Shown here piece after piece: positions 1-64,000 of a DNA stretch of 64,000 nucleotides. Origin of the DNA: a virus. Lineage: Duplodnaviria > Caudoviricetes. Each line of letters opens with the position of its first letter. Within the stretch, counting starts at the first letter, position 1. Both the position numbers and the translations under genes were made by a program. The notes below the pieces were generated by a model that saw nothing but the letters and a program-made list of their open reading frames with translations, searched no databases and was not told the DNA's origin. The stretch spans positions 192,001-256,000 of the IMG/VR virus record IMGVR_UViG_3300021431_000076; one strand, 5' to 3'.

Positions 1-2
1 GA

Positions 3-1094
3 TATGATGTAAGTGTTTATATTGATACTAGAATCATAGTTCCTAAGTTTAGAGTACAATATTCTATTCCTATAGATATTCAAGTAGTTCCTTGGGTATG
101 TGCTTGTTTTGACGTAGATATAGATGTAGTAAATGAATGTATTTGGGAATTTGATGGTGATGTATCTCTTCCTAAAATAGATACAGAGGATGATATAGAT
201 TCTACTGTAACTTTATTACCAGAAGCATATGAAGATATAGATTGCTCTGTTACTATGAATAAATTAGCTACATACAGACAACTTGATTGCTCTGGATTCT
301 TAATCGGAAGAGTTATAGAAGAATTTGATATAGATATAACTACAGAACCATATGAAGCTCCTATATATGATTTCAGTGAAGATATTATGGATTGTGTAGT
401 TCACTTTGGTGGAAAATCTATATTTGATTTTGATATATCTGTAAAAGCTAAAGCTATTCCTTTATTTGATTTCAAAGAAGATCTTATTGATGGTATAGTT
501 CATTTAAGAGACTATAAGAGAATTGGAATAGTTGTAGATCCAAGATGGAACTATGATGCTTATGTATTCAAATCTTCTCTATTGACTCTATTTGATAAAT
601 ACTATGATAAGACTGTATTAGATATAGTTTATGGTGGTAATCCTAGATCAGATTGGGATATAGAGCATTTAGGATATGTATTCCATAATAAGCTTACTAA
701 AGTTCCTATTGTATTTGATCCTATTCATCCAGATCATACTAAAAGAACTATAGAGCATTATATCTATCATTTATCTGATACTCCTATAGATGTACCTATA
801 GCAAAAGTATTCTTATTTACAGATAGACCAGACTATATTGCTTCTAATCCATTATCATTAATTACTCAATTCTGTAAGGATAATGATATAGACTTTGCAA
901 TTATTACATCTAGTGGAGAGTTTATAGATTATCATGATAATCAAGCTTTCTCTACTACTAATAACCCATTAAGAACGGAACCTCATTCTGTTTTAGGACC
1001 TTTATCGGTTATACCTATGGATCATTTCAATAGAGTTGCCAATCCTAGTGATCCTAAACACCCATATTATCATCCTACTAAGATTATATACTAA
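3..1094 (+). CDS. 5'-truncated protein: acidic beta-strand repeats followed by a possible SLOG/DprA-like C-terminal domain
   Basis: Frame of the 255..1094 ORF is open back to position 3 (YDVSVYIDTRII...). Repeated D-[IF]-D-x-x-V strands. C-terminal RIGIVVD...DIVYGGNPRSD resembles the SLOG IVSGGAxGxD loop. Confidence 0.5.
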   Translation, partial: YDVSVYIDTRIIVPKFRVQYSIPIDIQVVPWVCACFDVDIDVVNECIWEFDGDVSLPKIDTEDDIDSTVTLLPEAYEDIDCSVTMNKLATYRQLDCSGFLIGRVIEEFDIDITTEPYEAPIYDFSEDIMDCVVHFGGKSIFDFDISVKAKAIPLFDFKEDLIDGIVHLRDYKRIGIVVDPRWNYDAYVFKSSLLTLFDKYYDKTVLDIVYGGNPRSDWDIEHLGYVFHNKLTKVPIVFDPIHPDHTKRTIEHYIYHLSDTPIDVPIAKVFLFTDRPDYIASNPLSLITQFCKDNDIDFAIITSSGEFIDYHDNQAFSTTNNPLRTEPHSVLGPLSVIPMDHFNRVANPSDPKHPYYHPTKIIY

Positions 1095-1100
1095 ATAACA

Positions 1101-1124
1101 AGGAGAGCTCATATGAGCTCTCCT
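1101..1124 (+). terminator. intrinsic terminator hairpin
   Basis: aggagagctc-atat-gagctctcct perfect stem right after the stop at 1094. Confidence 0.7.
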
Positions 1125-1156
1125 GTATATTTTGTAATCATTAAAAATTTTAAGCA

Positions 1157-1171
1157 TATATTATAGTAGTG
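1157..1171 (+). promoter_or_regulatory. early-type phage promoter TATATTAT-N6-G
   Basis: Exact match to a motif seen at 12 intergenic sites with an invariant G six nt after the octamer. Confidence 0.7.
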
Positions 1172-1487
1172 AAAGAATATAGGGGCTTTAGATGAAAACG
1201 TCGGCCCAGGTTCGGAAAGTGCAGCATACCCACGGTGGTAGCCTGACCACAAAAAGGGAGATAGCACTTGCGTGCTGGAAGGGAGGAGATTCCATTGCAC
1301 TAGTTTAATTAATTTAAAAGGAAACCAAAAAAATTAATTAAATGAAAATGAAAAATGTGAATCAAAAAAGTAAAAGAAAAAAAGAAGATTAGTTAAGAAC
1401 AAGCGTACTCCGTGAGAGCCGGAGCTGGAATCTTTATAGATTCTGGGAAAGGAATAGTTCTGATCAAACTATTTCTTTCTTTTTTAT
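1171..1487 (+). ncRNA. putative structured non-coding RNA (~315 nt)
   Basis: Bounded by an early promoter and a terminator (1447-1485). GC-rich multibranch fold with a candidate pseudoknot. No long ORF. Confidence 0.6.
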
Positions 1488-1501
1488 TTTATTCTCTCAA
1501 A

Positions 1502-1513
1502 GACAATAGAATA
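1502..1513 (+). promoter_or_regulatory. late-type promoter GACA-N6-TA
   Basis: GACA-atagaa-TA upstream of thyX, same spacing as the other late-type sites. Confidence 0.5.
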
Positions 1514-1545
1514 GCATTTATTCTATTTATAAGGAGAGGATCAAA

Positions 1546-2880
1546 ATGGCAGGATTCATTTTAGAAAAGTTCAAATCTCTTTTTTCTTCTAATAAAGATA
1601 AGAAGAAAGAAATCAAAGCAGAACAGGTAGATAGATCATCTGTTCATGTACTAAGTGTTTCTCCTAATGTGTATTTAGCATGTAGAGCTGCTAAATTATG
1701 TATTGGTAAAACAGTAACTGGTACTATTACAGATAGAATGAAGTACATAGAAAAAATAGTAGGTATGGGTCATGAGAGTATCCTAGAACATACCAATGTG
1801 GTTGCTATGATTATCTATTACAGTCCTATCTCTAAACCAGAGCAGTTTGCTGAAATTATTGCTAATGGTAAATATCTAGATATTATTCCTAAACAAGATG
1901 ATGAAAAAACTGTTGTTCTTATTGGTGGTTCTATTAGAGCTTATATGCATCTAGTAAGAGAAACAGATCAGAATAATATATACTTAGAAGATATTAAGAA
2001 GATTATGTATCAATCTATTGAGAAATGCTTCTTGAAATCTCTTATTGAAAAAGGATTACTTGATGAATCTGAATGTAACTTTATGACATATGCTACAGTA
2101 GATAAACATGTAGAAGATGATCAAGAACCATTACCAGAAATTATAGAAGATCCTAAAGAGAAAGAAAACAAAACTTCTGATCTTATATATATTACTGATT
2201 TTGATAAACTGTATAGAGATGTATTCTTACTCACTGATAGATATACTAAGAGAGAAGTAGTAAGAATGTGTCACTTTACATTCTTATTCCATGATATTTC
2301 TAGATCTTGTGGAAATCAGTTATGCAGACACCGTAATGGTATTACACAGGAATCTCAGAGATATGTAACTCATGAATATACTAAAGAGAAAGACTTTATT
2401 GATCCTATTAGAATGCAATTAGATGATAGATATAAGAATTTAGCTCCAAATCTTATAGAAAAATTCAATAAAGTAGACTTTAAGACTTATAAAGATATGA
2501 TTTCTGCTGGTATATTTAAAGAAGATGCTAGAGCATGGTTGCCAATGAATGTTACTACTAAGATTATGATGACATTCAATGGATTTACTTTAGCTAAATT
2601 CTTACATCTTAGAACTGCTAAAGGAGCACAATTAGAGATTAGAAATATGGCTAATGAAATGGTTCATCAGCTATTTACTAGTACAGAAGCATATATAGAC
2701 TTTATGGATACAGTATTAAAATTTGGATATGAAGATATAAAACCAGTATATACTCCTGATGCTATAGATGAGGAAATTGAAATTAAAACTGAATCATTTG
2801 AAGATTCTAAGATAGATGCAAATGAAGCAGAAAGACTTCTTAAAGTAGAAGAAGAATATAAGAATTTAGAAAAACATTAA
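1546..2880 (+). CDS. thyX: flavin-dependent thymidylate synthase (long form with internal insertion)
   Basis: GHESILEH motif; ISRSCGNQLCRHRNGITQESQRY; EDARAWLP; FLHLRTAKGAQLEIR. Confidence 0.85.
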   Translation: MAGFILEKFKSLFSSNKDKKKEIKAEQVDRSSVHVLSVSPNVYLACRAAKLCIGKTVTGTITDRMKYIEKIVGMGHESILEHTNVVAMIIYYSPISKPEQFAEIIANGKYLDIIPKQDDEKTVVLIGGSIRAYMHLVRETDQNNIYLEDIKKIMYQSIEKCFLKSLIEKGLLDESECNFMTYATVDKHVEDDQEPLPEIIEDPKEKENKTSDLIYITDFDKLYRDVFLLTDRYTKREVVRMCHFTFLFHDISRSCGNQLCRHRNGITQESQRYVTHEYTKEKDFIDPIRMQLDDRYKNLAPNLIEKFNKVDFKTYKDMISAGIFKEDARAWLPMNVTTKIMMTFNGFTLAKFLHLRTAKGAQLEIRNMANEMVHQLFTSTEAYIDFMDTVLKFGYEDIKPVYTPDAIDEEIEIKTESFEDSKIDANEAERLLKVEEEYKNLEKH

Positions 2881-2931
2881 CAAATGATTAGTCTTGTTAA
2901 CTCTATTATATATGAAAAAGGAGATTTCAAA

Positions 2932-3963
2932 ATGGAAAACACTGAAATCAAAAACGAACAGCAAGTCAATGAAAGAAAACCCTATTATCGTAAAAACAAC
3001 TATCGTCGTCATCAATGGAGAGAAAAGCCTCAGGCTATTTCTTATATTAAATCCTTTGATAACTTCAATGATGGTTTTACTGAAGTGATTCGGTTCAATC
3101 CTGAATTGAAGAACTATTGTGGTGATTTTGGTTCTTATGATGCAGTAATTGCTTCTATGACTAAAGCAATTAACGATAACATTCCTTCTCCAAACAATAT
3201 TAATTATCCTAATACTCTTTCTCTTAGTATTGATGCTAATGAGGTAGGATTTAAGACAGATACTAATATTGCTCTTGGTTGGAGAATACGTTATTCTTAT
3301 AAAGAAGCTAAGACTTATTATAACTTTCGTGTAACCTTCATCTCTGTTCCTGTATACAAGCATAGTACCATCTCTGATATGGTAGCAGCAGGTTGGAAGA
3401 AGCTTATTAAGAATAACAATCGTCAGAATCGATATTGGAATCATATTGAAGGGAAAGATAATTCTGAAGAATCCAATGAAGGTTTTAAAGTAAAAGAACT
3501 TATTGGAGAACAAAAGATCAATACTTCTCATCCTATGAGTATGCCTAAAGCATATAATGAAGATGAATATGATGATGTTGAAGATTCTGTAGCAGATCAT
3601 CAAGAACTTCATACTGTTGATAATACACCTGAAGAAGAATTAGTAGAAGCTTCTACTCAAATTGAATTTGATGATACTTCTATTGTTGAAAATGAATCTT
3701 CAGGCGTAGAAGATATTATCAAAGAAGAAGCAACTGAAAAGGTAGAAGAAGTATCTACTGGTTTTGTAGAATCTGGAGATGGTATTTCTAAAACTGCTAA
3801 TCCCAATGTATTTGTTGTTGACTACAAAGGTGAACGTCGTGTCATTAATGTAGAAGAAGATGATATCCCTTATGGTGATATGCTGATTGACAAAGAATCT
3901 GGAAAGATTAGCTTTGCTGACGGTACAGTTTTTAACTATAAAGACTTACAAATAATGCATTGA
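2932..3963 (+). CDS. hypothetical protein, acidic C-terminal half
   Basis: ORF 2884..3963; AAGGAG RBS favours the ATG at 2932. Confidence 0.7.
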   Translation: MENTEIKNEQQVNERKPYYRKNNYRRHQWREKPQAISYIKSFDNFNDGFTEVIRFNPELKNYCGDFGSYDAVIASMTKAINDNIPSPNNINYPNTLSLSIDANEVGFKTDTNIALGWRIRYSYKEAKTYYNFRVTFISVPVYKHSTISDMVAAGWKKLIKNNNRQNRYWNHIEGKDNSEESNEGFKVKELIGEQKINTSHPMSMPKAYNEDEYDDVEDSVADHQELHTVDNTPEEELVEASTQIEFDDTSIVENESSGVEDIIKEEATEKVEEVSTGFVESGDGISKTANPNVFVVDYKGERRVINVEEDDIPYGDMLIDKESGKISFADGTVFNYKDLQIMH

Positions 3964-4001
3964 TATGCATCTCCTTAATTCATAATAAACACCTCACAAC
4001 T

Positions 4002-4029
4002 CCCCCTAGAGCTTAATTGCTCTAGGGGG
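4002..4029 (+). terminator. terminator hairpin
   Basis: ccccctagagc-ttaatt-gctctaggggg followed by a T-rich tract. Confidence 0.7.
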
Positions 4030-4046
4030 TGTTATTTGTTTTCCGA

Positions 4047-4058
4047 GACATAGGTGTA
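4047..4058 (+). promoter_or_regulatory. late-type promoter GACA-N6-TA
   Basis: GACA-taggtg-TAAG upstream of the giant tail gene. Confidence 0.6.
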
Positions 4059-4105
4059 AGTCTAGACTAAATAAAAGACTATGAGAAAGGAGGAAATTGA
4101 TATTT

Positions 4106-7100
4106 ATGGCAAGCAATAGCATTATGGACTATCTTAAAAATGTTGGAGAATCTGTTAAATTTGCTGCTATTGAAAGTGTAACTGAAAAAACACCTAATTT
4201 ACGAAAAGTATTTAGTGAAAATAATAAAAAATATATTCAAGAAGTATATAAAGATGTTAATCAACATAGACAAGAACTAAATATGATTGATCGCATTAGA
4301 AATGCGACTGTTTTTAAACAAATATCTGTAGGTTGGGACAATTTAAAGGATTCCATTAAAACTGGTAAATTCAAAGATGATTCTAGAAGTACTGGTTTTG
4401 ATGAGATGGAAATGATGTTCGCAATGATGGGTGATGACTTCTTAGGTGGAGATTCTGATCTTATAGAATCTGAAATGAATGGAGAAGAAACAGGCTCAAC
4501 AAATGAACATAGAGTCCGTGGTATCCCAGAAATCACTAAAGGTGATGCTCTTGTTGCAACAGCATCAGCTACAGCAACTAGAAATGCAGCTTCTTCAATA
4601 TCTAAAGCTATTGTCAGATCTGCTGAATTAACAGATATGACAGCTAGAAAGTCCACAAATTTACAATTAAGGGCCCTTCAACAACAAGCAAACATTTTAT
4701 CTGGTGGTTTTCAACAACTATCTAGTTCATTGCATACCATAAATCAATTTAACGAACAAGTAGTTTTAACCCATGCTCAAAATTCTAGGATGTTTTATGA
4801 ACAAGCTACTCAATTAGCTCAAGAAAGAAATGCAATACTCAAAGAAATGCTAGAAATGCAACGTGAAACATTCGGTGCTACAATGAGATCTAATCTATCT
4901 TCTGATGCAAATGATTTGTCTAAAATGAGTAAAATCTTTGATAAAGAAAAAGGATTTGACTTAAGAGCATATATGAATCTAATGCAAAAGAGAATGAAAG
5001 AGACTCCTATCGGAATGGTAATGATGTCTATCAAGATGTTGCCTATGATGATAGGAGAAGTAGTTCAAAATCCATTGCATTATATTGCTAAGATGGGTAT
5101 AGATTCAATTATAGATAATAGTCTTAAAAAGGCTATATATAATATAGATCAATCAATAAGTGGTATGATATCTACTGGATTGACTAAGTTAGCTAACTAT
5201 GGTAAAGATAAAGCTACCAAGAATACATTACTAGGTCAAATAGCTGGTTTTTTTGGTCTACGAGATGAGAATACCAGACTATCTGCAGTAGATACTTCTA
5301 AGTATAATAAAGAAGCTATGCAATGGAATGGCATTGCTCAAAAAGCATTAGTAGAAGTAATACCAGGTCATTTAAGAAGAATAGAAGCTGCTCTTACTGG
5401 TGAAGCTGAAAGAGTTTTTGATCTTCAATCTGGTAAATGGTCTACAATGAAAAATGTAGCAAATGTAGAAAAAGATATAGATAGAAAAGTATTCAAAGAA
5501 ACTTTTTCTAAAGAAAAGAATCAACTTCTTAATATGATGAATTTCAATAGTAGAGAAGATAAACGAGGATGGATAAATGCTCTTGATAACTTCTTTAAAG
5601 GAGTTAAAAATAGAGGTATGATTGATTATAACCATATTAGAGAAAAATCTAGTGAATATGGTGATAATGAAAATATAGTCAAAGCTATAGCATATTTAAT
5701 ACATTCTGGTGGATTAGATTCTTCTCAAATTTTTAATCTTACAAATAAGATCAATGAAGGTAATGCTAAGAAAGCTGCAATGATAAGAAATTTAAACCCA
5801 TCTAATCAATCTCTTGTAACTGAAGCAGTTAATAATTCATATAATGCTAAATGGGCTGCTGGTACTGGAGCTCAATATAAAACTATAACTAATGAAGATG
5901 GTTCTACGAGAACTTATCAAAAAGCTGACAAGAATGGAAGATGGACTTCTTTACCTATCAATGATTTATCCAAACTTACTGATACCAGAGGATATACATT
6001 GTATGATTATCAATATAATATAATGAATCTTCTTATGGATATCAGAAGTGGTGGAGGTTTTGGTTCTGGAGGAGGATCTGGAAGAAATAAAAGGAGTAAA
6101 CAAAAAACCATACCTTCTACATTTGTACCAGTTCAAACAGGAAATCCATATGAATATACAGATGAAGAATTAGATGATTTAAAAACATCTCCTAATAGAC
6201 AACATGCTGCCAACTTAGTGCAAAAAGCTCAAGCTAAATCAGAATCTAAACGATTATTATTGCATCCAGACAAAAGTGGGTTAGATGAAGAAGTCAAACT
6301 TCCTTTCTCTATAGAAGATATAAAAAATGCAAATGAAGAACAGCTTGCAGCAATTATATCTCATATGAATTTTGCTGGTCAAACTAGTAAAGAATATAGA
6401 GCTAATAAGAAAGTAGATTCTTCTGGTGGAATATTTGGTAATCTTAAATCTGCTGCTAGTGGTCTAGGTATTGATAGTTTAGATAGCTTCATGGAAGATA
6501 TGCAAGAAGCCACTTCTATTGCAGATAAGTTCAATGTTGTTGGCGAAGCATTAAGATCAATGACTTCTGCTCCTCAAAAGATATTAACTTCAGTTCTTAC
6601 TGAAGCAGATAGATTTATGTATGAATTTATGTTTGGTAATCCTGCTGGTACTGAAAAGGATGAGAATGGTCAACCAATAGAAGGATTCTTTGGTAAAGTT
6701 ACTAATGAATTTGGAAAGACCATGAATAATCTTAATAATAAATTCAATGAGTGGTTCAAAGACACATTCAAAAAAGGTGCTGGAGGAATTGCTGGATTTT
6801 TCAAAGGAGTACTTGAAGATTATTTTGATATTGATATAGATAAAAAAGTTGAAAATGCTGAACGTCATGTAAAGAAATATGCAAATAAAGTCAAAAAAGG
6901 AGCTTTGTCTGCTGGTGCTGATTTATTTGGCATTGCCAAAGAAGCAGTATTAGGAACAGCTCAAGATATGGGTATTTATGAGCCAGACGAAGAAGAAAAT
7001 CAATCATCACCACCTCCTACTACTGCATATAGAGGTATTAGAAAATATGATTCTAAATATGGCTTAGGTATAGTAGGTCCTGGAGAAAAGATTATATCTC

Positions 7101-10100
7101 CAGGTAGAGGAAAAGTTTTAGATAATACTACTGGTTATAAAGGTTATCTATTACATGAAGGAGATTCTGTAATTCCTTCTTATTTAAATCCATCAAATGC
7201 AGGAAGAGGAAGAGTAACATCTCAATCTTTAGAATCTCAAGCAAGAAATGAAAATGCACTAAAAGACAGATATATGTCTGGTGGTTCTATTCCATTTGTT
7301 GGCACTTTTGCTCAAGGTGGAACAGTTAGAAAAAAAGTAGGTGGATGGATAGATGATCTTATAGATTCAGAAAATAAAGAAGATAACACTCCTGATTTAG
7401 ATAAGCAAAAGAAATCAAGAGGATTTTTCCACAACTTCAGAAATTGGCTTACTGGTTACAATGAGCCAGAGTTCAATGAAGATCAAATTAAAATGCAAGA
7501 ATTTATCAAAAATATAGTAAATAGTGCTACTAAAGCTGCCATTGAAGCTAATGGTGGTATGTTTGAAGATGAAGAATCAAAAGGAAAATCTATAACTCAA
7601 GCTGGCTTTGAAATGGCTGGTAAATTAAGGAAAAGCAAAGTCGATCTTAATACTAATGAATTCCAAGAAGCATTAAAAGAAGTTCTCGCTATGAGTGAGA
7701 ATATCAAAGATCCAGATTTTAGAGATACACTTCAATTTATTTTAAATACTGCTGGTTATAAAGGTGAATTTGATACTGTAGATGAATCTAAGAAAGTAAG
7801 AAGATCAAGAAGAAATAATCTATTTGTCGGTGTAAATCAATTTATGGATACTGCTTTTGGTATTGACTCTCAAAAGGCAATTAAAGAAGCAGATAAAACT
7901 ATAAGAAAGAATCTACCAGAACTTGCTAAAGGTGGTACTCTTGGTGCTCTATTAAGTACAGTTCTTCCTCTTGGTGGACCTTTAATGGGTGCACTTGTTG
8001 GTGCTGGTGCTTCTGTATTAACTAATAGCAAATCGTTCCAATCTTATATGTTTGGTTCAGAAATAACAGATAAAGATGGAAATGTAATAGATAGAAAAAA
8101 TGATGGTATCGTATCAAGAAAAACTGTAAAAGCTATTCAAAGATATATGCCTGATGCTAAAAAATATGGTATCACAGGTGCAATAGCAGGTCTCGTTCTT
8201 CCCTTTGGTCCACTTGGTGGTTTGATGCTTGGTGCTGGTGCTTCTTTCTTAAAGAACAACAGCAGATTCCAGGAATTCATGTTTGGTGAAGAAGGAGGCT
8301 TAATCAATAAGGATAGAAAAGAAAGAATCAAGAAAGCTCTTCCAAATATAGGTGTGGCTACACTAGGAACGTTATTCCTCGGACCTTTTGGTATCGTAGG
8401 TAACGCTATGCTTGGTGCTGGTTTAGGTATTTTATCTACCACAGAATCATTTAAACGTATTATGCTCGGTGCAAAAGACAAGAATGGCGTAAGACGTGGT
8501 GGTTTAGCTGATATTATTAGAAGACAAATTACAGATCCATTTAAGAAGACAATGGATGATGCTAAAACAAGATTAGCCGCTTGGTTTAAAGACGATCTAT
8601 TTAATCCTTTAGCTAAAACTATTAAACCTCTTGCTAGAGTAATGACTGGAGAAGTTAAAGATATAGCAAGAAAAGCAGCTGAGTTTGTTTTTGGCAAAAA
8701 AGGTGAAAATCAAAAATCAATATTTGGTAGATTAGGTCTCAAATCTGTAGATAGAATGCTAGGATTAGTAAGAAATGCTGGAGGACTTGGAGCCTTTGGT
8801 TTACAGCAAATTGGTAATGTAATAGGTAAAGGTGCCCATTGGGCTGAAAAGAATATTGGTCAAAAAATGGAAAAACGAGCCTTTAGAAAAGGCTATATTG
8901 AAGGAGATACTACTGCTCAAGAAAGATTAGATAGAGCAGAAGAATTAGGTGTAAATGCAGATGATGCAAATCAATATGCTCTTGGTGGTCTAGATAAAAC
9001 TATTGCGAATATTTCTGCTGGACCAGATTCAAAAACTAAATTACAAGATCTATCAACTGCTATTAGTATGATGCAAGATCATCTTAATGGTACTCCGCAA
9101 AACATTAATCGACAAATTGTAGCTGAGAAAGATAATATAGAATCAATGTCAGAGAAAGCATATCAAGATTATATGAGAAAGAATCCAAACGCTAAGAATC
9201 CTCATGATATGCATAGAACTATAGAAAAATTCATTAATAAGATGAATAAAATTGGTGCTTCTGATGATTTCGATTTAGAACTTTCTAAAGGAGAAATTGC
9301 TAAAGAATTAGCAGATTCTGATCTTCCAGAAGAAGTAAAAGATCAACTCATGGCAGTCTGGGAAGAATCTGGTTCTAACATAGATAAATTAAGAAAAAGC
9401 AAAGCTCAATTAAATATCAATGGTGGTAAAGATGCATATAACTATATGGAAAGAATGGCTGCAAATGCCCTTGGCTATGAAGGAGAACTAAGTGACGAAC
9501 AAAAAGAAAGAATTAAAAAGATTCTTCAAAATCCAAACGCATTAGAAGCAATAACTCAAGAGCAAAGATTAAATAAAGAAAAAGAAGCTAATGATGATTC
9601 TGTTAATTCGCAATTAAAGAAACAACTCGACAATCCTGCAGATCAACTTATAACAAATAATCAGGAATTACAGATCAATGAATTGCAAGTAATGAATACA
9701 ACTCTATCTTATATTTCTAATCTATTAGCTGCTACATCTCAAGAAGATAAAGATAAGATAATTCAAGAATTCCAAAAAACAATGGATAAATATAATGGTG
9801 TTGCTAAGAGTGAAAAATTACAGAAGACCATAGAAGAATCTAAAGCATATGCTAATTCTATAGCAGCTCAAAAAGACAAAGATGATTTCAATACTGATAT
9901 AGGAGCAGGAGCAAATCAAAAAATTTACAATGATAGAAAATTCAATAGAGAAAATGCTTATCAAAATGACAGATTTGTTGAAATTATCAATAGAGAAAGA
10001 GAAGAAAAAGCTTATCTTGGTGAAAACTTAGATAAATATATAGAATCTATAGAACCAGAAGTATGGAAATTAGTTATAAACGAATCAACGTGGGATAAAT

Positions 10101-13100
10101 TTAAAAGAAATGCCAAAGAATTAGCTAAAGATCTTAGTGATGATATCACTCATATTTCTCAACAAGGTTATGCTGCTTTACTTACTGCAGATTTATATGC
10201 ACAAGATAAAGTTAATAAAGCTGCTAATTATGTGATGGATAATAAAGATGAAATAGCAAATGCTCCATTAGTAATCTTAAATGGTGTATTAGATGCAATA
10301 GCAAAATTAGGAGATAGTGGTATAGAACAGTTGGCTCAATTAAATGCTAAACTCCATGGAGATTTTTATGAAACTAAAGAAAACGCTATAACAAGAACTT
10401 TAGGAGAATTCAAATCATTCGATTCTTTATCTGATGATGAAAAAGCTGAATTAACTGGAAAAGATAAACCAGAACCTAATTCTATTAAAGCCATGAATAA
10501 CACTAAAACAACTTCTATGGTTGAAGATAATGGAAGAGTTGTTTTTGGTGATCCTAATGAAAACAAAAAACAAGAAGAAAATAAAAATCAAGAACAACCT
10601 AAAAAAGACGAAGAACCTAAAGAAGAACCTAATGCTCTTCATAGAATTCAAGAAGGTATAAAAGAAAAAGCAAAAGAAACTAAAGATGAAGTTAAAGAAA
10701 CTCTTAAAGACGAAGTAGAGAAAATAAAAGAAACTACTAAAGAATTAGTGGTAGAGCCTATAAAAGATGCAGCTACTAAAGTAAAAGATGAATTAGAATC
10801 ATTAGCAAATAGTATAAAAACTACTGCTCAGGTATTTTCAAAATTTGGAAATCCAATAGAAAATGTTGAAAAAGATACACATGATCAAATAGATAATAAA
10901 ACTGATAAAAACCCTCCAATAGCTACATATGGATTACCATTCTTTGATACATTTGCTGCTGGTGGAATAGCAGCAGCAGCTGCTAGTAGTGGTGGTGGAT
11001 CTCTAATGGGATCAATTTTCAAAGGTGCTGTTGGTGGAGCATTAGATCATTTCACTGGCGGTGATTCAAAAGATAAAAAAGAAGATTCTAATAATACAAA
11101 AGAAACTCAATCTAAATCAACTCCACAATCACCAGATATATCTTCTAATGATATAAAATCTGTTGGTGGATTAATAAGTTCATTAGTAAGTAAATCATCT
11201 GGTGGAGCTCCAGATATAAATTCAAAAGACAATATTTCTTATACATCTGATGCTGATGGTAATCCAATTGCTATCACTAAAGGTCCAGATGGAACTCCAA
11301 TGAAAGTTCGTAACAAAGACAATGCAATGATAGAAGAGAAACATAAAAAAGAATTCTCATTCAAAGAAAGATCAGCAAATGCATTAGAAGCAATTGCAGC
11401 TTCTATTGGAGCAAAAGCAAAAGATGCGGCTGGTACATTGGGTAAAGGTGCTGCTAAAGCTGGTGGAGGATTATTTGGAGGATTATTAGATTCTATTGGC
11501 GGAATATTAAATATGCTATGTTTAGGTTTGCCAGTAGGAACAATGCTAATTGGTGCTCTAAAATCATTACCAGGAAAAATATTCAAGTTCTTTGGTGGAA
11601 AGCTATTTGATAAATTCAAAGATAAATTACCTGATTCTATTTCTAAGAAAATAGGAAAAATGCTAGGCAGAGATGAAGATGACGAAGATGATGAGGATGA
11701 AGACGACGAGGATGATTCAAAGTCAAAAGATAAGAAATCAAAAAAAAAGAAAGATAAAAAGAAATCTAAGAAAGATAAAGATGATGAAGAATCTAATTCT
11801 ATAAAATCAGAAGCTAAGAAAAAGAAGAAGAAAAATGGTAAGAAAAAGAAAAAAGGTAAAAAAGCTGATTCTGTAGAAAATAATGAAAATGAAAATCAAC
11901 AAGAAGAATCTAATTCTATAAAATCAGAGGCTAAGAAAAAGAAGAAGAAGAAAGGTAAGAAATCTAAAAATAAGAAAGCAGACTCTGCAGATTCTGTAGA
12001 AAATAATGAAAATGAAAATCAACAAGAAGAATCTAATTCTATAAAATCAGAGGCTAAGAAAAAGAAGAAGAAGAAAGGTAAGAAATCTAAAAATAAGAAA
12101 GCAGACTCTGCAGATTCTGTAGAAAATAATGAAAATGAAAATCAACAAGAAGAATCTAATTCTATAAAATCAGAGGCTAAGAAAAAGAAGAAGAAGAAAG
12201 GTAAGAAAAAGAAACAGCAATCAACTAAATCAAATAATAAAGATAGTAAAGAAGAATCTAATTCTATAAAATCAGAAGCTAAGAAAAAGAAAAAGAAGAA
12301 AAAGGATAAGAAAAAGAAATCAAAAGGATCAAATTTAGTAAATGGAGGATTAGCAGCTTTATCCACTGCTGCTAGTTTAATAGCTACAAATGATAATTCA
12401 TTATTTGGTTCTATATTAGGATTTGATGATGAAGATGATGAAAAAGAAGATGACGCTAAAGATTCTGATGAAAATTCAGAAGATGATGATGAAAAAGAAG
12501 CTGAGAAACCTAATCATTATGCTAATATTTTCAATAATTTAAGTAAGATTATAGATAACAGTGATAAAGAAGAAGTAGATATAGATCCTTATATGGCTAT
12601 AATGCAATCTATAAATTCTATTTTACTTGGTGACGAAGAAGAAGAAAATGACGAAGATGATGACGACGAAGAAGAAGAAGAGGAAGAAGAAGTCAAAAGT
12701 AAAAAGAAAAAGAAGAAAAATAAAAAGAAATCTAAAAAAGAAACAAACGCAATCAAAGAAGAAGCTAAGAAGAAGAAGAAAAAGGGTAAGAAAAAGGCAG
12801 ACTCTGCAGATTCTGTAGAAAATGATGAAAATCAACAAGAAGAATCTAATTCTATAAAATCAGAGGCTAAGAAAAAGAAGAAGAAGAAGAAGAAAGGTAA
12901 GAAATCTAAAAATAAGAAAAAGAAAAAATCAAAATCTAGAAGTTCAATAGCAAATATAGCTGAATCAGGAGGAGCTGCTGCAGCAATTATTGATATATTA
13001 GGACCTGATGATGAAGAAGAAGAAGAAGAAAATGATGGTTCAAATTCAATTAAAGATATGATTGAAGAAGCTGATTTTTCAACTGGAACAGAAAAAGCAA

Positions 13101-16100
13101 AAGGGCGCAAAAAGAAAGGCAAAGCTTCAGAAGTAGCATCAAAAATAGATGAAATGACAAATTCTTCAAAAGCAGAGCAAAAATCTGCTGTTCAAATGGC
13201 TATTGGAAAAATAAAATCAACACTACAGACTGTTATTTCTGCAGTTGGAAAATGGTTCCCTGGTAAAGAAACAGCAACTGCTATAGATACTTTTTGTAGA
13301 AAGATTATAGGTAAAATAGCAACAGAACAAGGTGAACAGGCTATTGCTAAAGCTGTTGCAAAACAAGCAGCTTCTGCATCTGCTGGTGCAGCTACTATGG
13401 GAATTGGTACTGCTGTAGTTACTATTGGATTTGCTGCTACTGAATTTATTCATGGTTTTAATAATGCATCTGAATTGTTTAAAATAGCTGAAGCTGTTGT
13501 AACATTTGGAATGAGAACCTTAGCTGGTTTAGTTTGTGCAATTCATGCTGCACTCACTTCTATTCCTGTTGTTGGTATAGCAGTAGCTATATTTGTAGAT
13601 CCGGATAAATTATTAGAAGATGCTATAGATATAATTGGTCCTGCTGTTGGTATAACTAGACAAGATCTAGATAATTTGCGCAAAAGTGGACAAGATAAAA
13701 TTGATCAAGATGTAGCAGATGCTGCTGAACAAACAAATCTAAGCCCATCATATACAGATTCTATTAAAGCAGCTGCAGGTTCTGCAGTTGGTATGGTAGT
13801 ACAAGGAGCATCAAGTTTTGCTGGAATACTTGCTGATAAAGCTAAAGATGCTATGTCTAGTATTGGAGATGCTACAGGAAAAGCAATGAGTTTTGCTAAA
13901 GATACAGCAGCTGGTGTTGGTAACTGGATAAAAGAAAATGCATCTAAAGGTTATCAATTCTTATCAGATACTGCTTCTTCTGCATGGCAAACTGCTAAAA
14001 ACTATGGTTCAAAGGCATATGATACTGTTGCTAGTGTTGTAAGCGGTGCTAAAGATAAATTCTCTGGACTAGTAAGTTCTGCTAAAAGTTATGCTTCAAA
14101 TTTATTTGGTAAAGGTAAAAATGATCAAACCGATAATGGTTTATTTGGAACTGGAATACATTCTCAATTAGATCCTAAAATAGCAGGAATGCCATTCAAT
14201 AAAGCAGGAGATACAGAAAAACAAACTGTTAGAGATTCTGCTTGTGGTCCAATGGCTATGGCTAATGCTCTTGAGGGTTTGGGATATTCTATAAATGATA
14301 CAGATATACTCAAAAAGACTTTAAATGGTAAAGAAACTAATGGTGGTATGCCAGATTATGTATTATCTGAATATGCAAATAGACAAGGAGCCTCTACTAG
14401 AAATATTGGAACAAGTTATCAAGATCTAAAGGAATCTTTAATGAGTGGAAATCCATTAGTTTTAATGGGTCAAAATAATATAGGTGAGACAGATAAAGAT
14501 CCATTTGCTGAGAATCCTCACTATGTGACGGCTCAAGGTATAGATAAAGATGGATATGTAACAATCAAAGATCCAGAATCATATAATCCAATTAAGAAAT
14601 ATAAATTATCCGATATAGCTAAAACAACTACACTTGCTACTGAAGTAGGAAAAGGTAAATTTGGTAGATCTAGATATGGCAAAGGACCAACATTAGATGA
14701 GAATCCACCATTTGGTTCAATTGCTGCTGAATTGGCTAAGAGAACAGGTTCAAAACACCCCGAATTCTTCTGGGCTCAAATGATGCATGAAACTGGTGGA
14801 CCAGAAAACGAAAAGAAATGGAATGCTAAACATCCAGAATATGGTGATATTCATAACTATGGTGGATTTACATGGTATTCTGGTATGGGCGAAGAATATA
14901 AAGGACCTCCTCGTCCAAAGAGTGAAGGAGGATATTACGCTAAATTCAAATCAGATGCTGAATATGCTGATATGGCATTCAGAAAAGTCTATAAATCATA
15001 TGCAAATGAATTGGCTAAATGCAATACTGTAGAAGAATTTGCTGCAGTTCTTAAGAAACATGGATACTATGATGATACTGAAGCAAACTATGTAGCATGC
15101 CTTAATAGATGGCTAAATCAATATAAAGGAAAACTTGGCAATATTTCTGGTATGAGTATATCTGGAGATGCATCTAACACTTCTGCATCATCAAATGGAA
15201 CTTCTTCTACTGGAGGTAAATTTGGTGATAATAATGGTCAAAGTGTAGCTGGTTTCTTCAAAGCTATTTCTGATTCTTCAAAAATAATCAAGTCTAGTAT
15301 AGAAGCTGGAACTAAAAGAATATTTGGTAAAGGTAAAAGTAAATGGGGTAGAGAAAAATCAAATGGTACTGGAGAAGATATATATGCTTATCTAAAATCT
15401 AAAGGATTATCAAATCAAGCTATAGCTGGAATAATGGGCAACTGGTACGCAGAAAGTAAATGGAAATCATCTCTAGTTGAATGTAAAAAACCACCCTGGA
15501 GAGAAATCAGTTCTGATACAATGACTATAGACGGTAACACTGGATATGGTTTAGCTCAATGGACTTATATAACTAGACAGCAAAAATTACATGAATTTAT
15601 GAAATCAAAAGGTTTACAAGATTCAGATTACAAAGGTCAAATAGATTTTGTGTTCTCTGGACAAGATGGAGATATAAATCCTGTTATAAAATCTATGGAT
15701 AAAATGTCTCCAGAAGAAGCAGCAAGAGAATTTTTAGATAAATATGAACATAAAATATTAGATACAAAAAATACAGAGAGGTATCATCTATCAGAAAGAC
15801 AAAAGGCTGCAAAAGAAGTATTTGAAAAACAAGGAAAAGGCATGAGTGGTGTTAGCTCCTTAACAGGATCCTCCTCAGGATCATCTTCTAATGCTTCTGC
15901 AGATGTTCAAGATGAAAAAGAAACTGGAATTTTTGGAGCATTAGCTCAATTAGCAAAAAGAGTAGGATCTATTATCAATATTTTTGGTAGTGGAGATAAC
16001 GGTAGTTCTGGTGGAGGTAGTAATAGTATTGGTGGAGGAGCAAATGTAACAGAAATTGCCGATAAAATCATAAAAATGGCTAATGCCTATGCAAATTCCC

Positions 16101-19100
16101 CAATAACATATGCGATGACAAATCCTGTAGCTGTACCTCCAGCCAAAGGATCATGTGATTGTTCAGGAATGGCAATGTCTTGCTATAAAGCTGGTGGAAT
16201 AGATATAACTAGAACTGCAGATACTCAATATGAATTTTTCAAGAAACATAATGCAATATACAAAGGCGATATTAAAAGTTTACAACCTGCTGATCTGGTA
16301 TTTACAAGAGATTCTAGTGGTCAAATAGATCATGTATTTGTATACATTGGTAATGGAAAAGCTGTAAATATGGGTCAGAATCATAGAGAGCGTGGAAATT
16401 TAGCAGGATTAAATTCTGCAGGTGGAGATGCTGTCTATTATAATGGATGGGAAAAAATTCAAGCTGGTATAGATTATCATAAAGGTGGAGCAGAATTTGG
16501 TAGCTTAACTAAACTTTGTTCTGCATTAGGCCTTGGATCTTCATCTTCTGGAGGATATCATGGCGGAGATAAGAGATCAAAGACTACTAGAATTATTATA
16601 CACCATACAAGTGGTTCTAAGACAAGTGATCCAGATCCATCAGCAGCAGAAATCAATAAATGGCATACCGCTCCTCCAAGAAATTGGAATTGCATAGGAT
16701 ATCACTATGTAATTCGTAAAAATGGTTCAATAGAAAAAGGTCGAAATGAAGATGAAATAGGTGCTCACGCAGAAGGGGCTAATAATGATTCTATTGGTAT
16801 TCATGTTGGTGGGGAATTCATGTATTTCAAACCAACTGAAAAACAGATAGAATCTCTTATCAAATTGATACAACAACTTTGCAAGAAATATAATATTCCT
16901 ATAGATCGTAAACACATTTTGGGTCATAGAGAAGTAGGTCAAACTGATTGCCCTGGGGATAATCTATATAATCAATTAGATTCTATAGTTGCTAAAGCAG
17001 CTGGTAGCGGTAAAGGTAAATATAGATTTGGTAGAGGCAAACCAAACGTACCAAGTCTAATAGAAAAGAAATCAAATAGTTTTGGTAAAGGAAAATCAAA
17101 ATATGGTAGAGCTGGATATCTTAATTCAACTGGAAATGTTGGATTTGCCAATTATGACTATTTAAAATCAAACACAATCAATCCTCCTACTAATAATTCA
17201 GATTATAAATTCACAAATACAGATTTAACTCAAAAGCATTTAGATGCTGCTCTTAAAGGAGAGACATATCAAAGTCGTAAAGATCCTATTACTGGTAAAC
17301 TTCTAACAGCTAAAGATATGGAAACTGCTGCAAAAGCAGGTGTAACTCAAAATGTTAAAAAAGAAGATATCAAATCTCTAGAAGAATGGAATAAAGCTAA
17401 AGAAGAAGGAAGAGAAGTTCAAGTATCAGCTCCAGAAAATTCTGTAATTGATATAGCTGAACAAGGTAAACAAGAATCTCAAACTAATTTAATGGATCAA
17501 TTCTTTGGTGGTGTTGGAGAAAAATTAAATGCAATAGAACAAAAATTAGCTCCTATTAAATCTGGAATTCTAAGTAAACTTGGATCAGTTATAACAGAAA
17601 AATTTGGCAAATTCTCTAATCTAATTGGAGATCCTTTAGGAATGTTTAAAGGATTCTTTGGTTCAAAAGATAATTCATCTTCTTCAAGTGCTGATGGTTC
17701 ACATGGTGGTGGAGGAGGAACCTTTAATGGTGATGCTACAGCTATACCAGCTACAGGTTCTGCTGCTGCTGCTTTAAAGAAAGCCCTCAATTGTGAAATT
17801 ACTAGTCAATTTGGTCCACGTGATGGAGGAGTTCACCATGGTATAGATTATGGTATTGGTACAGGAACTCCTGTTCCTACTGTAACTGATGGTGTAATTG
17901 ATGATATAGGATCTCAAGGTGGAGCTGGATATGGTAACTATGTTGTCGTAAAAGATAAGAAAGGTATGTATCATATCTATGCACATTTAAGCAAAAACGA
18001 TCTAGCTAAAAAAGGCGATTCAGTTAAAGCTGGTCAAATTATAGCTAAATCTGGTCATAGTGGTCATTGTATTCCAGATGGTCCTAATGGATCACATTTA
18101 CACTATGGAATCTATAATAATCCTAATTGTGCTGCTGGTGACGGATGCATTAATCCAAATTCTTATAAAATAGATGGATTGAGCTCTTCAGGTCAAGGAA
18201 AATATGGTAGAGGTAAATTAATCAAGATAAATCCTGTCAAAACTAAAGGTTCTGATAGAGGTGGAGTCGATACAAAGAAATATGTTCCTAAGAGTGGTAG
18301 AGGCAAATTCAAATCTACTGGATTAGAAGATCTAGATATTACTAGAACTGCTACATATCCAGATTTCCCTAAAGAAGCTAAAAGTCCAGATAACAATTTT
18401 GGTATATCTGATGAGATGATCAAACAATCTAAATTTGGTCAAGGTAAATATGGTAGAGGATTTGATCTAAATAGTGTATTAAACGTACTAGGAACAATAG
18501 CACAATTTGCAAATCTTAATAGGAATCCATTTATTGTGGGTGGTGGATTTGCTGGAAACAATGCTCAACAGAAACCACAGAATAATATAAAACAAAATCA
18601 AAGCAAAAAGAAAGAAGTAGATAAGAAGCTCATAGCTCCTAATGGATTGCAATATACACAAAATGATATTGATTATATACTCAAGAACTCTGATAAATTT
18701 GGTGGAGCTAAAACTATAGATGATGCTATAAAGATTCTAGAAAAAGACAAAAAATATACAGAAAAACAAGAAGACACTAAGAAACAGATTGCTCCTAATG
18801 GATTGCAATACACTCAAAATGATATTGATTATATACTCAAAAATCCTAACTTATTTAATGGGGCTAAAACAGAAGAAGATGCTATTAAGATTCTATCTAA
18901 AGATAAGAAATATACCGAGAAACCAAAAGATACTAAGAAAGAAGAAAAGAAAACTGCGACTCAAGAACAAAAAGAAACAGCTCTTAAAGAATATAAAAAA
19001 CGAATAGAAACATTCTCCAATGTGCCAGTAGCTCAGCAGAGATTGATGTTGCAAATGGGTCTTGGTCCAAAAGTTCCTCAAATTCTATTAGAAGAAGAGG

Positions 19101-20707
19101 AAAAAGAAAAACAACAAACCAAAGAAGAAAAGAAAGAAAATAATGCAATAGCTCAAGAAGTAAAGAAAGCAAAAGAAGAATCTAAAGATAAAGATGCTAA
19201 ATCTGCTCCTAATGGATTGCAATATACACAAAATGATATTGATTATATACTCAAGAATTCTGATAAATTTGGTGGAGCTAAAACAGAAGAAGATGCTATT
19301 AAGATTCTATCTAAAGATAAGAAATATACAGAAAAACAAGAAGACACTAAGAAGGAAGAAAAGAAAACTGCGACTCAAGAACAAAAAGAAGCGGCTCTTA
19401 AAGAATACCAAAGGCAAGTAGAAACATTCAAGAATGTTCCAATAGCTCAACAAAGACTAATGGCACAAATGGGTATAATTCCTCAAGTACCAGATATACT
19501 AAAAGAAGAAACAGAGCAAAATAAAGAAAATAAAGATGTATTAGAAAAGCAAAAAGAGAAAGCTAAAACAATCACAAAAGAAAAGAAAGACTTAGGACCT
19601 TTTGGAGGTTTTGCTAATTCAATAGATAAACTAGAAGAAGTATTTGGTAGAATCTTTGGTAAAAAGAAGAAATCAAATAAAAAAGATGAAAAGAAAACTG
19701 GATCTGAATCAATAGATAAAGCTCAGAAAGAAGCAAAAGAAGCTAAGAAAGCAGAAGCTTCCATAGATAATAAAATCAATGAGAAAGATGCTCAAGCTAA
19801 GAAAAATAAATATAAAGAATACTTTGATAAGATCAATGATGATACTCCAATAGAAGATGTAAAAGAAATGATCAAAGATATTCCAAAAGATGGTATTTCT
19901 AAAGATAATATTATTGATTGGGATAATGATGATAAGAGTGTAATCAGAGCTAAAGCAAAAGCTCAATTAAAAGCTTATAATATCAAATTAGAAGAAGATG
20001 CTAAGAAGAAAGCCAATGAGAATAAAACTAAAAATGAAGAAATTAAGAAAGATCAAAATTCTATTACTAAAGCTCAAGATGATTCTAAATTTAATTTAGG
20101 ACAAGAAGGTTCTCATGGTGAAGGTCCTAATGGAAAGAAATATACAAACAATGATATAGCATACATACTCAAGAATTCTGATAAATTTGGTGGAGCCAAA
20201 ACAGTAGAAGATGCTATCAAGATACTAGAAAAAGATAAAAAATATACTGAAAAATCAGAAGAGGCTAAAAAAGATGATAAACCATCTCCAGATTCTACCG
20301 ACACTGGTAAAACGGAGAAGGGTGAAACTAAAGAAAACGAAAAATCTAAGGATGGGGTTACTACTTCCACACAAAAGTCTTCTCAAGAGGCTTCTCAGCC
20401 TGTTTCTACTCAAGATAAGCTTGATATATTAATTGCAGCACAAAATAAGACTAATGAACTATTATCTGCTATACTCAATATGGCAACTAAAGCAGTAGAT
20501 GCTAAGCAAACAGATATTAAAGCAGCTGAAAAGAATACAAAAGCAAAAGATAAGAAGAAACTTGATGAAACTGCTGCTATGACTAAATTGAATTATTTCT
20601 ACAATAATTCTATGAAGAATAGTGGTGTAGATACAAGCTTCTTTAATCCTGATTCAGGAGATTTCATAGATATATCTAAACGTATGCAAAATATAGCTTC
20701 AATGTAA
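4106..20707 (+). CDS. giant tape-measure-like / tail-associated multi-domain peptidoglycan hydrolase (~5530 aa)
   Basis: Helical N-terminus with glycine-rich hydrophobic repeats and FAxGG motifs. Domains: C39-like peptidase (SACGPMAMANAL...HYV, ~14150-14640); glucosaminidase-like (AQMMHETGG...LKKHGYY, ~14700-15130); phage tail lysozyme (AIAGIMGNWYAES...GYGLAQWT, ~15360-15840); NlpC/P60 (DCSG...HVFVYIG, ~16040-16520); Zn amidase_2 (IIIHHT...GYHY...GAHA...HREV...CPG, ~16575-16990); M23 (HHGIDY...HLHY, ~17790-18170). Start is either TTG 4097 or ATG 4106. Confidence 0.85.
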   Translation: MASNSIMDYLKNVGESVKFAAIESVTEKTPNLRKVFSENNKKYIQEVYKDVNQHRQELNMIDRIRNATVFKQISVGWDNLKDSIKTGKFKDDSRSTGFDEMEMMFAMMGDDFLGGDSDLIESEMNGEETGSTNEHRVRGIPEITKGDALVATASATATRNAASSISKAIVRSAELTDMTARKSTNLQLRALQQQANILSGGFQQLSSSLHTINQFNEQVVLTHAQNSRMFYEQATQLAQERNAILKEMLEMQRETFGATMRSNLSSDANDLSKMSKIFDKEKGFDLRAYMNLMQKRMKETPIGMVMMSIKMLPMMIGEVVQNPLHYIAKMGIDSIIDNSLKKAIYNIDQSISGMISTGLTKLANYGKDKATKNTLLGQIAGFFGLRDENTRLSAVDTSKYNKEAMQWNGIAQKALVEVIPGHLRRIEAALTGEAERVFDLQSGKWSTMKNVANVEKDIDRKVFKETFSKEKNQLLNMMNFNSREDKRGWINALDNFFKGVKNRGMIDYNHIREKSSEYGDNENIVKAIAYLIHSGGLDSSQIFNLTNKINEGNAKKAAMIRNLNPSNQSLVTEAVNNSYNAKWAAGTGAQYKTITNEDGSTRTYQKADKNGRWTSLPINDLSKLTDTRGYTLYDYQYNIMNLLMDIRSGGGFGSGGGSGRNKRSKQKTIPSTFVPVQTGNPYEYTDEELDDLKTSPNRQHAANLVQKAQAKSESKRLLLHPDKSGLDEEVKLPFSIEDIKNANEEQLAAIISHMNFAGQTSKEYRANKKVDSSGGIFGNLKSAASGLGIDSLDSFMEDMQEATSIADKFNVVGEALRSMTSAPQKILTSVLTEADRFMYEFMFGNPAGTEKDENGQPIEGFFGKVTNEFGKTMNNLNNKFNEWFKDTFKKGAGGIAGFFKGVLEDYFDIDIDKKVENAERHVKKYANKVKKGALSAGADLFGIAKEAVLGTAQDMGIYEPDEEENQSSPPPTTAYRGIRKYDSKYGLGIVGPGEKIISPGRGKVLDNTTGYKGYLLHEGDSVIPSYLNPSNAGRGRVTSQSLESQARNENALKDRYMSGGSIPFVGTFAQGGTVRKKVGGWIDDLIDSENKEDNTPDLDKQKKSRGFFHNFRNWLTGYNEPEFNEDQIKMQEFIKNIVNSATKAAIEANGGMFEDEESKGKSITQAGFEMAGKLRKSKVDLNTNEFQEALKEVLAMSENIKDPDFRDTLQFILNTAGYKGEFDTVDESKKVRRSRRNNLFVGVNQFMDTAFGIDSQKAIKEADKTIRKNLPELAKGGTLGALLSTVLPLGGPLMGALVGAGASVLTNSKSFQSYMFGSEITDKDGNVIDRKNDGIVSRKTVKAIQRYMPDAKKYGITGAIAGLVLPFGPLGGLMLGAGASFLKNNSRFQEFMFGEEGGLINKDRKERIKKALPNIGVATLGTLFLGPFGIVGNAMLGAGLGILSTTESFKRIMLGAKDKNGVRRGGLADIIRRQITDPFKKTMDDAKTRLAAWFKDDLFNPLAKTIKPLARVMTGEVKDIARKAAEFVFGKKGENQKSIFGRLGLKSVDRMLGLVRNAGGLGAFGLQQIGNVIGKGAHWAEKNIGQKMEKRAFRKGYIEGDTTAQERLDRAEELGVNADDANQYALGGLDKTIANISAGPDSKTKLQDLSTAISMMQDHLNGTPQNINRQIVAEKDNIESMSEKAYQDYMRKNPNAKNPHDMHRTIEKFINKMNKIGASDDFDLELSKGEIAKELADSDLPEEVKDQLMAVWEESGSNIDKLRKSKAQLNINGGKDAYNYMERMAANALGYEGELSDEQKERIKKILQNPNALEAITQEQRLNKEKEANDDSVNSQLKKQLDNPADQLITNNQELQINELQVMNTTLSYISNLLAATSQEDKDKIIQEFQKTMDKYNGVAKSEKLQKTIEESKAYANSIAAQKDKDDFNTDIGAGANQKIYNDRKFNRENAYQNDRFVEIINREREEKAYLGENLDKYIESIEPEVWKLVINESTWDKFKRNAKELAKDLSDDITHISQQGYAALLTADLYAQDKVNKAANYVMDNKDEIANAPLVILNGVLDAIAKLGDSGIEQLAQLNAKLHGDFYETKENAITRTLGEFKSFDSLSDDEKAELTGKDKPEPNSIKAMNNTKTTSMVEDNGRVVFGDPNENKKQEENKNQEQPKKDEEPKEEPNALHRIQEGIKEKAKETKDEVKETLKDEVEKIKETTKELVVEPIKDAATKVKDELESLANSIKTTAQVFSKFGNPIENVEKDTHDQIDNKTDKNPPIATYGLPFFDTFAAGGIAAAAASSGGGSLMGSIFKGAVGGALDHFTGGDSKDKKEDSNNTKETQSKSTPQSPDISSNDIKSVGGLISSLVSKSSGGAPDINSKDNISYTSDADGNPIAITKGPDGTPMKVRNKDNAMIEEKHKKEFSFKERSANALEAIAASIGAKAKDAAGTLGKGAAKAGGGLFGGLLDSIGGILNMLCLGLPVGTMLIGALKSLPGKIFKFFGGKLFDKFKDKLPDSISKKIGKMLGRDEDDEDDEDEDDEDDSKSKDKKSKKKKDKKKSKKDKDDEESNSIKSEAKKKKKKNGKKKKKGKKADSVENNENENQQEESNSIKSEAKKKKKKKGKKSKNKKADSADSVENNENENQQEESNSIKSEAKKKKKKKGKKSKNKKADSADSVENNENENQQEESNSIKSEAKKKKKKKGKKKKQQSTKSNNKDSKEESNSIKSEAKKKKKKKKDKKKKSKGSNLVNGGLAALSTAASLIATNDNSLFGSILGFDDEDDEKEDDAKDSDENSEDDDEKEAEKPNHYANIFNNLSKIIDNSDKEEVDIDPYMAIMQSINSILLGDEEEENDEDDDDEEEEEEEEVKSKKKKKKNKKKSKKETNAIKEEAKKKKKKGKKKADSADSVENDENQQEESNSIKSEAKKKKKKKKKGKKSKNKKKKKSKSRSSIANIAESGGAAAAIIDILGPDDEEEEEENDGSNSIKDMIEEADFSTGTEKAKGRKKKGKASEVASKIDEMTNSSKAEQKSAVQMAIGKIKSTLQTVISAVGKWFPGKETATAIDTFCRKIIGKIATEQGEQAIAKAVAKQAASASAGAATMGIGTAVVTIGFAATEFIHGFNNASELFKIAEAVVTFGMRTLAGLVCAIHAALTSIPVVGIAVAIFVDPDKLLEDAIDIIGPAVGITRQDLDNLRKSGQDKIDQDVADAAEQTNLSPSYTDSIKAAAGSAVGMVVQGASSFAGILADKAKDAMSSIGDATGKAMSFAKDTAAGVGNWIKENASKGYQFLSDTASSAWQTAKNYGSKAYDTVASVVSGAKDKFSGLVSSAKSYASNLFGKGKNDQTDNGLFGTGIHSQLDPKIAGMPFNKAGDTEKQTVRDSACGPMAMANALEGLGYSINDTDILKKTLNGKETNGGMPDYVLSEYANRQGASTRNIGTSYQDLKESLMSGNPLVLMGQNNIGETDKDPFAENPHYVTAQGIDKDGYVTIKDPESYNPIKKYKLSDIAKTTTLATEVGKGKFGRSRYGKGPTLDENPPFGSIAAELAKRTGSKHPEFFWAQMMHETGGPENEKKWNAKHPEYGDIHNYGGFTWYSGMGEEYKGPPRPKSEGGYYAKFKSDAEYADMAFRKVYKSYANELAKCNTVEEFAAVLKKHGYYDDTEANYVACLNRWLNQYKGKLGNISGMSISGDASNTSASSNGTSSTGGKFGDNNGQSVAGFFKAISDSSKIIKSSIEAGTKRIFGKGKSKWGREKSNGTGEDIYAYLKSKGLSNQAIAGIMGNWYAESKWKSSLVECKKPPWREISSDTMTIDGNTGYGLAQWTYITRQQKLHEFMKSKGLQDSDYKGQIDFVFSGQDGDINPVIKSMDKMSPEEAAREFLDKYEHKILDTKNTERYHLSERQKAAKEVFEKQGKGMSGVSSLTGSSSGSSSNASADVQDEKETGIFGALAQLAKRVGSIINIFGSGDNGSSGGGSNSIGGGANVTEIADKIIKMANAYANSPITYAMTNPVAVPPAKGSCDCSGMAMSCYKAGGIDITRTADTQYEFFKKHNAIYKGDIKSLQPADLVFTRDSSGQIDHVFVYIGNGKAVNMGQNHRERGNLAGLNSAGGDAVYYNGWEKIQAGIDYHKGGAEFGSLTKLCSALGLGSSSSGGYHGGDKRSKTTRIIIHHTSGSKTSDPDPSAAEINKWHTAPPRNWNCIGYHYVIRKNGSIEKGRNEDEIGAHAEGANNDSIGIHVGGEFMYFKPTEKQIESLIKLIQQLCKKYNIPIDRKHILGHREVGQTDCPGDNLYNQLDSIVAKAAGSGKGKYRFGRGKPNVPSLIEKKSNSFGKGKSKYGRAGYLNSTGNVGFANYDYLKSNTINPPTNNSDYKFTNTDLTQKHLDAALKGETYQSRKDPITGKLLTAKDMETAAKAGVTQNVKKEDIKSLEEWNKAKEEGREVQVSAPENSVIDIAEQGKQESQTNLMDQFFGGVGEKLNAIEQKLAPIKSGILSKLGSVITEKFGKFSNLIGDPLGMFKGFFGSKDNSSSSSADGSHGGGGGTFNGDATAIPATGSAAAALKKALNCEITSQFGPRDGGVHHGIDYGIGTGTPVPTVTDGVIDDIGSQGGAGYGNYVVVKDKKGMYHIYAHLSKNDLAKKGDSVKAGQIIAKSGHSGHCIPDGPNGSHLHYGIYNNPNCAAGDGCINPNSYKIDGLSSSGQGKYGRGKLIKINPVKTKGSDRGGVDTKKYVPKSGRGKFKSTGLEDLDITRTATYPDFPKEAKSPDNNFGISDEMIKQSKFGQGKYGRGFDLNSVLNVLGTIAQFANLNRNPFIVGGGFAGNNAQQKPQNNIKQNQSKKKEVDKKLIAPNGLQYTQNDIDYILKNSDKFGGAKTIDDAIKILEKDKKYTEKQEDTKKQIAPNGLQYTQNDIDYILKNPNLFNGAKTEEDAIKILSKDKKYTEKPKDTKKEEKKTATQEQKETALKEYKKRIETFSNVPVAQQRLMLQMGLGPKVPQILLEEEEKEKQQTKEEKKENNAIAQEVKKAKEESKDKDAKSAPNGLQYTQNDIDYILKNSDKFGGAKTEEDAIKILSKDKKYTEKQEDTKKEEKKTATQEQKEAALKEYQRQVETFKNVPIAQQRLMAQMGIIPQVPDILKEETEQNKENKDVLEKQKEKAKTITKEKKDLGPFGGFANSIDKLEEVFGRIFGKKKKSNKKDEKKTGSESIDKAQKEAKEAKKAEASIDNKINEKDAQAKKNKYKEYFDKINDDTPIEDVKEMIKDIPKDGISKDNIIDWDNDDKSVIRAKAKAQLKAYNIKLEEDAKKKANENKTKNEEIKKDQNSITKAQDDSKFNLGQEGSHGEGPNGKKYTNNDIAYILKNSDKFGGAKTVEDAIKILEKDKKYTEKSEEAKKDDKPSPDSTDTGKTEKGETKENEKSKDGVTTSTQKSSQEASQPVSTQDKLDILIAAQNKTNELLSAILNMATKAVDAKQTDIKAAEKNTKAKDKKKLDETAAMTKLNYFYNNSMKNSGVDTSFFNPDSGDFIDISKRMQNIASM
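11786..12900 (+). repeat. intragenic repeats encoding EESNSIKSEAKKKKKK
   Basis: Unit gaagaatctaattctataaaatcaga at about 11786, 11903, 12026, 12149, 12251 and 12838; 123-bp period across the middle copies. Confidence 0.9.
18634..20250 (+). repeat. four ~45-aa repeats (APNGLQYTQNDIDYILKN...AIKILxKDKKYTEK)
   Basis: Near-identical DNA copies at about 18634, 18790 and 19204, plus a diverged copy at about 20123. Confidence 0.9.
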
Positions 20708-20713
20708 TCAAAT

Positions 20714-20745
20714 AAACCAGTAGGGATTAATCCCTACTGGTTTTT
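20714..20745 (+). terminator. intrinsic terminator
   Basis: aaaccagtaggga-ttaa-tccctactggttt plus T tract. Confidence 0.8.
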
Positions 20746-20753
20746 AAATTTAG

Positions 20754-20765
20754 CACAAATGTATA
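20754..20765 (+). promoter_or_regulatory. late-type promoter CACA-N6-TA
   Basis: CACA-aatgta-TAAT before the RBS of the 20798 gene. Confidence 0.5.
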
Positions 20766-20797
20766 ATGAGAAGTTTAAAGGAGGAATATATAATACT

Positions 20798-22933
20798 ATG
20801 ATTAGTTATAAAAGACCTACTCCTTATATTATAAAAGGTAGACCTGTAAAGGTATATAGTGAAGCATCAGCAGTAACAGGAAAAGTTATAAATGCATTAC
20901 CTCCAGAAACTACTGTATATGCTGTAGGAGAAGATAATGGTTATATTCAATTATATGAAGATGGTGGATTTATACTTAAAAACAATAATGTTATTTTAGA
21001 TAGGCAAACTATAACTCAAAATGCTATAACAAAGAGAATTCAGGAAGCTAGAAAAAGAAAAATAAGGTCTGCATCTCTTGCTATGCCAGCATCTCCACTT
21101 CAAGGACAAACACTCCAAATTAAAAAAGGAATACAAACTGATGCATATGGTAACCAAATACCATCAGATGTCCAAGGAGGAAGATTTCTAGCATATGATT
21201 CAACAGCATCTGATGGCGGTATAATAGTAAAAGATGCAACTACTGGTTATAAATATAAATTAAGTTCGAATAATATAGATGTAATTTATACAAGTGCTGG
21301 TCAACCAGTAGATCCAGAAAGTCAAGATTATGCACTAAGTCAAGCTGGAGTAGATAAGATATCTGCTGATGTTTATATTAAAAATGCACAATCAGCAGCT
21401 GAATCTAAAGAAGAAGCTACTGCTAAAGCTGTAGAAACGGCTCAAACTCAATCCAGTGCAACCCAATCAAGCGATAATAAATCTAAAAAGAAATCAACTT
21501 TAGGAAGTATACTTGATTCATTAAGAGAAAGTATATCTAGTGCAACATTATTAAGTCTTGTTGGCTATGATCATGATCAAGATAAATCTCAATTCCAAGT
21601 AAATAATACTAGATCTGTATTTGGATTTCCATATCAATTTGAACCTTGGGTTGATAATAGATTAGATGGTAGTATGGATTGGGAACCATTTGGTAGAAAA
21701 TTTTCACAAAAAATAGTAACCAGAGCACCAATATTAATTATGCAAGCAGGTGATCCTAAATTCTTAGCAGGATTTTCTGATCAAGATAGAAAAGGTACAA
21801 TAGAAGGATTGCTCAAAGGCAAAGGAACTACTGCAGATACTATTGCTAATCAAGCTGGTAAATATTATGCATTCTCTGATAGTTCAGTAGAATATTATAG
21901 AGCTGTAAATGATATGTGTAAATCCGTAGCTGCTATGATGGGTGTTGGCGATAGAAAAATAACTGTAAATGGTCATGGTCCTTATCCAACATCTAAATTT
22001 GATTGGAGTGACGCAGCATCTGGTGATGGTGGCTCTCATAACTTTTTTGGGTATTATAGACAAGCAGTGGCATTTTATGTAAATGCAGAACCTACCATGC
22101 AAGATGCTTTTACTAATGGATCTAGACCATCTCAGTTAGCTGGTAAAGTAAATCAATTATCTGATCAAGCTGCAGAACTTCAATTTATATTAGGTGGTGC
22201 TGAAGGTTATGATCCAACTGGATTAGCTGGAGCATTACATAGAGAAAGTAAAGAAGTAGTACAAGGTGCTGGAGCTAAAGATGGATCTGGTAGTACTGGT
22301 ATATTAGGAACTCTTATAGATAGAATAGATACACTTATGTCTGGTGGTAGATTAATCTTTCCAGAGATATGGTCTGATTCACAATATACAAAGAACTATA
22401 ATGTTACTATCAAATTAGACTCTCCAGATTGTGATCCTTTGTCTATTTATCTAAATATATTTGTTCCTCTTATTCATATTATAGCATTTTGTATGCCTAG
22501 ATGGTCTGCACCAAATGCATATGTATCTCCATTCATAGTAAGAGCATATCTAAGGTCTATGTTCCATGTAGATATGGGAATAATTACATCATGTGATATT
22601 ACTAGAGGCACACAACAAGGATGGACTCAAGATGGATTACCGACAGAGGTAACTGTAAATCTTACTATTAAAGATTTATACAATGTATTATCTATGATAT
22701 CTGGTGAACATAGCAATGATGTTATTTCTAATCCAGCACAATTAGATTATCTTGGTAATCTTTGTGGTATTAACGTAGCAGTTCCAGATTTTTCTAGAAC
22801 TCTTACTCTTTGGGCAGCATGTAGAAATCCAACTACAGCGATATCTGAAGCTGTATTAAGACTACAATCTAGAGCAGCTCGTACAGTTAATAGTGCTTGG
22901 CAAAATCTATTCAATTCATATTGGAGAATGTAA
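20798..22933 (+). CDS. baseplate/tail-tube-initiator-like structural protein with N-terminal SH3b-like domain
   Basis: N-terminal VKVYSEAS...VINALPPETTVYAVGEDNGYIQL is SH3b-like. C-terminal FPEIWSDS...GIITSCDITRG...GLPTEVTVNLTIKDL has a tube/hub-fold pattern. GGAGG RBS favours the ATG at 20798. Confidence 0.55.
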   Translation: MISYKRPTPYIIKGRPVKVYSEASAVTGKVINALPPETTVYAVGEDNGYIQLYEDGGFILKNNNVILDRQTITQNAITKRIQEARKRKIRSASLAMPASPLQGQTLQIKKGIQTDAYGNQIPSDVQGGRFLAYDSTASDGGIIVKDATTGYKYKLSSNNIDVIYTSAGQPVDPESQDYALSQAGVDKISADVYIKNAQSAAESKEEATAKAVETAQTQSSATQSSDNKSKKKSTLGSILDSLRESISSATLLSLVGYDHDQDKSQFQVNNTRSVFGFPYQFEPWVDNRLDGSMDWEPFGRKFSQKIVTRAPILIMQAGDPKFLAGFSDQDRKGTIEGLLKGKGTTADTIANQAGKYYAFSDSSVEYYRAVNDMCKSVAAMMGVGDRKITVNGHGPYPTSKFDWSDAASGDGGSHNFFGYYRQAVAFYVNAEPTMQDAFTNGSRPSQLAGKVNQLSDQAAELQFILGGAEGYDPTGLAGALHRESKEVVQGAGAKDGSGSTGILGTLIDRIDTLMSGGRLIFPEIWSDSQYTKNYNVTIKLDSPDCDPLSIYLNIFVPLIHIIAFCMPRWSAPNAYVSPFIVRAYLRSMFHVDMGIITSCDITRGTQQGWTQDGLPTEVTVNLTIKDLYNVLSMISGEHSNDVISNPAQLDYLGNLCGINVAVPDFSRTLTLWAACRNPTTAISEAVLRLQSRAARTVNSAWQNLFNSYWRM

Positions 22934-22975
22934 TACCAAGGGAGAATTCTCCCTTGGTAAACTTTTTTTCACTTA

Positions 22976-22990
22976 TATACTATTCCTATG
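22976..22990 (+). promoter_or_regulatory. early-type promoter TATACTAT-N6-G
   Basis: tatactat-tcctat-G directly after a terminator. Confidence 0.7.
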
Positions 22991-23015
22991 AGTATGAGTT
23001 GAAGGAGGAATACAT

Positions 23016-23183
23016 ATGCCATTATTTTTAGCATTCTTAGCAGGAGGATTGTTTGTTTCTATAGCATCAAAGTCTACTAGAAATAATCTTAAAACAGCAA
23101 AAGATGATCTAGATAAAGTTTTAGACGACAGACAAGAATTGCAAGAAAAAGTAGAAGAAATACTAAGACAAAAAGATTTATAA
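23016..23183 (+). CDS. small membrane-anchored coiled-coil protein (55 aa; missing from the ORF track)
   Basis: AAGGAGG RBS; MPLFLAFLAGGLFVSIASKSTRNNLKTAKDDLDKVLDDRQELQEKVEEILRQKDL; own promoter and terminator. Confidence 0.75.
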   Translation: MPLFLAFLAGGLFVSIASKSTRNNLKTAKDDLDKVLDDRQELQEKVEEILRQKDL

Positions 23184-23256
23184 AATAAAGATAATACCTG
23201 GAATTTCAGGTATTATTTTTTATCTTATTTTTTACTTATACATAATCAAGAAAGAG

Positions 23257-23985
23257 GTGATAATTATCAAAACTAGAAAACAAAAGAAAAATCTTTATGA
23301 TTCTAAATACTCTCATATTCCTAGAGATTATAATGAGAGATTATCATGGATGTATGACACACTTCATATTACTCCAGACAAAGAGAATTATATTCTTCAA
23401 GCAAGAGATCAATATATTCAAAGTATGGCATTTAGTCCAGAAATATTAGTTATATTATATGAAGAACCAGAAGGTTCTCCAAGACCAAGAGCTAGATTTG
23501 TTAACAAAGGAAATCTATCTGCTAGTGCTAAAGCAAATCCAGGATTTATACAAGTATATTCTATTACTGGTGCTGCAGATAGAAAGTTTATGAAACAATT
23601 TATATCAGATAATGATTTTTTGCAATTAGATCAATTAATATATACTCCATGTAATATAGAATTCGATGCATTCTTTAAAACACCAAATTCATTTAATAAC
23701 ACAGATACATTTTTAGCAGAACTTGGATGTATACGACCGATATCAAAACCAGATTTTGATAATATTGAAAAGAAATATGCTGATATGTATAATGGAAATG
23801 TTTGGATAGATGATGCTCTAGTAGTAGATGCGGTAGTTAGGAAATACTATTCTATTCTTCCTAGAGTTGAGATTCATCTTAGATTTCTAAACATGCTTTA
23901 TAACAAATACCAATACAAATCTATATCTAATAGAGTAGATAGCACTAACGTAAATTATTTCAATACTATATATAAAAAGGAATGA
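23257..23985 (+). CDS. rusA: RusA-like Holliday junction resolvase
   Basis: PEGSPRPRAR N-terminal motif; KPDFDNIEKKYADMYNGNVWIDDALVV catalytic pattern. Confidence 0.75.
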   Translation: MIIIKTRKQKKNLYDSKYSHIPRDYNERLSWMYDTLHITPDKENYILQARDQYIQSMAFSPEILVILYEEPEGSPRPRARFVNKGNLSASAKANPGFIQVYSITGAADRKFMKQFISDNDFLQLDQLIYTPCNIEFDAFFKTPNSFNNTDTFLAELGCIRPISKPDFDNIEKKYADMYNGNVWIDDALVVDAVVRKYYSILPRVEIHLRFLNMLYNKYQYKSISNRVDSTNVNYFNTIYKKE

Positions 23986-24359
23986 TTTACATGTTAAAAG
24001 TTTATCCATCTGGTTTAGATTTAAATATGAAGAATAATATTCTAACAGCTCAATATATGAAACAAAAACTAACACGAATGGGATATCTAACAACCCAGTC
24101 TATTTATAATACTATAAAGGAGTTCTTTCCTCAGTTTAATGAGAATGCTATAGGATATATGAATACAGAAATAACTATATCATTATCAGGAGAAACTATA
24201 TATCAAATAAGAAGTATATTAGTAGAGTTATTTAATAGATTAAGTAGTAAACTAAGTGGAATAGTTAGTTTAGATGAACAGAATATATTGATCAGTAGGC
24301 CTGAGTTATTTTATACTATTCAAACAGTTAGTCCAAACATATATATAATCAGAATATAA
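23982..24359 (+). CDS. hypothetical protein
   Basis: ORF overlapping the rusA stop (ATGA coupling). Confidence 0.6.
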   Translation: MIYMLKVYPSGLDLNMKNNILTAQYMKQKLTRMGYLTTQSIYNTIKEFFPQFNENAIGYMNTEITISLSGETIYQIRSILVELFNRLSSKLSGIVSLDEQNILISRPELFYTIQTVSPNIYIIRI

Positions 24360-24584
24360 GATAAGATTTGGCGAGCCTTATCTTAGTTTTGTTTGACATA
24401 ATGAATCCTCCTAAAATACTCCTTTCATGATGTTTGTTCGTTGTTTCTCCTTTTTCATAAAACTTCCCTAATACACTCCCTAGGTAGAAATACCTAGGGA
24501 GATTCTATGTTTTAGGGAAATTTACTGTGATAGAAGATAGTCAAAAATATGCCAATTTTGGCCATTTAATCTTTTTTTTAGTTA

Positions 24585-24599
24585 TATATTATAGAGGTG
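24585..24599 (+). promoter_or_regulatory. early-type promoter
   Basis: tatattat-agaggt-G. Confidence 0.7.
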
Positions 24600-24636
24600 A
24601 TTTAGTCATATAATCTATTGAAGGGAGGAATATTTT

Positions 24637-25398
24637 ATGGCTAATAAAAAGAAAGCTGAAGAAGCTAAATCACAGCCTGATAACGTTAAGGTTATCATTC
24701 AACCAGATGGAACCAAATACTCTCTGGGTTTTCTTGATGAATTAGATGCTTTGGTTTTGGCTATATATGAAAATAAATTGCCGGATCAAGATAAAGCAAA
24801 AATTGATCAAGACCCAGTCTTCCTGAGTAAACTGGAAAGTTATATCAGGAACGGCATCATTCAATTGGATATGCCACCAAACAATATCCAGTTGAATGAA
24901 AATCAGAAGAAGATCAGAGAATATTGGTTCAAAGATGCATCTGAAGATGCAATCAGAGAACAGGTATTGGGCACTGAAAGGTACCAATACTGGAAGCAAA
25001 CTGGTTCTATTGAACCACCCCCACAAAAAGCACAGGCATCTCCTGCTTCTGAAAATATGGCAGAAGCAAATACCACATTAAATGTGGAAACAAACATTCA
25101 CGTTGAAAAAGAGGAAAAGACAGAGGAGGAAAAAGTTATGTTTAACAACACTCAGAACAATCAGAATGGTCAGCAGGCACAGGCACAGCAGCAGAATGGT
25201 CAGCAGCAGCAGGGCAATATCCTGACAGATGCTCTTGGCGCAGTGGATGAGTTCACTGATCATTGGTATGGGAAAGCCGCTATTGCCGGTGGTGCGGCAT
25301 TCGCAACCTATAAGTTCCTTAGCAGTAAGTCTGAAGATCCAGACTATAGCTCTGCTGGGGATGATGCAGTATCTGACTATGGCGGAAATTTCTTCTAA
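24637..25398 (+). CDS. early hypothetical protein with Q-rich linker and C-terminal hydrophobic segment; internal in-frame start at 25138
   Basis: GGGAGG RBS; second RBS gaggagg before ATG 25138; higher-GC codons in the 3' part. Confidence 0.7.
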   Translation: MANKKKAEEAKSQPDNVKVIIQPDGTKYSLGFLDELDALVLAIYENKLPDQDKAKIDQDPVFLSKLESYIRNGIIQLDMPPNNIQLNENQKKIREYWFKDASEDAIREQVLGTERYQYWKQTGSIEPPPQKAQASPASENMAEANTTLNVETNIHVEKEEKTEEEKVMFNNTQNNQNGQQAQAQQQNGQQQQGNILTDALGAVDEFTDHWYGKAAIAGGAAFATYKFLSSKSEDPDYSSAGDDAVSDYGGNFF

Positions 25399-25416
25399 TA
25401 GTTTCTAACCATACTT

Positions 25417-25450
25417 AAAAGGAGCACCAGAAATGGTGCTCCTTGTTTTT
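25417..25450. terminator. bidirectional terminator between convergent genes
   Basis: aaggagcacc-agaaat-ggtgctcctt flanked by A and T tracts. Confidence 0.75.
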
Positions 25451-26466
25451 TATTGTTTACCAATAGATTTCTTCATATCATTCAGCATCTTAGTAATATA
25501 ACCCTCATTAATAGGAATCATATTCAATGTACTCAAGCATTCTAAGAATGAATACATAACTTTAGTATCATTTACTACTTTACCAAAGTTTACTTTATTA
25601 TATTCAGTACTATATGCTTCTTTTAATACATCTACACTATGAATAGATTCTAGCATAATTTGGGTCATACTATTAAATACATTACATGGAGATTCTAAGA
25701 TAGCTCTTTCTTTTCTTTTTGCTATTCTTACAGCTTCTTGTTGCATTTGCTGAATATCTTCAGGAGAATTGGATACTATATTTTGACTACCATCCATAGT
25801 ATTCTCTGCAGCATCAAGTTCATCTATTCTTTGTTTAGCATTATCATAAATCTGCTTAATAGCATACTTATTTTTTTTATTAAAGTCAATAAAGTCATCT
25901 ACTGAATCTTGTACTCTATTTGCAATGATCTTAGTTACATCTTTAGGAATTGAATCTTTAATATCTACTACAAAGCTTTCAATATCATGATCTTCAATCT
26001 TATAAGCATCTTCTTCAGGTAGACCTTCTTTGATTTTTTCTTTAGTATCTTCAAGAAGTCTATCTAGATGATTATCAATTGTTCTAGAAATATCAGATAG
26101 ATAAATAGATTTGTGAGACCATTCATTTAATAAAAGTGGAACATTCTGTTCATTCACAAAATCATTAATAATACCAACAGCAAGATTTCTTTCATGACTA
26201 TTAGCAGCTTGTTCATTTAATACTGGTTCCATTATAGCATAATAAATACCATTTGTCATCAAAGTTTTCTGAGCTTCCTCAGCAAAGGCTAACCAACCAT
26301 GATTAAATCTTTTATTATTCTTCCAAGCATCATATGCTTGTTCTCCATAAGCTTTAGGTTTTTCTTCTTTCTTAGGATATAGATCAATAGTCTGCTCCTG
26401 TAAATTTTTTAAATATTCTAATTTCACAGAGGCATTAGATTTAGGTGCACGTTTAAAAGTATACAT
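25450..26466 (-). CDS. probable virion structural protein
   Basis: Last gene of a minus-strand operon under a late-type promoter; helical; AGGAGG RBS. Confidence 0.5.
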   Translation of the reverse strand: MYTFKRAPKSNASVKLEYLKNLQEQTIDLYPKKEEKPKAYGEQAYDAWKNNKRFNHGWLAFAEEAQKTLMTNGIYYAIMEPVLNEQAANSHERNLAVGIINDFVNEQNVPLLLNEWSHKSIYLSDISRTIDNHLDRLLEDTKEKIKEGLPEEDAYKIEDHDIESFVVDIKDSIPKDVTKIIANRVQDSVDDFIDFNKKNKYAIKQIYDNAKQRIDELDAAENTMDGSQNIVSNSPEDIQQMQQEAVRIAKRKERAILESPCNVFNSMTQIMLESIHSVDVLKEAYSTEYNKVNFGKVVNDTKVMYSFLECLSTLNMIPINEGYITKMLNDMKKSIGKQ

Positions 26467-26484
26467 TATGTCTTTACCTCCTTA

Positions 26485-27726
26485 TTAGAATAATGGACCA
26501 CCAGTAGAGCTCATAGCAGTATCTGGATTAGTATTTACATCATCAATTCTATATTTTCTACTATCTGCTTTAATCTGATTAGTTGCTGCTCTTTCATTCT
26601 TATTATGATCAATAGCAATCTTATCAGCTATTTTACGGAAAGCAGATGCAATTTTAAGTTGTCTTCTAACAACAGAAGATTTATCTCCAATAGTTCTAAT
26701 ATCCTTAGAGCTATTTAACTGATTAGCATTCATTTCTAATAGATCTGCTTGAATATCTAAATATGTAGATACTCTAGCTCTAGAAGCATAGAAATAATAT
26801 ACTAAATCTTTTAGCATAGATACACATGCTAATACTACACCAACAATAGATACTGCTGCACCTATACCAACTAATACAGTTAAAGGATCAAAGCCTTTAG
26901 CTTTGGCTTTTATAAGAGGTCTAAGAGAATTCTCTACATCACCCTTACGAGCAGCTTCATTAAATTTAACTAAGCTTTCATACATAAGAGATTCTTTAAC
27001 TTTAGAAATGCCAGCTTTATCAAGAGCAATATCCATACCATCATTCTTAGGAGACTTAATATACTCAATACAAGTAGCAATCATATAAGAGATAGAAGAA
27101 ATAATACCTAAAACTATATTATTATACATAGCAATACCAAGAGAGATCTTACCAGCAAAGCAAGCCATAAAAAGGTCTTTATTGTATTCTACATACTGCA
27201 ATGCATTCTGAATTTCAATGATAGGTTTAGTATCTTCTTTATACTGAGTAAAGATTTGTTTAAGAATATTAATACATTGCTCAATCTGTTCATATTTTGG
27301 AAGTCTGGTAATATCACCTTTAGAATTAGGAATATCGCCATAATCAACTTCATCTACTTTATCAATCATCATTTGATAAAGTTTATTAGTAAGAGATACA
27401 ATAAGTGCATTCTGTTCTGCTTCATCTAAAGCAAAGATAGCAGTATTGGTTTTAATATCATGATAATCAAAATACTCATTAACAATAGCTAAGAAATCTT
27501 CATGGAATTTAGCAGTATCGTTCTTTTGAGAAAGATCATTCATATTTTTATAAGGTTCATATTTATTAATAACCATACCTTTGTTTTCCTCCTCCTTCTT
27601 ATCTTTTTTATCATCAGAAAGTTCTGTATCATTAAAAAGATCTTCTGTATTTACATCAGGAATTATCATGTTATCCTGATCCATTATTCCAGTTTCTGAG
27701 AGTTTAAATAGTGGCATTATATTCAC
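26485..27726 (-). CDS. probable virion structural protein with a hydrophobic segment
   Basis: Late operon; acidic N-terminal leader; hydrophobic LTVLVGIGAAVSIVGVVLACV. Confidence 0.5.
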   Translation of the reverse strand: MNIMPLFKLSETGIMDQDNMIIPDVNTEDLFNDTELSDDKKDKKEEENKGMVINKYEPYKNMNDLSQKNDTAKFHEDFLAIVNEYFDYHDIKTNTAIFALDEAEQNALIVSLTNKLYQMMIDKVDEVDYGDIPNSKGDITRLPKYEQIEQCINILKQIFTQYKEDTKPIIEIQNALQYVEYNKDLFMACFAGKISLGIAMYNNIVLGIISSISYMIATCIEYIKSPKNDGMDIALDKAGISKVKESLMYESLVKFNEAARKGDVENSLRPLIKAKAKGFDPLTVLVGIGAAVSIVGVVLACVSMLKDLVYYFYASRARVSTYLDIQADLLEMNANQLNSSKDIRTIGDKSSVVRRQLKIASAFRKIADKIAIDHNKNERAATNQIKADSRKYRIDDVNTNPDTAMSSTGGPLF

Positions 27727-27729
27727 CTC

Positions 27730-29178
27730 TTATCTCTTAGAAACCATATTGATAACTTTCTTATACATACCTGAACTTTCTTCACGTTCAAGACTCATAA
27801 AGGAATAAGTTTCAAAATTCTTACCACCATCATCCCAAAGCATATCTACTCTTTCCATTGCTTCATCTACAATGACAGCACACATAAAACTATATCCTTT
27901 CATAATAGAAAGAAGAGTTCCTGGATTATGAATATCTAATCTATGATACTTCTTAATCAAATCTGCTTCTTCTTTAGAAATAACTATAGTAGCAATAGCA
28001 GAACAAGAAGCATCATTTCTAAACAGTTGTCTATTTCTCTTAGCTTGATTGGCTCTAAGTTCTAGAAGTTTCCAAATAGATGATGTAGATCCTTTACCAA
28101 CTTTAGATAAAGCATCTACTTTAGCTCTATCTACTGAGAACAAGAAATCTTTAAAGAATGAAATTTCTCTAGTAGTAGCTCTAATGAAATTAAATAATCC
28201 TCTACGATCTGAATTCTTAAGCATAATCTTATTGACCATATCTTCAGATTTAACATAGTGGATCATTGCCTTAACACCAATAACACAAACATTTTCTACA
28301 CTATTAGATCCATGAGTTCCAACTGGACCACCGACTGTGGTGAATCTCACTATAATAAGAGAAGGCATAGCTTCATTAGCTTTCTCTACATCAGATTTTA
28401 TAATAGATTTACTTATAGCGTCATAAGCATTTTTAACATTTGTGGTCTGAATTTCGTCTGTATCTTGATATGTTACAGTTGTTTGATTATCATCATCATC
28501 ACGAGTAGTATATTGCGTTGTAGATTGTCTAACACCATTTCTACCAACAATTGCTTCACCAAATACTTGTTTTACAACATAATCATTTATAGAAGATTCA
28601 TTCAAACACTCACCAAGATAATATCTGCAATTCTGTTTTAAATCTTCTTGAACTGCTTTAATACCATCTCTAACTGCAATTTCTGTAGCAGCATTTAGAT
28701 TAGTATTATTATATACAGTACCACCAGCATTAGCATCCATCACATCTACACCAGCAGCAAGAATATCGTCTATATTAGCATTGGACCAATCAAGCTTAGA
28801 ATCAATATTATTATGAAATTTAGAAAGATAGTCATAAGCATTAGTAGCAGAATCAATAGATGCAGAAGCAAACAACATTTCTAACATACCAACACATTTT
28901 CTTTCTACAGCTTTAGAGATCATAACAGCTTGATCAAGTGGTGTAGCTTCTGTTACAATAACTGGAAATACAGCTGTTAAGCCTTTTGCAGCTGTAGCAA
29001 TATTTCTACTTATGACTTGATCAAATTTAGATCGGTCATTTACTTCTGTCATGTTTTTCCTAGATCTTTGCATAAAACTATCCCATACTGTGGGACTCTT
29101 GGCTACATCAGCAGCCATAGTGATAATATCACGAAGAAACCCTTCGTGAATAGTAGTAAAGTCTGTGTTAGAACTCAT
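27730..29178 (-). CDS. probable virion structural (head-associated) protein
   Basis: First gene after the late-type promoter at 29236-29247; AGGAGG RBS. Confidence 0.5.
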   Translation of the reverse strand: MSSNTDFTTIHEGFLRDIITMAADVAKSPTVWDSFMQRSRKNMTEVNDRSKFDQVISRNIATAAKGLTAVFPVIVTEATPLDQAVMISKAVERKCVGMLEMLFASASIDSATNAYDYLSKFHNNIDSKLDWSNANIDDILAAGVDVMDANAGGTVYNNTNLNAATEIAVRDGIKAVQEDLKQNCRYYLGECLNESSINDYVVKQVFGEAIVGRNGVRQSTTQYTTRDDDDNQTTVTYQDTDEIQTTNVKNAYDAISKSIIKSDVEKANEAMPSLIIVRFTTVGGPVGTHGSNSVENVCVIGVKAMIHYVKSEDMVNKIMLKNSDRRGLFNFIRATTREISFFKDFLFSVDRAKVDALSKVGKGSTSSIWKLLELRANQAKRNRQLFRNDASCSAIATIVISKEEADLIKKYHRLDIHNPGTLLSIMKGYSFMCAVIVDEAMERVDMLWDDGGKNFETYSFMSLEREESSGMYKKVINMVSKR

Positions 29179-29235
29179 TGACTTACTCCTCCTTATTAAT
29201 TTTATTTTAGCATAATATTAATATAAGTAAATACT

Positions 29236-29292
29236 TAATCTAATGTTTCTCAAAATAGGCTTTTAAGGACCAATTAGTAAGACAACCTGTTA
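29236..29292. promoter_or_regulatory. divergent late-type promoters
   Basis: Minus strand AACA-ttagat-TAAG (29247-29236); plus strand GACA-acctgt-TAAG (29281-29292), preceded by the variant GACC-aattag-TAAG. Confidence 0.65.
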
Positions 29293-29310
29293 AGAAAAGG
29301 GGGGAATAAG

Positions 29311-30369
29311 ATGGCAAAAACTACAATTGGAGGATCAACATACGGATCAGGTATAATATCAGAAGATGAAAAAAATATACTGCTTAAAGCAGACAAAGAT
29401 GGAAATACTGCATACAAAAATGCTATGTTAGATGATGCATTGCTTTTAAAACAAATGAGATCTAATGGCTATTTCCAACCATCAGATATGAAATATAGAA
29501 GATCTTTTTATCCAGTTAAAAGAATGGACCCATATAATAGGGTACAAGGGACTAAAGAATATGTATTTTTTACAAAACCACGTATTCCTATAGTGGCAAA
29601 TAATGATTTGACTGATCAATTTAAAGCTATACCATATTATAGAAATTTATGGTCTTCTGGCTATGCATATCAAGAAATACTAAAAGATTTATCTGCTTAT
29701 GGAGATATATGTCCGTTTGTGCAAATGCTTACTAATAGAATAACTTCTAATATAGATATTCCTGGAATAAATGTAGATGTATTAGAAACTGCACAAAACT
29801 TTTGGGGAAGTAAAATAGTGTATCCTAAAACATCTATGTCTTCAGATGAAGGAATAGAATTCACATGTGAGTTTGAAGAAACTAAACATCTTGAAATATA
29901 TCATTTTTTTAAAGCCTGGGATTTATATAGACAAATGAAATGGTGGGGTATTATTAGTCCACCAGATTATTGTATTAATCATAAAATTCTAAATGATCAT
30001 ATTGCTGTATATAAATTTATTGTTGCTGAAGATGGAGAAAGATTATTATATTGGTGTAAATGGACTGGAGTATTTCCATCAACTATAGGAAGAGATACAT
30101 TTTCTGAAATACCAGTAGAAGGTCCATTAAAACTAACAGTTACATTTAAGGTTAGTGGATGGTTTGAAGATATGGAGCCTAATATACTTTCAGATTTTAG
30201 GCAAATAGTATCTACAGGCTTAAATAGAAATTATAATAGATGGAAGATATGGGATATTGATGTTGGAGGAATTGAACAAGAGAATATGTATTTGCCTTGG
30301 GTTGAAGCTGCTGGTAAATTAAACAGTGAAAACTTTACTGATGTTTATTTTGAATGGTTAGAATTTTAA
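29311..30369 (+). CDS. tail tube-like / baseplate tube protein
   Basis: Late promoter; tube-fold pattern (IEFTCEFEET...HFFKAW...WCKWTGVFPS...LTVTF); adjacent to the baseplate wedge gene. Confidence 0.5.
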   Translation: MAKTTIGGSTYGSGIISEDEKNILLKADKDGNTAYKNAMLDDALLLKQMRSNGYFQPSDMKYRRSFYPVKRMDPYNRVQGTKEYVFFTKPRIPIVANNDLTDQFKAIPYYRNLWSSGYAYQEILKDLSAYGDICPFVQMLTNRITSNIDIPGINVDVLETAQNFWGSKIVYPKTSMSSDEGIEFTCEFEETKHLEIYHFFKAWDLYRQMKWWGIISPPDYCINHKILNDHIAVYKFIVAEDGERLLYWCKWTGVFPSTIGRDTFSEIPVEGPLKLTVTFKVSGWFEDMEPNILSDFRQIVSTGLNRNYNRWKIWDIDVGGIEQENMYLPWVEAAGKLNSENFTDVYFEWLEF

Positions 30370-30382
30370 AAGGAGGTAGAAC

Positions 30383-33184
30383 ATGGCATCTGAATCAACC
30401 ACTATCCTAAATACTGATATTTATAAAGTCAGTCAATTTGTAGATAGTATTAAAGCAAGATATGTTGATATTCCAGAAGATACTCTAGTATTAGGTGTAT
30501 ATGGTTATCTATCTTCTGTTATATCTAATGCATTAGAAAATACAGCTATAATGGCATCTGAATATTCTAATGAAGCAATTCCTACTAAGGCAAAGTTTGA
30601 AAGAAATATAATTTCTCATGCTTTATCTTTAGGTATAAATAAAATCTTTGCAGTTCCTTCGTATATTGATATTACTTTAAATTTACCAGAATCTAAACTA
30701 CTAGAAAATCTAATAGAAGATCCTGATGTAGTAAATTCTGCTAGTTATACTGGTGGTGCTCCTAAAGATACATTTATTGTAGATAAAGATTGTGTATTTC
30801 GTATAGGGCAAGATGAAGAATATGAATATCATTTAGATTATGATATCAAAATTAAAAGAAGTACATTAGCCAATGGTACATATGTTTATAATGCTATGTA
30901 TATGACTGACAGCTGGCATAATGAAATGGTTACTTTAAATAACCCATATTTACCAGCTATAGGATTGGTTAATGTAGAAGGAGATAACATGTTGTCTATT
31001 AAGACAACAATAAGACAATATACACATACAGAAATATATTCTAAGATTATAATAGAGAATCCATTGGAGAATAAGATATTAAACTTTACATGGGAAGATC
31101 AATTAATCTTTTTCTATATAGAAGTAGATGAATCCAATGATTCTGGTGGTACTGATAAACATATTCTTGTTCCAGTATATGATGGTCTTTATAATAATAC
31201 TACTGCATCTCAAGAATACGTTAATTTCTTATTCTTAGATGATAAAAATATAAGAGTAAAATTCAATAGAGATGTATATCAACCTAGAAAGAATTCTGAT
31301 GTCACAATTCATGTGATAACTTGTTTAGGTGACGAAACCAACTTCATGTTATCTCCTACATATTATAAGGTAGGGCCATTAAATTCTTCTAGATTTAATT
31401 ATGCATCTATGTATTATATGATTACTCCTGTGGGAGATTCTATAGATGGTCAGAATAAGTTATCTATAGAACAACTTAAACTTATTATTCCTCAAGAAGC
31501 TATATCTAGAGGATCTATAGCGACTTATACAGATCTTAATAATGCATTCAATTCAGTTCAAACTCCAGATATTAAAATGACATTTCTTAGAAAAGTTCAT
31601 AATCAGGTAGAAAGATTATATTATGCCTATTTATTATTAAGAGATTCTAATAAGAATATAATACCAACTAACACCGTTACATCTTATTTAGAAAGAGATG
31701 CATTTGATTCTATTACTAAATATAGTTTTATTTTAAAGCCAGGAGCTTTATTCTATTTAGATCTAAAGGATAATAAAGTAAAAGTACTAGCTCAAGGAGA
31801 TTATTCTCAATCAAATATAGATAATATGGATAATACTTCTTTCTTATATACTTGCCCATATCTTATGGTTATGAACAAATCTCCATTTTATGTATCTTAT
31901 TATATGACTATGATACATTATACAAGAGATCTATACTTTAGATATATAAATGATAAATCTCTTCTTCAATTTATAACACTTAGTTATTCTTTCCATAGAG
32001 ATATGTATCCATCTGAAGATGATACCGATATTACAGATCCCAATTATCTAGCAAATGATAATTCTACATACCATATAGAAATGACTTTGGTTCAAAACAT
32101 ACCAACAGATTATGACATAATAAAATATGATGATGATGGAGCTATAGAAGAATGTAGATTGTCTGTATATATAGTATTTTATCAAAAAGATAGTGAAGGA
32201 GAAGAATATCCATTTAAATATGTACAAGGAGTATTAACTAAGTTTGATGAGTCTGATTCTTCTTATAATTTTGAGTTTAGATTTAAAACTAGTGATAGAT
32301 TTGCTAAACTTGGTTCATATATAGAAATAATCAAAGGATTAAAAAATATAGGAACTGGTGTAGAGGTAAGTAATTATATGCCTCCTAATATTGGAGCTAA
32401 ATTCTTTGTATTTGCTAAGTTTGATCAAGAATTTGGAAGAACATACGAATTTAATCATGATGGAAATATTCAAGATTGTGATGGATTAATTCCAAATCTA
32501 ACTGGATATACTCTTACTAATATATATGATGCAGGAGAACAAGGAATAGATATTTTCTATGACTATTCTGATCTCAATAATTCTTATTGTGAATTAGGAA
32601 AGAATCCAGTTTCTAAAGACAATAACTTTATAATCTATAAAGTTCCTGTAATAAGATATACTTATATGAATACAGAAGCTAAGTGGAGATCTATTATGAG
32701 AATGATTGATAGAAGAAGAAAATATATCCAGAATGTATTACTCCTTCTAGAAGATTCATTTGGTATAGATTATAAATTCTATAATACTTATGGTAAATCT
32801 CTCACCTACAATATTGAGAAAGAAGAACAGATTGATAGAATCAATCTTAAACTTAAATTTGAGATTAAATTCGTATCTGAATCTGAAAATGTTATTCTTT
32901 CTAATATCACTACATCTATCAAGGAATATATAGAAGATATGAACAATGTATCTGATCTTCATATGCCTAACTTGATTACATATATAACTAATCTTTATAG
33001 AGATCATATAGTGTATATTAAATTTATTGGATTGAATGATTACGGATCTTTATATCAGTCTGTCTATAAGAATCCTATCTTATCTGATAACTATTTTATA
33101 GAAACTCAGACTGTACCAGAATTTATCAATGTAAATACTAATAGATACGAATTACCAGATATTGAATATAAAGTAGTAAGTTAA
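30383..33184 (+). CDS. baseplate wedge subunit (T4 gp6 / baseplate-J-like)
   Basis: NEAIPTKAKFERNIISHALSLG and GQNKLSIEQLKLIIPQEAISRGSIATYTDL resemble gp6-family motifs. Confidence 0.65.
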   Translation: MASESTTILNTDIYKVSQFVDSIKARYVDIPEDTLVLGVYGYLSSVISNALENTAIMASEYSNEAIPTKAKFERNIISHALSLGINKIFAVPSYIDITLNLPESKLLENLIEDPDVVNSASYTGGAPKDTFIVDKDCVFRIGQDEEYEYHLDYDIKIKRSTLANGTYVYNAMYMTDSWHNEMVTLNNPYLPAIGLVNVEGDNMLSIKTTIRQYTHTEIYSKIIIENPLENKILNFTWEDQLIFFYIEVDESNDSGGTDKHILVPVYDGLYNNTTASQEYVNFLFLDDKNIRVKFNRDVYQPRKNSDVTIHVITCLGDETNFMLSPTYYKVGPLNSSRFNYASMYYMITPVGDSIDGQNKLSIEQLKLIIPQEAISRGSIATYTDLNNAFNSVQTPDIKMTFLRKVHNQVERLYYAYLLLRDSNKNIIPTNTVTSYLERDAFDSITKYSFILKPGALFYLDLKDNKVKVLAQGDYSQSNIDNMDNTSFLYTCPYLMVMNKSPFYVSYYMTMIHYTRDLYFRYINDKSLLQFITLSYSFHRDMYPSEDDTDITDPNYLANDNSTYHIEMTLVQNIPTDYDIIKYDDDGAIEECRLSVYIVFYQKDSEGEEYPFKYVQGVLTKFDESDSSYNFEFRFKTSDRFAKLGSYIEIIKGLKNIGTGVEVSNYMPPNIGAKFFVFAKFDQEFGRTYEFNHDGNIQDCDGLIPNLTGYTLTNIYDAGEQGIDIFYDYSDLNNSYCELGKNPVSKDNNFIIYKVPVIRYTYMNTEAKWRSIMRMIDRRRKYIQNVLLLLEDSFGIDYKFYNTYGKSLTYNIEKEEQIDRINLKLKFEIKFVSESENVILSNITTSIKEYIEDMNNVSDLHMPNLITYITNLYRDHIVYIKFIGLNDYGSLYQSVYKNPILSDNYFIETQTVPEFINVNTNRYELPDIEYKVVS

Positions 33185-33239
33185 ACAATAGAATACCAGA
33201 GTACCTTTGGTACTCTGGTAATTTTTTAATTTATAATTA

Positions 33240-33254
33240 TATATTATAGCAGTG
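33240..33254 (+). promoter_or_regulatory. early-type promoter
   Basis: tatattat-agcagt-G. Confidence 0.7.
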
Positions 33255-33315
33255 ATAAAGTAAGAGACTCATCATGGTGATGATCTCATGTTTAAAAAAA
33301 GAAAGGAGCTTTATC

Positions 33316-33768
33316 ATGGAAACTAAGAAAAACTTTTTCGAGGAAATCGGACACCCCTCTCACGTATCGGCTTCTATCAAGGATAGAAAGTATATCCTAG
33401 ACAATATTTTTAAATATGGATATACTGATGACCATGATGGCAAAAATTACAGTAAGTATGATATGCCTATTCACATGGTTGGAATCTGGACGAATTATCG
33501 TTCGATCCAGATAATACCGATCTTTGAGAAGACTACATTTTGCTGCAATCCATTCTATGTAGCAAAAGATGGATCTATTCATCTCGATACGTGCTCTTGC
33601 GGGGGCACTGTTATAGGAGGGAATCTCGATAGGTATAATCGAGAAATGTCTCCAAACAACCGAGAAGGATTTCATACCAATGAATTGATTGTACCCTATA
33701 CTGAAGAGGGATGGAAAGCTATAAGAAATTCCAAAATCTTTTCTGTGGATGAAGATGAAGAAGCTTAA
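33316..33768 (+). CDS. early hypothetical protein (single-gene cassette)
   Basis: GAAAGGAG RBS favours ATG 33316 (METKK); higher-GC codons than its neighbours. Confidence 0.7.
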   Translation: METKKNFFEEIGHPSHVSASIKDRKYILDNIFKYGYTDDHDGKNYSKYDMPIHMVGIWTNYRSIQIIPIFEKTTFCCNPFYVAKDGSIHLDTCSCGGTVIGGNLDRYNREMSPNNREGFHTNELIVPYTEEGWKAIRNSKIFSVDEDEEA

Positions 33769-33847
33769 CTAAACAAAAGATAGGAGCACGAGAGCACGTT
33801 ACTCTGACGTGCTTCTATTTTTTTTTGAGTAAACTTATTTTTAGATA

Positions 33848-33862
33848 TATACTATTTATATG
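33848..33862 (+). promoter_or_regulatory. early-type promoter
   Basis: tatactat-ttatat-G; leader identical to the one at 22987. Confidence 0.7.
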
Positions 33863-33888
33863 AGTATGAGTTGAAGGAGGAATAGTTT

Positions 33889-34215
33889 ATGTTAACCAAA
33901 GAAGAACTCTCATTATGCAATTCCAAGGAAGATTATTTAGTTCGATATTTATTATGCTCTCTTGCTAAGAGCGATATTGAACTAGGTAAGAAATATAGAG
34001 AAGCTTTAAGATTTTTTGATATCCATTCTAAATCTGAAAGAACAGATACAGAGAAAGAGAAGGTGAAAGAATATGCAACTCTGTTTGTAGATATAAGAAC
34101 TAGTCTATATAGAGCTGTAAGAGAATTAACAAATCACGAGAAAGCGGACTTATTAGAGTATGATAATAAGTTAGATGAGTTTTTAGGGAGTATTAAATTA
34201 GAGGAGAATAAGTAA
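33889..34215 (+). CDS. hypothetical protein
   Basis: AAGGAGG RBS; coupled to the RNase H gene. Confidence 0.7.
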   Translation: MLTKEELSLCNSKEDYLVRYLLCSLAKSDIELGKKYREALRFFDIHSKSERTDTEKEKVKEYATLFVDIRTSLYRAVRELTNHEKADLLEYDNKLDEFLGSIKLEENK

Positions 34216-34913
34216 TGGAATTCAATTATCTAAATGCTGTGAATGTATTCACAGATGCATCAAATCTACCTGCTATGAATGGTAGAAAAGAAAATATCAT
34301 ATGCCCTGCTTATATAGTATCAATCAATGGATCCGTATTAGAATACGGATCCAGATTAATCAAAAATGCTACTGCAGCATATGGAGAATTATATGCATTA
34401 GCTATGGGAGTTCAAGCAGCTACTAGGTATGCCTATACTGGCATGCCTATTTATATCTATTCTGATTCTGAAATATCTGTATCTGCATGTACTAAATGGT
34501 TAGAGAAATGGTATATGAATGGTAGGGATAATTTCTATCTTACGAAAGGTGATAAGAATCCTGCTGCTAATCAAGAATTAGTTCTAGATATAGTAAGAAT
34601 GGTATGCCAAGCTAATATGAGAATAGGAATAATAAATATACTAGGTCATACTAGAAATGAAGATGTATCTGCTATGGAAAAATTCAGATACTATTTCTAC
34701 AGAGCTAATCATATTAGAGGAAGAGTTCCTATAGAACACTTACAAAATATGGCTCTATTTAATGACAAAGTTGATACTATATCTAGAACTGCATTGAAGA
34801 ATATATGTAATCCTAATCATCCTATAGTAAATCCAAAAGAGCAAGTACCAGGAATCTATTGGTATCCTAAGGATGAAGATATTCAGCTATATTTGTCATT
34901 GGTCAATAAGTAA
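34215..34913 (+). CDS. rnhA: ribonuclease HI
   Basis: VFTDAS, GELYAL, IYSDSE, GH and NDKVD catalytic pattern of RNase HI. Confidence 0.8.
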   Translation: MEFNYLNAVNVFTDASNLPAMNGRKENIICPAYIVSINGSVLEYGSRLIKNATAAYGELYALAMGVQAATRYAYTGMPIYIYSDSEISVSACTKWLEKWYMNGRDNFYLTKGDKNPAANQELVLDIVRMVCQANMRIGIINILGHTRNEDVSAMEKFRYYFYRANHIRGRVPIEHLQNMALFNDKVDTISRTALKNICNPNHPIVNPKEQVPGIYWYPKDEDIQLYLSLVNK

Positions 34914-34921
34914 TTCAAGCA

Positions 34922-34936
34922 TATACTATATCAATG
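34922..34936 (+). promoter_or_regulatory. early-type promoter
   Basis: tatactat-atcaat-G followed by a 5' hairpin agtttggag/ctccaaact. Confidence 0.7.
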
Positions 34937-34999
34937 ATAGTTTGGAGAGTAATCTCCAAACTGAGATTTAAAAAATTTAGTAAAGGGGAATGTTTTTTT

Positions 35000-37900
35000 A
35001 TGTTTAACAACATGTATGGGCAAACTCAGGTCCAACAACCTGTACAGCAACAACCATTCCAAATGCCACAAATTGCATCATTAGAACAGGAAATGCAGGA
35101 ACAAATGAGAGTTAAATGCACTCCTCATATGTATGTAGTGAATAATCCCAAAGTACAACTTCAAGAACCTGTATTAGAATACAACTATGGAGATGGAAGA
35201 GATTATGTTAGTGCAGTTCCAGATATTTCAAATCCTGCATTTAACCAAGAGATAGCTAATGCTGGAGGATTGGAAAATGTCATTAAGAAATATCCATATC
35301 AACAACTTAAGATTGATGATAACGGAAAGCTGGCACCAGTTGAACAAAATCTGGGATATGATCCTACAATTACTAATGCTTATCATGTTATGTATCATTC
35401 TAATCTTAATAAGCAAAAGCAACAAGAAGAACAAAGAAAAAAGCAAGCTATGGAAGATATAGCTCCTGGATCTACTACTCCTAACATCTTTGTTCCTCAT
35501 TATAATAGACCTGGTGCTATTGCTAAGAAGTTGGTTGATATTGATGATGTAGCTAATCATAAGGAGGAAGAAATGTACGGTCCAAGTTTGTTTAGCTTAG
35601 TTGATATGGGAGATAAACCAGAAGAACTCTATGGATATGAAAAGATAGAGCAAGCATATCATATGGAGCCTGAAAATAAAGTAGCAGATTATAGAGTACT
35701 TCAAGAAAGCAATGTTGTATATAATCCTGCTCAACAAGAAACCTATATGATTGATAACAATCGTATACCTGAATTTATAGATATATCTAATCCTACCAAT
35801 GTAGTATTCAAACATCCAAATCCAGATTATAACAAAGCTCCTCAACAAGTTCAACAGCAGCAATTCCAACAAGCAAATCCAGGATATAGCTATTATGGTC
35901 AACAGCCAATGATTCAGTATCCTCAGGCTAATCAAGTAGGAACAGGATATAGCTATGATAGTGGAATGAATCCTAATATCTTTGGCTGGAATAGAAATGA
36001 TCAAGCAGCTCCGTTTGGTTCTATCCCTACAGCAGATCCTGGTTTAGCAAATCTCTTACTCAGTGTATTCAATCCTGCTACTGGTAAAGATGAATGGGTT
36101 CAATCTGGAGGACAACCACAGCAATCTAATATGGTTAATTTCAGTGATATGAACTCTGCTAAGGGTAAGATTACAAACAATGCTGTCGCTAATAACATGA
36201 GAAATCCAAATATTCAATATGGAGGTAACAATGTAAATTCGTATAATCCTTATCAAGCAAGAAACAATAGTCTATGGTTTAATACTCAAAGCACATATAA
36301 CAATGGATTCTATAGTTCTGGATATTATGGAGGAGGATCTGCAACTCCAGGAAAAAATCCTATTCAACAAACTTTTGCTCATTTAACAGATTTCGACTAT
36401 AAACATGGTCTAGGTATCAAAGTAGCAGTAAGAAATACTGGAAAGAAGGTAGAGACTAAAAGAGAAAGAGATCTTAGAAAGTTTGGTCATACTCCAGAAC
36501 CAAAGAGAAAGCTTACTTATCTTGAAAAGTTAACCCAAGTACCAACAGTTAGAGTTTATACGTTTAAGAATGAAGAACCTGAAAAGAAAGATGAGATTTT
36601 CTGGGATAAGAATAGTATGCAGAAGTATACTGAAGCTATGAAGAAAGCTATAGAACTTAAAGCAACTGATGAAGAAGCTAAGATGATGCAAGATCATCCT
36701 ATGAAATTGTCTGAAGATGATAAGAAGATGGCTGAACAGATTGCAGATCATATGGAGGAATGGGATGAAGTATATGCTACATTGATTAGAATGTATGGTT
36801 CTGATGAAGCAACTGAACACCCTGCTTTGAATTGGATGAGTCAAGAGCATTTCTATGTATTTATGAGACTTGCTAGAGGTAGAATTAAGTGGCTGCAAAA
36901 AATGGATATAATTGACAAGTCTAAGAATTATCATAGAGATTATAGATATCTTCAAATTCCATTGTATAATGTTAATCCTAATGATCCTAATGATCGAAAG
37001 TACATGTATAGAGAAGAAGAGGATGATTATTTTGAATTGAGAGAGGTTGATAAGAATGGTAATATCTATCATGTAGTAGACCATGGTGAGGATATTCCAG
37101 ATGATGTAAGACGAGCATTTATGGATGATATGAATACACAGATCAAATATCGTGTAGAAGCTATGCGTATCTATGAGAAGTCTATGTGGTTAATCAAAGA
37201 AAGAGAAGGGAAGAAATTAAATGATCAAGCTAATAATGATAAAGATTCTAAACGTAGTAATTCAGTATGCGGTTACGAGATTGACGGGTCTAATTACGGA
37301 AAAGATAAGACAGAAGAGAATAGCTCATTCAATAGCATGAATTATAATTATATGAGCTATGGTGCTCGTATGTATTATGAGAAACAAGAACAACAGCGTA
37401 GAGAACATCAGAAGATGGTGGATAATCAAAAGATGGTCTTTAGAAAAGCTTTTGGAAGTTCTATGACAGAGAAACAATTTAATGATTTCTGGTATGGTCC
37501 TCAGAATAATCCAGATAATCAATTGGATCCTGTATGGAAAAGACAACAAGAGCTTGCTGCTGTAACAAGAGCTAATATTGCTACTCTGTATAAAGCTCGA
37601 CCTTATCCTGAGAATTCTGAAGAGATACTTAATAAGTTTGAAATTAAGAGACTTAGAGAGATGGATAAGGGATGTATGGAAGGAGTAACAGATCTTAAAG
37701 AGTATTTCGATAACTTTGGTTATTTGGTGAACTTGTGTGAGATGGATGATTCTAGACAAAAGCAAAAAGAGAAAGGCAGTATTATATATAGACTAAATCA
37801 AAAGCTTAAAACAAATTTGGGATTTGTAAAAGAGAATATGGATAAAGTTGTAGATGTGGCTAAAGAAGCTCTTGGTATAGATCAATCTATATTAAAGAAG

Positions 37901-38074
37901 GTTACAGAAGATTGCTTCAATTGTCTTAGTTCAGATGAGGATGGAAACTCCTATATAGATCTAACTAAAGATGAAAATTGGAATGCAAATCGTAAAACTT
38001 TCATAGAGAAATGCTGTCGTGGTGATCAAGATCCTATAAGAGTTAGATATACTCCATTACCATTCCCAATGTAA
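35000..38074 (+). CDS. large early protein with Q/N/Y/P-rich low-complexity N-terminal half
   Basis: AAAGGGGA RBS favours ATG 35000; no recognised domain. Confidence 0.7.
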   Translation: MFNNMYGQTQVQQPVQQQPFQMPQIASLEQEMQEQMRVKCTPHMYVVNNPKVQLQEPVLEYNYGDGRDYVSAVPDISNPAFNQEIANAGGLENVIKKYPYQQLKIDDNGKLAPVEQNLGYDPTITNAYHVMYHSNLNKQKQQEEQRKKQAMEDIAPGSTTPNIFVPHYNRPGAIAKKLVDIDDVANHKEEEMYGPSLFSLVDMGDKPEELYGYEKIEQAYHMEPENKVADYRVLQESNVVYNPAQQETYMIDNNRIPEFIDISNPTNVVFKHPNPDYNKAPQQVQQQQFQQANPGYSYYGQQPMIQYPQANQVGTGYSYDSGMNPNIFGWNRNDQAAPFGSIPTADPGLANLLLSVFNPATGKDEWVQSGGQPQQSNMVNFSDMNSAKGKITNNAVANNMRNPNIQYGGNNVNSYNPYQARNNSLWFNTQSTYNNGFYSSGYYGGGSATPGKNPIQQTFAHLTDFDYKHGLGIKVAVRNTGKKVETKRERDLRKFGHTPEPKRKLTYLEKLTQVPTVRVYTFKNEEPEKKDEIFWDKNSMQKYTEAMKKAIELKATDEEAKMMQDHPMKLSEDDKKMAEQIADHMEEWDEVYATLIRMYGSDEATEHPALNWMSQEHFYVFMRLARGRIKWLQKMDIIDKSKNYHRDYRYLQIPLYNVNPNDPNDRKYMYREEEDDYFELREVDKNGNIYHVVDHGEDIPDDVRRAFMDDMNTQIKYRVEAMRIYEKSMWLIKEREGKKLNDQANNDKDSKRSNSVCGYEIDGSNYGKDKTEENSSFNSMNYNYMSYGARMYYEKQEQQRREHQKMVDNQKMVFRKAFGSSMTEKQFNDFWYGPQNNPDNQLDPVWKRQQELAAVTRANIATLYKARPYPENSEEILNKFEIKRLREMDKGCMEGVTDLKEYFDNFGYLVNLCEMDDSRQKQKEKGSIIYRLNQKLKTNLGFVKENMDKVVDVAKEALGIDQSILKKVTEDCFNCLSSDEDGNSYIDLTKDENWNANRKTFIEKCCRGDQDPIRVRYTPLPFPM

Positions 38075-38116
38075 TTCATAGAGAGGAGAAATCCTCTCTA
38101 TGAAAATCAAGGTGAT

Positions 38117-40246
38117 ATGATGAATACTAAAAGATTAGAGAATCTGGATTTCATAATGAGATTTCAATCTGATCAAACTATAGGGAAGTTCTTAAAACCG
38201 TTCTCTATTCAAGATTGGATTGCAATTCAAAGACCTCCTATAGAGTGCTATGTTCCTCAGGTAGGTCTAGATAATCTTAGAGCTCTTGTAAATGATCCTG
38301 TTTGGATGAATAAAACTGCTAAGAAAAAGAAAGAAGCTAGAAAAATACTAAAACAGTTTGGTCTGACTCAGATAGCAGCTGGAACCAATAGAATGTGTTT
38401 TGGTTGTGAGTATGACCCTGGGATAGTATTTAAGCTAGGACTTGATAGAGTTGGAAGGAGTGATAACATTGCAGAGTATTATAATCAATATTTCTTAAAT
38501 GGATTTGGAGCTAAGATTATACATGTGCTTCCAGATGGAATACTTGGTATGTGTGAAAGAGTTCAGACTATGGATCAAGCAACATATGCAGAGTATTCTG
38601 ATATAATCTATAGACTTATAACACATTGGGCAGTAAATGATAATGTGTTGATTGAAGATATAGGTTGTAACTTCTTTAAGAATTGGGGAGTAAGATTAGG
38701 TTTTGGTCCAGTACTATTAGACTATCCTTATGTGTATAAAGTCAGTCCATTCAAATTAGTTTGTCATAGAAAAGACCCTATGACACAACAAGAATGTATG
38801 GGACATATTGATTATGACCCAGGATTAAATCAAATTGTATGTGATAGATGTGGTGTTAGATATGGTATATCTGATATTGCAGATATGGGCATAGAGGAAT
38901 TAGTGAAGAAAGCAATTAGCTTGAAAGGAAAGGTGTTATCAATGGCTTTGGTAAATACGAATGTGAAGGTTAGCATTAAGAGAGGTAATAAGATCGTAAA
39001 CAGATTCTATAGTGAATCTGATAATAAGTTAGATAAGGATAAGATTATAGGTGGTAAGATTGTTACTTCTAAGAAGATTGATAATCTTCCTAAGGATTTA
39101 CAAGATGGAGCTAAGAAGCTTTCTCAAAGCTTGATTAAAGATAATAATCAAGCTAAGGAGAATAAAACTGAAGAGAAAAAGGAGAAACATTATCACTTCT
39201 ATCCTAGAGCAGTCAAGAATGATATAATCTACTTCCTTAAGAGAATAGAAAGAATTCATGGTGCAGATATGGCTCTTGAATTGGCTGATCGTTTACAGAT
39301 AAAGTATAATGTGATGAATTATGAACAAGACAAGCAGGAAGAAGTACCCAGCAAAGAAGAGAAAACGGAAGATATCAAAGCAGAAGAGCATAGTGAAACC
39401 AAACAAGAAGAAAAAGTTGAAACCAAAGAAGAGACTATAGAAGAGGAACCTGTAGTTATTGGAGGAAACAAAGAAGCTACAGTATCTGATGATGGCACTA
39501 AAGAAACCGATAAACCTAAAGATGGTTTGTTTGTTGCTAGAGCTTTGACTGCTGCTGAAATTGAGGCTATGAATCAAGCTAATAGTAAAGAAAATGCTAT
39601 AATGGGTTTTCCTGGTGAACCTTTAGTAGATACTATGAAGTTTAAAGAACTCATGCCTCGTATTCAGGAACTTGTATTAAAGAAGTTTGATAACTTTGCT
39701 ATGGCTACTCAAGATATAGACGATATCTGCAATGATCTGTCTATGAAGATCAAAGACTATATCTATGAAGATGTGAAATCTATTATGCAGGGTGATGTAG
39801 AAGCTCTAAAAGTAGATGTAGTAAAGACAGTAGATACCAGAAACAAAGACTGCTATTCTGTTAAAGCAGATAATAGAGGTACTGAGTTGTTTGATATTCT
39901 TCTCTATCCTAAATCTGATGAAGATGAAGCATCTGATGGTGAATACAAGTATGATGAACTCATTGCAGATGAAGATAAGCTGAATGCATTCTTTGATAAG
40001 ACTTTAGAAGATATGGGTATTACTTCATTAGGAAAGACTATAGATGGTTATACAGATATCAATGAAGCAAAGAATGATATGATCGGTCTCTTGTTTGCTG
40101 CTCTTATGGATACTAGAGATAAGAATATCAACTATGGGCTGCAACATAATCCTGCTATGGAAGCAGCAAAGAAGTATGTTGAAGAGAACTATAAGTTCAA
40201 AACAGAAAAAGTAGAAACCGAAGCTACAGTAGCAGATGAATTGTAA
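38117..40246 (+). CDS. protein-kinase-like N-terminal domain plus acidic C-terminal region
   Basis: IAAGTNRMCF (Gly loop), IVFKL (Lys), NIAE, EDIGCNFFKNWG (catalytic loop), LLDY (Mg loop), then a Cys-rich segment (C..CDRC). Confidence 0.6.
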   Translation: MMNTKRLENLDFIMRFQSDQTIGKFLKPFSIQDWIAIQRPPIECYVPQVGLDNLRALVNDPVWMNKTAKKKKEARKILKQFGLTQIAAGTNRMCFGCEYDPGIVFKLGLDRVGRSDNIAEYYNQYFLNGFGAKIIHVLPDGILGMCERVQTMDQATYAEYSDIIYRLITHWAVNDNVLIEDIGCNFFKNWGVRLGFGPVLLDYPYVYKVSPFKLVCHRKDPMTQQECMGHIDYDPGLNQIVCDRCGVRYGISDIADMGIEELVKKAISLKGKVLSMALVNTNVKVSIKRGNKIVNRFYSESDNKLDKDKIIGGKIVTSKKIDNLPKDLQDGAKKLSQSLIKDNNQAKENKTEEKKEKHYHFYPRAVKNDIIYFLKRIERIHGADMALELADRLQIKYNVMNYEQDKQEEVPSKEEKTEDIKAEEHSETKQEEKVETKEETIEEEPVVIGGNKEATVSDDGTKETDKPKDGLFVARALTAAEIEAMNQANSKENAIMGFPGEPLVDTMKFKELMPRIQELVLKKFDNFAMATQDIDDICNDLSMKIKDYIYEDVKSIMQGDVEALKVDVVKTVDTRNKDCYSVKADNRGTELFDILLYPKSDEDEASDGEYKYDELIADEDKLNAFFDKTLEDMGITSLGKTIDGYTDINEAKNDMIGLLFAALMDTRDKNINYGLQHNPAMEAAKKYVEENYKFKTEKVETEATVADEL

Positions 40247-40307
40247 GAACTGAAGGACTGCTCCACATTATAGTGGAGCAGTCTAATTATTCAAGAGGTG
40301 ATAACTT

Positions 40308-41081
40308 ATGAATGTACCAACTCAATATCCACCAGTAATGGATGGATTATTATATGCTACCATAGATATGGGAGCAGTTAAAGATGCATTACAAAGAGGA
40401 TGGATAGTTGCCATGGTATCTGAAACTATGCCAGTACAACATCCTAATTGTGGATCTCTATCTATGCTTTTACCACCATTTCCTGTATTAGAAGCATATT
40501 CTAATCAACAACCCCAAATGGCTAGAGCTATATATTTAGAGTATCTGAATTCTATAGAACTAGATCAAACTATATCTAAAGTTTTAGGATGTCTTAGAAA
40601 CTTTAAGAGAGTTCTGTTATATATAGAACCAGATCCTAATAAAGAGTTTCATATATTAGATACCATAGCAGAGTTCATGCTTAATGTATTTGGTCTTAGA
40701 ATAGGCATGTATAATCATCCTGATATGCCTGCTGGTATCTTTGCTAGTCCTATGACTAACTTCAATATAGCAGATTGTCTGTTTAGAAATGGTGCTATAT
40801 CTAAAGAAGAGTATGCATTTATGATTCCTCCAGAATGTGTTCCTTCTAATGCATCCTGTGCTCTTCTGTTACAATCTATAAACTTTGGTATGGGTAGTAT
40901 AGAAGAAGTATTAAAAGTAACTTGTCAGTTATTACACGAGATAAGACAAACTGTTACTACAGGAAGACAGTCTCCTGTAATGATAATAAATGACAAAGAT
41001 ATTGCTCAACAAAAAGCACAGATAGATTCTATAGTGCAGAACTCTAAGACTATCTATGGCGATCAAGATAAACCAATATGA
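40308..41081 (+). CDS. hypothetical protein, DUF488-like pattern
   Basis: LSMLLPP...AIYLEYL...RVLLY; similar to the 43478 protein. Confidence 0.45.
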   Translation: MNVPTQYPPVMDGLLYATIDMGAVKDALQRGWIVAMVSETMPVQHPNCGSLSMLLPPFPVLEAYSNQQPQMARAIYLEYLNSIELDQTISKVLGCLRNFKRVLLYIEPDPNKEFHILDTIAEFMLNVFGLRIGMYNHPDMPAGIFASPMTNFNIADCLFRNGAISKEEYAFMIPPECVPSNASCALLLQSINFGMGSIEEVLKVTCQLLHEIRQTVTTGRQSPVMIINDKDIAQQKAQIDSIVQNSKTIYGDQDKPI

Positions 41082-41127
41082 TAAAAAGGAGTGCCAAAAA
41101 TGACACTCCTAAAAAATTAAATAAGCA

Positions 41128-41142
41128 TATATTATAGAACTG
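41128..41142 (+). promoter_or_regulatory. early-type promoter
   Basis: tatattat-agaact-G. Confidence 0.7.
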
Positions 41143-41179
41143 TAGATTAATCTATCATGTAAAAAGGAGAAATGTAGAC

Positions 41180-41968
41180 ATGAAAAAATTCGAAGAATTC
41201 AACAGTGGTAATGTTACTGAGGTTAAGAGTGCGATAAATAACGGTCGTGCTTTAATCATCACGTATTGCAACTGCAGCAAAAAGACCTGCATCAAACCTG
41301 AAATTGTAGAGAAGGAAGATATATATTCTCTCTACGATCATAAGTCTTTGATTATCGTTCGGGTCGAAGACAGCATCCGTGTTTGCCAGCTCAAGAAGTT
41401 CTACAATAGAGACGGTAATTATATTGTTATTGTGGAACATGTTGGTCGTAATATGATTTTAGATCAGCTGATAGATGCCGGTATCGGAGAAGGTTCACCG
41501 ATCTATGAACAGGCTGAAGCTGTCTTTGATAAAGCGGTAGACTTTGAAAAGCAAATCGAAGAAGCCAATAAAAAGGAGGAGGACGAAGAAGAATTTTCCG
41601 ATGATGTCTTTGATATCTTAAATGGAAAAGTAAAGAATAAGAACAAAAACAGTGATGGCGATATGCAAAGTCCTCTGGATCTGCTTGCCAAACTGTTGGC
41701 TGTTGGCGCTGCTAGTAAAGCAATCAAAACAACAGTAGATCCTGAAAATTATAAGTGGAAGCTGTTCAAAGATTTGGAAGAAAAACTTGGCAGAATGCCT
41801 ACTTTTGAGGAATTTGTCAATTCCGATCCGAATCTTTCCACAGAGGAAAAAGAAAAATTGGTAAATGAACACAAGGATAGAGAGGCCATTGGAGATTCCT
41901 TCCAGGGATTAATGGCCAAGATGTTGGAATCACTTGAAAAAGACTTGGAGAAAATGAATAAGAGATAA
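41180..41968 (+). CDS. early hypothetical protein
   Basis: AAGGAG RBS; own promoter and terminator (about 41994-42025). Confidence 0.7.
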   Translation: MKKFEEFNSGNVTEVKSAINNGRALIITYCNCSKKTCIKPEIVEKEDIYSLYDHKSLIIVRVEDSIRVCQLKKFYNRDGNYIVIVEHVGRNMILDQLIDAGIGEGSPIYEQAEAVFDKAVDFEKQIEEANKKEEDEEEFSDDVFDILNGKVKNKNKNSDGDMQSPLDLLAKLLAVGAASKAIKTTVDPENYKWKLFKDLEEKLGRMPTFEEFVNSDPNLSTEEKEKLVNEHKDREAIGDSFQGLMAKMLESLEKDLEKMNKR

Positions 41969-42078
41969 GACAATCGTTAGATTGTCATAAATGAAAGGAT
42001 GCTCTCTATGAGCATCCTTTTTTTATTTTTAGAAACAGACCTTTGTATTTAAGAAAAAGACTTAAGGAGACGATTATT

Positions 42079-42906
42079 ATGGCATCAGAAGTATTATTTT
42101 CCAAACCCGTTTATGACTACAATAAACCTTTATTAGAAAAGATTAAGACATATGAACTTAAAACAAAAGTAAACAAAATAACAATTCCTCAAGAAAATAT
42201 ATTTGCATACTATAATGATGAAGAGCATCCTATACTAATAACATATCTTCCTGATTATAATAACTATAGAATTGGTTATGAGATGGAAATAGATGATGAT
42301 ACAGAAACTATTACATTATCTTACATAGATAAGAAGTTTAATTATGTATTCTGCCCTACAGAAAAAGACTTTGCTAAACTTAACTTATTCTTTAACAAAG
42401 TATCTTCTGGAATTAAAGAACTTCATGATCTTAGAAATAAAAGAGTATATTCTACTAGTGCTATAAGAGCTTTCTATGTAGATAAGTCTATGTGGATCAA
42501 CAATAATGGTTTCTATGATATATATGTAGATATATTCATTTCTGGTACTGATAAAACATTTGGATTATATAGAAAATTCTTAGGGATGAACAATAGACAA
42601 CTGTTCTATCTTGTGGATGAGTTAGATGACGTTGATAAAATGCTTATGAAAAATCATCTCTTAAGAATATATCCTAGTGATAAACTTGGAATGAATGTAT
42701 ATAATAAGGAAATTGTCTTGGATGCGTCGGCAGTATTCTTATATGAGATAGGTCAATTCAGAAAAGACAATACAGCTTATAATAAAATTAAAGAAGAATA
42801 TTTAGATGATGTGCACAATTCAGTAGATGCTGAACAGCAACAATCATTTGATTTTCTCGTTGCTGAAGAAGCCAATAAAGATGCGGATTCAGACATTCCA
42901 TTTTAA
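42079..42906 (+). CDS. protein with SSB-like acidic C-terminal tail (...DADSDIPF)
   Basis: AAGGAG RBS favours ATG 42079; late-type AACA-gacctt-TG at 42034-42045; C-terminus mimics bacterial SSB DDDIPF. Confidence 0.55.
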   Translation: MASEVLFSKPVYDYNKPLLEKIKTYELKTKVNKITIPQENIFAYYNDEEHPILITYLPDYNNYRIGYEMEIDDDTETITLSYIDKKFNYVFCPTEKDFAKLNLFFNKVSSGIKELHDLRNKRVYSTSAIRAFYVDKSMWINNNGFYDIYVDIFISGTDKTFGLYRKFLGMNNRQLFYLVDELDDVDKMLMKNHLLRIYPSDKLGMNVYNKEIVLDASAVFLYEIGQFRKDNTAYNKIKEEYLDDVHNSVDAEQQQSFDFLVAEEANKDADSDIPF

Positions 42907-42918
42907 GGAGGATTCTCT

Positions 42919-43218
42919 ATGACTATTGAAGAAGCACTAAATATTTTATGTAAAAAATCGTATCTTGTAGATAAATCAAATAATGATAATATAGTTCCGC
43001 TAGATCAATTCTATGGAGTAGATTGTACAGCTGATGATACCTATATTATATTTGATTGTGATATAAAGGATGGTGTACCAGATATATATAGACTTCTTCC
43101 ACCAATAGAAACAGAAACTATGGGTTTAAATGTAGAAAAAGTTACAGATTCATGTGAATATGAATCAGTATATTGGCGTTACACCACATTAGAAAAAGAG
43201 ACTAATTCTCAAAAGTAA
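42919..43218 (+). CDS. hypothetical protein
   Basis: AAGGAGG RBS. Confidence 0.65.
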   Translation: MTIEEALNILCKKSYLVDKSNNDNIVPLDQFYGVDCTADDTYIIFDCDIKDGVPDIYRLLPPIETETMGLNVEKVTDSCEYESVYWRYTTLEKETNSQK

Positions 43219-43233
43219 ACTAAAAAATAGATA

Positions 43234-43248
43234 TATACTATATAAGTG
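43234..43248 (+). promoter_or_regulatory. early-type promoter
   Basis: tatactat-ataagt-G. Confidence 0.7.
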
Positions 43249-43445
43249 TAGAAACAGGTATTAGTTAGTCAAACCTCCGCATGATAGGTTAAATTATGCA
43301 CAAATATACAAAAATACATGAGTATTGAAAATACACCGATTGGCTAATACCTGCGACTACATTGAGCTTGTTGCTCTGGTTGAGGAATACTTATACAGAA
43401 ATAACTATAGGACGAGTCCCTCTAGGCTCGTCCTATAAGTTATTC
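43248..43445 (+). ncRNA. putative pseudoknot-containing ncRNA or structured leader (~200 nt)
   Basis: 16-bp closing stem with 3 G-U pairs (43255-43270 / 43338-43353) enclosing an H-type pseudoknot; long 3' stem 43400-43444. Confidence 0.6.
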
Positions 43446-43477
43446 GAATTCACAAAATTTTTTAGAAAGGTGATAAT

Positions 43478-44008
43478 ATGAAACTTACGTTTATTGATGT
43501 AACTGGTAAGCCTGAACTTGTAGAATGGGTTCAGAATAAGGAAACTGGTGGTAAAGCTTCCATATTCAGATTCTATGCTTTAGAAATGTTAGGCACTCCA
43601 TTAAAAGCATTGATGCCATTGGCTGATACTATGATGTATCTCAATCCAACAATAGATGGAGATGAAAACTCTAGGATATTTGATGAGAAGTATGCAGATC
43701 AATTATCCAATTTCCCAGCAACCAAGTTTGATCTAGCAGTTCTACTGGAACAACTTCAGTTAAAGGATGAAGTATATGTAGTATGTAACTATACTCATCC
43801 TACAGTAGGTCCTATTGTAGATAGTCTCTCTAAGTATATCCAACAGAAATATACTTTTCAAGGTATATATCTGGTAAATGATCTTGAAGATATTGATGAA
43901 TTTGCCACATCTGAATTTGATACAGATGAAGGATATGCTGCCTTTGTCAAAGATGTTGAGTGGATGACTGGTCAAAGAGATGAAATGGCAACAGCTCTTA
44001 AGAAGTGA
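43478..44008 (+). CDS. hypothetical protein, DUF488-like pattern
   Basis: LKALMP...FDEKYADQL...LAVLLEQL...EVYVVC; AAGGTGA RBS. Confidence 0.5.
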   Translation: MKLTFIDVTGKPELVEWVQNKETGGKASIFRFYALEMLGTPLKALMPLADTMMYLNPTIDGDENSRIFDEKYADQLSNFPATKFDLAVLLEQLQLKDEVYVVCNYTHPTVGPIVDSLSKYIQQKYTFQGIYLVNDLEDIDEFATSEFDTDEGYAAFVKDVEWMTGQRDEMATALKK

Positions 44009-44013
44009 TTTAG

Positions 44014-44790
44014 ATGTTATATGAGAGAACACTGTATTCAGCTCCATATCAATATCTAATCAATAGGAATATACAAGAGTATGATATATCCAAAGCAAAT
44101 ATATCTATATTACTAGATATAGGATATATTACTAAAGAAGAATACGATTATCTGTATAGACTTCCCAAACAACAAAGAGAAGTCAAAGTTGGTTGGAAGA
44201 TGAGAAGTGATCAGAATATGATAAAAGCATTAAATTATGGTTTCATAGAAGCAAGGAAGACGTTCTTTGAGTTAAATGAGATCAATGATATGAATGTATT
44301 GTATATTGATAAAGATTCTATCACATTGATAGATACTAATATCAAAACTACAAAAGTATCTGATCATGTAGAATTTATCCCAAAAAGTAGATATACTAGT
44401 TTATACCGATTGGGTCAAGTTCATTTTCTATATCTTAATGACAACACATACAGATTTAAGTATGTAAATCAAGAGATGCTAGAATCTTACCATTCTGGAT
44501 TCTTTATAGACTTTCTATTGTTCATAGCAGAAGAAGCTCAAACTAATTCTGCTAATGAATGTATTGGTTATGTCAGAAGCTTCTATAACCAATATGTATC
44601 TAGAACTTTGGATATAAGATACTATAGGGAATTCAATCAGATGTGTAAGTATAAGATTCTCAACAGTGGTTATTATTTAGCTATTGATAATCCTAGTGCT
44701 ATAGAGATAGTGGATATATCCTATAATGCTAGGATTATTCAGGATATATACAAATCATTAGCTAATGAGTATTTCAAAGGTGTTAAATAG
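44014..44790 (+). CDS. small family-B DNA polymerase palm-like protein
   Basis: EYDISKANISIL (motif A-like) and LYIDKDSI (motif C-like); no exonuclease domain. Confidence 0.5.
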   Translation: MLYERTLYSAPYQYLINRNIQEYDISKANISILLDIGYITKEEYDYLYRLPKQQREVKVGWKMRSDQNMIKALNYGFIEARKTFFELNEINDMNVLYIDKDSITLIDTNIKTTKVSDHVEFIPKSRYTSLYRLGQVHFLYLNDNTYRFKYVNQEMLESYHSGFFIDFLLFIAEEAQTNSANECIGYVRSFYNQYVSRTLDIRYYREFNQMCKYKILNSGYYLAIDNPSAIEIVDISYNARIIQDIYKSLANEYFKGVK

Positions 44791-44802
44791 GAGGAATTCA
44801 AA

Positions 44803-44892
44803 ATGTTTACTTGGTTTCTTAGTTGTTTCTGTGCAGCAATTGTTACTTGTGTAGTATTGCACATTCGTAATGATTTAGCGTTCAATTTCTAA
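44803..44892 (+). CDS. 29-aa hydrophobic peptide (missing from the ORF track)
   Basis: AGGAGG RBS; MFTWFLSCFCAAIVTCVVLHIRNDLAFNF. Confidence 0.6.
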   Translation: MFTWFLSCFCAAIVTCVVLHIRNDLAFNF

Positions 44893-44905
44893 GGAGGAGT
44901 TCAAA

Positions 44906-45058
44906 ATGTTTGGTTCGATTTTAGGTTTCTTTGCAAAAACTATTGTTCAGGCAGTTGTTACTGCTGCTGTTACTATTGCCGGTATGCTTGTGGTTGCTCA
45001 ACAGATGGTAAACAGAATTCAGGATAATTACTACACTGATTTTGAGCCGGTTTATTAA
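44906..45058 (+). CDS. 50-aa membrane peptide (missing from the ORF track)
   Basis: AGGAGG RBS; MFGSILGFFAKTIVQAVVTAAVTIAGMLVVAQQMVNRIQDNYYTDFEPVY. Confidence 0.7.
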   Translation: MFGSILGFFAKTIVQAVVTAAVTIAGMLVVAQQMVNRIQDNYYTDFEPVY

Positions 45059-45159
45059 GCATTATATGTTGTTTTAATTATCTAATATCGACCCACTTGG
45101 TAGGTGTGGTTAGATATTAAGACAGTTAGATATGCATTATTGTATCCAAAAAGGAGTGG

Positions 45160-45486
45160 TTGGATTTGATATCCAAAACCAAAGCCCTTGAACTATATGA
45201 TCAAGTGGCTAAAGATGAGTCTGATGTTAAGGAGGCGATAAATAGACTCAGAATTCATCCTAGATGTGTTTTATCTATAGAAACACTGGATATGATATGG
45301 GATGGATTGCTAATGGCTGCTAATGACTTTCATAGAGAAGTATTGGCAGATCCCTTGAGTGATGCTATGGTACCGAAGGCAGAGCTCGTACGTTATTATA
45401 AGAAAGTATTCTTTAATAACGTTGTGTTCCGAGAGGTTTACTGCAATTGCAGTTACCTACCAGATCTTTCGGAATACTCCCATTAG
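45160..45486 (+). CDS. hypothetical protein
   Basis: AAGGAG RBS before a TTG start. Confidence 0.55.
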   Translation: MDLISKTKALELYDQVAKDESDVKEAINRLRIHPRCVLSIETLDMIWDGLLMAANDFHREVLADPLSDAMVPKAELVRYYKKVFFNNVVFREVYCNCSYLPDLSEYSH

Positions 45487-45555
45487 AGAAAGTTCCTCAC
45501 AAAAGGTGCCCTTCGGGGCACTCTGGACTTTTTGTTTAAAAAAGAGGTTTTAAAT

Positions 45556-46356
45556 ATGAAAGCAGAACAAATGTATAGATGTCTCAATGCTCAAATCAAA
45601 ACACAGACTAGCTTTATAGCAATGGTCGGTTCTCACAATTATAATCTTGCTGATGCCAATTCAGATTATGATTTTAAGTTATTTATCTATCCTACATTTA
45701 TGGATTTATATAATGGAGCTAAAAAGAATGGATTTGATGTTAAGGTAAAAGAATGTGATCTTAAGACCACAGATATAAGAAAGCTCAAAGATTGTTTAGT
45801 AAAATCTAGTTTTAATTTTGCTGAAACTTTCTTCTCTGATGATATCTATATTCCTACCAATGAGGATGAAAATTTAGATAAAGCTAATAGAGAAATGGTT
45901 AATTTCTTTATTCGTAATAGAGAATCTATGGCTGCACTGAATATAAGATACCTTATCAAAACAAGTAAAGGTATGATTCAATCTAGAACTAATGCATTTA
46001 CTAACAATGGTAAGTATAAATCAGCAGCTGAAGCATATAAAACTGGAATTATGCTTGGAAGATATCTTACAAATCTTATGAAGCAAGAAGAAGATCCTTT
46101 CTTAAATGCTATAAAGTTTAGCAAGTCTGATGCTATGAGAGAACCATATTTTCAGATGAGACAGAAAGCTATTACTGATAGAAAGATACTTAGTTATATA
46201 GATTTGGCTAATAAAGATCTTGATAAGATAATAGAAGAAGGAAAATTTGAGGATAGAGAAAAAGATCATGTGATGACATATGCAATGGAAAAAGTTCTCC
46301 ATAAATCTTTGGCTAAACGTATTCAAGTGGAATTGAATAATAAGTATACCAAATAA
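45556..46356 (+). CDS. Pol-beta superfamily nucleotidyltransferase (RlaP-like)
   Basis: GSHNYNLADANSDYDFK matches the GS...DxD motif; GAGGT RBS favours ATG 45556. Confidence 0.75.
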   Translation: MKAEQMYRCLNAQIKTQTSFIAMVGSHNYNLADANSDYDFKLFIYPTFMDLYNGAKKNGFDVKVKECDLKTTDIRKLKDCLVKSSFNFAETFFSDDIYIPTNEDENLDKANREMVNFFIRNRESMAALNIRYLIKTSKGMIQSRTNAFTNNGKYKSAAEAYKTGIMLGRYLTNLMKQEEDPFLNAIKFSKSDAMREPYFQMRQKAITDRKILSYIDLANKDLDKIIEEGKFEDREKDHVMTYAMEKVLHKSLAKRIQVELNNKYTK

Positions 46357-46390
46357 ATATAAGAGTAGTCCAAATGGACTACTCTTTTTT

Positions 46391-46999
46391 TTAGTTCATA
46401 TTTGGTACTTTAGCACTATAGATTTGTTTATTATTATTAGCAACAAAGAGAGATACGAATTGATAGCACATTCTCCCTAAAATTATATCAGTTCTTCCTT
46501 GCCCATAATACATATCCAGTTTAGTTCTAAGAGAAGGAGACATGTTACTAGCAACAGACTCTAATAATGTATTTAACATTTCTTGTTCATCTTTAGTATT
46601 GATATATTCTTTATCCTGTAATCCTCTAAAGAATAATACATCTCTATCAAAACATTCAGATACATATGAAGTTAATAATACCTTTAAACTTTCTGGACCA
46701 TCATTTAGTCTATCTATATCTATAATAGCAAGTTTATCTTTTTCTCTCTGATATTCCATCTTACGATTAATAAGAATAAAGATATATAAAATAGACCCCC
46801 AAAAAGCATAAGTCCATAGTTCTCCAAGTAATCCCATGATAACTACAAAGATAAATATAGACTGACCCTTATTTTCTATTATATCTTTAATTACATCTTT
46901 TATTCCACTACCTAAAAAGTTCTTAACTGATATAAGATTCATCTTAGCACTATTCTTCCAATCAGTCATCTTATTTGCTACTTTTACTAATACATTCAT
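46391..46999 (-). CDS. membrane protein (two transmembrane helices)
   Basis: Hydrophobic SIFIFVVIMGLLG / AFWGSILYIFILI; coupled to the upstream gene. Confidence 0.65.
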   Translation of the reverse strand: MNVLVKVANKMTDWKNSAKMNLISVKNFLGSGIKDVIKDIIENKGQSIFIFVVIMGLLGELWTYAFWGSILYIFILINRKMEYQREKDKLAIIDIDRLNDGPESLKVLLTSYVSECFDRDVLFFRGLQDKEYINTKDEQEMLNTLLESVASNMSPSLRTKLDMYYGQGRTDIILGRMCYQFVSLFVANNNKQIYSAKVPNMN

Positions 47000-47685
47000 T
47001 GTACTTTAACCCCTTTCAAACCAGACCAATCTAACAATTCATTATTAAGTTGCAATAGTTTTTGATTTCTATCTTCATAGATTGGGAATTTGTCTTCTCT
47101 TGCTTTCTTAAGATACATCATAAGTTTAAACATGATATCTCTATTAAGCCCTAATTTATATCTTTCTATTAACTCCCACCACTTACCAAAGCACATATTA
47201 GGATGAATATATAAATAGTTGTTATGGTATTGCTGATGGCAAGTCTTACATAGCATAACAATTGGTATTCTATTCTGTGCATGTTCGCACTTAAGTATTT
47301 CAGCTAAGTCATATTCTGTAATAGCCCCTATAGTATTAAGAACATGCTCAGTTATCATAATGGCAATATCATATATATTAAGCATACAATGATGCATTTC
47401 TAAGATAGTGTCTTTATCATCTTCAGTATCTTGAATATATGGATGGAATTGACAACAGTTCATTCCTATAGAATATAAGTATGCTTTATAATGTGAATAT
47501 GTTCTACTATGTCTAAATAGACGTATAGCAGAGTCTAGGAATGCTTTATATTCTTCTAAATCATAAGTACCTTCTCTTGTAAGTGCAAATTGAATAGCAT
47601 AGTCAGCATTGGGAGATAGTATTTCTGGATTTCCAGTATCATTCTTTAATATAATATCAGGATAGTTTACATTAGTAAGATTCAT
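46996..47685 (-). CDS. HNH-like zinc-binding protein
   Basis: CCQFHP...LEMHH...VMLCKTCHQQYH; AAGGTGG RBS favours ATG 47685; TACA-N6-TA at 47712-47701. Confidence 0.55.
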   Translation of the reverse strand: MNLTNVNYPDIILKNDTGNPEILSPNADYAIQFALTREGTYDLEEYKAFLDSAIRLFRHSRTYSHYKAYLYSIGMNCCQFHPYIQDTEDDKDTILEMHHCMLNIYDIAIMITEHVLNTIGAITEYDLAEILKCEHAQNRIPIVMLCKTCHQQYHNNYLYIHPNMCFGKWWELIERYKLGLNRDIMFKLMMYLKKAREDKFPIYEDRNQKLLQLNNELLDWSGLKGVKVQ

Positions 47686-47732
47686 TGTTTTCACCACCTT
47701 TATATTTTTGTAAAACTAAGATATTTCAAATG

Positions 47733-47747
47733 TATATTATTGCCGTG
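47733..47747 (+). promoter_or_regulatory. early-type promoter
   Basis: tatattat-tgccgt-G. Confidence 0.7.
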
Positions 47748-47814
47748 ATAAAGACAAGATCTACATCCAGGAGATTAGGGTGTAGACATGTAGAATTGAA
47801 AGGAGTCCTTTATC

Positions 47815-48099
47815 ATGTTAGTTTACATCAAAGAAAACCAGCTCGGTCGTGCTAATTTCGTTAACGCTGAAATCGGGAAAGATTGGATAAGCGTCACGAT
47901 CAAAAATCCTGAGAATGGTGAAGTTATTGAGTTTTCTCATGAATTAGAACTTGAGAAGAAATTCAATAAAAAAGCATTGATGATCATTTTCGAACGCGTA
48001 AAAAATGTCGAAAATGATCATCGAAATATATTGGATGAGGAGTACGTCGAAGAGACAGCAAAACTCATCCAAAAGAAAGCCGACAACGAATGGTTCTGA
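47815..48099 (+). CDS. early hypothetical protein (single-gene cassette)
   Basis: GAAAGGAG RBS; own promoter and terminator. Confidence 0.7.
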   Translation: MLVYIKENQLGRANFVNAEIGKDWISVTIKNPENGEVIEFSHELELEKKFNKKALMIIFERVKNVENDHRNILDEEYVEETAKLIQKKADNEWF

Positions 48100-48163
48100 G
48101 AATAAAAGGGGGTAGCAAAAAGCACGGGAGTATGCATAGTGCTACTCCCCTTTTATTTTTTCC

Positions 48164-48227
48164 TAATTTAATGTCTTCAGCCTGAATCTGGATATCTGGA
48201 TATAATGATATGGAAAACATTTGGGTA
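48164..48227. promoter_or_regulatory. divergent late-type promoters
   Basis: Minus strand GACA-ttaaat-TA (48175-48164); plus strand AACA-tttggg-TAAG (48216-48227). Confidence 0.55.
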
Positions 48228-48255
48228 AGATATTAGGAAGGAAGGAGAGATATGT

Positions 48256-51200
48256 GTGAGTTTAAGGTTTAGTGATGAGCTATTAAACACAGAAAATCCT
48301 TTTATTGATCTATTAATGTACAACCTAAAAATACTAGCATTTAACTGTGTTATTAAGAATGAGTATGATGCAAATGAAGCTGAAACAGAAGAGTCTCTAA
48401 AGAACTCTTCTATATATATCGCTTGTTTAGAAAATAAAGCTCATATTGAGTTATTTGATGAAATTCCTGTTTCTTTTTTGCAACAAGTTGGAATGCCTCA
48501 ATCACAAATAGATCTGTATGTAAATAATGGATATGATAAATATTATATACCTAAAGATATAGTATGGGATTATAATACTAAAGATTATGTTCCTAGTGGA
48601 ACTACTTATGAAGCAGACTTAAAACCATTATTACAAAATTGGTTTATAGCTAAATATGAAAATAACCATTATGAAGGAGAATTAAATAACTATTATAGAA
48701 AGATATTAGGTATACCTCCAGTAGGAGACTGGGGAATACCTATGGTTGAGTATGAATATTTATTTCCTTCTTATTTTACATATACTGGAGATTTTTTACA
48801 TGAGATAGGTCCAGATGCCTGCAAAACTCTTGATAGATTAGGAATACTAGATATAATAAAAGCAGATTATCCAGATGCTGATTATCTAGACTATGTTACT
48901 TGTGGTATTACTGCATATGATGCTAGAAATAAAATGGATATGCAGATATTATGGCATCCTAGTGTAGAAGAATTATCATATGACAATGAAGAATTAAATG
49001 TTAATACATTTAAAGCTATGATTCAAGAATTTGAAGATAAATATATTCAAAATAGAGAATTTATGCAAACAGCAGTATATTCTCAAGCAATGGAGATAGC
49101 ATCTACAGAATATCATTCTTTTATGATTCTATATACACTAATGATTACTATGATGGATATTCTTACAGAGATTCAATCTCATATTATCAAAAAAGATATC
49201 TTAAATAGAAGATGTGTACAATATATTTTATCTATGTATGGTATTCCATTCTATAGAAAGATACCAGAAAAGTTTCAAGAAAGAATAGCAAAGAACTGTC
49301 ATACTCTTATAAAGTATAAAGCTTCTCCACAAGGAATGGAGAACATAAAAGATATTTTTGATGCTCAAGATATTCAATTATATAAATATTATATCTTAAA
49401 AGCTAGAAAATTTGATTCATATGGAAGCTTTGCTTTTTCCGAATCTGATAAATTAGTATGTGGATATAATGATATAATTCTTCATGAAACTCTTAAAGAA
49501 ACAGTTGGTAATCCACCTCCAGCTCAACCTGTTCCTACTAATCTAAATTATACAACAAAATACCTATATGAAGATAGTGTATTAAACATGCCGCTAGATG
49601 GAACATATACATCTGGTATAGATGATCAAGTATTGACTGCTAACGCTACTAGTGATGCTCTTATTGGTGGAACTTATGCTGGTCAAGCTGCTGCTAACTT
49701 TACTGCTTTGACAGCAACAGACTATGTTCAGAGATATATACGTTGGCCTTTTCAATATTTTTTACAGAAAGGAAATGTATTCTTTGTTAAAATAGGAGAT
49801 TATATATTAAAGGAAGGAACAGACTTTGTTGTATATAACTATAACAAGATAAGAATTAAGAAGTCATTAATGACAAATCCAAATGCTGTTATTACATATG
49901 AATTCTATTATGATAAAGATACAATAAATGAGCCTTTTGATATTACACTAGATTATTCTTTGGTTACAAAAACCAAGAAAATTATAGGTACAACTTCTAA
50001 AACATATAGTCTAAAACCGTTACCATTTCCTACTTATCTTACTGAAGGAAATCAGGTTATTATATCTATTGGTTCTGTATGGTTAGCTGAGAATATGTAT
50101 ACTATAGATGTGAATAACCAAACTGTTACTATAACAGATAATTCTCTAGATCTAAATGGTAGAGAGATATATGCTATTCTTATATATTCTAAATTGATGC
50201 GATCAAAGTATGAGAAACATTATGTAGCAGTAACTTCTAACAACCAAAAGAAGTTCTATATACCAGAACCATATCAAAATTACGTAATAAATGAAAACTC
50301 ATTTTATGTAACTGCTGGTGATACATATATAGCACCAGAAAGATATAATATTGTTCCTTCTACAACTCAAGGTCAATCATATATAGAATTTAATGATAAT
50401 AGTAAATTTATTACAAGAAGAGGATTGTTATTCAACTTCATTTATAATCAAAATGCTATATTAAATAAGATAGATCTTAAAAGAAAATCTATCATAGTTA
50501 CAGTACAAGAACACTATCAATCTGAATTTGATATTACTTGGCCTACTAAAAATTATATAACTTCTGGTTATTTAGTATTTGTTAAATTATTTGGATGGTA
50601 TCTACCAAAAGAATCTTTCAGTTGTACTAATAAGAAACTATTATTACTAGATGAATCTTTGGCATTACCTGCTGGAACTCAAATAGAATTGGTGTGCTTC
50701 TATTGTAATAAAGATAGAACAACTGATGCTCATGATAACATTCGTATAGATAAAGATTATAGAATAGCAACTTCAGATAGACAAAAAACATTTAACTTCA
50801 AAGTTCCAGTAAAGCATTATGATACCAAATTTAATAAGATTATAGTAGATATAAATGGCAATGTATTGGAGTCAAATCAATATACAATAGATCTTAATCA
50901 TGTTAATACTGGTGCTGTTTTAAATATCACTTACTATTACCAAAGACCAATGAAAGACCAAAGGGTTAATCTTACCTTTGTATATAACCAAGATGCTGAA
51001 TATATACCTGTGATTAAACAACAGCATATTCCTATTACATCTACTAATCATAATACATTTGATTTAGATTTCCCATTCTTCCCATATTTACAATCAAATC
51101 ATGACTTCTTAGTATCTGTTGGTTCTACATTGATAAATAAGTCTAGAATACACATGAAAGATCAATTTACTTTCGAAGTAGAAGGATTGAATACTAAAGT

Positions 51201-52770
51201 AGGAAGATGTCTTACTATTTTATATATCTACTGTAGTTGGTATAAAGATAATCCTAAACAAGGATTAATAGTAGAATGGAAAGATGTTCCTAGAAGTAAA
51301 GCTATAGATCAAGGTATAAATATGCCTACCCCATTCAAAGAATACGTTCAGCACGGATGGGATTATTTTGTATCTTATAATAATCGTATTGAACTAGCAG
51401 AATCTAAATATGATGTGTTTGATGAGACTTTCTATACATATCCATCTTCCGATTTAGAAAAAGGTAAATATGGAAACACGATAACATTTACTTTCATATA
51501 CTTAATAAAACCACCATGGGTTCGTGCTATAACAGAAGAAGATTATGACCAAGATCAAGACCTCTATTTCTGTAGAATGCCAGTATTAGATTTATATTCA
51601 TCTAAATATTTGAGAGATGAATCTAAATGGTTAGGATATGATCCTGTTACTTTAGAAGATGGATGGTGGGATGGTTATCAATATAAGAAAGATTCCCATA
51701 AATTGATTAAAGAAAAGATTTATGATGAAAAATGGAACTATGCTAGATCTAAATACTATTCCATTTATCATGAATATGATGTATCTACATATGCAGCTTA
51801 TATGGGTTATTTCTATTCTATGCTATACGATTCTGTATTTTTAGAAAAAGAAATAAACTTAGAAATACCTTCTCTTGGTCCTGATCGCAAATTTAATATA
51901 GCACATCTATTTATTTTTATGAATATATTAACCAATATCTATTATGGTCTTGATGATTTTACTATAGATTATGCAACTAATCAGAAAAAAGTAGTAGGAT
52001 TTAATTTCAAAACAAATCTAAATACTCTAAAACTATGGATGAAAGAAAGACATTTTGATCCTAAACTATATAATATATGGGATTTCATTATTCCAACTTC
52101 TCAAATCATGTCTATGAGTAATTTCGCTAATATCTATATGAATAATATGAAAGTATATGAAAGAGTAATAGATAATATGGTCAAAGCAGAAACATTTAAA
52201 GACTATCAAATATGGAGACATATCAAAGAAACTTTATTTGAATGGGATTTTGATTTCTCTTACTTTAAAAAGAATAATGGTGTGAAAGCTACAACATATT
52301 CTGAATTTCTTAGAGATAAAGACTATCCTTTATATTTAGTGGCAGATAGTATTAAGAAAATTAAAAATGAAGAGACTAGAATAGATATGATAGTGTCTTA
52401 TATTGATGATATTTGTTACATCTTAGAAGGATATCTTGATAAAGAGATAGTAAGAATATTAGCAAGTAGATTCCCTGGTAGATCTTCTCTTCATATTTTA
52501 AAGTATATGAAATATATTTTAGAATTCTTCAAATCTTATAAAATAATCTTTAGATCTAATGGAGAGCATATGATATTTGGTGCTAATGGAAAAGAAACTG
52601 AAGATACTGTAATAAGATTTAATGATATTATGCATTCAGTAGAAAGATTCCAAAGAGATGAATATTATACAATGGTAGAGAATCCTACTACACTAGAACA
52701 TAAAGAAATTCATGATTATGGACCATGGTTAAAGGAAGATGTTGATATAAAGGAGATACATGTACAATGA
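48256..52770 (+). CDS. large baseplate/tail structural protein with internal beta-rich repeats
   Basis: Late promoter; repeated PFxxY..G..[VI]x[VI]G..[LI]...Y units; LIKYKAS motif typical of wedge proteins. Confidence 0.55.
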   Translation: MSLRFSDELLNTENPFIDLLMYNLKILAFNCVIKNEYDANEAETEESLKNSSIYIACLENKAHIELFDEIPVSFLQQVGMPQSQIDLYVNNGYDKYYIPKDIVWDYNTKDYVPSGTTYEADLKPLLQNWFIAKYENNHYEGELNNYYRKILGIPPVGDWGIPMVEYEYLFPSYFTYTGDFLHEIGPDACKTLDRLGILDIIKADYPDADYLDYVTCGITAYDARNKMDMQILWHPSVEELSYDNEELNVNTFKAMIQEFEDKYIQNREFMQTAVYSQAMEIASTEYHSFMILYTLMITMMDILTEIQSHIIKKDILNRRCVQYILSMYGIPFYRKIPEKFQERIAKNCHTLIKYKASPQGMENIKDIFDAQDIQLYKYYILKARKFDSYGSFAFSESDKLVCGYNDIILHETLKETVGNPPPAQPVPTNLNYTTKYLYEDSVLNMPLDGTYTSGIDDQVLTANATSDALIGGTYAGQAAANFTALTATDYVQRYIRWPFQYFLQKGNVFFVKIGDYILKEGTDFVVYNYNKIRIKKSLMTNPNAVITYEFYYDKDTINEPFDITLDYSLVTKTKKIIGTTSKTYSLKPLPFPTYLTEGNQVIISIGSVWLAENMYTIDVNNQTVTITDNSLDLNGREIYAILIYSKLMRSKYEKHYVAVTSNNQKKFYIPEPYQNYVINENSFYVTAGDTYIAPERYNIVPSTTQGQSYIEFNDNSKFITRRGLLFNFIYNQNAILNKIDLKRKSIIVTVQEHYQSEFDITWPTKNYITSGYLVFVKLFGWYLPKESFSCTNKKLLLLDESLALPAGTQIELVCFYCNKDRTTDAHDNIRIDKDYRIATSDRQKTFNFKVPVKHYDTKFNKIIVDINGNVLESNQYTIDLNHVNTGAVLNITYYYQRPMKDQRVNLTFVYNQDAEYIPVIKQQHIPITSTNHNTFDLDFPFFPYLQSNHDFLVSVGSTLINKSRIHMKDQFTFEVEGLNTKVGRCLTILYIYCSWYKDNPKQGLIVEWKDVPRSKAIDQGINMPTPFKEYVQHGWDYFVSYNNRIELAESKYDVFDETFYTYPSSDLEKGKYGNTITFTFIYLIKPPWVRAITEEDYDQDQDLYFCRMPVLDLYSSKYLRDESKWLGYDPVTLEDGWWDGYQYKKDSHKLIKEKIYDEKWNYARSKYYSIYHEYDVSTYAAYMGYFYSMLYDSVFLEKEINLEIPSLGPDRKFNIAHLFIFMNILTNIYYGLDDFTIDYATNQKKVVGFNFKTNLNTLKLWMKERHFDPKLYNIWDFIIPTSQIMSMSNFANIYMNNMKVYERVIDNMVKAETFKDYQIWRHIKETLFEWDFDFSYFKKNNGVKATTYSEFLRDKDYPLYLVADSIKKIKNEETRIDMIVSYIDDICYILEGYLDKEIVRILASRFPGRSSLHILKYMKYILEFFKSYKIIFRSNGEHMIFGANGKETEDTVIRFNDIMHSVERFQRDEYYTMVENPTTLEHKEIHDYGPWLKEDVDIKEIHVQ

Positions 52771-53612
52771 TTACAGATGATAAAATACATTTAGGAGAAG
52801 ATGTAGTGCTTGATAGTGCTGCAGAATATGTGTCTATTCAAGATGGTCATCCAAATGGTTTAGATACTTTGGTTACTATTCAAGATAAAAGAACTGGTGA
52901 GATAGTATTCAAAGGAAAAAATCGTACTATGATTTCTGGGTCTGAATTTATGGCTTATCATACATTTAGACTCAATGGCTTTGCATTTACTACCCCAACA
53001 TATAATACTCAATTAGGATTAGATCATACAGTATCTGGAACACAGAATAGTTTAGGAGCTAACTATGTCACACAAGTATTTTGTGTTGGCACTTCTGGTT
53101 GTAATAGAGAATCTGCTATATGGTATCCTGTATCTAATAAAAAATGGATAGCTCCAACAGAATTAGTACCATTCAGATATGTTCCATTTAATAATGATTT
53201 GACCAATCTTCAAAGAGAAATATACTTTGGCAGAAAAACTATATCCAATGTACAGCATTATGCATATTATTTTAAGAAGTTTGATTCTAATCCAGTATAT
53301 AAGAAACAATACGAAGATGGAACTCCATGGAATGCTGGTATTTTTACAGATAATTCTTCTGCTAATGCTCAGATGAGTGTTACTACTACAATGACTATTA
53401 CTAAAGATGATTGCAGAGATTACTTTATTGAAACTACTGGTATTAATGATGGCAGATTCAATTGCTTATCATTATGCTTATCATGGACTGATGTATTCAA
53501 TGGATTTACATACTATCAAGATATCAGACCTCTAACCAGAATCAATTTCCCAAATAAATTCTTAAATGATCTTACTTGTGAATGGTTAGTAACTTATCAT
53601 ATTTATTTCTAA
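52767..53612 (+). CDS. baseplate/tail-fibre-associated structural protein
   Basis: Coupled to 48256; IVFKGKNRTM...FCVGTSG...VTYHIYF pattern of tail-collar/baseplate proteins. Confidence 0.5.
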   Translation: MITDDKIHLGEDVVLDSAAEYVSIQDGHPNGLDTLVTIQDKRTGEIVFKGKNRTMISGSEFMAYHTFRLNGFAFTTPTYNTQLGLDHTVSGTQNSLGANYVTQVFCVGTSGCNRESAIWYPVSNKKWIAPTELVPFRYVPFNNDLTNLQREIYFGRKTISNVQHYAYYFKKFDSNPVYKKQYEDGTPWNAGIFTDNSSANAQMSVTTTMTITKDDCRDYFIETTGINDGRFNCLSLCLSWTDVFNGFTYYQDIRPLTRINFPNKFLNDLTCEWLVTYHIYF

Positions 53613-53619
53613 TTTAATT

Positions 53620-53650
53620 TATCCCTAGGGTTTAAAACCCTAGGGATAAT
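53620..53650. terminator. bidirectional terminator
   Basis: tatccctaggg-tttaaa-accctagggata between convergent genes. Confidence 0.75.
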
Positions 53651-53651
53651 A

Positions 53652-54896
53652 TTATAATCCAAATATCTTTTTATAACCAAAATCGCCCATATCAGATACC
53701 TTAGTAGTTGAATCATGGAAATTTTTCATTGCTAAATTTTTGAGATCACTCATAAGCTTGTATGATACTACACCTACATTCTTTAGTTTTAGTTTTCTGA
53801 ATAGGGAGCCAGCACATGCTTCACATACACCATGATCACATTCACAAAATCCAGTAAATCTAAATTGGATAGTTTTTCCAATATATTTATTTGAATTAGA
53901 TGGGTTTAATTCTACTAATTTTCCACCTATAACCATATTAGAATACATCCAGAGATCTAGATTATCATTTGTGAGTTCTACAGTTTTATATCTCTTAGTA
54001 CCACAATCTTCATCAAATTGCACAGAGATATGTTCTAATCCTTTAACGAATAGCTTCTCCCAGTAACCACCAACCATTGTCTTATTAGCACGAGAAAATG
54101 GTCCAAGTGTTAATGACTCACAGAAATCAGCATATTCTTCTTTAGACATTCCATCCATATAATTACTAGTAATCATAGAGTATTGGCCTCTAGATTGATC
54201 TGCTAGTTTAGATACACCTTTCATAATAAACATATTCTTTAGGTTATTACCTTTATCTGCACCAACAGAAGAATCTAGTATATCTGCAGATGGATCTTCT
54301 TTAAGTTTTTCATCTACTTCTTTTATCAGATCTTTTTCTATTTTTTGAATAATTACTGGGTCAGGTTCACTATCCGTATTGACCTGACTCTTTTTTATTA
54401 ATTCTTCTTTCTTCTTTTTTATCTCTGCTGACATGCCTAATAGTCCTTCAGAAAGAGAAGGAGATAAAATATTGCAATATGGTTGGAATTTTTGTGATTT
54501 TAGTGTATACTTCTTAAGCTCTTCTATATCTAATCTATCTTCCATTACTGCATAAGATATTTGCTTATTGAGTTTCTTGAATAACTTTTTATTTATAGTA
54601 TCATTCACATATCCAGTTATAGGAAATACTCCGCATTCTGTAAATGCTTTATTAAATACCCATAGTCCTACAGTAGTCATGAATCCTTTCTTATTCTTAT
54701 GACCTTCTAAACCAAATGTATCAGGAGGTACAGATATAATGTCATATGGATTAAATCTTCTCTTATCTCCAAACTTACCAAAACATTCCATCATAGTAGA
54801 CGTTCTACATGCTAAATCTTCATTAAGAGAAAAAAGATAGTCTAAGTCTTTTGGATTGCTAACAAATTTAGCTTGACGCTTAGGTTGTTTTATCAT
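53652..54896 (-). CDS. RNA polymerase beta-prime-like subunit, middle/C-terminal fragment (probably virion RNAP)
   Basis: SNYMDGMS, RANKTMVGGYWEK (bridge-helix-like), EDCGT, CECDHGVCEACAG Zn site, MKNFH; late-type promoter AACA-atcata-TA at 54945-54934. Confidence 0.8.
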   Translation of the reverse strand: MIKQPKRQAKFVSNPKDLDYLFSLNEDLACRTSTMMECFGKFGDKRRFNPYDIISVPPDTFGLEGHKNKKGFMTTVGLWVFNKAFTECGVFPITGYVNDTINKKLFKKLNKQISYAVMEDRLDIEELKKYTLKSQKFQPYCNILSPSLSEGLLGMSAEIKKKKEELIKKSQVNTDSEPDPVIIQKIEKDLIKEVDEKLKEDPSADILDSSVGADKGNNLKNMFIMKGVSKLADQSRGQYSMITSNYMDGMSKEEYADFCESLTLGPFSRANKTMVGGYWEKLFVKGLEHISVQFDEDCGTKRYKTVELTNDNLDLWMYSNMVIGGKLVELNPSNSNKYIGKTIQFRFTGFCECDHGVCEACAGSLFRKLKLKNVGVVSYKLMSDLKNLAMKNFHDSTTKVSDMGDFGYKKIFGL

Positions 54897-55144
54897 GTTT
54901 CATTCTCCTTCTATATAATATAGAAACTTGTCTTATATGATTGTTTTTGGCATAAAACCACCCTGGAGTCGATAGACTCCAGGGTTAGAATTATTCTAGA
55001 AGGAGAGAAAATGAATCATTTTAAAATGTATTAATATCAATATTATGCTAAAAATAGCAGTGGGATAACCACTTCTATTTCATTACTTTATGTTAGCCTA
55101 TTACATTATTAAAAACATTTATATATTAAACAAAATTTCAGTTA

Positions 55145-55159
55145 TATACTATTTAAGTG
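55145..55159 (+). promoter_or_regulatory. early-type promoter
   Basis: tatactat-ttaagt-G. Confidence 0.7.
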
Positions 55160-55174
55160 AAGGGGGAATGAAAA

Positions 55175-55423
55175 GTGAATAATAATTTAAAAATTTCATT
55201 CAAAGGAAAATCTGGTCAAGAAAATTGGGTAGAGGCTCGTATAACAAACGAACACAATACCACTCGTGTATGGAGGCATAATTTAGAAAGAGGCTCATCT
55301 GCATTAGCTAAACAGATGAATAGAAGAGTGTTTGGTCAAATGCAGGAAGCCATTGAAACCATAAAGTTAGAATTCGAAAATGGTTCATGGGATGATCCTA
55401 GATTTTATAATCAAGTAGTGTAG
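55175..55423 (+). CDS. small early hypothetical protein
   Basis: AGGGGG RBS, GTG start, terminator at about 55445-55475. Confidence 0.6.
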   Translation: MNNNLKISFKGKSGQENWVEARITNEHNTTRVWRHNLERGSSALAKQMNRRVFGQMQEAIETIKLEFENGSWDDPRFYNQVV

Positions 55424-55593
55424 TGTAAACTACACATTTGATTTAAAAGACATCCTTCAATGGATGTCTTTTTTTATTTTGATCTCCACTTATTTATTAA
55501 GGAGGTGAGTAATTTGTAGTAATAAATATATTTGTGTATCCAGTATACTGGATACACTAAAAACTAATCTGTTATATAAGAAAGGAGAAAGAA

Positions 55594-57183
55594 ATGAGCG
55601 AACAACTTCCAAACTTTAAGGTTAAGCTTAATTATCCTAACAATGAAGAGTATGATTACTTTACAAAGTTAGAAAGGATTAACTTAGACAAGGAGTGCGA
55701 TAAAGATCTCAGCCTGAATCACGGATTTATATGCGATGATCCACAAAGTATTAATAAACAAATTAAGTCTGAAAATGGTATCTTCTCATCTAAATTTGGT
55801 AGATCCTTACAGGATAAAGATCCATATATCAATCGCTATAGCTGCAAGTGTGGATATACTCAAGGATCTTTTAGATCTGTTCCTGATGATGCTAACTTTA
55901 ATTGTCCTATATGTCATACACCAGTAAAGCTTATTGGTGATGATTTTACTTACTTTGGTTGGATTAAGCTAAAGGATCAATATTGTGTTATTCATCCATT
56001 AATGTATAAGAGTTTGGAATCTCTTATTGGTGCTAGTAATTTGGCTGCTATTATTGAACCAGAAGTGGAGCTGGATGGTAATGGTAAACCAATGTCTAAT
56101 TATGATAAGAGAATCTTTAAAAAACAAAATGCAAGAGCATTTAAAAAGAAAGGAAAGATTGACCAAACATATGCTGGTATAGGAATGTTGGATTTTAGAG
56201 ATCATTTCCAAGAAATCATAGACTATTTCTATAGTAAGAAACCTGCTAAAAAAGATGTATATGATGATATCATGGAGAATAAGGATATTATCTTTACTCA
56301 TTCTATTCCAGTATATACTACTCAGTTACGAATAGCAAAAGTAGAGAATAAGAGATTTACATTTGAATCTACTAATGCAGATTTCAACTTATTGACCAAA
56401 TTAGCAGCTCAGGTTAATAAAGATAATCTCTATATCTATCGTAATAGAAAATATCAGAATCAGTTACTCTGGGATATGCAGTCTAAGATATCTCATCTTA
56501 CTACAGAGATAATTAATATCTTAGCAGGTAAGAAAGGCATTATCAGATCTACAATATCTGGTAGAATTGCATTCACATCTAGAACTGTTATCACTCCTGG
56601 AGCTAAATTACATATGGATGAAATTTGGATGCCATACTTTGCTCTTTGTATCTTGCTGGAACAGGTTATAATCAATGTATTACAGAAATCATATAATATA
56701 ACCTATGCTAAAGCATATAAGATTTGGTATTATGCTTCTATGCAAGAAGATCCTAGAGTAAGAGCTATAATAGAGAATCTTATAGCAGCAGGAAAAGTTT
56801 CTGGGTTGCTGAATCGAAATCCAACTATCTCTTATGAGTCTATGTTATATGTGAGAGTAACAAAATGTACCAGTGGATTTAGTTTGACGATCAATTCTTG
56901 GTGTCTTTGCGGCCTAGGGGCCGACTTCGATGGTGACACACTCAACTTCCTTATGATATATAATGAAGCATTTAGAAAGCAATGTGAACAGATATATTCT
57001 CCTAGAAATGCTTTCTGTATATCTAGAGATGATGGTATGTTGAATAGAAATGTAAATATATTTAAAGATACCATGATTAATATGAGTACTTTGGTTGATA
57101 TGTGTCGAGAAAACTATTCGCAAGATCAATTAGCTAAGATTAAAGCATTAAAAGAAAAGTATAGAGGTAAGATGATATGCTAA
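55594..57183 (+). CDS. RNA polymerase beta-prime-like subunit, N-terminal catalytic fragment (probably non-virion RNAP)
   Basis: GIFSSKFG, YSCKCG...CPIC Zn ribbon, GKKGIIRS..SGR..FTSRTVITP, LLNRNPTI, GADFDGD catalytic motif. Confidence 0.9.
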   Translation: MSEQLPNFKVKLNYPNNEEYDYFTKLERINLDKECDKDLSLNHGFICDDPQSINKQIKSENGIFSSKFGRSLQDKDPYINRYSCKCGYTQGSFRSVPDDANFNCPICHTPVKLIGDDFTYFGWIKLKDQYCVIHPLMYKSLESLIGASNLAAIIEPEVELDGNGKPMSNYDKRIFKKQNARAFKKKGKIDQTYAGIGMLDFRDHFQEIIDYFYSKKPAKKDVYDDIMENKDIIFTHSIPVYTTQLRIAKVENKRFTFESTNADFNLLTKLAAQVNKDNLYIYRNRKYQNQLLWDMQSKISHLTTEIINILAGKKGIIRSTISGRIAFTSRTVITPGAKLHMDEIWMPYFALCILLEQVIINVLQKSYNITYAKAYKIWYYASMQEDPRVRAIIENLIAAGKVSGLLNRNPTISYESMLYVRVTKCTSGFSLTINSWCLCGLGADFDGDTLNFLMIYNEAFRKQCEQIYSPRNAFCISRDDGMLNRNVNIFKDTMINMSTLVDMCRENYSQDQLAKIKALKEKYRGKMIC

Positions 57184-57386
57184 ATAAGTCATTCTTTAAA
57201 GGAACGATTCCTGATAATGTGGTATGGGTATATCTTGATAAAATTGAAAAGCATCATCTTAAGAATCTTATCCATGAATACTATATGTACTATCTGGATG
57301 ATGGCCAATATATGTATTATTTCAATGAAGCAAAGGAAATAGGTTTTGTGATCAAATTACATAAAGAAGAGGGTAAAGATCAATGA
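57177..57386 (+). CDS. hypothetical protein
   Basis: Coupled small ORF. Confidence 0.55.
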   Translation: MLNKSFFKGTIPDNVVWVYLDKIEKHHLKNLIHEYYMYYLDDGQYMYYFNEAKEIGFVIKLHKEEGKDQ

Positions 57387-57748
57387 GTGAAATGAATTTT
57401 GGGGATGCTAGTAAATATATTATGGGTAATTGTATTGATACCTTTGAGGAAACTGTACTCTTTGAACTGGGTATCGAATACACTAAGAAAGAGTATACTG
57501 AAGTTGATGAAGATGCTAAGATAGTCGTAATAGATTTTAAAACAGACTATTCATCATTATACTTCAGAGGTAAAGTTGATGAGGCTACTCTTGATCAAAT
57601 GAAAGAGTTTATTCAGGACTACTTTAACTCCTGTAGAAAAATACAGAATGTATTGGCAGGAGAATGTTCTACACAGTTCGAGTGTCAATCTAAAGATAAG
57701 AGTATGTATATCTCATACTCCTCGAATAATCTTGATATAAACGAATAA
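57383..57748 (+). CDS. hypothetical protein (paralogue family A)
   Basis: Similar size and pattern to 57759 and 58629. Confidence 0.6.
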   Translation: MSEMNFGDASKYIMGNCIDTFEETVLFELGIEYTKKEYTEVDEDAKIVVIDFKTDYSSLYFRGKVDEATLDQMKEFIQDYFNSCRKIQNVLAGECSTQFECQSKDKSMYISYSSNNLDINE

Positions 57749-57758
57749 TAGGGAGGCA

Positions 57759-58157
57759 ATGGCAATGTCATTTACTAAGGTTAGAAACAATCTGAGAATC
57801 AATATTCCTTTCATTAAGGAGATTGATGAGAAGAGTTCTGATTTCCTTCAAGATAGAGTTATTGGTCATACTCTTAATAGCTTCTATCTTCTTGGTTCAG
57901 AAAAGATTGAAGAAAATGCTCCTTCTAGAAAGGTAGATCCATTTAAGATTGAGATAATACTTGCTAGTTCTAGATTTATATTGAACTTGTATGACGTTTC
58001 TATGGAATATGAAGATATCATGCTTATGGTTAAGAACTTCTTCAAAGATATTCTTGCTCATAATAAGAGTTCAGTTAAAGGAGGAGTTATCTCTAAAGCA
58101 TATCACAATAAATTGACGTCTGAATATGCTACTTTCTCTGTTACAAATGGCCATTAA
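57759..58157 (+). CDS. hypothetical protein (family A, weak)
   Basis: GGGAGG RBS. Confidence 0.6.
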   Translation: MAMSFTKVRNNLRINIPFIKEIDEKSSDFLQDRVIGHTLNSFYLLGSEKIEENAPSRKVDPFKIEIILASSRFILNLYDVSMEYEDIMLMVKNFFKDILAHNKSSVKGGVISKAYHNKLTSEYATFSVTNGH

Positions 58158-58233
58158 TATACACATTTAAAGACAATAAGGTGTTGGAATGAATCCAACA
58201 CCTTAATTTATATCTATTTAGGAGGAATTTAAA

Positions 58234-58629
58234 ATGGAAATCAAAACTGCAAAAGAAATTAGAAAAGCTATGAAAGATAAATTTGAAAATAATAGCCAGC
58301 TTGCTTTTGAAACTGTTTGTGATACTATAATGAAAAAGATAGAGAGGTCAGCATTAAAAGATGCCCTCTTCTCTACTGAATATGATTTTGAAAAACAATT
58401 AGACTATCTTAAACTCTCAACAATTAAAGGAGAAGAAGAAAAAGTAATTGGGTATTTGAAGTTTATAATCAATTCTTATAAAAACAAATCGGATAAAGAG
58501 TTATATAATGCTTTTGAGTCTCAGGTAGTAAATCTTCTTATAACAAAAGGATATACAGTTGAGAAAGAAGAAGGTCTTTTAAATAGATTCAAAATTACTA
58601 TTAGATGGGATAAAGAGGTAGATGAATAA
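58234..58629 (+). CDS. hypothetical protein (paralogue family B)
   Basis: KTAKE...ITIRWDK; AGGAGG RBS. Confidence 0.65.
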   Translation: MEIKTAKEIRKAMKDKFENNSQLAFETVCDTIMKKIERSALKDALFSTEYDFEKQLDYLKLSTIKGEEEKVIGYLKFIINSYKNKSDKELYNAFESQVVNLLITKGYTVEKEEGLLNRFKITIRWDKEVDE

Positions 58630-58985
58630 TGGCAACTTATACCATAAACGTTAAAGATGTAGACTATCTTATTACTAAAGATTATAAAATAGAGCCAGAT
58701 GTGATTGCAAATGCTTTTAACTCAAAAGTTAAGATAGAAACTGCATTTATTGAAAAATATAATGCTCTTATTATACGATCATCTAAATCTGAGTTGTATA
58801 TAAGATATGGTAAAGATTTAAATATTGTAAAAGTTAGTGAGTTTACAAATAGTTTTATGGAAACATGCAAAGATGTATGTTCTATGTTAAATAATCCTGC
58901 TATTAATCTAGAGGTGAAATCTAGAGAAATAGATATCTATGCAAACTATAATACTGACAAATTTGGAGGGTATGAAAATGATTAA
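58629..58985 (+). CDS. hypothetical protein (family A)
   Basis: SELYIR...IDIYANY resembles SSLYFR...MYISYS in 57383. Confidence 0.6.
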   Translation: MATYTINVKDVDYLITKDYKIEPDVIANAFNSKVKIETAFIEKYNALIIRSSKSELYIRYGKDLNIVKVSEFTNSFMETCKDVCSMLNNPAINLEVKSREIDIYANYNTDKFGGYEND

Positions 58986-59352
58986 CAAGAAAACTGCTCA
59001 AGAATGGTCTAAAATGGCTAAAGAACAAATGGAGAAAAACTGGAAAATTGATGAGATAGTAAAAACAAAAGTAACCATACCAGAAGATATTTTAAATGCT
59101 GTTGTAAAATATGTAGATAAGAAGATTTCTGGATATGCTAAAGTTACTGGTAATACTTCTGTCGTTATTGATCTTACTAAGATTAGAAAAAGTATCACTG
59201 CCAATGAGAATGCTCTTGCTATATTAGGTAAGCATAATCTTAATATAGACTCATATATATTGGGTTCTATCAAAAAGAATCTATCTGATAATAAATTTAA
59301 AGTTATTGATCTGACTTCAGAAAATAAATTTATTGTTGATTGGTCTAAGTAA
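58978..59352 (+). CDS. hypothetical protein (family B)
   Basis: KTAQE...FIVDWSK; GGAGGG RBS favours ATG 58978. Confidence 0.65.
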   Translation: MINKKTAQEWSKMAKEQMEKNWKIDEIVKTKVTIPEDILNAVVKYVDKKISGYAKVTGNTSVVIDLTKIRKSITANENALAILGKHNLNIDSYILGSIKKNLSDNKFKVIDLTSENKFIVDWSK

Positions 59353-59367
59353 AGAATTATTTAAATA

Positions 59368-59382
59368 TATACTATTAAAGTG
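59368..59382 (+). promoter_or_regulatory. early-type promoter
   Basis: tatactat-taaagt-G followed by a 5' hairpin gtaggtg/cacctac. Confidence 0.7.
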
Positions 59383-59437
59383 TAGGTGTCTTATGGCACC
59401 TACATATATTATTGTTTTATTAGAAAGGAAGAACAAG

Positions 59438-59884
59438 ATGAGTGGTAAAGAAAACAATCAAACAACCTATTTTACAGCACTAGATTTCAGAGAATTAGCT
59501 GAGGGTAATTTAGATGAGGTAAAAGAAAATGCCATTGTCAATAAATGTTTGATGGCTAAGCTTATATCTAATATACGCTTTGAAGTTGCCAGTTGTAGTC
59601 TAGCAGGTATTAGTAACTGTAATGTATCTGTGAATTATTCAACTGTACCTGTACCTAGAGATTTATTGCCTAACATAATGAAATATCTTAAAGATTATTT
59701 CGAAGATGATAAGTTTGAGGTATCTATAGGAGAAAATATGATATCTCTCGATTGGTCTAAGGAAGGACCATATGGAGATATTAGTGACGAATATGATGAT
59801 GCTGAAAATTATGAAAATATGCACAAGCAAAAAAATAAGAAACAGCATGCTCCAAGAAAACATAATTTGAAGGTGGTGAAATAA
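59438..59884 (+). CDS. hypothetical protein (family B)
   Basis: FTALD...ISLDWSK; GAAAGGA RBS favours ATG 59438. Confidence 0.65.
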   Translation: MSGKENNQTTYFTALDFRELAEGNLDEVKENAIVNKCLMAKLISNIRFEVASCSLAGISNCNVSVNYSTVPVPRDLLPNIMKYLKDYFEDDKFEVSIGENMISLDWSKEGPYGDISDEYDDAENYENMHKQKNKKQHAPRKHNLKVVK

Positions 59885-59973
59885 AAATATTATCCCTTTA
59901 GTTTCTAAATCTTATAGTACTATATTATAAGGTTTTATGAATAGTATATGTATACTATAAGGAGGATTTAACA

Positions 59974-60273
59974 ATGAACAAGAAAGAATTATCTAAGAAG
60001 GTAGCTGAGAAAGCCAATGTTACTGCTGCAGTCGCAGGGGAATGCGTTACTGCTACTTTTGATGTTATCAAAGAAACAGTAGTAACTGGTGAGAAAGTAG
60101 ATATTGCTGGGTTTGGTTCCTATGAAGCAAAGACTCGTGAAGCTCGTGTTGGTCGTAATCCATTGACTGGTGAGCAGATTCAGATTCCTGCTTCTGTTGT
60201 TCCTTCCTTTAAAGCATCTAAGACCTTCAAAGACTATTTGAAAGAAAATGGTAAAAATCTGTTAAAGAAATAA
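59974..60273 (+). CDS. hup: HU-family histone-like DNA-binding protein
   Basis: MNKKEL...GEKVDIAGFGSYEAKTREARVGRNPLTGEQIQIPASVVPSFKASK. Confidence 0.95.
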   Translation: MNKKELSKKVAEKANVTAAVAGECVTATFDVIKETVVTGEKVDIAGFGSYEAKTREARVGRNPLTGEQIQIPASVVPSFKASKTFKDYLKENGKNLLKK

Positions 60274-60410
60274 ATTATTATAAATCTAGAGAGGAGTAAT
60301 CCTCTCTAGATTTTATAAATTGAAATAAAGATGGTGATTTTTTGTTTGCTTCATTTAATCATCTATTAACAGATTGCAAATCATCAACTAAAAATAAGGA
60401 GGGAGATATA

Positions 60411-62378
60411 ATGATGAAGTCCATCAATCATGATGATATAGAAATAATCGAAAGTATAGATCTTTCAGCTGATGAAACATACATTATGACAAGTTGGCTA
60501 AAACCATTAATATATGGATTAAATCCTAAAAAAATTAGAGATGAATTATCAATAGACTTAAAAGATGTTGTCTCTATTGATATTGATGGAGCACAACCAA
60601 TATTTGCACATTTAGAAGCTGGCCCACCTAATAAAGATAAAGATATTACCTTTAGCATGAAGAATGATTATGATAGTAAAATATATGATTATCCTATAAT
60701 CTATCCTATCAATAAATCTGCTTTAAAAGTAGCTAAATGGTTAACTTTACAATGCCTATTTACTAAAGGTTTAATCAGATATCCTACTTATAGTAATAGC
60801 TTATTTAATTATTTCTATATAGATGTATACGACAGAAATAGTAGTTGGCATGGTATACAAAGTTATCAAATTTGCTGTAAAAATGATCATGAAATATGCT
60901 ATAAATTTAGCGCTGATACAGAAAAAGACTTATTCACATTAACAAAAGATGATGTACTTTGTGTTAGTAATTTCTTAAACAATCCAGAATCACCACTCCA
61001 TAGTCATGTTTCTGAAGATTATAATAAAGGAGGTGAAGGTCCTATGTTTAATACTAGAACTGTATTAAATAGACTCAATGATATAATATCTACTAATATT
61101 GAAGCTGAAGGATATTTATTCCCAATTACATTTAATGAAATAGCAAAATATGTTGATATAGTGGATTTAGATAGAGAAACGAGTAGATCTATTTTATTTA
61201 AAAGTACTATTAATGGTGTAAGTAATAGAACCATAGATATATTTAAATATAGAGATGATGATAAATTTAAAGAACTTGATAAAAATATTGTAATATACCC
61301 ATATAGTACTTTGGCTGTGGATATAGTAAAATTTGTAGTCTTGCAAGAATTATATGCAAGAAATTATCTAAAATTTACACACGATAAAATAAATTATACT
61401 AATGGAATTGAATCTTACTGGAAATTAAAATATGAAGAAGATGAATATGTAATTCTCAATTCTGAAAACAAGGTTCGCTTCAAACTTCAGACACTGCCTG
61501 ATCAGTCTATTTTAAAATTTCCAGTAATTGAAATTAGAAATGGGTATGTTAAAGGTAAAGATGTTGTTCATGACACAAAGGACATTAGTTCTTGTGATTA
61601 TGATGATAAAAAAGAAGAAAAAGAAAAGGAGAGAAGAGGTATGTTTAATCACAAATTTGGTAAGGTAAGAGGTTCTGTATTGGCATTGTCTTATGATGGT
61701 AAGATTGCTGTTAAGAAAGCTAATACGGAAGATTATGTTCGCTACAATGCAGAAACTTCTACTGTAGAGAATATTAAAGATTTGGTTATCAATGATAACA
61801 AATGGTTCTTTATGATTCCTGCTACTGAAGTAGAGGTAGGAGATATCATCAAGTATAATGATGGTTTCTATCAGGTAATCAAGGTTAATGAAGAAAATAT
61901 CTCTGCTATTAATCTTATGAATTCTACTATGACTACTATTGTTAAAGAGACTATCTTTGGTTTGTCTTGCTATGCTAAGGTTATTAGCCTGATTGATCCG
62001 AGCACTTTTGGTGATGGTAATAATGGTATGATGGCTATGATGATGTTGGGAGATGATAATATGGATATCAAAGAACTGATGATGCTGCAGATGATAACGA
62101 ATGGTAATAAGAGTGGCCAGACCAATCCGATGATGATGCTTCTCATGAATGATGACATGGGTGGTGATGACGATATGTTCAGCACTATGCTCATAATGAA
62201 CATGATGAATGGTGGTAATGGTTTCGACATGAACAATATGTTCCAGAATCCCATGATGATGATGATGTTGCTCAAAGATGGTGACGGTAAGATGGATAAG
62301 ATGATGAAGTTCATGCTCATAAACCAGATGATGAACAATCAGAAGGCTGTTGAACCTGCTAAAGAAAAAGAAGAATAA
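60411..62378 (+). CDS. modular protein: two similar domains, a beta-rich domain and a Met/Asp/Asn-rich tail
   Basis: GGAGGG RBS at about 60398; internal RBS plus ATG at 61044 and at 61641. Confidence 0.7.
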   Translation: MMKSINHDDIEIIESIDLSADETYIMTSWLKPLIYGLNPKKIRDELSIDLKDVVSIDIDGAQPIFAHLEAGPPNKDKDITFSMKNDYDSKIYDYPIIYPINKSALKVAKWLTLQCLFTKGLIRYPTYSNSLFNYFYIDVYDRNSSWHGIQSYQICCKNDHEICYKFSADTEKDLFTLTKDDVLCVSNFLNNPESPLHSHVSEDYNKGGEGPMFNTRTVLNRLNDIISTNIEAEGYLFPITFNEIAKYVDIVDLDRETSRSILFKSTINGVSNRTIDIFKYRDDDKFKELDKNIVIYPYSTLAVDIVKFVVLQELYARNYLKFTHDKINYTNGIESYWKLKYEEDEYVILNSENKVRFKLQTLPDQSILKFPVIEIRNGYVKGKDVVHDTKDISSCDYDDKKEEKEKERRGMFNHKFGKVRGSVLALSYDGKIAVKKANTEDYVRYNAETSTVENIKDLVINDNKWFFMIPATEVEVGDIIKYNDGFYQVIKVNEENISAINLMNSTMTTIVKETIFGLSCYAKVISLIDPSTFGDGNNGMMAMMMLGDDNMDIKELMMLQMITNGNKSGQTNPMMMLLMNDDMGGDDDMFSTMLIMNMMNGGNGFDMNNMFQNPMMMMMLLKDGDGKMDKMMKFMLINQMMNNQKAVEPAKEKEE

Positions 62379-62475
62379 GTAATAACTTCATACAAAAGTA
62401 AATATATACCACTGGGATTTCATTCCCAGTGGTATATATTTTTAATGAAAGGAAAGAAAAGGAGGCTAACCTAAA

Positions 62476-63318
62476 TTGAAAACATTTGATGTGCCTTTAA
62501 GAACTGCTGTATCTGAGATCAATAAATTCAGATCAAACTACACATCCATTATTGTTAAAGGAAAGAATAAAAACACAGACTTCGAAGAAGTATTTAGAAA
62601 TATATTCAAAATAGTAGTAAATAATGAATCAGAACTGAAAACGAACCTGAAATACTTGGAAATTGATGATGACTCAGAGTACACTACTTCAACCGCATTT
62701 GAGAAGTTCGCAGAAGAACTTAAAGATATAACCAATAATATTATACCTAGTGCGGGTGTAAGAGATACTGAATGGTATTTCACTTCCAGTGATGGTTGTG
62801 TTGAGGATTATGTTTCACGTCATTTAGATAATCCATTAACCAAATATTATATACCACGTTTACTAGAATCCAGATTTGCTGTTGCTTGGGTAGTAATATA
62901 TAAGCTTTGCAAAGTACATAAGTTGGATAGAACCAAGATAGAAAACCTGGTTTTCTACTACTATCCTAGAAAAGATTTCGTGCGTATAGTTATAACCATT
63001 GATGGTAAAGATTATAAATTTGGATTTGCTGATGCCAGAAATAAAAATGTGTTTGATATGTTTTGGTGGCATGATTGCACAACATGTAATGCAGCTGATA
63101 GTGGATGTATATATATCAGTAAAGATGAAGAAGACGATACAGATACAACCTCAAAAGAGGAGATTAAAGATGGATTTGATGGCAAAATCATCAATCAAGA
63201 TGGATTTATAACATATGATTCTTTGGCTTTGAATAAACCAACAGAACAAAAGAGAGATAAGAGTAAGAAGCTTCTGAAAATGATGCTTATGTATCAAATG
63301 ATGAATGGTCAGAAGTGA
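62476..63318 (+). CDS. hypothetical protein sharing a C-terminal motif with the 60411 protein
   Basis: AAGGAGG RBS, TTG start; ends KMMLMYQMMNGQK. Confidence 0.65.
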   Translation: MKTFDVPLRTAVSEINKFRSNYTSIIVKGKNKNTDFEEVFRNIFKIVVNNESELKTNLKYLEIDDDSEYTTSTAFEKFAEELKDITNNIIPSAGVRDTEWYFTSSDGCVEDYVSRHLDNPLTKYYIPRLLESRFAVAWVVIYKLCKVHKLDRTKIENLVFYYYPRKDFVRIVITIDGKDYKFGFADARNKNVFDMFWWHDCTTCNAADSGCIYISKDEEDDTDTTSKEEIKDGFDGKIINQDGFITYDSLALNKPTEQKRDKSKKLLKMMLMYQMMNGQK

Positions 63319-63364
63319 TTAGAAAAGATAGCCTATATCATTAGGCTATCTTTTTATTCATCCA

Positions 63365-63379
63365 TATACTATATATTAG
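63365..63379 (+). promoter_or_regulatory. early-type promoter
   Basis: tatactat-atatta-G. Confidence 0.7.
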
Positions 63380-63394
63380 AAGGAGGAATGTAAA

Positions 63395-63682
63395 ATGTAT
63401 GTAAGACCTTATGAAGCTCTAGAGAAACTCGGTAATGAAATAATGTATATTGACGAGTTATCTGGTGAAACAAGAACAGGATTGGTTGTAGGAAAGGAGA
63501 GAATAGGTGAAAAAGCAGTAATGGTATTTGTTGCATCACCATATGATGATGAAAATGATAAAACGGAAGGGATGATTAAATATCGAGATATCATCATGTT
63601 TGATGATATGCCTATTGATGTGCATGGTTGGGGACGAGATGCTGTCCTTAAAGAATATGGTAAGTATATAGGAGTAGAATGA
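63395..63682 (+). CDS. hypothetical protein
   Basis: AAGGAGG RBS. Confidence 0.7.
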   Translation: MYVRPYEALEKLGNEIMYIDELSGETRTGLVVGKERIGEKAVMVFVASPYDDENDKTEGMIKYRDIIMFDDMPIDVHGWGRDAVLKEYGKYIGVE

Positions 63683-64000
63683 TGTTGTATTATGTAATTC
63701 AAGTCAAATCATATCAATTAGTTAGACAACAGAATTATGAATACAAAGAAGTATTCATGGAATCTCGAAATGAGAAGAAAGCTAAAAACAAAGAACAGAT
63801 GTTAGAGATACTCAAAGAGATGCTGGTCAATGAGATATATATCACTGAGAATGGTGGAAAGTTTAATAAGCTTACTCTGTTCAATGATGATAGTGGTTGC
63901 ATAATGGAATCCAAATATATAATAGCATATCATCCACTTCTGAGAATAGATAGAGTCTTTATCAAGTGTACTGACCATAAAAGACCTATAACTGATGATG
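63679..64000 (+). CDS. 3'-truncated hypothetical protein
   Basis: AGGAG RBS, ATGA overlap, frame open to the window end (MMLYYVIQVKSYQLVR...). Confidence 0.6.
   Translation, partial: MMLYYVIQVKSYQLVRQQNYEYKEVFMESRNEKKAKNKEQMLEILKEMLVNEIYITENGGKFNKLTLFNDDSGCIMESKYIIAYHPLLRIDRVFIKCTDHKRPITDD

What the first reader, a model, noticed from the sequence alone, without database searches (positions are those of the whole stretch)
1171..1487. Stand-alone, pseudoknotted ~315-nt phage ncRNA with its own early promoter and terminator
Seen: a GC-rich island between TATATTAT-N6-G (+1 about 1171) and a terminator (1447-1485). It folds into a 5' hairpin (gggc...gccc, about 1183-1207) and a multiway junction closed by agtgca 1218-1223 / tgcact 1296-1301. 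The junction arms are gtggt/accac (1235-1250), tagcac/gtgct (1262-1276) and ggaa/ttcc with an exposed GGGAGGAGA loop (1281-1289). The loop agcctg (1240-1245) is complementary to caggtt (1207-1212), giving a candidate pseudoknot. An A-rich linker (possible 16-aa ORF MKMKNVNQKSKRKKED, 1342-1392) and two more hairpins (1408-1424, 1425-1446) follow. Inference: an early functional RNA that I cannot assign to a family. It could be a protein decoy (the GGA loop suits CsrA-type binders), an anti-defence RNA or a ribozyme-like fold.
Basis: partly seen in the sequence, partly recalled or inferred. Interest (0 to 1): 0.8.

Follow-up and report, generated by a model that had tools for sequence, protein, structure and literature searches.

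The report
Small structured RNA gene, jumbo phage
The GC-rich patch in front of thyX is a real, separately transcribed small non-coding RNA gene found only in a narrow group of 330-350 kb gut/rumen phages; it fits no catalogued RNA family, only its first ~130 nt are conserved, and its job is still unknown.

Summary
The GC island, the promoter and the terminator are real. The plus strand folds better than shuffles (z = -4.1).

Five sequence variants from related phages show that only window 1169-1297 is conserved.
- a 5' hairpin with two compensatory pairs;
- one long irregular hairpin with an invariant base (helix 1217-1222 with 1264-1269);
- a tip that is swapped wholesale between near-identical phages;
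- an exposed, very strong Shine-Dalgarno-like tract with AUU/UUG 7-8 nt later and a 2-8 codon ORF whose peptide is not conserved.

The pseudoknot is possible but is not kept in every variant.

The cassette is missing from relatives that share the same thyX context. In one relative a second RNA cassette separates it from thyX. It is therefore not a thyX switch.

Rfam, ARAGORN and BLAST find no known family. No RNA data exist.

Verdict: a new member of the known kind "intergenic small RNA of jumbo phages", mechanism unproven. This scan had already reached much the same verdict on the 342-kb relative.

The parts
1101..1124 (.). Terminator hairpin of the upstream 600-aa gene. It is palindromic and conserved in all relatives, with or without the RNA cassette.
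   Evidence: 10 pairs, 6 GC. The same hairpin is seen in L005-L007, L009 and L018.
1133..1168 (+). Promoter of the RNA: an A/T-rich upstream tract plus the TATATTATA box (1157-1165). The transcript probably starts near G1169.
   Evidence: The box is conserved in L002, L009 and L018. The box with an N3-4 [GT]GA tail recurs 28-38 times genome-wide, mostly before SD-led ORFs. The start site itself is inferred, not measured.
1169..1297 (+). Conserved RNA core, the only part shared by all five variants.
   Evidence: Covariance model R1 scores 143.5 bits here and 88-148 bits in L009, L019, L018 and L038. There is a single copy per genome.
1183..1207 (+). P1, the 5' hairpin: a 5-bp outer stem, a 3-nt bulge and a 4-bp inner stem.
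   Evidence: Two outer pairs switch G-C to A-U on both sides. The inner stem is rebuilt with different letters in each variant. 9 of 25 positions differ between the window and L002, yet pairing is kept.
1209..1276 (+). Long irregular hairpin:
- P2a: 1209-1211 with 1274-1276, and 1213-1214 with 1271-1272
- P2: 1217-1222 with 1264-1269
- purine-rich internal loop
- P3: 1229-1231 with 1256-1258
Evidence: P2 pairing probability is 0.57 (window), 0.42 (L002), 0.89 (L009), 1.0 (L018) and 0.97 (L038). P2 is lengthened to 8 bp in L018. The base letters never vary, so there is no covariation test for P2.
1232..1255 (+). Variable apical domain. Here it is a 5-bp hairpin (1235-1239 with 1246-1250) with the loop 1240-1245.
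   Evidence: Three unrelated forms exist. The hairpin form occurs in the window, L002 and L009, with loop-length variants (an X8 contig included). L018 has a plain 9-nt loop. L038 has a different ~45-nt branched insert between flanks identical to L002.
1277..1293 (+). Purine tract with extended complementarity to a Firmicute-type 16S 3' tail (a very strong SD-like element).
   Evidence: Duplex energy with the 16-nt anti-SD tail is -21.0 kcal/mol (window, L009) and -19.8 (L002, L018). That ranks 3-4 among 418 gene start regions of this genome. Two sequence versions both keep it. The host tail sequence is assumed.
1294..1308 (+). Mini-ORF region: AUU at 1294 (4 codons then UAA) or UUG at 1295 (2 codons then UAG).
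   Evidence: Read directly. In L002, L009 and L018 the AUU frame is 8 codons and ends in UAA at the foot of their terminator. The UUG frame is 3-5 codons. The peptides are not conserved.
1303..1446 (+). Window-specific 3' extension:
- an A/T-only 13-bp hairpin (1303-1343)
- an A-rich tract with a 16-codon ORF (1342-1392)
- hairpins at 1408-1424 and 1425-1446
   Evidence: No counterpart in L002, L009, L018 or L038, and no other copy in the genome. Many unrelated low-complexity contigs pile up on 1308-1390.
1445..1485 (+). Intrinsic terminator that ends the window's transcript.
   Evidence: It resembles the terminator of a second, unrelated cassette in L009 (79% over 43 nt) and of that cassette's copy at G000:331395-331621.
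1502..1513 (+). GACA-N6-TA motif, the likely separate promoter of thyX. It is followed by an inverted repeat and the thyX RBS.
   Evidence: Conserved before thyX in every relative, with or without the RNA cassette. The motif lies within 90 nt upstream of 15 of 302 gene starts, against about 1.2% expected. Its function as a promoter is inferred.
1546..2880 (+). thyX (flavin-dependent thymidylate synthase, 444 aa). It is a neighbour, not part of the RNA unit.
   Evidence: Pfam Thy1 E = 2.1e-36. PHROG thymidylate synthase.

Best explanation
Window 1133-1485 is an independent transcription unit for a small non-coding RNA. It belongs to a small, uncatalogued family carried as a dispensable cassette in the spacer before thyX of some 330-350 kb gut/rumen phages.

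Shown:
- It has its own copy of the genome's recurrent promoter and its own terminator, and no conserved ORF on either strand.
- It is present in some close relatives and absent from others.
- The conserved ~130-nt core consists of a covarying 5' hairpin, one long irregular hairpin with an invariant base and a swappable tip, and an exposed purine tract that is among the strongest 16S-complementary sites in the genome. A near-cognate start and a 2-8 codon ORF follow that tract.
- In this window the family's usual terminator has been lost. The transcript runs through about 140 nt of lineage-specific sequence to a terminator of another cassette type.

Inferred (about 0.3 on its own):
- The RNA works in trans as a ribosome- or protein-engaging RNA.
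- The invariant helix base and its purine-rich internal loop would be a protein or ribosome contact surface.
- The very strong SD-like tract would dock a 30S subunit. That could stabilise the RNA, as strong SD sites do in Bacillus, or load ribosomes onto a mini-ORF.
- Long-range base-pairing to a phage mRNA is the less likely mode of action.
For: Independence from thyX:
- The upstream gene ends in its own terminator.
- The promoter box recurs 28-38 times, mostly before genes.
- The unit has a terminator with a T run.
- thyX keeps its own conserved GACA-N6-TA motif in all relatives.
- The cassette is absent from L005-L008 and L039-L045, which have only ~90-120 nt before thyX. It is present in L018, whose thyX context matches cassette-free L005.
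- In L009 a second cassette with its own promoter and terminator lies between it and thyX.

Non-coding:
- Indels of 5, 2 and about 20-45 nt, plus loss of the ATG, break every frame.

Constraint:
- There are two compensatory pairs in P1, and 98% of cells are paired against 20-43% for slid controls.
- The base of the long hairpin is invariant. Third codon positions of thyX differ by 11-12%, and P1 differs at 9 of 25 positions.

Fold:
- P2 dominates in three variants and is co-dominant in two.

SD-like tract:
- It ranks 3-4 of 418 gene start regions, in both sequence versions.

Precedent:
- Ribosome binding at a strong SD protects RNA from RNase J1 in B. subtilis hbs (PMC5737220).
Against: - No transcript data exist, so the start site, the ends and the abundance are all inferred.
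- There are only five close variants (about 93% genome identity). P2, P2a and P3 never vary, so they cannot be tested by covariation.
- The shuffle control can be exceeded through relatedness alone.
- The 16S tail used is an assumed Firmicute-type sequence; the host is unknown.
- The strong SD-like tract lies 3' of the structured core, so it could not shield the core from a 5' exonuclease.
- Promoter, leader, SD and a dead start codon is also what a decayed gene start would look like.
Confidence: 0.6

Rival explanations
1. It is an orphan gene start. The cassette would be the promoter, long leader, RBS and mutated start codon of an early gene whose body was deleted. It would now be a transcribed relic with little or no function.
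For: - Its layout (the same promoter, a 5' GUGA-A-rich start, a structured leader, a strong SD, and a start-like triplet 7-8 nt later) matches real early genes of this genome.
- The ORF is only 2-8 codons and its peptide is not conserved.
- The cassette is dispensable.
- The window copy has lost its terminator and gained unrelated sequence.
Against: - P1 shows compensatory changes, and the hairpin base is invariant while neighbouring segments and synonymous sites diverge.
- The SD-like tract keeps top-1% anti-SD complementarity in two different spellings.
- The AUU/UUG context is identical in all five variants.
- No full-length version with a gene was found in IMG/VR, JGI metagenomes or GTDB genomes.
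Confidence: 0.15
2. It is a cis-acting leader or attenuator that gives thyX conditional early expression. The structured core would sense a ligand, a protein or ribosome load. The purine tract would compete with the terminator's 5' arm for its pyrimidine 3' arm. A ribosome on the mini-ORF would decide read-through.
For: - L002, L018 and L038 have the order promoter, structured domain, terminator, thyX.
- In L009 the MFE pairs the purine tract with the 3' arm of its terminator in place of the terminator.
- In L002, L009 and L018 the 8-codon AUU frame stops exactly at the foot of the terminator stem.
Against: - The cassette is absent from relatives with the same thyX and the same thyX upstream motif.
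- In L009 another full cassette with its own terminator lies in between.
- In the window the terminator and the spacing are replaced, so the proposed coupling is lost.
- The antiterminator pairing is weak in L018.
- Purine and pyrimidine arms pair by composition alone.
- There is no riboswitch hit in Rfam.
Confidence: 0.1
3. It is a trans-acting antisense or decoy RNA whose variable tip is the business end. The conserved base would be a scaffold. The swapped apical loop would pair with, or mimic, a host RNA or defence component that differs between host strains.
For: The apical ~25-45 nt are replaced wholesale between L002 and L038 while 51 nt on the 5' side and about 90 nt on the 3' side stay identical. 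Three unrelated tip forms plus loop-length variants exist.
Against: - No complementarity above chance to the phage's own genome: the best match is 13 nt at E = 0.5.
- The tips have no match elsewhere in IMG/VR.
- The host is unknown, so host targets cannot be tested.
- Free variation of a helix tip is also what absence of constraint looks like.
Confidence: 0.12
4. It is a CsrA/RsmA-type protein sponge that works through GGA loops.
For: The window and L009 show three overlapping GGA motifs in a 9-nt hairpin loop at 1281-1289.
Against: - L002, L018 and L038 spell this tract without any GGA and without the GGAA/UUCC stem.
- There is a single cluster, not the many repeated GGA hairpins of known sponges.
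- No Rfam CsrB/RsmY/RsmZ hit was found.
Confidence: 0.03

Closest known systems
Intergenic small RNAs of jumbo phages mapped by dRNA-seq or ONT-cappable-seq (phiKZ, 201phi2-1, PA5oct; PMC8244752, PMC11512511, PMC7318152)
   Same: A short ORF-less unit between genes of a giant phage, with a phage-type promoter and an intrinsic terminator, and with unknown function. The promoter layout (an extended -10-like box plus a T-rich tract upstream) resembles the phiKZ early motif described in PMC8244752.
   Different: There is no sequence or structural relation. The host group is different (SD-rich, AT-rich, gut/rumen). Here no transcript has been observed, whereas those RNAs were seen or predicted from RNA data.
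Ribosome-protected RNAs with very strong SD sites in Bacillus (hbs mRNA, PMC5737220; STAB-SD of cryIIIA, cited from my own knowledge)
   Same: It carries an SD-like tract with unusually long 16S complementarity that need not serve protein output. It has a structured 5' region. The predicted pairing of the A-rich 5' end with the U-rich 3' end recalls the hbs 5'/3' UTR contact.
   Different: In those cases the SD sits near the 5' end and shields a downstream coding region. Here it lies 3' of the conserved structure and is followed by only 2-8 codons.
Lambda bar minigenes (cited from my own knowledge)
   Same: A phage-encoded strong SD followed by an ORF of a few codons.
   Different: The bar minigenes start with AUG and were defined by toxicity in pth mutants. 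Here the start is AUU or UUG, the ORF length varies from 2 to 8 codons, and a large conserved structure precedes it.
SRP RNA helix 8
   Same: The stretch at 1207-1226 loosely resembles the 5' strand and GGAA loop region of helix 8. An earlier first-stage note of this scan, on the copy in the 342-kb relative, also remarked on this.
   Different: The GGAA here has no closing pairs, the stretch instead forms the 5' strand of P2a/P2, and no SRP model scores even at E up to 10.

Membership tests
Any Rfam 15 family | Score at or above the family's gathering threshold | tested here: not met
   There are 0 hits in the whole window. In permissive mode on 1050-1600 and on L009:1930-2500, nothing overlaps the core apart from noise at E of 0.4 or worse.
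tmRNA / tRNA-like | Acceptor and T arms, and a tag reading frame | tested here: not met
   ARAGORN finds none in the window and only one tRNA-Arg elsewhere in the genome. There are no Rfam tmRNA hits.
SRP RNA | Helix 8 hairpin closed on a GNRA-type loop, with symmetric and asymmetric loops | tested here: not met
   No pairing closes the GGAA at 1214-1217. The models give no hit at E up to 10.
Riboswitch or cis leader of thyX | Stable association with the regulated gene, and an expression platform directly in front of it | tested here: not met
   The cassette is absent from L005-L008 and L039-L045, which have the same gene order. It is separated from thyX by another cassette in L009. The platform is replaced in the window.
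Riboswitch or cis leader of thyX | Alternative terminator and antiterminator pairings conserved | tested here: inconclusive
   The antiterminator-like pairing wins in the L009 MFE but not in L002, L018 or the window. The arms are purine and pyrimidine runs that pair by composition.
CsrB/RsmZ-type sponge | Several conserved GGA motifs presented in hairpin loops | tested here: not met
   GGA is lost from the tract in L002, L018 and L038, and there is only one cluster.
Stand-alone phage sRNA gene | Own promoter of a class used elsewhere in the genome | tested here: met
   The box with its tail recurs 28-38 times. About 28 copies are followed by an SD-led ORF within 15-200 nt.
Stand-alone phage sRNA gene | Own intrinsic terminator, with the upstream gene terminated separately | tested here: met
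   Terminators lie at 1101-1124 and 1445-1481. Relatives carry a different terminator right after the core.
Stand-alone phage sRNA gene | No conserved ORF | tested here: met
   Frame-breaking indels and start loss affect all variants. The mini-ORF peptides differ.
Stand-alone phage sRNA gene | A discrete transcript observed | not testable with these tools
   No RNA run is listed among the holders. Only DNA contigs could be laid on the stretch.
Structured RNA under selection | Compensatory base changes in the proposed helices | tested here: inconclusive
   P1 has 2 of 5 outer pairs compensatory and its inner stem rebuilt. P2/P2a have 10 of 11 pairs invariant and one one-sided change. There are only five sequences.

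The most novel reading that the evidence does not exclude
The RNA is a modular early-phase device. A fixed scaffold (P1 plus the invariant helix base) docks a 30S subunit or a host or phage protein through one of the strongest anti-SD-complementary tracts in the genome. An exchangeable apical cassette retargets it between host strains. That would make it a programmable ribosome- or defence-directed RNA of a kind not yet described in phages.
Probability: 0.1. Interest if true: 0.75.

Novelty: new member of a known kind. Interest (0 to 1): 0.45.

Why it matters
Very few small RNAs of lytic and giant phages have a known function, and almost none come from uncultivated gut or rumen phages. This one offers a compact, testable object: a 130-nt core with a covarying hairpin, an invariant helix base, a tip that is swapped as a block between otherwise identical alleles, and an exceptionally strong ribosome-binding tract with hardly any ORF behind it. 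It also shows that the spacer before thyX is a landing site for movable RNA cassettes, because a second cassette family sits there in one relative and elsewhere in this genome. If the ribosome-docking or swappable-tip reading held, it would be a new way for a phage to interfere with host translation or defence. If not, it is one more orphan phage sRNA.

Tried and rejected
- Rfam: 0 hits at gathering threshold. The permissive searches gave only noise around the upstream terminator and the 3' terminator.
- ARAGORN found no tRNA or tmRNA.
- BLASTN ('distant' mode) of 1100-1560 against 50,697 GenBank phage records found no match.
- Exact core words found only the 342-kb relative in IMG/VR and in JGI metagenomes.
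- An 18-mer in GTDB genomes gave 5 hits, all chance matches with no flanking similarity.
- A gapped pattern of the two P2 strands in IMG/VR gave 16 hits. All lie in unrelated coding DNA, about the number expected by chance.
- The apical variants of L038 and L018 gave 0 hits in IMG/VR.
- The covariance model found a single copy in G000 and in G001, so there are no paralogues.
- No RNA holder is listed among public runs. Only DNA contigs could be laid, and they added loop-length variants but no expression data.
- The antisense target search within the phage genome found nothing above chance.
- A K-turn, an SRP helix 8 and a tmRNA PK1 were each considered by eye and rejected, because the required closing pairs or GA tandem are not there.
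- A 38-aa ORF (1192-1308) and the minus-strand ORFs over the core are not conserved.

Full report
**Where the window lies.** The window is bases 192001-256000 of a 332,775-bp IMG/VR phage record with 31% GC. The finding sits between an unannotated ~600-aa gene that ends at 1094 and thyX at 1546-2880 (Pfam Thy1, E = 2e-36). A 5,536-aa lysin-domain giant protein follows further on.

**The observation.**
- GC rises to 46-56% at 1151-1300, against about 30% around it.
- The scan finds a terminator for the upstream gene at 1101-1124 and a 15-pair terminator with a T run at 1445-1481.
- The plus strand folds to -81.6 kcal/mol (z = -4.1); the minus strand gives z = -2.9.
- The promoter box at 1157-1165 is not a one-off. 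With its short tail it recurs 28-38 times in the genome, and about 28 copies are followed within 15-200 nt by an SD-led ORF. The start site near 1169 and the 'early' label are inferences. The layout (an extended -10-like box with a T-rich tract upstream) resembles the phiKZ early motif (PMC8244752).

**Known families.**
- Rfam gives nothing at gathering threshold in the whole window. In permissive mode it gives nothing but noise, both here and on a relative.
- ARAGORN finds no tRNA or tmRNA.
- BLASTN against GenBank phages finds nothing.

**Relatives.** ThyX and the upstream protein were used to pull contigs from IMG/VR, ENA, JGI and Logan. This gave five distinct versions of the RNA:
- the window;
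- L002 (identical in L019 and L020);
- L009;
- L018;
- L038.

A bovine-gut contig adds a loop-length variant. The phages are close: thyX is about 93% identical in DNA, and third codon positions are 88-89% identical.

**What is conserved.**
- Only 1169-1297 is shared.
- The GGAA/UUCC hairpin is absent from L002, L018 and L038.
- The A-rich linker, the 16-codon ORF and the two hairpins (about 1303-1446) have no counterpart anywhere.
- In the relatives a different terminator follows the core after about 35 nt.
- The window's terminator instead resembles that of a second, unrelated cassette. That cassette lies in tandem behind the core in L009, and a homologue sits at 331395-331621 of the window's own genome.
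- The simplest history is a tandem of two cassettes whose middle was replaced in the window lineage.

**The conserved fold.**
- P1 (1183-1207) is well supported. Two outer pairs change on both sides, the inner stem is rebuilt in each variant, and 9 of 25 letters differ between the window and L002 with pairing kept.
- The rest is one long irregular hairpin: P2a (1209-1211 with 1274-1276, and 1213-1214 with 1271-1272), P2 (1217-1222 with 1264-1269), a purine-rich internal loop, P3 (1229-1231 with 1256-1258) and a tip.
- P2 has pairing probability 0.89-1.0 in L009, L018 and L038, and 0.42-0.57 in L002 and the window.
- L018 lengthens P2 to 8 bp.
- The only change in this region (L009) falls in a bulge of the P2a model but breaks the 1262-1276 arm.
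- The base letters never vary, so covariation cannot test P2. With five close sequences the statistics are weak.

**The tip.** It comes in three unrelated forms. Between L002 and L038 the ~45-nt tip is replaced wholesale while 51 nt on the 5' side and about 90 nt on the 3' side are identical.

**The pseudoknot.** The loop keeps AGCC, which can pair with 1209-1212, in the hairpin-type tips and in L018, and the one variable partner base stays pairable. L038 has no such loop sequence, and the contact competes with P2a. The pseudoknot therefore remains possible but unproven.

**The purine tract.**
- Bases 1277-1293 are complementary to nearly the whole 16-nt tail of a Firmicute-type 16S rRNA.
- The duplex energy is -21.0 kcal/mol here and in L009, and -19.8 in the differently spelled L002/L018 version.
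- That ranks 3-4 among 418 gene start regions of this genome. The host tail is assumed.
- Seven to eight nt later come AUU and UUG, conserved in all variants, followed by only 2-8 codons with no conserved peptide.
- GGA is not conserved in the tract, which speaks against a CsrA sponge.

**Independent of thyX.**
- Relatives at 68-80% and at about 45% ThyX identity keep the gene order but have only 90-120 nt before thyX.
- L018 has the cassette although its thyX context matches cassette-free L005.
- L009 has a whole second cassette in between.
- thyX keeps its own GACA-N6-TA motif everywhere. That motif is about four times enriched upstream of genes.

**Targets and expression.** No complementarity above chance to the phage genome was found. 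No paralogues exist. No RNA-seq run holds the stretch (recorded only as tried).

**Verdict.** This is a real, independent, structured small RNA gene of a narrow phage clade. Its conserved part is about 130 nt, not 315.
- My best guess at how it works is engagement of a ribosome or a protein through the invariant helix base and the very strong SD-like tract. I give that mechanism about 0.3 on its own.
- The rivals are an orphan gene start, a thyX attenuator and a variable-tip antisense or decoy RNA.
- Earlier agents of this scan reached 'new sRNA gene, job unknown' on the 342-kb relative (e1-5656787, e1-5656803).

Noticed in passing
L009:2215-2445; G000:331395-331621 (outside the window): A second, unrelated GC-rich ORF-less cassette with the same promoter box, a 9-bp pairing between its 5' end and an internal segment, and its own terminator. 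In L009 it sits in tandem behind the RNA core. Its homologue (72% over 234 nt) lies near the far end of the window's own genome. RNA cassettes appear to move between spacers.
   Followed up: partly
window 33228-33310 (G000:225240) and G000:1635, 91872, 268959: Several early genes share a leader design. The first transcribed bases (GAUAAAG) pair with the bases just before the AUG, around a hairpin and an exposed SD. Other first-stage notes report the same design.
   Followed up: no
window 1502-1527: A GACA-N6-TA motif followed by a 9-bp inverted repeat, directly before the thyX RBS. It is conserved in all relatives. The motif lies upstream of 15 of 302 gene starts, so it may mark a second promoter class with an operator.
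   Followed up: partly
window 1546-2880: ThyX is long (444 aa). Only about residues 232-376 match Pfam Thy1. Hundreds of metagenomic homologues of 440-570 aa share this long form, many on contigs of about 300 kb.
   Followed up: no
window 4097-20707: A 5,536-aa ORF with lysozyme, NlpC/P60, amidase and M23 peptidase domains (domains seen on the homologues in L009 and L010) and long K/E/D-rich repeat blocks.
   Followed up: no
L010:1-33, L011:1-62: Two independent assemblies break 33-62 nt before thyX, at the variable spacer. This fits strain heterogeneity of the cassette region.
   Followed up: no
G000:44628(+), 82213(-), 154941(-): Further copies of the promoter box that are followed by a terminator or by no SD-led ORF. 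The genome seems to carry about 4-6 ORF-less early units.
   Followed up: partly
L039-L045: More distant relatives (ThyX about 45% identical) carry two radical-SAM genes directly after thyX. These are absent from the window.
   Followed up: no

Follow-up and report, generated by a model that had tools for sequence, protein, structure and literature searches.

In an uncultured giant phage from the rumen, the gene p125 and its downstream neighbor are separated by a stretch of DNA that repeatedly resembles the complement of a Shine–Dalgarno (SD) sequence, and the question it raises is whether it encodes a functional RNA, and if so, on which strand and by what pairing such an RNA would act. The phage genome measures 333 kb, and the window is a 64-kb stretch of it. 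A preliminary description of the locus had listed a hairpin at 24357–24385, CU-rich motifs, a second hairpin, an early promoter and the next gene, and we found all of these in the sequence as described; the minus strand of the tract does contain strings of SD-like sequence plus ATG. We compared the window with 15 related metagenomic loci, giving 16 tract-bearing loci that sample only about five independent lineages, and with three tract-less relatives (L004, L009, and L026). The clade carrying the tract consists of uncultured giant phages of the AR9/phiKZ supergroup from rumen and gut samples, the closest relative being ~96% identical over the whole block 23205–24503. Megablast and distant blastn searches of cultured phages gave nothing meaningful, and no further relatives of the L008 clade were found in IMG/VR.

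A bounded unit beside a variable gene slot

The unit sits 3' of the rusA–p125 genes (Table 1). The p125 protein had no Pfam or PHROG match, and its predicted structure, a confident model (pLDDT 87.8), no fold match in the PDB. In L008/L040, where the p125 homologue is only ~35% identical as protein, the layout of CCUCCU, a GU-rich spacer, UUUCUCCUUU and a hairpin is retained 3' of that homologue. The distance from the stop codon to the GC-rich hairpin, 116 nt here, compares with a genome median of 9.5 nt. Beyond the unit, the downstream gene belongs to a different cassette in each lineage and identity to L003 collapses right after 24503, i.e., at P2; the conservation boundary thus adjoins a gene-cassette hot-spot.

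Table 1. Predicted features of the locus, in window coordinates
Feature	Coordinates	Strand	Remark
p125, 122 aa	23991..24359	+	always upstream of the unit
Late-type promoter, aAACA-N6-TAa, AACATATATATA	24335..24348 (AACA-N6-TA 24336-24347)	+	in the last p125 codons
P1, 5'-terminal stem-loop	24350..24391	+	core 24357-24385 extended by CAGAAU/GUUUUG pairing
Module 1, CAU-N7-UCCUCCU (anti-start + anti-SD)	24397..24412	+	CCTCC at 24407-24411
Motif 2, ACTCCTTTCA	24418..24427	+	not conserved
Invariant 25-nt core, UUCGUUGUUUCUCCUUUUUCAUAAA	24437..24461	+	includes TCTCCTTTTTCATA at 24446-24459
Variable C-rich motif, CUUCCCU	24463..24469	+	4-9 nt 3' of the core's CAU
P2, 11-bp hairpin with GAAA loop	24476-24501	+	3' end of unit; weak U-rich tail 24502-24515
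Early-type promoter, TATATTAT	24585-24592	+	outside the conserved unit
SD GGAGG and start of downstream gene (24637-25398)	24585..24639 (with the promoter)	+	lineage-specific, outside the conserved unit

The last codons of p125 contain a sequence, AACATATATATA, that fits the late consensus of phage AR9, AACA-(6N)-TA/G, the last base of which is the start site (PMC5312081). This match makes it a predicted promoter of the nonvirion RNA polymerase, with the predicted start at A24347. In the phage's genome, sense-oriented copies upstream of genes are enriched (35 vs. 13), A is preferred at −1, and GACA is accepted as well. The motif was present at all 16 tract-bearing loci and at none of the three tract-less relatives, and was kept at the nucleotide level even in L008/L040. 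Within the clade of at least 75%, third positions are unchanged throughout the last eight p125 codons. The overlap of the motif with conserved C-terminal codons means that coding explains part of its conservation. Two other candidate elements were dropped, TATACTAT at 24312 for not being conserved and a sigma-70 promoter with TTGACA at 24393 for its poor −10 element and lack of conservation in other lineages.

Both hairpins covary. The P1 core is formed by TAAGATAAG/CTTATCTTA, and in every lineage a hairpin is predicted 1–3 nt from the predicted start site, L008 using a different partner sequence for it. Compensatory changes affect two pairs in P1, which also has one G·U pair in L050, and three pairs in P2, where 100% of alignment cells are paired; the five together, with 98.9% of cells paired, were reached by 1 of 500 shuffles. 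The stem of P2 is strong and GC-rich, and its tail reads AUUCUAUGUUUU, AUGAAUAUUG or similar, so that the U-run is offset or weak and most lineages have a poor U-tract. P2, the 5' arm of which includes the CTCCC at 24476–24480, belongs to a family of ten intergenic CCCTAGG...CCTAGGG hairpins in the genome. A search of the whole genome with covariance model R1 matched other members of this family and not the CU core, and we dropped those matches.

Conservation and accessibility of the CU-rich body

Between the hairpins lie ~90 nt of pyrimidine-rich sequence, predicted to be unpaired, with RNAalifold leaving the linker open. Within it, all 25 columns of the core are invariant among 14 distinct sequences; the DNA of the flanking gene is 73–91% identical among them. 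No other run of invariant columns in the alignment of p125 and its downstream region is as long; in that alignment, the first, second, and third codon positions of p125 are 61, 75, and 30% invariant and the neighboring linker segments 14–25%. The UUUCUCCUUU part of the core is present in L008/L040 too. In four lineages, the CCTCC of module 1 and a CAT lying 7–8 nt to its 5' side persist while the spacer between them varies; L057 has CCGCC. The C-rich motif reads UACCCCU, UUCCCCCU or CUUCCUC elsewhere, its sequence varying while C-richness is kept in every lineage. Motif 2 is confined to the window, L003, L043, L046, L048, L049, and L059, and is replaced by CTCC-less sequences in the L050, L052, and L054 lineages. 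Unpaired probabilities computed for seven lineage representatives were 0.70–0.97 for the CU motifs overall, 0.77–0.97 for module 1, and 0.70–0.95 for the core.

We found no conserved ORF in the unit on either strand. A 1-nt indel 5' of the core shifts the plus-strand frame, so that the core is not coding; two plus-strand mini-ORFs of 9 and 14 aa lack an SD, have their frame broken by an indel across lineages, and were rejected. Rfam, with families such as RsaE, RoxS, C4, and DicF, gave none at its gathering score in the whole window. The rest of the 333-kb genome contains no paralogue of the CU core, and among IMG/VR and GTDB genomes its exact pattern occurred in the known close relative only; as no host copy was found there, the idea that the phage captured an identical gene start from its host is unsupported.

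The abundance of motifs is a different matter from their conservation. The four clusters of antisense SD 5-mers are the most among 175 tandem intergenic regions, but the chance of at least one such region reaching four is 0.72, and the count by itself is not significant. Under a strict rule (SD, 4–10 nt, and ATG) the tract has one antisense site, the background rate, and antisense SDs are as dense in intergenic DNA as they are opposite coding sequence. The tract does have the most pyrimidine-rich 90-nt sense window of any tandem intergenic region (Y 0.66–0.68 vs. 0.46 ± 0.06).

The idea that such arrays precede terminators across the genome, as part of a genome-wide RNA control system, was not borne out. 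CTCC occurred 33 times before terminators against 15 expected from shuffles, but the complementary GGAG-type motif occurred 27 times, and the excess came from three to four loci. Of the two proposed recurrences, the one at 54904 is the ribosome-binding site (AAGGAG, spacing 8) of a real minus-strand gene (53652–54896), and the one at 3961 consists of two antisense SD-like motifs that are lost in a relative of the L043 lineage. A genome scan for promoter-to-hairpin units without an ORF was set aside, as most of the CU-rich ones were merely antisense to genes; one further intergenic unit, at genome position ~274,097–274,182, has a similar grammar. The system-wide proposal fails at its named sites.

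A candidate late small RNA and its possible targets

The conservation pattern, the covariation of the hairpins, the co-occurrence of promoter and tract, and the predicted accessibility are observations, from which we infer that an RNA is produced, which strand acts, that it pairs with ribosome-binding sites, and with which ones. With moderate confidence, we read the tract as part of a late plus-strand small RNA of ~165 nt that would expose anti-SD and anti-start motifs. The nonvirion, late RNA polymerase of the phage would start at the AACA-N6-TA at about 24347, and the RNA would open with P1 as a protective 5' hairpin, continue through the unpaired pyrimidine-rich bases with CAU-N7-CCUCC, the invariant core, and the C-rich motif, and end at P2. 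Its exposed motifs would copy the anti-SD of 16S rRNA and the complement of AUG, and it would most likely pair in trans with phage or host initiation regions and lower translation late in infection. The preliminary description had considered an sRNA processed from a 3'-UTR; we regard a start at the unit's own conserved, predicted late promoter as more likely than processing. What stands of the earlier anti-SD RNA idea is thus a conserved noncoding element, best read as a plus-strand anti-SD RNA; its named targets and its fold-back onto the next gene do not.

One named target was the ribosome-binding site of the gene at 2932, to which TCTCCTTTTTCATA is complementary over 14 nt (2911–2924). The perfect match is real, but its blastn-short E value is 0.11 genome-wide, and it rests on the SD consensus; in the L043 lineage it shrinks to the 8-nt SD while the core is unchanged. 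More generally, the core pairs with phage initiation regions at a mean of −13.2 kcal/mol, compared with −10.6 ± 0.6 for the shuffled core, and the best duplex, −24.3, lies only ~3 sd beyond the minima of shuffled queries. No specific target stood out among phage initiation regions, nor did we see a clear preference for the early or late class. In a variant of the proposal, the RNA would imitate the 30S initiation site in a generic way: its CAU-N(4–8)-CCUCC/CUUCCC modules would reproduce the initiator-tRNA anticodon and the 16S anti-SD at the spacing commonest in the phage's own genes (7–8 nt). A single abundant late RNA could then clamp the SD together with the AUG on numerous mRNAs, shutting down the translation of early or host genes. 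We consider this version improbable.

Alternatively, the tract could be a cis-acting element in the 3'-UTR of the rusA–p125 mRNA, acting only within the operon transcript as a stability or termination element, a C-rich and G-poor Rho-loading site, an anti-SD like that of icaR, or an insulator masking the next ribosome-binding site. The tract follows the p125 stop codon and precedes the first GC-rich hairpin, so it must be included in any transcript of the operon; C exceeds G in it 19:9. A positionally conserved 9–11-nt complement, AGGAGAAAC, is found inside p125, and the initiation region of p55 pairs with the tract at −18.3 kcal/mol; the former, however, is constrained by Gly-Glu codons, and such sites are unexceptional against initiation regions genome-wide (−13.2 ± 3.6), p55 being within 1.4 sd of the mean. 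The masking variant corresponds to the earlier suggestion that read-through mRNA folds back to silence the next gene. In silico, the unpaired probability of the downstream SD is 0.10 in read-through RNA with the tract and 0.73 in promoter-initiated RNA, but shuffled tracts occlude it nearly as well (0.23 ± 0.14), the main partner being a T-run at 24570–24581, outside the tract. Moreover, the downstream gene and its ribosome-binding site differ in every lineage, and the proposed pairing motif at 24413–24427 occurs only in the window's subclade. A cis element also leaves the late promoter and the hairpin right at the predicted 5' end unexplained, and we consider it unlikely.

A further reading places the function on the minus strand, where module 1 becomes AGGAGGA-N7-ATG; the spacing of CAU-N7-CCUCC reads equally well as an SD-N7-ATG start. 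Stacked genuine starts (SD-N5-9-ATG) would then drive mini-ORFs of 7–19 codons (MKKEKQR...) from minus-strand ATGs at 24458 and 24399, as leader-like or bar-like minigenes or as a relic of the 5' end of an inverted gene. Two SD and ATG pairs with correct spacing are kept while the spacers vary, an SD-like G-rich motif precedes a conserved ATG by 5–9 nt in every lineage, the pyrimidine content of the plus strand equals that found antisense to ordinary genes, and the second locus, at 274,097–274,182, shows the same grammar. On the other hand, the mini-ORFs shift frame after codon 8 and end at 7, 10, 11, 15, or 19 aa, with no synonymous change in the first eight codons, indicating that the constraint is on nucleotides and not on the peptide; ORF2 ranges from 3 to 16 or more aa. 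An alternative genetic code that would lengthen these ORFs was rejected, as their ends differ between lineages and the plus-strand genes, including an ORF of 5,536 aa, are open in code 11. The minus strand has no conserved promoter motif: the window shows none close to the unit, just 2 of 13 loci carry one at a distance of up to 160 nt, and the upstream DNA on that strand is nonhomologous between lineages. Downstream there is only the antisense of p125, and by the strict rule the antisense SD and ATG occur at the background rate. The G·U pair of P1 would be C·A on this strand; that pair fits the plus strand, as does the GAAA loop, which lies on the transcribed strand in both copies for which the strand of the flanking gene was noted (24478 and 69570). 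In phage lambda, the bar minigenes are transcribed and consist of a strong SD followed by an ORF of two to three codons; the minus-strand reading shares the strong SD and very short ORF, but its ORFs are longer and no promoter was found for them on that strand. We judge this reading distinctly unlikely.

That the unit has no RNA function, being a protein-binding or recombination site in DNA or hitch-hiking neutrally with the rusA–p125 block, would suit the conservation boundary exactly at P2 beside the slot with different genes per lineage, the uniformity of the block shared with the closest relative, and the nonsignificant motif count, but is very improbable: hitch-hiking cannot give an invariant 25-nt run beside such variable linkers and third positions, the hairpins covary, the recombination boundary is ~40 nt away from the core, and neither this genome nor those of IMG/VR or GTDB have a second copy that would suggest a recurring DNA site.

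Comparison with known systems

The small plus-strand RNA that we favor would resemble the base-pairing sRNAs with C-rich or UCCC motifs of low-GC Gram-positive bacteria, RsaE/RoxS and other Rsa RNAs (PMC2790875) and LhrC (PMC4132741). Like them, it would be short, with several unpaired C/U-rich motifs complementary to the SD between hairpins and a putative terminator hairpin last, and by analogy it would be expected to act by occluding ribosome-binding sites. It differs in having no sequence or Rfam relationship to them, in being phage encoded with an AR9-type late promoter in the preceding gene, and in carrying CUCC/CCUCC joined to an anti-start CAU instead of UCCC in loops. In Staphylococcus aureus, an anti-SD (UCCCCUG) in the 3'-UTR of icaR mRNA pairs with the 5'-UTR of the same mRNA (PMC3868564). 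There too, the motif lies between the stop codon and a terminator, a putative one in our unit, but the initiation regions of the rusA–p125 operon offer no outstanding conserved partner, and the present unit has a promoter motif of its own. In phage T4, read-through transcripts of e (lysozyme), soc, and I-TevI occlude the downstream ribosome-binding site through a local and specific partner. The order of upstream sequence, promoter, and ribosome-binding site is the same here, so that only long transcripts could mask the site; unlike in T4, the gene that follows is variable, the partner suggested for its site lacks conservation, and shuffling the tract gives a similar result.

To our knowledge, giant phages with their own RNA polymerases make small RNAs, none of known function. 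ONT-cappable-seq of 201phi2-1 found 11 sRNAs, one of them conserved across genera (PMC11512511). The candidate shares with these that short ORF-less units of jumbo phages keep their position beside homologous genes; the 201phi2-1 RNAs, however, were observed directly as transcripts, derive for the most part from 5'-UTRs, and have not been described as carrying an anti-SD, whereas the present one is predicted from sequence. Phage AR9 has 13 late promoters within ORFs as well as late antisense and noncoding transcripts (PMC5312081), and the predicted late promoter of our unit is likewise placed inside an ORF.

The unit is precisely bounded and testable in its design: behind a late promoter come a hairpin at the 5' end, an open anti-SD and anti-start body, and a second hairpin at the 3' end, with a 25-nt core under stronger constraint than the neighboring protein. 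Should the unit prove to be silent, its invariant core still marks a functional site, in DNA or RNA, that is unexplained and adjoins the gene-cassette hot-spot. If the RNA exists and does block initiation regions, it would stand beside protein repressors of translation, such as RegA of T4, as their RNA counterpart and would give a simple handle on late translational control in the uncultured jumbo phages of the rumen and gut.

Sequence features and conservation of the tract

All sequence features listed in the preliminary description at 24357-24640 were present (see table), and the minus strand of the CU-rich tract reads as Shine–Dalgarno (SD)-like and ATG strings: AGGGAAG-N4-ATG, AAGGAGA, ATG, AAAGGAG and TAGGAGGA-N6-ATG. 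We counted four antisense SD clusters in the tract's intergenic region, the highest among 175 tandem intergenic regions, and the probability of at least one of these reaching four by chance was 0.72. Under a strict rule of SD, 4-10 nt and ATG, the region contained one antisense site, matching the background rate, and antisense SD density was 2.9/kb in intergenic regions, about that of coding antisense (2.2/kb). By motif counting alone, the tract is not beyond chance. Among tandem intergenic regions it is the most pyrimidine-rich 90-nt sense-strand window, and the distance from stop codon to hairpin is 116 nt vs. a genome median of 9.5 nt.

Coordinates of the tract and related elements
Feature	Position	Strand	Details
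Late-promoter match AAACATATATATAA	24335-48	plus	ten bases before p125 stop codon
AT-rich hairpin (P1 core)	24357-85
CU-rich motifs	24407-11, 24418-27, 24446-59, 24463-69, 24476-80
P2 hairpin	24476-24501		11 bp, GAAA loop
TATATTAT promoter	24585
Next gene start	24637
Cassettes after P2	24503-25449 and equivalents		253 aa (window); 114+75+247 aa (L043); 250 aa (L046); 201 aa (L051); 111 aa (L058)
CCCTAG-family hairpins	4004-4031, 24478-24499, 53623-53645		further copies elsewhere in genome
Second unit	genome 274,097-274,182	minus	late-type motif AAACAGAGTTGTA at gene end, 86 nt pyrimidine-rich, CCCTAG-type terminator

Homologues of p125, the 122-aa gene directly upstream at 23991-24359, occur in metagenomes at 75-98% identity. 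We fetched 17 loci carrying them and, with one IMG/VR locus (L003) and the distant L008 and L040, obtained 16 distinct sequences including the window. The 25-mer core at 24437-24461 is invariant in 14/14 sequences of the clade with at least 75% p125 identity and is the longest invariant run of the alignment, where the invariant share was 61, 75 and 30% at p125 codon positions 1, 2 and 3 and 14-25% in neighbouring linker segments. CCTCC is retained, as is a CAT 7-8 nt to its 5' side, with a variable spacer between them, and the motif 3' of the core, though variable in sequence, remains C-rich. L008 and L040, with p125 only ~35% identical, share the layout of CCTCCT, GU-rich spacer, TTTCTCCTTT and hairpin, and a covariance model built without them recovered both in the syntenic position (28 bits, E = 0.02); its weak matches elsewhere are due to the CCCTAG hairpin family. 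Three more distant loci (L004, L009 and L026) pass directly from stop codon to hairpin with no tract, and three others (L034-36) have convergent genes at the slot, the virion-protein operon abutting directly. The gene beyond P2 differs in every lineage, and the conserved module therefore ends at P2; the slot and its equivalents in L043-L059 form a gene-cassette hot-spot. In L027, the sequence at ~8895-8980, in the slot after a p125-like gene, ends in ...GAGTTCAAGTCTCGTCTCTCGCACCA, resembling a tRNA gene's T-arm, acceptor stem and CCA.

Predicted RNA structure, strand and promoters

RNAalifold predicted two hairpins, P1 and P2, and an open linker. Five pairs in P1/P2 were changed on both sides, a number reached in 1 of 500 shuffles, and 98.9% of the P1/P2 cells were paired, vs. 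37-48% with partners slid. One G·U pair in P1, which would be C·A on the opposite strand, and the orientation of the GAAA loop, which lies on the strand that is transcribed in both CCCTAG-family copies with flanking gene strand noted (24478 and 69570), favour the plus strand as the acting one. This hairpin family, CCCTAG(G/A)...C(T/C)CTAGGG, has 10 members in the 333-kb genome, 9 of them intergenic; GAAA loops occur in several, and the family probably supplies the phage's standard terminators.

The source phage record in IMG/VR (332,775 bp, 31% G+C), of which the window spans bases 192,001-256,000, has strong AAGGAGG-type ribosome-binding sites on nearly all genes, most commonly 7-8 nt from the start codon. 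Its 724-aa virion protein has distant relatives in Staphylococcus, Bacillus, Pseudomonas and Erwinia jumbo phages, and related contigs are labelled with rumen and gut metagenome studies. A 5536-aa ORF at 4097-20707 may encode a giant multidomain cell-wall hydrolase or virion protein, as suggested by precomputed matches of a truncated homologue (L070) to Peptidase_C39_2, Phage_lysozyme2, NLPC_P60, Amidase_2 and Peptidase_M23. Three motifs are enriched upstream of genes: TATATTAT, contained in the early-promoter sequence that PMC5312081 gives for AR9; a[AG]ACA-N6-TA, enriched on the sense strand and matching the AR9 late-promoter consensus AACA-(6N)-TA/G (PMC5312081); and TATACTAT, whose class occurs upstream 36 times in sense and 5 times in antisense orientation and looks like a third promoter type. 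A motif of this last class lies inside p125 (24312-24319) and is not kept in other lineages.

The late-promoter motif was found in 16/16 tract-bearing sequences, including L008 and L040, and in 0/3 tract-less relatives. The C-terminal codons of p125, which always adjoins the unit, carry this predicted promoter, and third positions of the last eight are unchanged across the ≥75% clade. In RNA from the predicted start, A24347, a hairpin beginning 1-3 nt from the 5' end is predicted in every lineage, in L008 with a different partner sequence, and the CU motifs are predicted to be 0.70-0.97 unpaired. The p125 protein has a confident alpha/beta AlphaFold model (pLDDT 87.8) and no match in Pfam, PHROG or PDB fold comparison.

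One other intergenic unit has tract-like grammar, outside the window (window-scale 82,097-82,182; L073). Its 86 nt show C-G = +16, three anti-SD 4-mers and no SD. A relative genome (G001), which has another gene upstream and lacks the AACA motif, keeps ~90% identity in the tract and terminator of this second unit.

Possible modes of action

Pairing in trans, as proposed earlier, is partly supported: predicted duplexes of the core with initiation regions of the phage are stronger (-13.2 kcal/mol) than those of shuffled cores (-10.6), and among these regions there is no outlier target and no clearly preferred promoter class. The 14-nt complement of 24446-24459 to the ribosome-binding site of gene 2932-3963 (2911-24) is exact (E = 0.11 genome-wide); that site loses its standing as a target in the genome of L043, where the match is down to the 8-nt SD and the core is unchanged. 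Nor did the suggested genome-wide system emerge, the covariance model finding the CU core nowhere else in the genome. The recurrence at 54904 is the real ribosome-binding site of minus-strand gene 53652-54896, and the motifs at 3961 are present in close relatives and lost in the L043-lineage genome. Gene 2932-3963 is followed, ahead of its terminator, by a stretch (3964-4003) that reads GAGGTG-N6-ATG AAT TAA and AAGGAGA-N9-ATG... on the minus strand, with ORFs of 2 and 4 codons; because of this loss despite conservation in close relatives, these starts are probably neutral.

We consider it unlikely that the unit is a cis-acting 3'-UTR element. The predicted unpaired probability of the downstream SD is 0.10 in read-through RNA vs. 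0.73 in RNA initiated at the promoter. This SD pairs mainly with the T-run at 24570-81, and its unpaired probability is only 0.23 ± 0.14 after shuffling of the tract, which speaks against fold-back silencing by the tract. The motif at 24418-27, the supposed partner of the downstream ribosome-binding site, occurs only in the window's own subclade, and pairing of the tract with cis sites within the operon was unremarkable.

Minus-strand starts or mini-ORFs are a somewhat poorer explanation. The minus-strand ORFs in the tract span only 15 and 16 codons: ORF1 keeps MKKEKQR with zero synonymous change before its frame shifts, its length varying between 7 and 19 codons, and ORF2 has 3 to more than 16 codons depending on the lineage. 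No minus-strand promoter motif was found near the unit in the window, and 2/13 loci have one within 160 nt. Plus-strand mini-ORFs were rejected, lacking an SD and being put out of frame by an indel across lineages. Judged from these reading frames, the constraint on the tract acts on nucleotides. A DNA-level or neutral element seems improbable.

We thus lean, with some reserve, towards the unit being a candidate conserved late plus-strand RNA of ~165 nt, with predicted exposure of its anti-SD and anti-start motifs. It belongs to no Rfam family; in its proposed mode of action it would resemble the C-rich-seed sRNAs of Firmicutes (PMC2790875) and the anti-SD of the icaR 3'-UTR (PMC3868564), and sRNAs of giant phages, of unknown function, have already been documented (PMC11512511).

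Follow-up and report, generated by a model that had tools for sequence, protein, structure and literature searches.

A 5' leader RNA family with covarying helices in front of shuffled, predicted early-gene cassettes of an uncultured jumbo phage

Identification of the leader family

The leader that precedes a set of small genes in the phage genome studied here represents a real, uncatalogued cis-RNA family, which was previously undescribed. The present analysis supports the family itself, both helices of its fold, the geometry of its promoter and the swaps of its parts between related phages. The DNA analyzed (hereafter the window) is a stretch of 64,000 nucleotides, bases 192001-256000 of a 332,775-bp virus record with a GC content of 31% and a CheckV rating of complete. 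Judging from its sequence, the phage is an uncultured jumbo phage and a distant relative of AR9. Two RNA polymerase (RNAP) beta-like genes, with matches above the Pfam cut-off, were found in the 332,775-bp genome. One of the two proteins is 30% identical to the beta subunit of AR9/PBS1, and the next nearest proteins are those of Staphylococcus and Listeria jumbo phages. By homology only, the host would be a Firmicute.

Two copies of the leader were found on the plus strand of the window. As described in the initial annotation, GATAAAG is located at 33254-33260 and 47747-47753, and CTTTATC at 33309-33315 and 47808-47814, in both cases between GAAAGGAG and the ATG. The inner hairpins of the two leaders differ from each other and each is followed by CATGT, again as described. 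Leader copy 1 extends from G+1 to the AUG (33254-33318). Its terminal helix (hereafter P1) pairs 33254-33261 with 33308-33315, and its inner hairpin (hereafter P2) is located at 33264-33287 (type A, loop UGG). The Shine-Dalgarno sequence (SD), GAAAGGAG, is at 33301-33308 and the AUG is at 33316-33318. Both the MFE and the centroid folds of this copy gave P1 and P2 (z = -3.0), and the copy scored 88.9 bits with our first covariance model (R1) and 60.4 bits with the rebuilt model (R2). In leader copy 2 (47747-47817), the predicted fold pairs 47747-47753 with 47808-47814 in P1 and places P2 at 47760-47786 (type B, loop AGGAGAUUA), followed by the SD at 47798-47805 and the AUG at 47815-47817. Its scores were 43.6 bits (R1) and 70.2 bits (R2).

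The leader layout, that is TATATTAT, 6 bases, GATAAAG, a hairpin, CATGT, an A/U-rich stretch with GAAAGGAG, 0-2 bases, CTTTATC and ATG, did not occur in any of 100 dinucleotide-shuffled versions of the window. In the whole genome the full pattern has seven exact occurrences, each behind TATATTAT and before a short ORF that has a terminator of its own. Because P2 did not align across the leaders with MAFFT, R1 was built from four similar copies with a structure set by hand, and all copies were realigned to the model. The covariance model raised the seven exact copies of the genome to 12, located at genome positions 1647+, 53148+, 77570-, 91860-, 100435-, 146388-, 154804-, 172546-, 225252+, 239745+, 268067+ and 268971+. 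The same 12 copies were recovered by R2, which was rebuilt from 21 sequences. The covariance model also found eight copies in G001, a related IMG/VR phage of 342,328 bp. A pattern scan of metagenomes gave three short contigs with a family leader (L251, L226 and L206), the pattern matches being mostly due to chance among those listed. In place of the two instances from which the initial annotation started, 23 are therefore known. Three members are short forms without P2.

A third leader in the window had been noted beside these two for its hairpin followed by CATGT. Its early-type promoter and leader lie at 41128-41182 on the plus strand, with G+1 at 41142. The small hairpin at its 5' end is indeed followed by CAUGU, but the leader has no end-to-start helix and did not match the covariance model. 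It is thus not a member of the family and was classified with the leaders starting in a local 5' hairpin.

No match was found with Rfam 15, either at the gathering threshold or by E-value, the only matches being sub-threshold chance matches inside ORFs. The leader model found no match in AR9, Staphylococcus phage S6, BpSp, Listeria phage LPJP1 and phiR1-37, and nucleotide searches of the phage collection gave no match in either the near or the distant mode. A search of IMG/VR for TATATTAT-N6-GATAAAG returned only chance matches, and none of 79 loci among the matches listed scored with the model. Supported by covariation, the family defines an RNA element that marks part of the predicted early genes, is not listed in Rfam and is missing from the AR9-like phages in culture.

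One recurrent candidate was rejected. In the human-gut contigs L242, L233, L234 and L268, a conserved stretch of 85 nt, from GTGATAAAGG to GGAGGACTTTATCATG, precedes a gene starting with MRKYPL or MRKLPL. It scored only about 25 bits and has no TATATTAT promoter. This stretch is probably an unrelated bacterial leader that shares both end motifs by chance.

Promoter and predicted transcription start

In AR9, 41 early transcription starts read by the virion RNA polymerase (vRNAP) were mapped experimentally to AAATATATATTAT-N6-G+1 (PMC5312081), and Table S2 of that study confirms the geometry TATATTAT-N6-G+1 for the early promoters. The promoter box of cassette 1, TATATTAT at 33240-33247 (+), fits this consensus, with G+1 six nucleotides on at 33254. 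The box of cassette 2, also TATATTAT, is at 47733-47740 (+), with G+1 at 47747. The AR9-type consensus (AAATA)TATATTAT-N6-G+1 is thus present at 33240-33254 and 47733-47747, and it is found at about 44 intergenic sites of the genome. Since the mapped geometry holds here, we placed +1 on the G of GATAAAG. Both the start at G+1 and the early timing would follow by homology with AR9. A canonical -35 element of a sigma-70-like early promoter was not found in the family promoter, which is TATATTAT-N6-G and resembles the AR9 vRNAP type.

The resemblance to AR9/PBS1 extends to the small early genes, which form single-gene units there as well (Lavysh et al. 2017, PMC5312081), and it may extend to two multisubunit RNAP sets, of which two beta-like genes were found here. 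In the early leaders of AR9, the 5' end was no more complementary to the nucleotides preceding the AUG than expected by chance (permutation test, p = 0.37).

When the approximately 44 intergenic early promoters were classified by the start of their RNA, 12 were followed by P1, 13 directly by an SD, five by a local hairpin and 14 by none of these. The leader family therefore stands behind 12 of the approximately 44 predicted early promoters, which corresponds to about a quarter of the predicted early messages. Because starts with P1, a direct SD or a local hairpin predominate, most early RNAs would leave little free 5' end. P1 seems to continue into the first two bases of the AUG, but this extra pairing is not credited to the helix. 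The R-T at -2/-1 that would provide it is common to all early promoters of the phage, and the pairing was therefore discounted.

A second promoter-like class, TATACTAT-N6-G, was observed at about 23 sites in the genome, including 33848-33862 of the window. Its geometry is that of the TATATTAT class, from which it differs at box position 5; the RNA would typically start with GAG(U)AUGAG, and the class has its own upstream element of the TTTCAG type. The G001 family leaders L037 and L041 lie behind TATACTAT and not behind TATATTAT. The TATACTAT class may represent a different temporal class.

Structure and covariation of the leader

P1 is the helix between bases +1 to +7/10 and the 7-10 bases directly before the AUG, in which G+1 is opposite C-1. 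It usually encloses the variable hairpin P2, and the SD is located in an open loop of about 20 nt. All of the seven exact copies fold as P1 and P2 with an unpaired SD (z of -2.5 to -4.1).

Since the two strands of P1 are anchored at the transcription start and at the AUG, their covariation is visible without any alignment. Five compensated versions of P1 were found, GAUAAAG/CUUUAUC (16 copies), GAUGAAU/AUUCAUC (3 copies), GAUAAAC/GUUUAUC (2 copies), GAUGAUA/UAUCAUC (1 copy) and GAUAAGA/UCUUAUC (1 copy), and the register of G+1:C-1 is constant in all of them. The G+1:C-1 pair is formed in 23 of 23 leaders, a count that depends on the inferred start, and the helix would thus begin within 0-2 nt of the 5' end. 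For the 21 sequences of the alignment, which was fitted to the model, 95% of the cells are paired, double-sided changes have occurred in 12 of 20 pairs and none of 500 shuffles reached so high a value. When the partners were slid by 1-3 columns as a control, pairing was only 26-52%.

P2 exists in two types. In type A, a conserved top, CAUCAUGGUGRUG, is carried by a lower stem that covaries. The stems of type B also covary and end in a purine-rich loop, often RGAGAUUR; the loops of most type-B hairpins are conserved (AGAGAUUA, GGAGAUUA and CGAGAUUGA). With regard to a possible pseudoknot or triple helix, no covariation between the U-rich stretch after P2 and the versions of P1 was seen by eye.

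When folding was started at G+1 and 30 nt of the ORF were included, P1 dominated the predicted ensemble in only about 13 of the 23 leaders, and the energy model alone is for this reason indecisive. According to the folding model, states with and without P1 are nearly isoenergetic, with a mean difference of -1.5 kcal/mol. The modelled probability that the SD is unpaired was 0.86 with P1 formed and 0.52 with the 5' strand blocked (p = 2e-5). Part of this difference follows from the set-up of the comparison, since a forced P1 makes the spacer unavailable for pairing with the SD. With the 5' strand blocked, the pyrimidine-rich spacer pairs back onto the purine-rich SD in the model.

The initial annotation regarded the leader as sequestering the start. 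The GATAAAG/CTTTATC helix on which this was based is present, but with transcription starting at G+1, P1 would cover only the 7-10 nt spacer between the SD and the AUG and neither of these two elements. Since the SD is modelled as single-stranded and the AUG lies just outside P1, a start-sequestering switch is only one possible reading.

Two other candidate roles were rejected at this stage. The ATG contained in the CAUGU after P2 is not a conserved uORF, as the copies do not agree in its reading frame or length, and in one of them it is AUG-UAG. A DNA operator for a dimeric DNA-binding protein does not fit five compensated versions with a variable spacing of 27-58 nt.

Cassette content and exchange

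All 12 units of the genome consist of an upstream terminator, TATATTAT, a leader with an SD, an ORFan and a terminator of their own. In this respect they resemble the PeSLs of T4-type phages, in which a repeated terminator stem-loop, an early promoter, an SD and a start codon precede ORFans (Arbiol et al. 2010, PMC2839356; Comeau et al. 2014, PMC4122927). They also resemble PeSLs in that the ends of indels and replacements between close relatives fall in the motifs (PMC2839356, PMC4122927). The two systems differ in the promoter, which is sigma-70-like in PeSLs and of the AR9 virion-RNAP type here, and in the transcribed leader with covarying helices, with which PeSLs were not described.

The cargo ORF of cassette 1 (33316-33768, +) encodes an ORFan of 150 aa (GC 0.378, GC3 0.367) with no Pfam match and only a weak match to a PHROG of unknown function; its orthologue in G001 shows 58% amino acid identity. 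The cargo ORF of cassette 2 (47815-48099, +) encodes an ORFan of 94 aa (GC3 0.43) with neither a Pfam nor a PHROG match. A 55%-identical orthologue of it is found on the metagenome contig L251, behind a leader with a different P2. The 12 cargo ORFs encode 69-216 aa, and no function was found for them in Pfam or PHROG. That the cargo proteins are unrelated, as had been suggested from two of them, holds for the whole set: no pair among the 12 is similar at blastp E<0.01. Their higher codon GC was likewise confirmed, with a mean GC3 of 0.375 for the 12 ORFs compared with a genome mean of 0.218 (p = 2e-6 against 171 small genes, Mann-Whitney). The other genes behind early-type promoters are intermediate (GC3 0.306). 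The raised GC3 is therefore not specific to the family, because other early genes share a lesser rise. The rise in the early genes could reflect a recent foreign origin, or selection on codons or by RNases acting on early messages.

Three neighbouring genes may be mentioned here. Downstream of cassette 1, a 232-aa ORF at 34215-34910 (+) of the window matches the Pfam RNase H family (PF00075, E = 1.3e-8). The 1504-aa ORF at 48256-52770 (+) has a single match in the phage collection, a weak one to a structural protein of the virion of Yersinia phage phiR1-37 (168 aa, 21% identical). A paralogue of the ORF of the family copy at 91860(-) (hereafter G0_91860, and likewise for the other genome copies), with 36% identity, is located in the adjacent unit (92981-92658), the short leader of which starts with the SD.

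The comparison with relatives bears out the view of the initial annotation that these are portable cassettes into which different ORFs are swapped. Replacement of the ORF, replacement of the leader, and gain or loss of one whole cassette were all observed, with junctions in the leader and the terminators. The proteins of G0_91860 and L304 are 90% identical, yet one is preceded by a P1 of GAUAAAG/CUUUAUC and the other by a P1 of GAUGAAU/AUUCAUC; P2 differs as well. The orthologues G0_77570 and L305 are likewise located behind different versions of P1 and P2, and the G0_77570 cassette is 68% identical compared with 95% for its flanks. At the site of G0_172546 and L039, the two phages share about 91% identity over the promoter and the initial 36 nt of the leader. 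The ORF was replaced between P2 and the terminator: identity is lost over the SD, the spacer and the whole ORF (69 aa versus an unrelated 104 aa), and is regained at the stop codon and terminator. The 5' strand of P1, which lies inside the conserved part, is altered so as to match the new 3' strand. G001 has an extra cassette of 461 bp (L041) between direct repeats of the UUCG terminator. The same version of P2 is found at different loci of different phages in three cases (L037 and L251; L039 and L226; G0_239745 and L040). As DNA, the repeats formed by the terminators, promoters and leaders would provide homology handles, by which single-gene cassettes may gain, lose and exchange ORFs and leaders.

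At genome position 96849(-), an early promoter is followed by a borderline P1-like leader, GAUAAUA...UAUUAUG, the shift of which would pair the AU of the AUG, and then by an ORF of only 13 codons and a terminator. The syntenic locus of G001, L038, has a 180-aa ORF behind a full family leader. The locus at 96849(-) looks like an emptied or degraded cassette.

Proposed function of the leader

The leader is a portable element of the PeSL-like cassettes, and we consider, with moderate confidence, that it caps the 5' end of the message and insulates the ribosome-binding site. Acting in cis, P1 would leave no free 5' end for 5'-end-dependent decay. It would at the same time fix the fold of the ribosome-binding region by keeping the pyrimidine-rich spacer off both the SD and the downstream ORF. 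Expression would then be independent of the cargo, and initiation would require only the melting of a short, AU-rich terminal helix. Such an insulating leader would suit swappable cassettes, since any ORF may be dropped in behind it. Both the stabilization and the insulation are inferred.

What is known of 5' ends in Bacillus is consistent with the capping part of this proposal. RppH of B. subtilis needs at least two unpaired 5' nucleotides and favours G at position 2 (PMC3997798), and both 5' stem-loops and initiating ribosomes block RNase J1 (PMC3997798, PMC5737220). The family RNAs, if started at G+1, present a paired G first and then A. The 5'-terminal stabilizers of Bacillus (the aprE leader, ermC and the 5'/3'-UTR pairing of hbs) similarly have a paired 5' end without an overhang, a strong SD nearby and a shielding long-range partner (PMC3997798, PMC5737220). 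The difference is that the predicted pairing partner of the 5' end is here the SD-AUG spacer of the same leader. Because of this choice of partner, ribosome binding and pairing of the 5' end would be mutually exclusive. The pairing with the spacer needs a further reason, because a plain 5' hairpin would suffice for protection of the 5' end.

The early genes of jumbo phages are mostly host-takeover ORFans, and their post-transcriptional control is almost unknown. The element described here joins a cis leader fold, in which the 5' end is tied to the start site, with PeSL-like cassette shuffling in a virion-RNAP lineage. If the insulating and stabilizing function holds true, the 42-74-nt leader would be a compact part for context-independent expression in Gram-positive hosts.

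There are other possible interpretations of the same structure. One is that P1 is a translational off-switch or thermosensor, which would block initiation until it is melted by temperature or another signal and would mainly repress or time translation. P1 does occupy the spacer, which the 30S initiation complex requires in single-stranded form. The helix is also short and rich in A and U, predicted P1 and non-P1 states are close in energy, and any transcripts starting at -2 or -1 would have the AU of the start codon paired as well. Like the ROSE and fourU thermometers and RBS switches, the leader has a short AU-rich helix of the 5'-UTR adjoining the start codon. Unlike in these elements and in classic RBS-sequestering hairpins, however, the consensus structure leaves both the SD and the AUG unpaired and outside the helix, and there is no Rfam match. 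In addition, P1 holds the free end of the RNA and would fray easily, and its loss in the model lowers the accessibility of the SD rather than raising it. We therefore regard an off-switch as rather unlikely.

Recognition by a trans-acting factor is a second possibility. The conservation of the RGAGAUUR loop of P2 and the use of one P1 version in 16 of 23 copies give a hint of recognition by a sequence-specific factor. A phage protein or small RNA binding to the P2 loop, the P1 junction or both could bring about the joint shut-off or processing of a subset of early messages, in a logic like that of T4 RegA/RegB. The stems of P2 covary under a conserved loop in most type-B hairpins, the type-A top is conserved, and the element marks a defined subset of 12 of the approximately 44 early promoters. 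On the other hand, P2 is dispensable, being absent from the three short-form members, the sequence of P1 varies with compensation, the loops of types A and B differ, and no candidate factor was found. An operator of this kind appears unlikely to us.

A more speculative idea, which we consider distinctly unlikely at present, is that the leader might be a two-state device that couples the status of the mRNA 5' end to ribosome access. Intact P1 would hold the SD open. As soon as something engages, trims or binds the 5' end, the spacer would fold onto the SD and the message would be silenced, with a phage factor at the P2 loop as a possible binder. If true, the swappable early genes of virion-RNAP phages would possess a built-in, cargo-independent shut-off timer.

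RNase III-type processing stalks occur in the early RNAs of phages such as T7 and SP82. On the 5' side no more than 2-5 nt lie between P1 (7-10 bp) and P2 (8-10 bp), and the two could stack into a rod of about 20 bp, to be cut by a host double-strand RNase that inactivates or matures the early message. P1 and P2, however, do not form a continuous duplex because of the unpaired bulge of about 20 nt on the 3' side; moreover, the short forms have only 7-8 bp, and a cut in the 3' strand of P1 would part the SD from the AUG. A stalk of this type is very improbable. Equally improbable, and already disfavoured, is that the leaders are DNA repeats only, left over from duplication or serving as recombination sites without any function of an RNA structure: the repeats clearly take part in recombination, but compensatory changes preserve pairing in both helices despite sequence change, all five P1 versions keep the exact G+1:C-1 register, and the post-swap 5' strand matches its new 3' strand within otherwise about 91%-identical DNA.

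Terminators of the cassettes

The intrinsic terminator of cassette 1 (33780-33826, +) has a long hairpin of 33780-33790 with 33808-33818, an apical AGAG/CUCU mini-stem and a U-run. A second copy of GAGCACG is located in the apical part of the hairpin. The MFE is -22.6 kcal/mol, compared with -12.3 kcal/mol when the first arm is blocked, and the terminator is conserved in L036 of G001. In the intrinsic terminator of cassette 2 (48104-48161, +), the outer stem is formed by 48104-48117 and 48140-48154, the left arm is repeated at 48126-48136 and a U-run follows; the corresponding energies are -27.4 and -14.6 kcal/mol.

Both terminators had been described as bistable, with a left arm duplicated next to AGCACG and two exclusive stems, and as a feature shared by the cassettes. 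The duplicated arms are present and are retained in the orthologous L036 and L251, but conservation of AGCACG does not extend to L251. Folding through the second arm costs 10-13 kcal/mol relative to the MFE, no such fold lies within 4 kcal/mol of the MFE, and both alternative stems keep the same right arm at the U-run. Furthermore, 10 of the 12 cassettes have plain terminators. On the basis of these energies and of the plain terminators, the terminators are neither bistable nor a shared feature of the module. We treat the duplication of the left arm as an unexplained local detail and not as a switch.

Two other groups of terminators were observed. At genome positions 145857(-) and 154344(-), the terminators of family cassettes with unrelated ORFs have a common hairpin top, GGACUCUACAUCC, on different lower stems. 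This top is absent elsewhere in the genome and is found in L040 and L037 of G001 and, behind a third unrelated ORF, on the contig L206. At about 91.4-93.3 kb of the genome (L022; L304/L041 in G001), tandem early single-gene units lie between near-identical terminators with a UUCG tetraloop, AGAACCCTTCGGGGTTCTTTTTTGTA, and these terminators flank the G0_91860 cassette as direct repeats.

Follow-up and report, generated by a model that had tools for sequence, protein, structure and literature searches.

A conserved, unclassified structured RNA leader that opens an early operon of an uncultured jumbo phage

Introduction

What occupies the 259-nt gap between a 99-aa open reading frame (ORF; 42919-43218) and the 176-aa ORF that opens the next operon (43478-44008) in the genome of a jumbo phage, and what might it do for the genes behind it? 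The gap contains an early-type promoter and a folded leader. Phage messages are known to carry structured leaders; about RNA-level control in the uncultured jumbo phages of gut and rumen that carry their own RNA polymerases, almost nothing is known.

The DNA analysed here, called the window, is a stretch of 64,000 nucleotides from an IMG/VR virus record of 332,775 bp (31% G+C), of which it spans bases 192001-256000. The source virus is an uncultured jumbo phage of ~333 kb. A blastn comparison with GenBank phages gave no match, and no tRNA or tmRNA was found. Far upstream of the locus, window positions 4097-20707 form one ORF of 5536 aa with Lys/Glu/Asp-rich 123-nt tandem repeats inside it, at 11.7-12.9 kb. 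Immediately upstream of the 99-aa ORF, a 287-aa ORF (42043-42906) without a match in Pfam or PHROG searches ends in an acidic SSB-type tail (...DADSDIPF); because of this DSDIPF tail, the neighbourhood is of the replication type.

The reading preferred below, to which we give a probability of roughly 0.55, is that the gap encodes a ~230-nt cis-acting structured 5' leader which would govern the stability or processing of an mRNA that continues into the 176-aa gene and the mini-PolB gene behind it.

Results

The leader fold and its promoter

The leader folds far beyond chance. For bases 43248-43445 the minimum free energy (MFE; RNAfold) is -68.4 kcal/mol; dinucleotide shuffles give -37.1 +/- 3.8 kcal/mol, which puts z at -8.2, and 0 of 200 shuffles folded as well. 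The whole is a folded and evolutionarily conserved RNA of ~230 nt at the start of an early operon, and the following features were assigned to it and its promoter.

43215-43247, plus strand: early-type phage promoter; GTAAAC at 43215-43220, N12, ATATACTAT at 43233-43241, N6, then the inferred +1 at G43248
43248-43360, plus strand: P1 domain; a 4-bp GUAG/CUAC helix and a 16-bp stem closing a variable 67-nt interior
43272-43299, plus strand: proposed H-type pseudoknot; 43272-43276 with 43286-43290 and 43279-43285 with 43293-43299, drawable in the window and its nearest relative L052 only
43322-43334, plus strand: small hairpin gtatt-gaa-aatac in the P1 loop, from the MFE fold; kept in the window, L052, L006 and L132
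43364-43376, plus strand: P2 hairpin GAGC-UUGUU-GCUC, 4 bp, from the MFE fold; the helix is replaced in kind among relatives
43381-43389, plus strand: Shine-Dalgarno-like box UGAGGAAUA, single-stranded and conserved, with no start codon behind it
43400-43444, plus strand: P3 hairpin; 19 bp, one bulged A on the 3' side, 6-nt loop
43445-43477, plus strand: A/U-rich unstructured spacer of ~33 nt, with AAAAUUUUUU at 43454-43463 and the Shine-Dalgarno sequence AAGGUG at 43467-43472

The promoter motif, GTAAAC-N12-ATATACTAT-N6-G, is present in ~35 copies in the genome, which stand in front of genes, mostly 25-35 nt before the ribosome site, and read GTAAA(C/A)-N12-ATATA(C/T)TAT-N6-G. The copy at this locus is invariant or nearly so among all relatives. 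Bases 43229-43248 read ATAGATATATACTAT-ATAAGT-G and match the early promoter defined by experiment in the Bacillus jumbo phage AR9, an element with the AT-rich consensus AAATATATATTAT-(6N)-G+1 (PMC5312081). An early-type promoter had been proposed here in an earlier note made from the sequence alone, and the motif bears this out. Because the motif fits the spacing of the AR9 early promoter, the +1 was assigned to G43248, where transcription probably starts by analogy with that phage and where the earlier note had also put it. The motif is that of an AR9-type (virion RNA polymerase) early promoter, and a virion polymerase would presumably recognize it. Between P3 and the ATG, a search for a second promoter gave one sigma-70-like match, which overlaps the ribosome site, and no conserved late-type motif. 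Across the genome, at least seven of the transcripts predicted from early promoters would have a hairpin within their first few bases (for example window 59367-59400 and 43233-43260), and most other early-promoter transcripts have a stereotyped 25-35-nt leader ending in AGGAGGAATA.

The P1 stem pairs caggtattagttagtc (43255-43270) with gattggctaatacctg (43338-43353) in 16 bp that include three G-U pairs, and is extended in the MFE fold by GUAG (43248-43251) pairing with CUAC (43357-43360). The earlier note had read the 16-bp stem, the gtatt/aatac hairpin and the 3' stem at 43400-43444 from the letters; the first can be read directly in the sequence and is present in the MFE fold, the second was found at 43322-43334, and the third is the 19-bp P3. 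The small gtatt-gaa-aatac hairpin is absent from the L135, L139 and L141 lineages. The window, L052 and L006 have the same UGAGGAAUA box between P2 and P3, and L132 has a nearly identical one. The box fits the AGGAGGAATA ribosome-site context of the phage's short leaders (family D16), which suggests a Shine-Dalgarno-like role.

Behind P3, the AAAAUUUUUU element and the Shine-Dalgarno sequence of the spacer are kept in all relatives. The Shine-Dalgarno window is ~50-60% unpaired in every one of the eight homologues folded, indicating that no conserved fold hides it. A leader peptide was considered and rejected: the only ATG frames have 3 and 10 codons, lack a good ribosome site and are not conserved.

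An intrinsic terminator was likewise rejected. A terminator scan of 43219-43477 called no terminator-like site, and no U-tract lies directly 3' of P3, as the earlier note had also remarked; a U6 run begins only 13 nt further on. This bears on a different reading of the locus, in which the product is a stand-alone 5'-UTR-derived sRNA of ~200 nt (43248 to ~43445) that ends, through termination or processing, at the foot of P3 and acts in trans on phage or host targets, with read-through feeding the genes. Both ends of 43248-43445 lie in strong helices, and the related leaders of L072 and L088 have hairpins followed by U-runs. There is also precedent among phiKZ-like jumbo phages: in 201phi2-1, 8 of 11 detected sRNAs come from premature termination in 5' UTRs, and one 5'-UTR sRNA is conserved by position in phiKZ, EL and PA3 (PMC11512511). 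Such RNAs (201phi2-1 sRNA005, phiKZ sRNAgp182) were seen in transcriptomes, arising by premature termination before a tail gene (PMC11512511). Like them, the present leader folds, is conserved and lies in the 5' UTR of a gene that is itself conserved, in jumbo phages with their own multisubunit RNA polymerases, but it differs in lacking a terminator and preceding a different gene, and it is known from sequence alone. P3 has no adjacent U-tract, and the possible single-stranded seeds are not conserved in L006, L132 and L135. For the same reason, a role of the CCUCC box at 43274-43278 as a conserved anti-Shine-Dalgarno or seed was rejected. An sRNA acting in trans is a candidate but an unlikely one.

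Compensatory changes in three helices

Homologues of the 258-aa mini-PolB protein were found in more than 120 loci, on jumbo-phage contigs of 200-350 kb. The near clade, drawn from metagenomes, comprises 10 leaders with ~7 distinct sequences (window, L052, L006, L132, L134, L135/L136, L139/L140 and L141), 150-234 nt long. All follow the same plan of promoter, P1, P2, P3, ~15 nt, AAAAUUUUUU, Shine-Dalgarno sequence and ATG, with P2 missing in L141. The leader of L052, the nearest relative, is nearly identical to that of the window.

The pair table of P1 was taken over the window, L052, L006 and L132. Three pairs are doubly changed (C-G to A-U, A-U to G-C and G-C to A-U), one has moved stepwise from A-U via G-U to G-C, and four further pairs are changed on one side, between G-U and Watson-Crick; the core has no disruptions. 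Equivalent P1 stems of other sequence stand at the same place in L134, L135, L139 and L141. The interior of P1 is replaced between the window and L006 and has shrunk to about 30-40 nt in L132 and L135, the loop closed by P1 spanning 30-70 nt. Because this interior varies freely in sequence and length, the duplexes appear to be what is needed, not a binding pocket. P2 retains its helix while its sequence differs: GAGC/GCUC in the window is found at the same place as ACGAC/GUCGU in L006 and L132, GCGUCC/GGAUGC in L135 and GCGUC/GACGC in L139.

In P3, 97.2% of the cells are paired and three pairs show double changes (six sequences), whereas shifting the register by 1-3 columns, as a control, leaves only 32-42% paired. 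The hairpin persists in L134 and L141, where most of its sequence differs, and the bulge is conserved in all clade members. Judged by these alignments, P1, P2 and P3 are maintained by compensatory changes.

The pairing is also strand-specific. Mismatches in the helices are G-U on the plus strand, the sole A-C lying at the frayed end of P1 in L132. The P3 covariance model (R1) scores 75.6 bits on the plus strand and 31.4 bits on the minus strand, and in seven of the eight leaders the plus strand folds to a lower MFE than its reverse complement. Since the G-U pairs and the covariance model favour the plus strand, selection acts on the plus-strand RNA; the suggestion of selection at the RNA level, first made from the three G-U pairs, gains the compensatory changes in P1 as further support. 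Read as DNA, P3 is a near-perfect 45-bp palindrome in a neighbourhood of replication genes, and the helices might conceivably be DNA-level palindromes (an operator, an origin or a recombination site) rather than RNA. This is highly improbable, given the G-U nature of the mismatches on the plus strand, the 44 bits by which the plus strand exceeds the minus strand, and arms that are free to covary, unlike the fixed half-sites expected of a site bound by a protein. The element also lies exactly between promoter and ribosome-binding site.

P3 is further constrained in its sequence. Over its stem and loop the window and L006 do not differ at all, although at four-fold sites their two adjacent genes show an identity of only 73% and 88%. 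By this comparison P3 is constrained beyond the need of a plain duplex, which hints at a sequence-specific binder.

No known RNA family accounts for these helices. With Rfam 15 at the gathering threshold, there were no matches in the whole window and none in 11 related loci, and permissive scans of the window and of relatives returned chance-level rows only; over 43150-43520 the top row was U12, with 16.1 bits where the threshold is 53. A search of distant relatives and other jumbo genomes with the P3 model gave no match beyond the near clade. On the comparative evidence, the leader is a real, conserved and unclassified structured RNA. With three covarying helices and no Rfam family, it is a clean candidate for listing as a new RNA motif.

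The proposed pseudoknot

The earlier note had placed an H-type pseudoknot within P1, pairing aacct with aggtt and gcatgat with attatgc, and had likened the RNA to type III antitoxins and preQ1 riboswitches. Both pairings can be drawn as proposed. When the P1 interior was dinucleotide-shuffled 2000 times, a crossing pair of 5 and 7 bp appeared only 33 times (1.65%) and is therefore not trivially expected. In L052 the second helix has grown to 8 bp through a single C-to-U change. The pseudoknot has no counterpart in L006 or L132, and in L134, L135, L139 and L141 the P1 interior is of different sequence and the MFE folds show none. Thus the covariation that is evident in P1, P2 and P3 does not extend to the pseudoknot, which lacks comparative support since no homologue other than L052 has it. 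Its third loop would be 2 nt across a 5-bp helix, a geometry that is sterically tight for H-type pseudoknots.

This weighs against both functions that a compact pseudoknot might suggest, a ligand-sensing riboswitch or a ToxI-like antitoxin, to which very little credence is given. The resemblance to ToxI and preQ1 RNAs is one of a compact pseudoknot on paper. Pfam and PHROG searches of the neighbours show no ToxN-like or other toxin gene, and there is no array of ~36-nt repeats, the only tandem repeat being a 19-nt A-rich tract with an 8-nt period, and the antitoxin likeness is not upheld. The comparison with preQ1 leaders fares no better: no Rfam match was obtained, relatives do not conserve the core of the pseudoknot, the Shine-Dalgarno sequence is sequestered by no alternative fold, and the neighbouring genes are not metabolic, those downstream being unrelated to queuosine. 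The pattern does not fit a ligand sensor, and the leader most likely controls message stability or processing.

The downstream genes and their other leaders

The operon behind the leader begins with two closely spaced genes, the second starting 5 nt after the end of the first.

43478-44008, plus strand: 176-aa protein, first gene of the operon; alpha/beta fold, model pLDDT 91
44014-44790, plus strand: 258-aa mini-PolB protein (palm/fingers), phrog_21037; model pLDDT 94

The 176-aa protein had been described as DUF488-like. It has no match in Pfam (E <= 0.01) or PHROG, and its structural matches are to generic alpha/beta folds (Z <= 6.1), so the assignment lacks support. For this protein, as for the 368-aa protein discussed below, Pfam, PHROGs, a PDB sequence search, a fold search and the Atlas gave no usable function.

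The polymerase-like character of the 258-aa protein was supported. Its Foldseek matches in the PDB are family-B DNA polymerases (E 2e-4 to 2e-3, probability ~1.0), and D24 and D101 are invariant and D99 near-invariant in motif A- and motif C-like boxes. The modelled protein thus has the predicted palm/fingers fold of family B with the acidic residues of motifs A and C, in the absence of a Pfam hit, the DNA_pol_B model included, and of the exonuclease and N-terminal domains. The phage's full PolB is split over two other large genes, with PF00136 (pol) at ~84 kb and PF03104 (exo) at ~95 kb; because the PolB hits lie in these genes, the 258-aa protein is a minimal accessory PolB-like protein and not the replicase.

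The 176-aa gene is paired with the mini-PolB gene in most relatives. The two proteins are conserved together in more than 100 jumbo-phage contigs. The RNA in front of the pair differs among lineages. L083, L084, L013 and L086 have an unrelated GC-rich leader of ~400 nt before the same genes (405 nt and z = -8.9 for L084:3022-3426), L016 has another unrelated design of ~258 nt (L016:3166-3423, z = -7.9), and L088 has a fourth. The structured leaders of the first four and of L016 gave no Rfam match. In L072, L080 and L056 a single hairpin directly follows the promoter, and in the L068, L060, L011 and L085 groups the pair stands behind a plain, unstructured leader of 20-25 nt. Because several lineages do with such a plain leader, the structured one would be dispensable in principle. 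Across the loci compared, the linkage between RNA and gene pair is lineage-specific and not obligatory: the near clade has the leader, and other lineages have unrelated or plain ones.

The recurrence of large leaders before one gene pair is notable, and it bears on whether the 176-aa and mini-PolB proteins work together with the RNA as their template, primer or scaffold, much as happens with the ncRNAs of retron or DRT systems. Large unrelated folded leaders precede the pair in at least three other lineages (L084, L016, L088), and the polymerase-like protein is accessory rather than replicative. At least four lineages, however, manage with 20-25 unstructured nucleotides. There is no reverse transcriptase, and there is no conserved single-stranded, template-like stretch, the P1 interior varying freely. 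A partnership in this leader is therefore very unlikely, and the lineage-specific linkage argues in particular against an essential RNA partner of the polymerase-like protein. The broader claim, that a working partnership between RNA and polymerase-like enzyme is what makes the pair acquire structured RNAs upstream again and again, in at least four unrelated designs, is also held at long odds; if true, the RNA-partner reading would make this a PolB-based counterpart of the retron or DRT RNA-protein systems. The retron likeness had been drawn from the end-pairing stem, which recalls a1/a2 on paper. P1 pairs the 5' end with an internal segment (43338-43360) and not with the 3' end of the structured region. 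No reverse transcriptase family match was found among the flanking proteins, and the retron reading is not supported.

Further 3', two small hydrophobic ORFs of 29 and 50 aa with strong ribosome sites (44804-45058) follow the mini-PolB gene, and behind them lie a 108-aa ORF and an RlaP-like nucleotidyltransferase gene (45532-46356; Pfam E 2.3e-5). A 740-nt gene-poor stretch 3' of 44790 was considered as a second ncRNA and rejected, as it contains small genes with good ribosome sites.

A second P3-like hairpin

The P3 model finds one further candidate in the genome, at 22394-22434 on the minus strand (L144:1501-1541), with an E value of about 0.05 on a rough calibration. This second hairpin is a perfect 14-bp stem, AAUAACUGAUAGGA-UGUAAG-UCCUAUCAGUUAUU, which shares 13+13 arm bases with P3. 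The inferred +1 of another early promoter lies one base before its start, and ~34 nt separate its end from the ATG of a 368-aa ORF; a sister genome (L148) keeps it with a loop change. In the distant L072 and L056, too, the operon is headed by a hairpin with a CUAUAGGA/UCCUAUAG or GAUAGGAG/CUCCUAUC core.

Hairpins that open with AUAGG and close with CCUAU are a common style in this genome, terminator-like ones included, and a loose genome scan for them found no clear enrichment over Markov shuffles. Because such stems are common, the relation between P3 and the second hairpin is suggestive only; the two may constitute a shared 5'-UTR operator or stabiliser.

Leader hairpins may serve as operators, as in the control exerted by T4 RegA and at the T4 gp43 translational operator, a short hairpin overlapping the Shine-Dalgarno sequence. 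By analogy, P3 and the second hairpin could be an operator bound by a phage protein that tunes translation or decay of a small regulon. The conserved bulge would suit such a role, as would a P3 stem and loop kept identical to those of L006 when neutral sites are 73-88% identical; the second hairpin, with its shared arms, the same distance to the ATG and its retention in the sister genome, and the related hairpins before the operon in L072 and L056 point the same way. Like the T4 examples, P3 is a leader hairpin of a polymerase-family gene, conserved in sequence and pairing. But it has 19 bp and ends 33 nt before the ATG, ~20 nt short of the Shine-Dalgarno sequence, and the mini-PolB is not a replicase. 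The match to the second hairpin is, moreover, borderline, in a genome where stems of this style abound. An operator is accordingly quite unlikely.

Discussion

The reading of the locus as a cis-acting leader draws together the features that are conserved: long duplexes, the first near the transcript start, and an open A/U-rich ribosome zone last, with no terminator between leader and gene and a Shine-Dalgarno sequence about half open in all homologues. The hairpins with which transcripts from several other early promoters of this genome would begin, the second P3-like hairpin among them, count in its favour as well. In the mechanism we propose, the P1 clamp would tie the first transcribed bases into a duplex and shield the 5' end from 5'-end-dependent RNases. 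The P3 duplex would be where the RNA is processed or recognised by a protein, host RNase III being one example; once cut upstream of or within P3, the coding message could begin with a hairpin, much like the simpler leader that opens with the second hairpin. The open A/U tract after P3 would allow ribosomes to load. What such a leader would set is the lifetime and yield of this early message, with no ligand being sensed.

Further observations bear on this model. Under the assigned +1, the first six bases are mostly paired in five of eight homologues and mostly free in three, with a 7-8-nt 5' overhang predicted for L134, L135 and L141. The duplexes are at the lower limit of the RNase III requirement of ~20 bp or more (P3 with 19 bp and one bulge, P1 with 16+4 bp). 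A search of the phage for an encoded RNase III or dsRBD protein found none, so processing would depend on the host.

Both parts of the mechanism have known counterparts. 5'-terminal stem-loops stabilise mRNAs in the E. coli ompA leader, the B. subtilis aprE leader and the early-RNA stabiliser of phage SP82. The present leader resembles these in having a long leader whose first helix starts at or close to the 5' end, an open ribosome site downstream, and a need for pairing rather than sequence. It differs in that P1 is a long-range helix around a 30-70-nt loop, two further conserved helices follow, and a 5' overhang is predicted in three of eight leaders. Hairpins processed by RNase III occur in phage early transcripts, namely in the T7 early region and in the B. 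subtilis phage SP82. P3 is like them a near-perfect duplex of ~two helical turns with a small bulge, placed before a coding region and free of a U-tract; unlike them, it sits with 19 bp at the lower edge of length, belongs to a phage without its own RNase III, and has been read only from genome sequences.

The leader offers a handle on the stabilisation or processing of early messages in these phages. The recurring unrelated leaders before the PolB-like pair and the second P3-like hairpin further suggest hypotheses for a small post-transcriptional regulon.

On a separate point of hairpin style, many terminator-like hairpins of the genome (for example G000 77618, 151290, 174282 and 177744) have an AUAGGG...CCCUAU stem with an A-run on one side and a U-run on the other, in a bidirectional style. 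This design is typical of the lineage and partly resembles the inner stem of P3.
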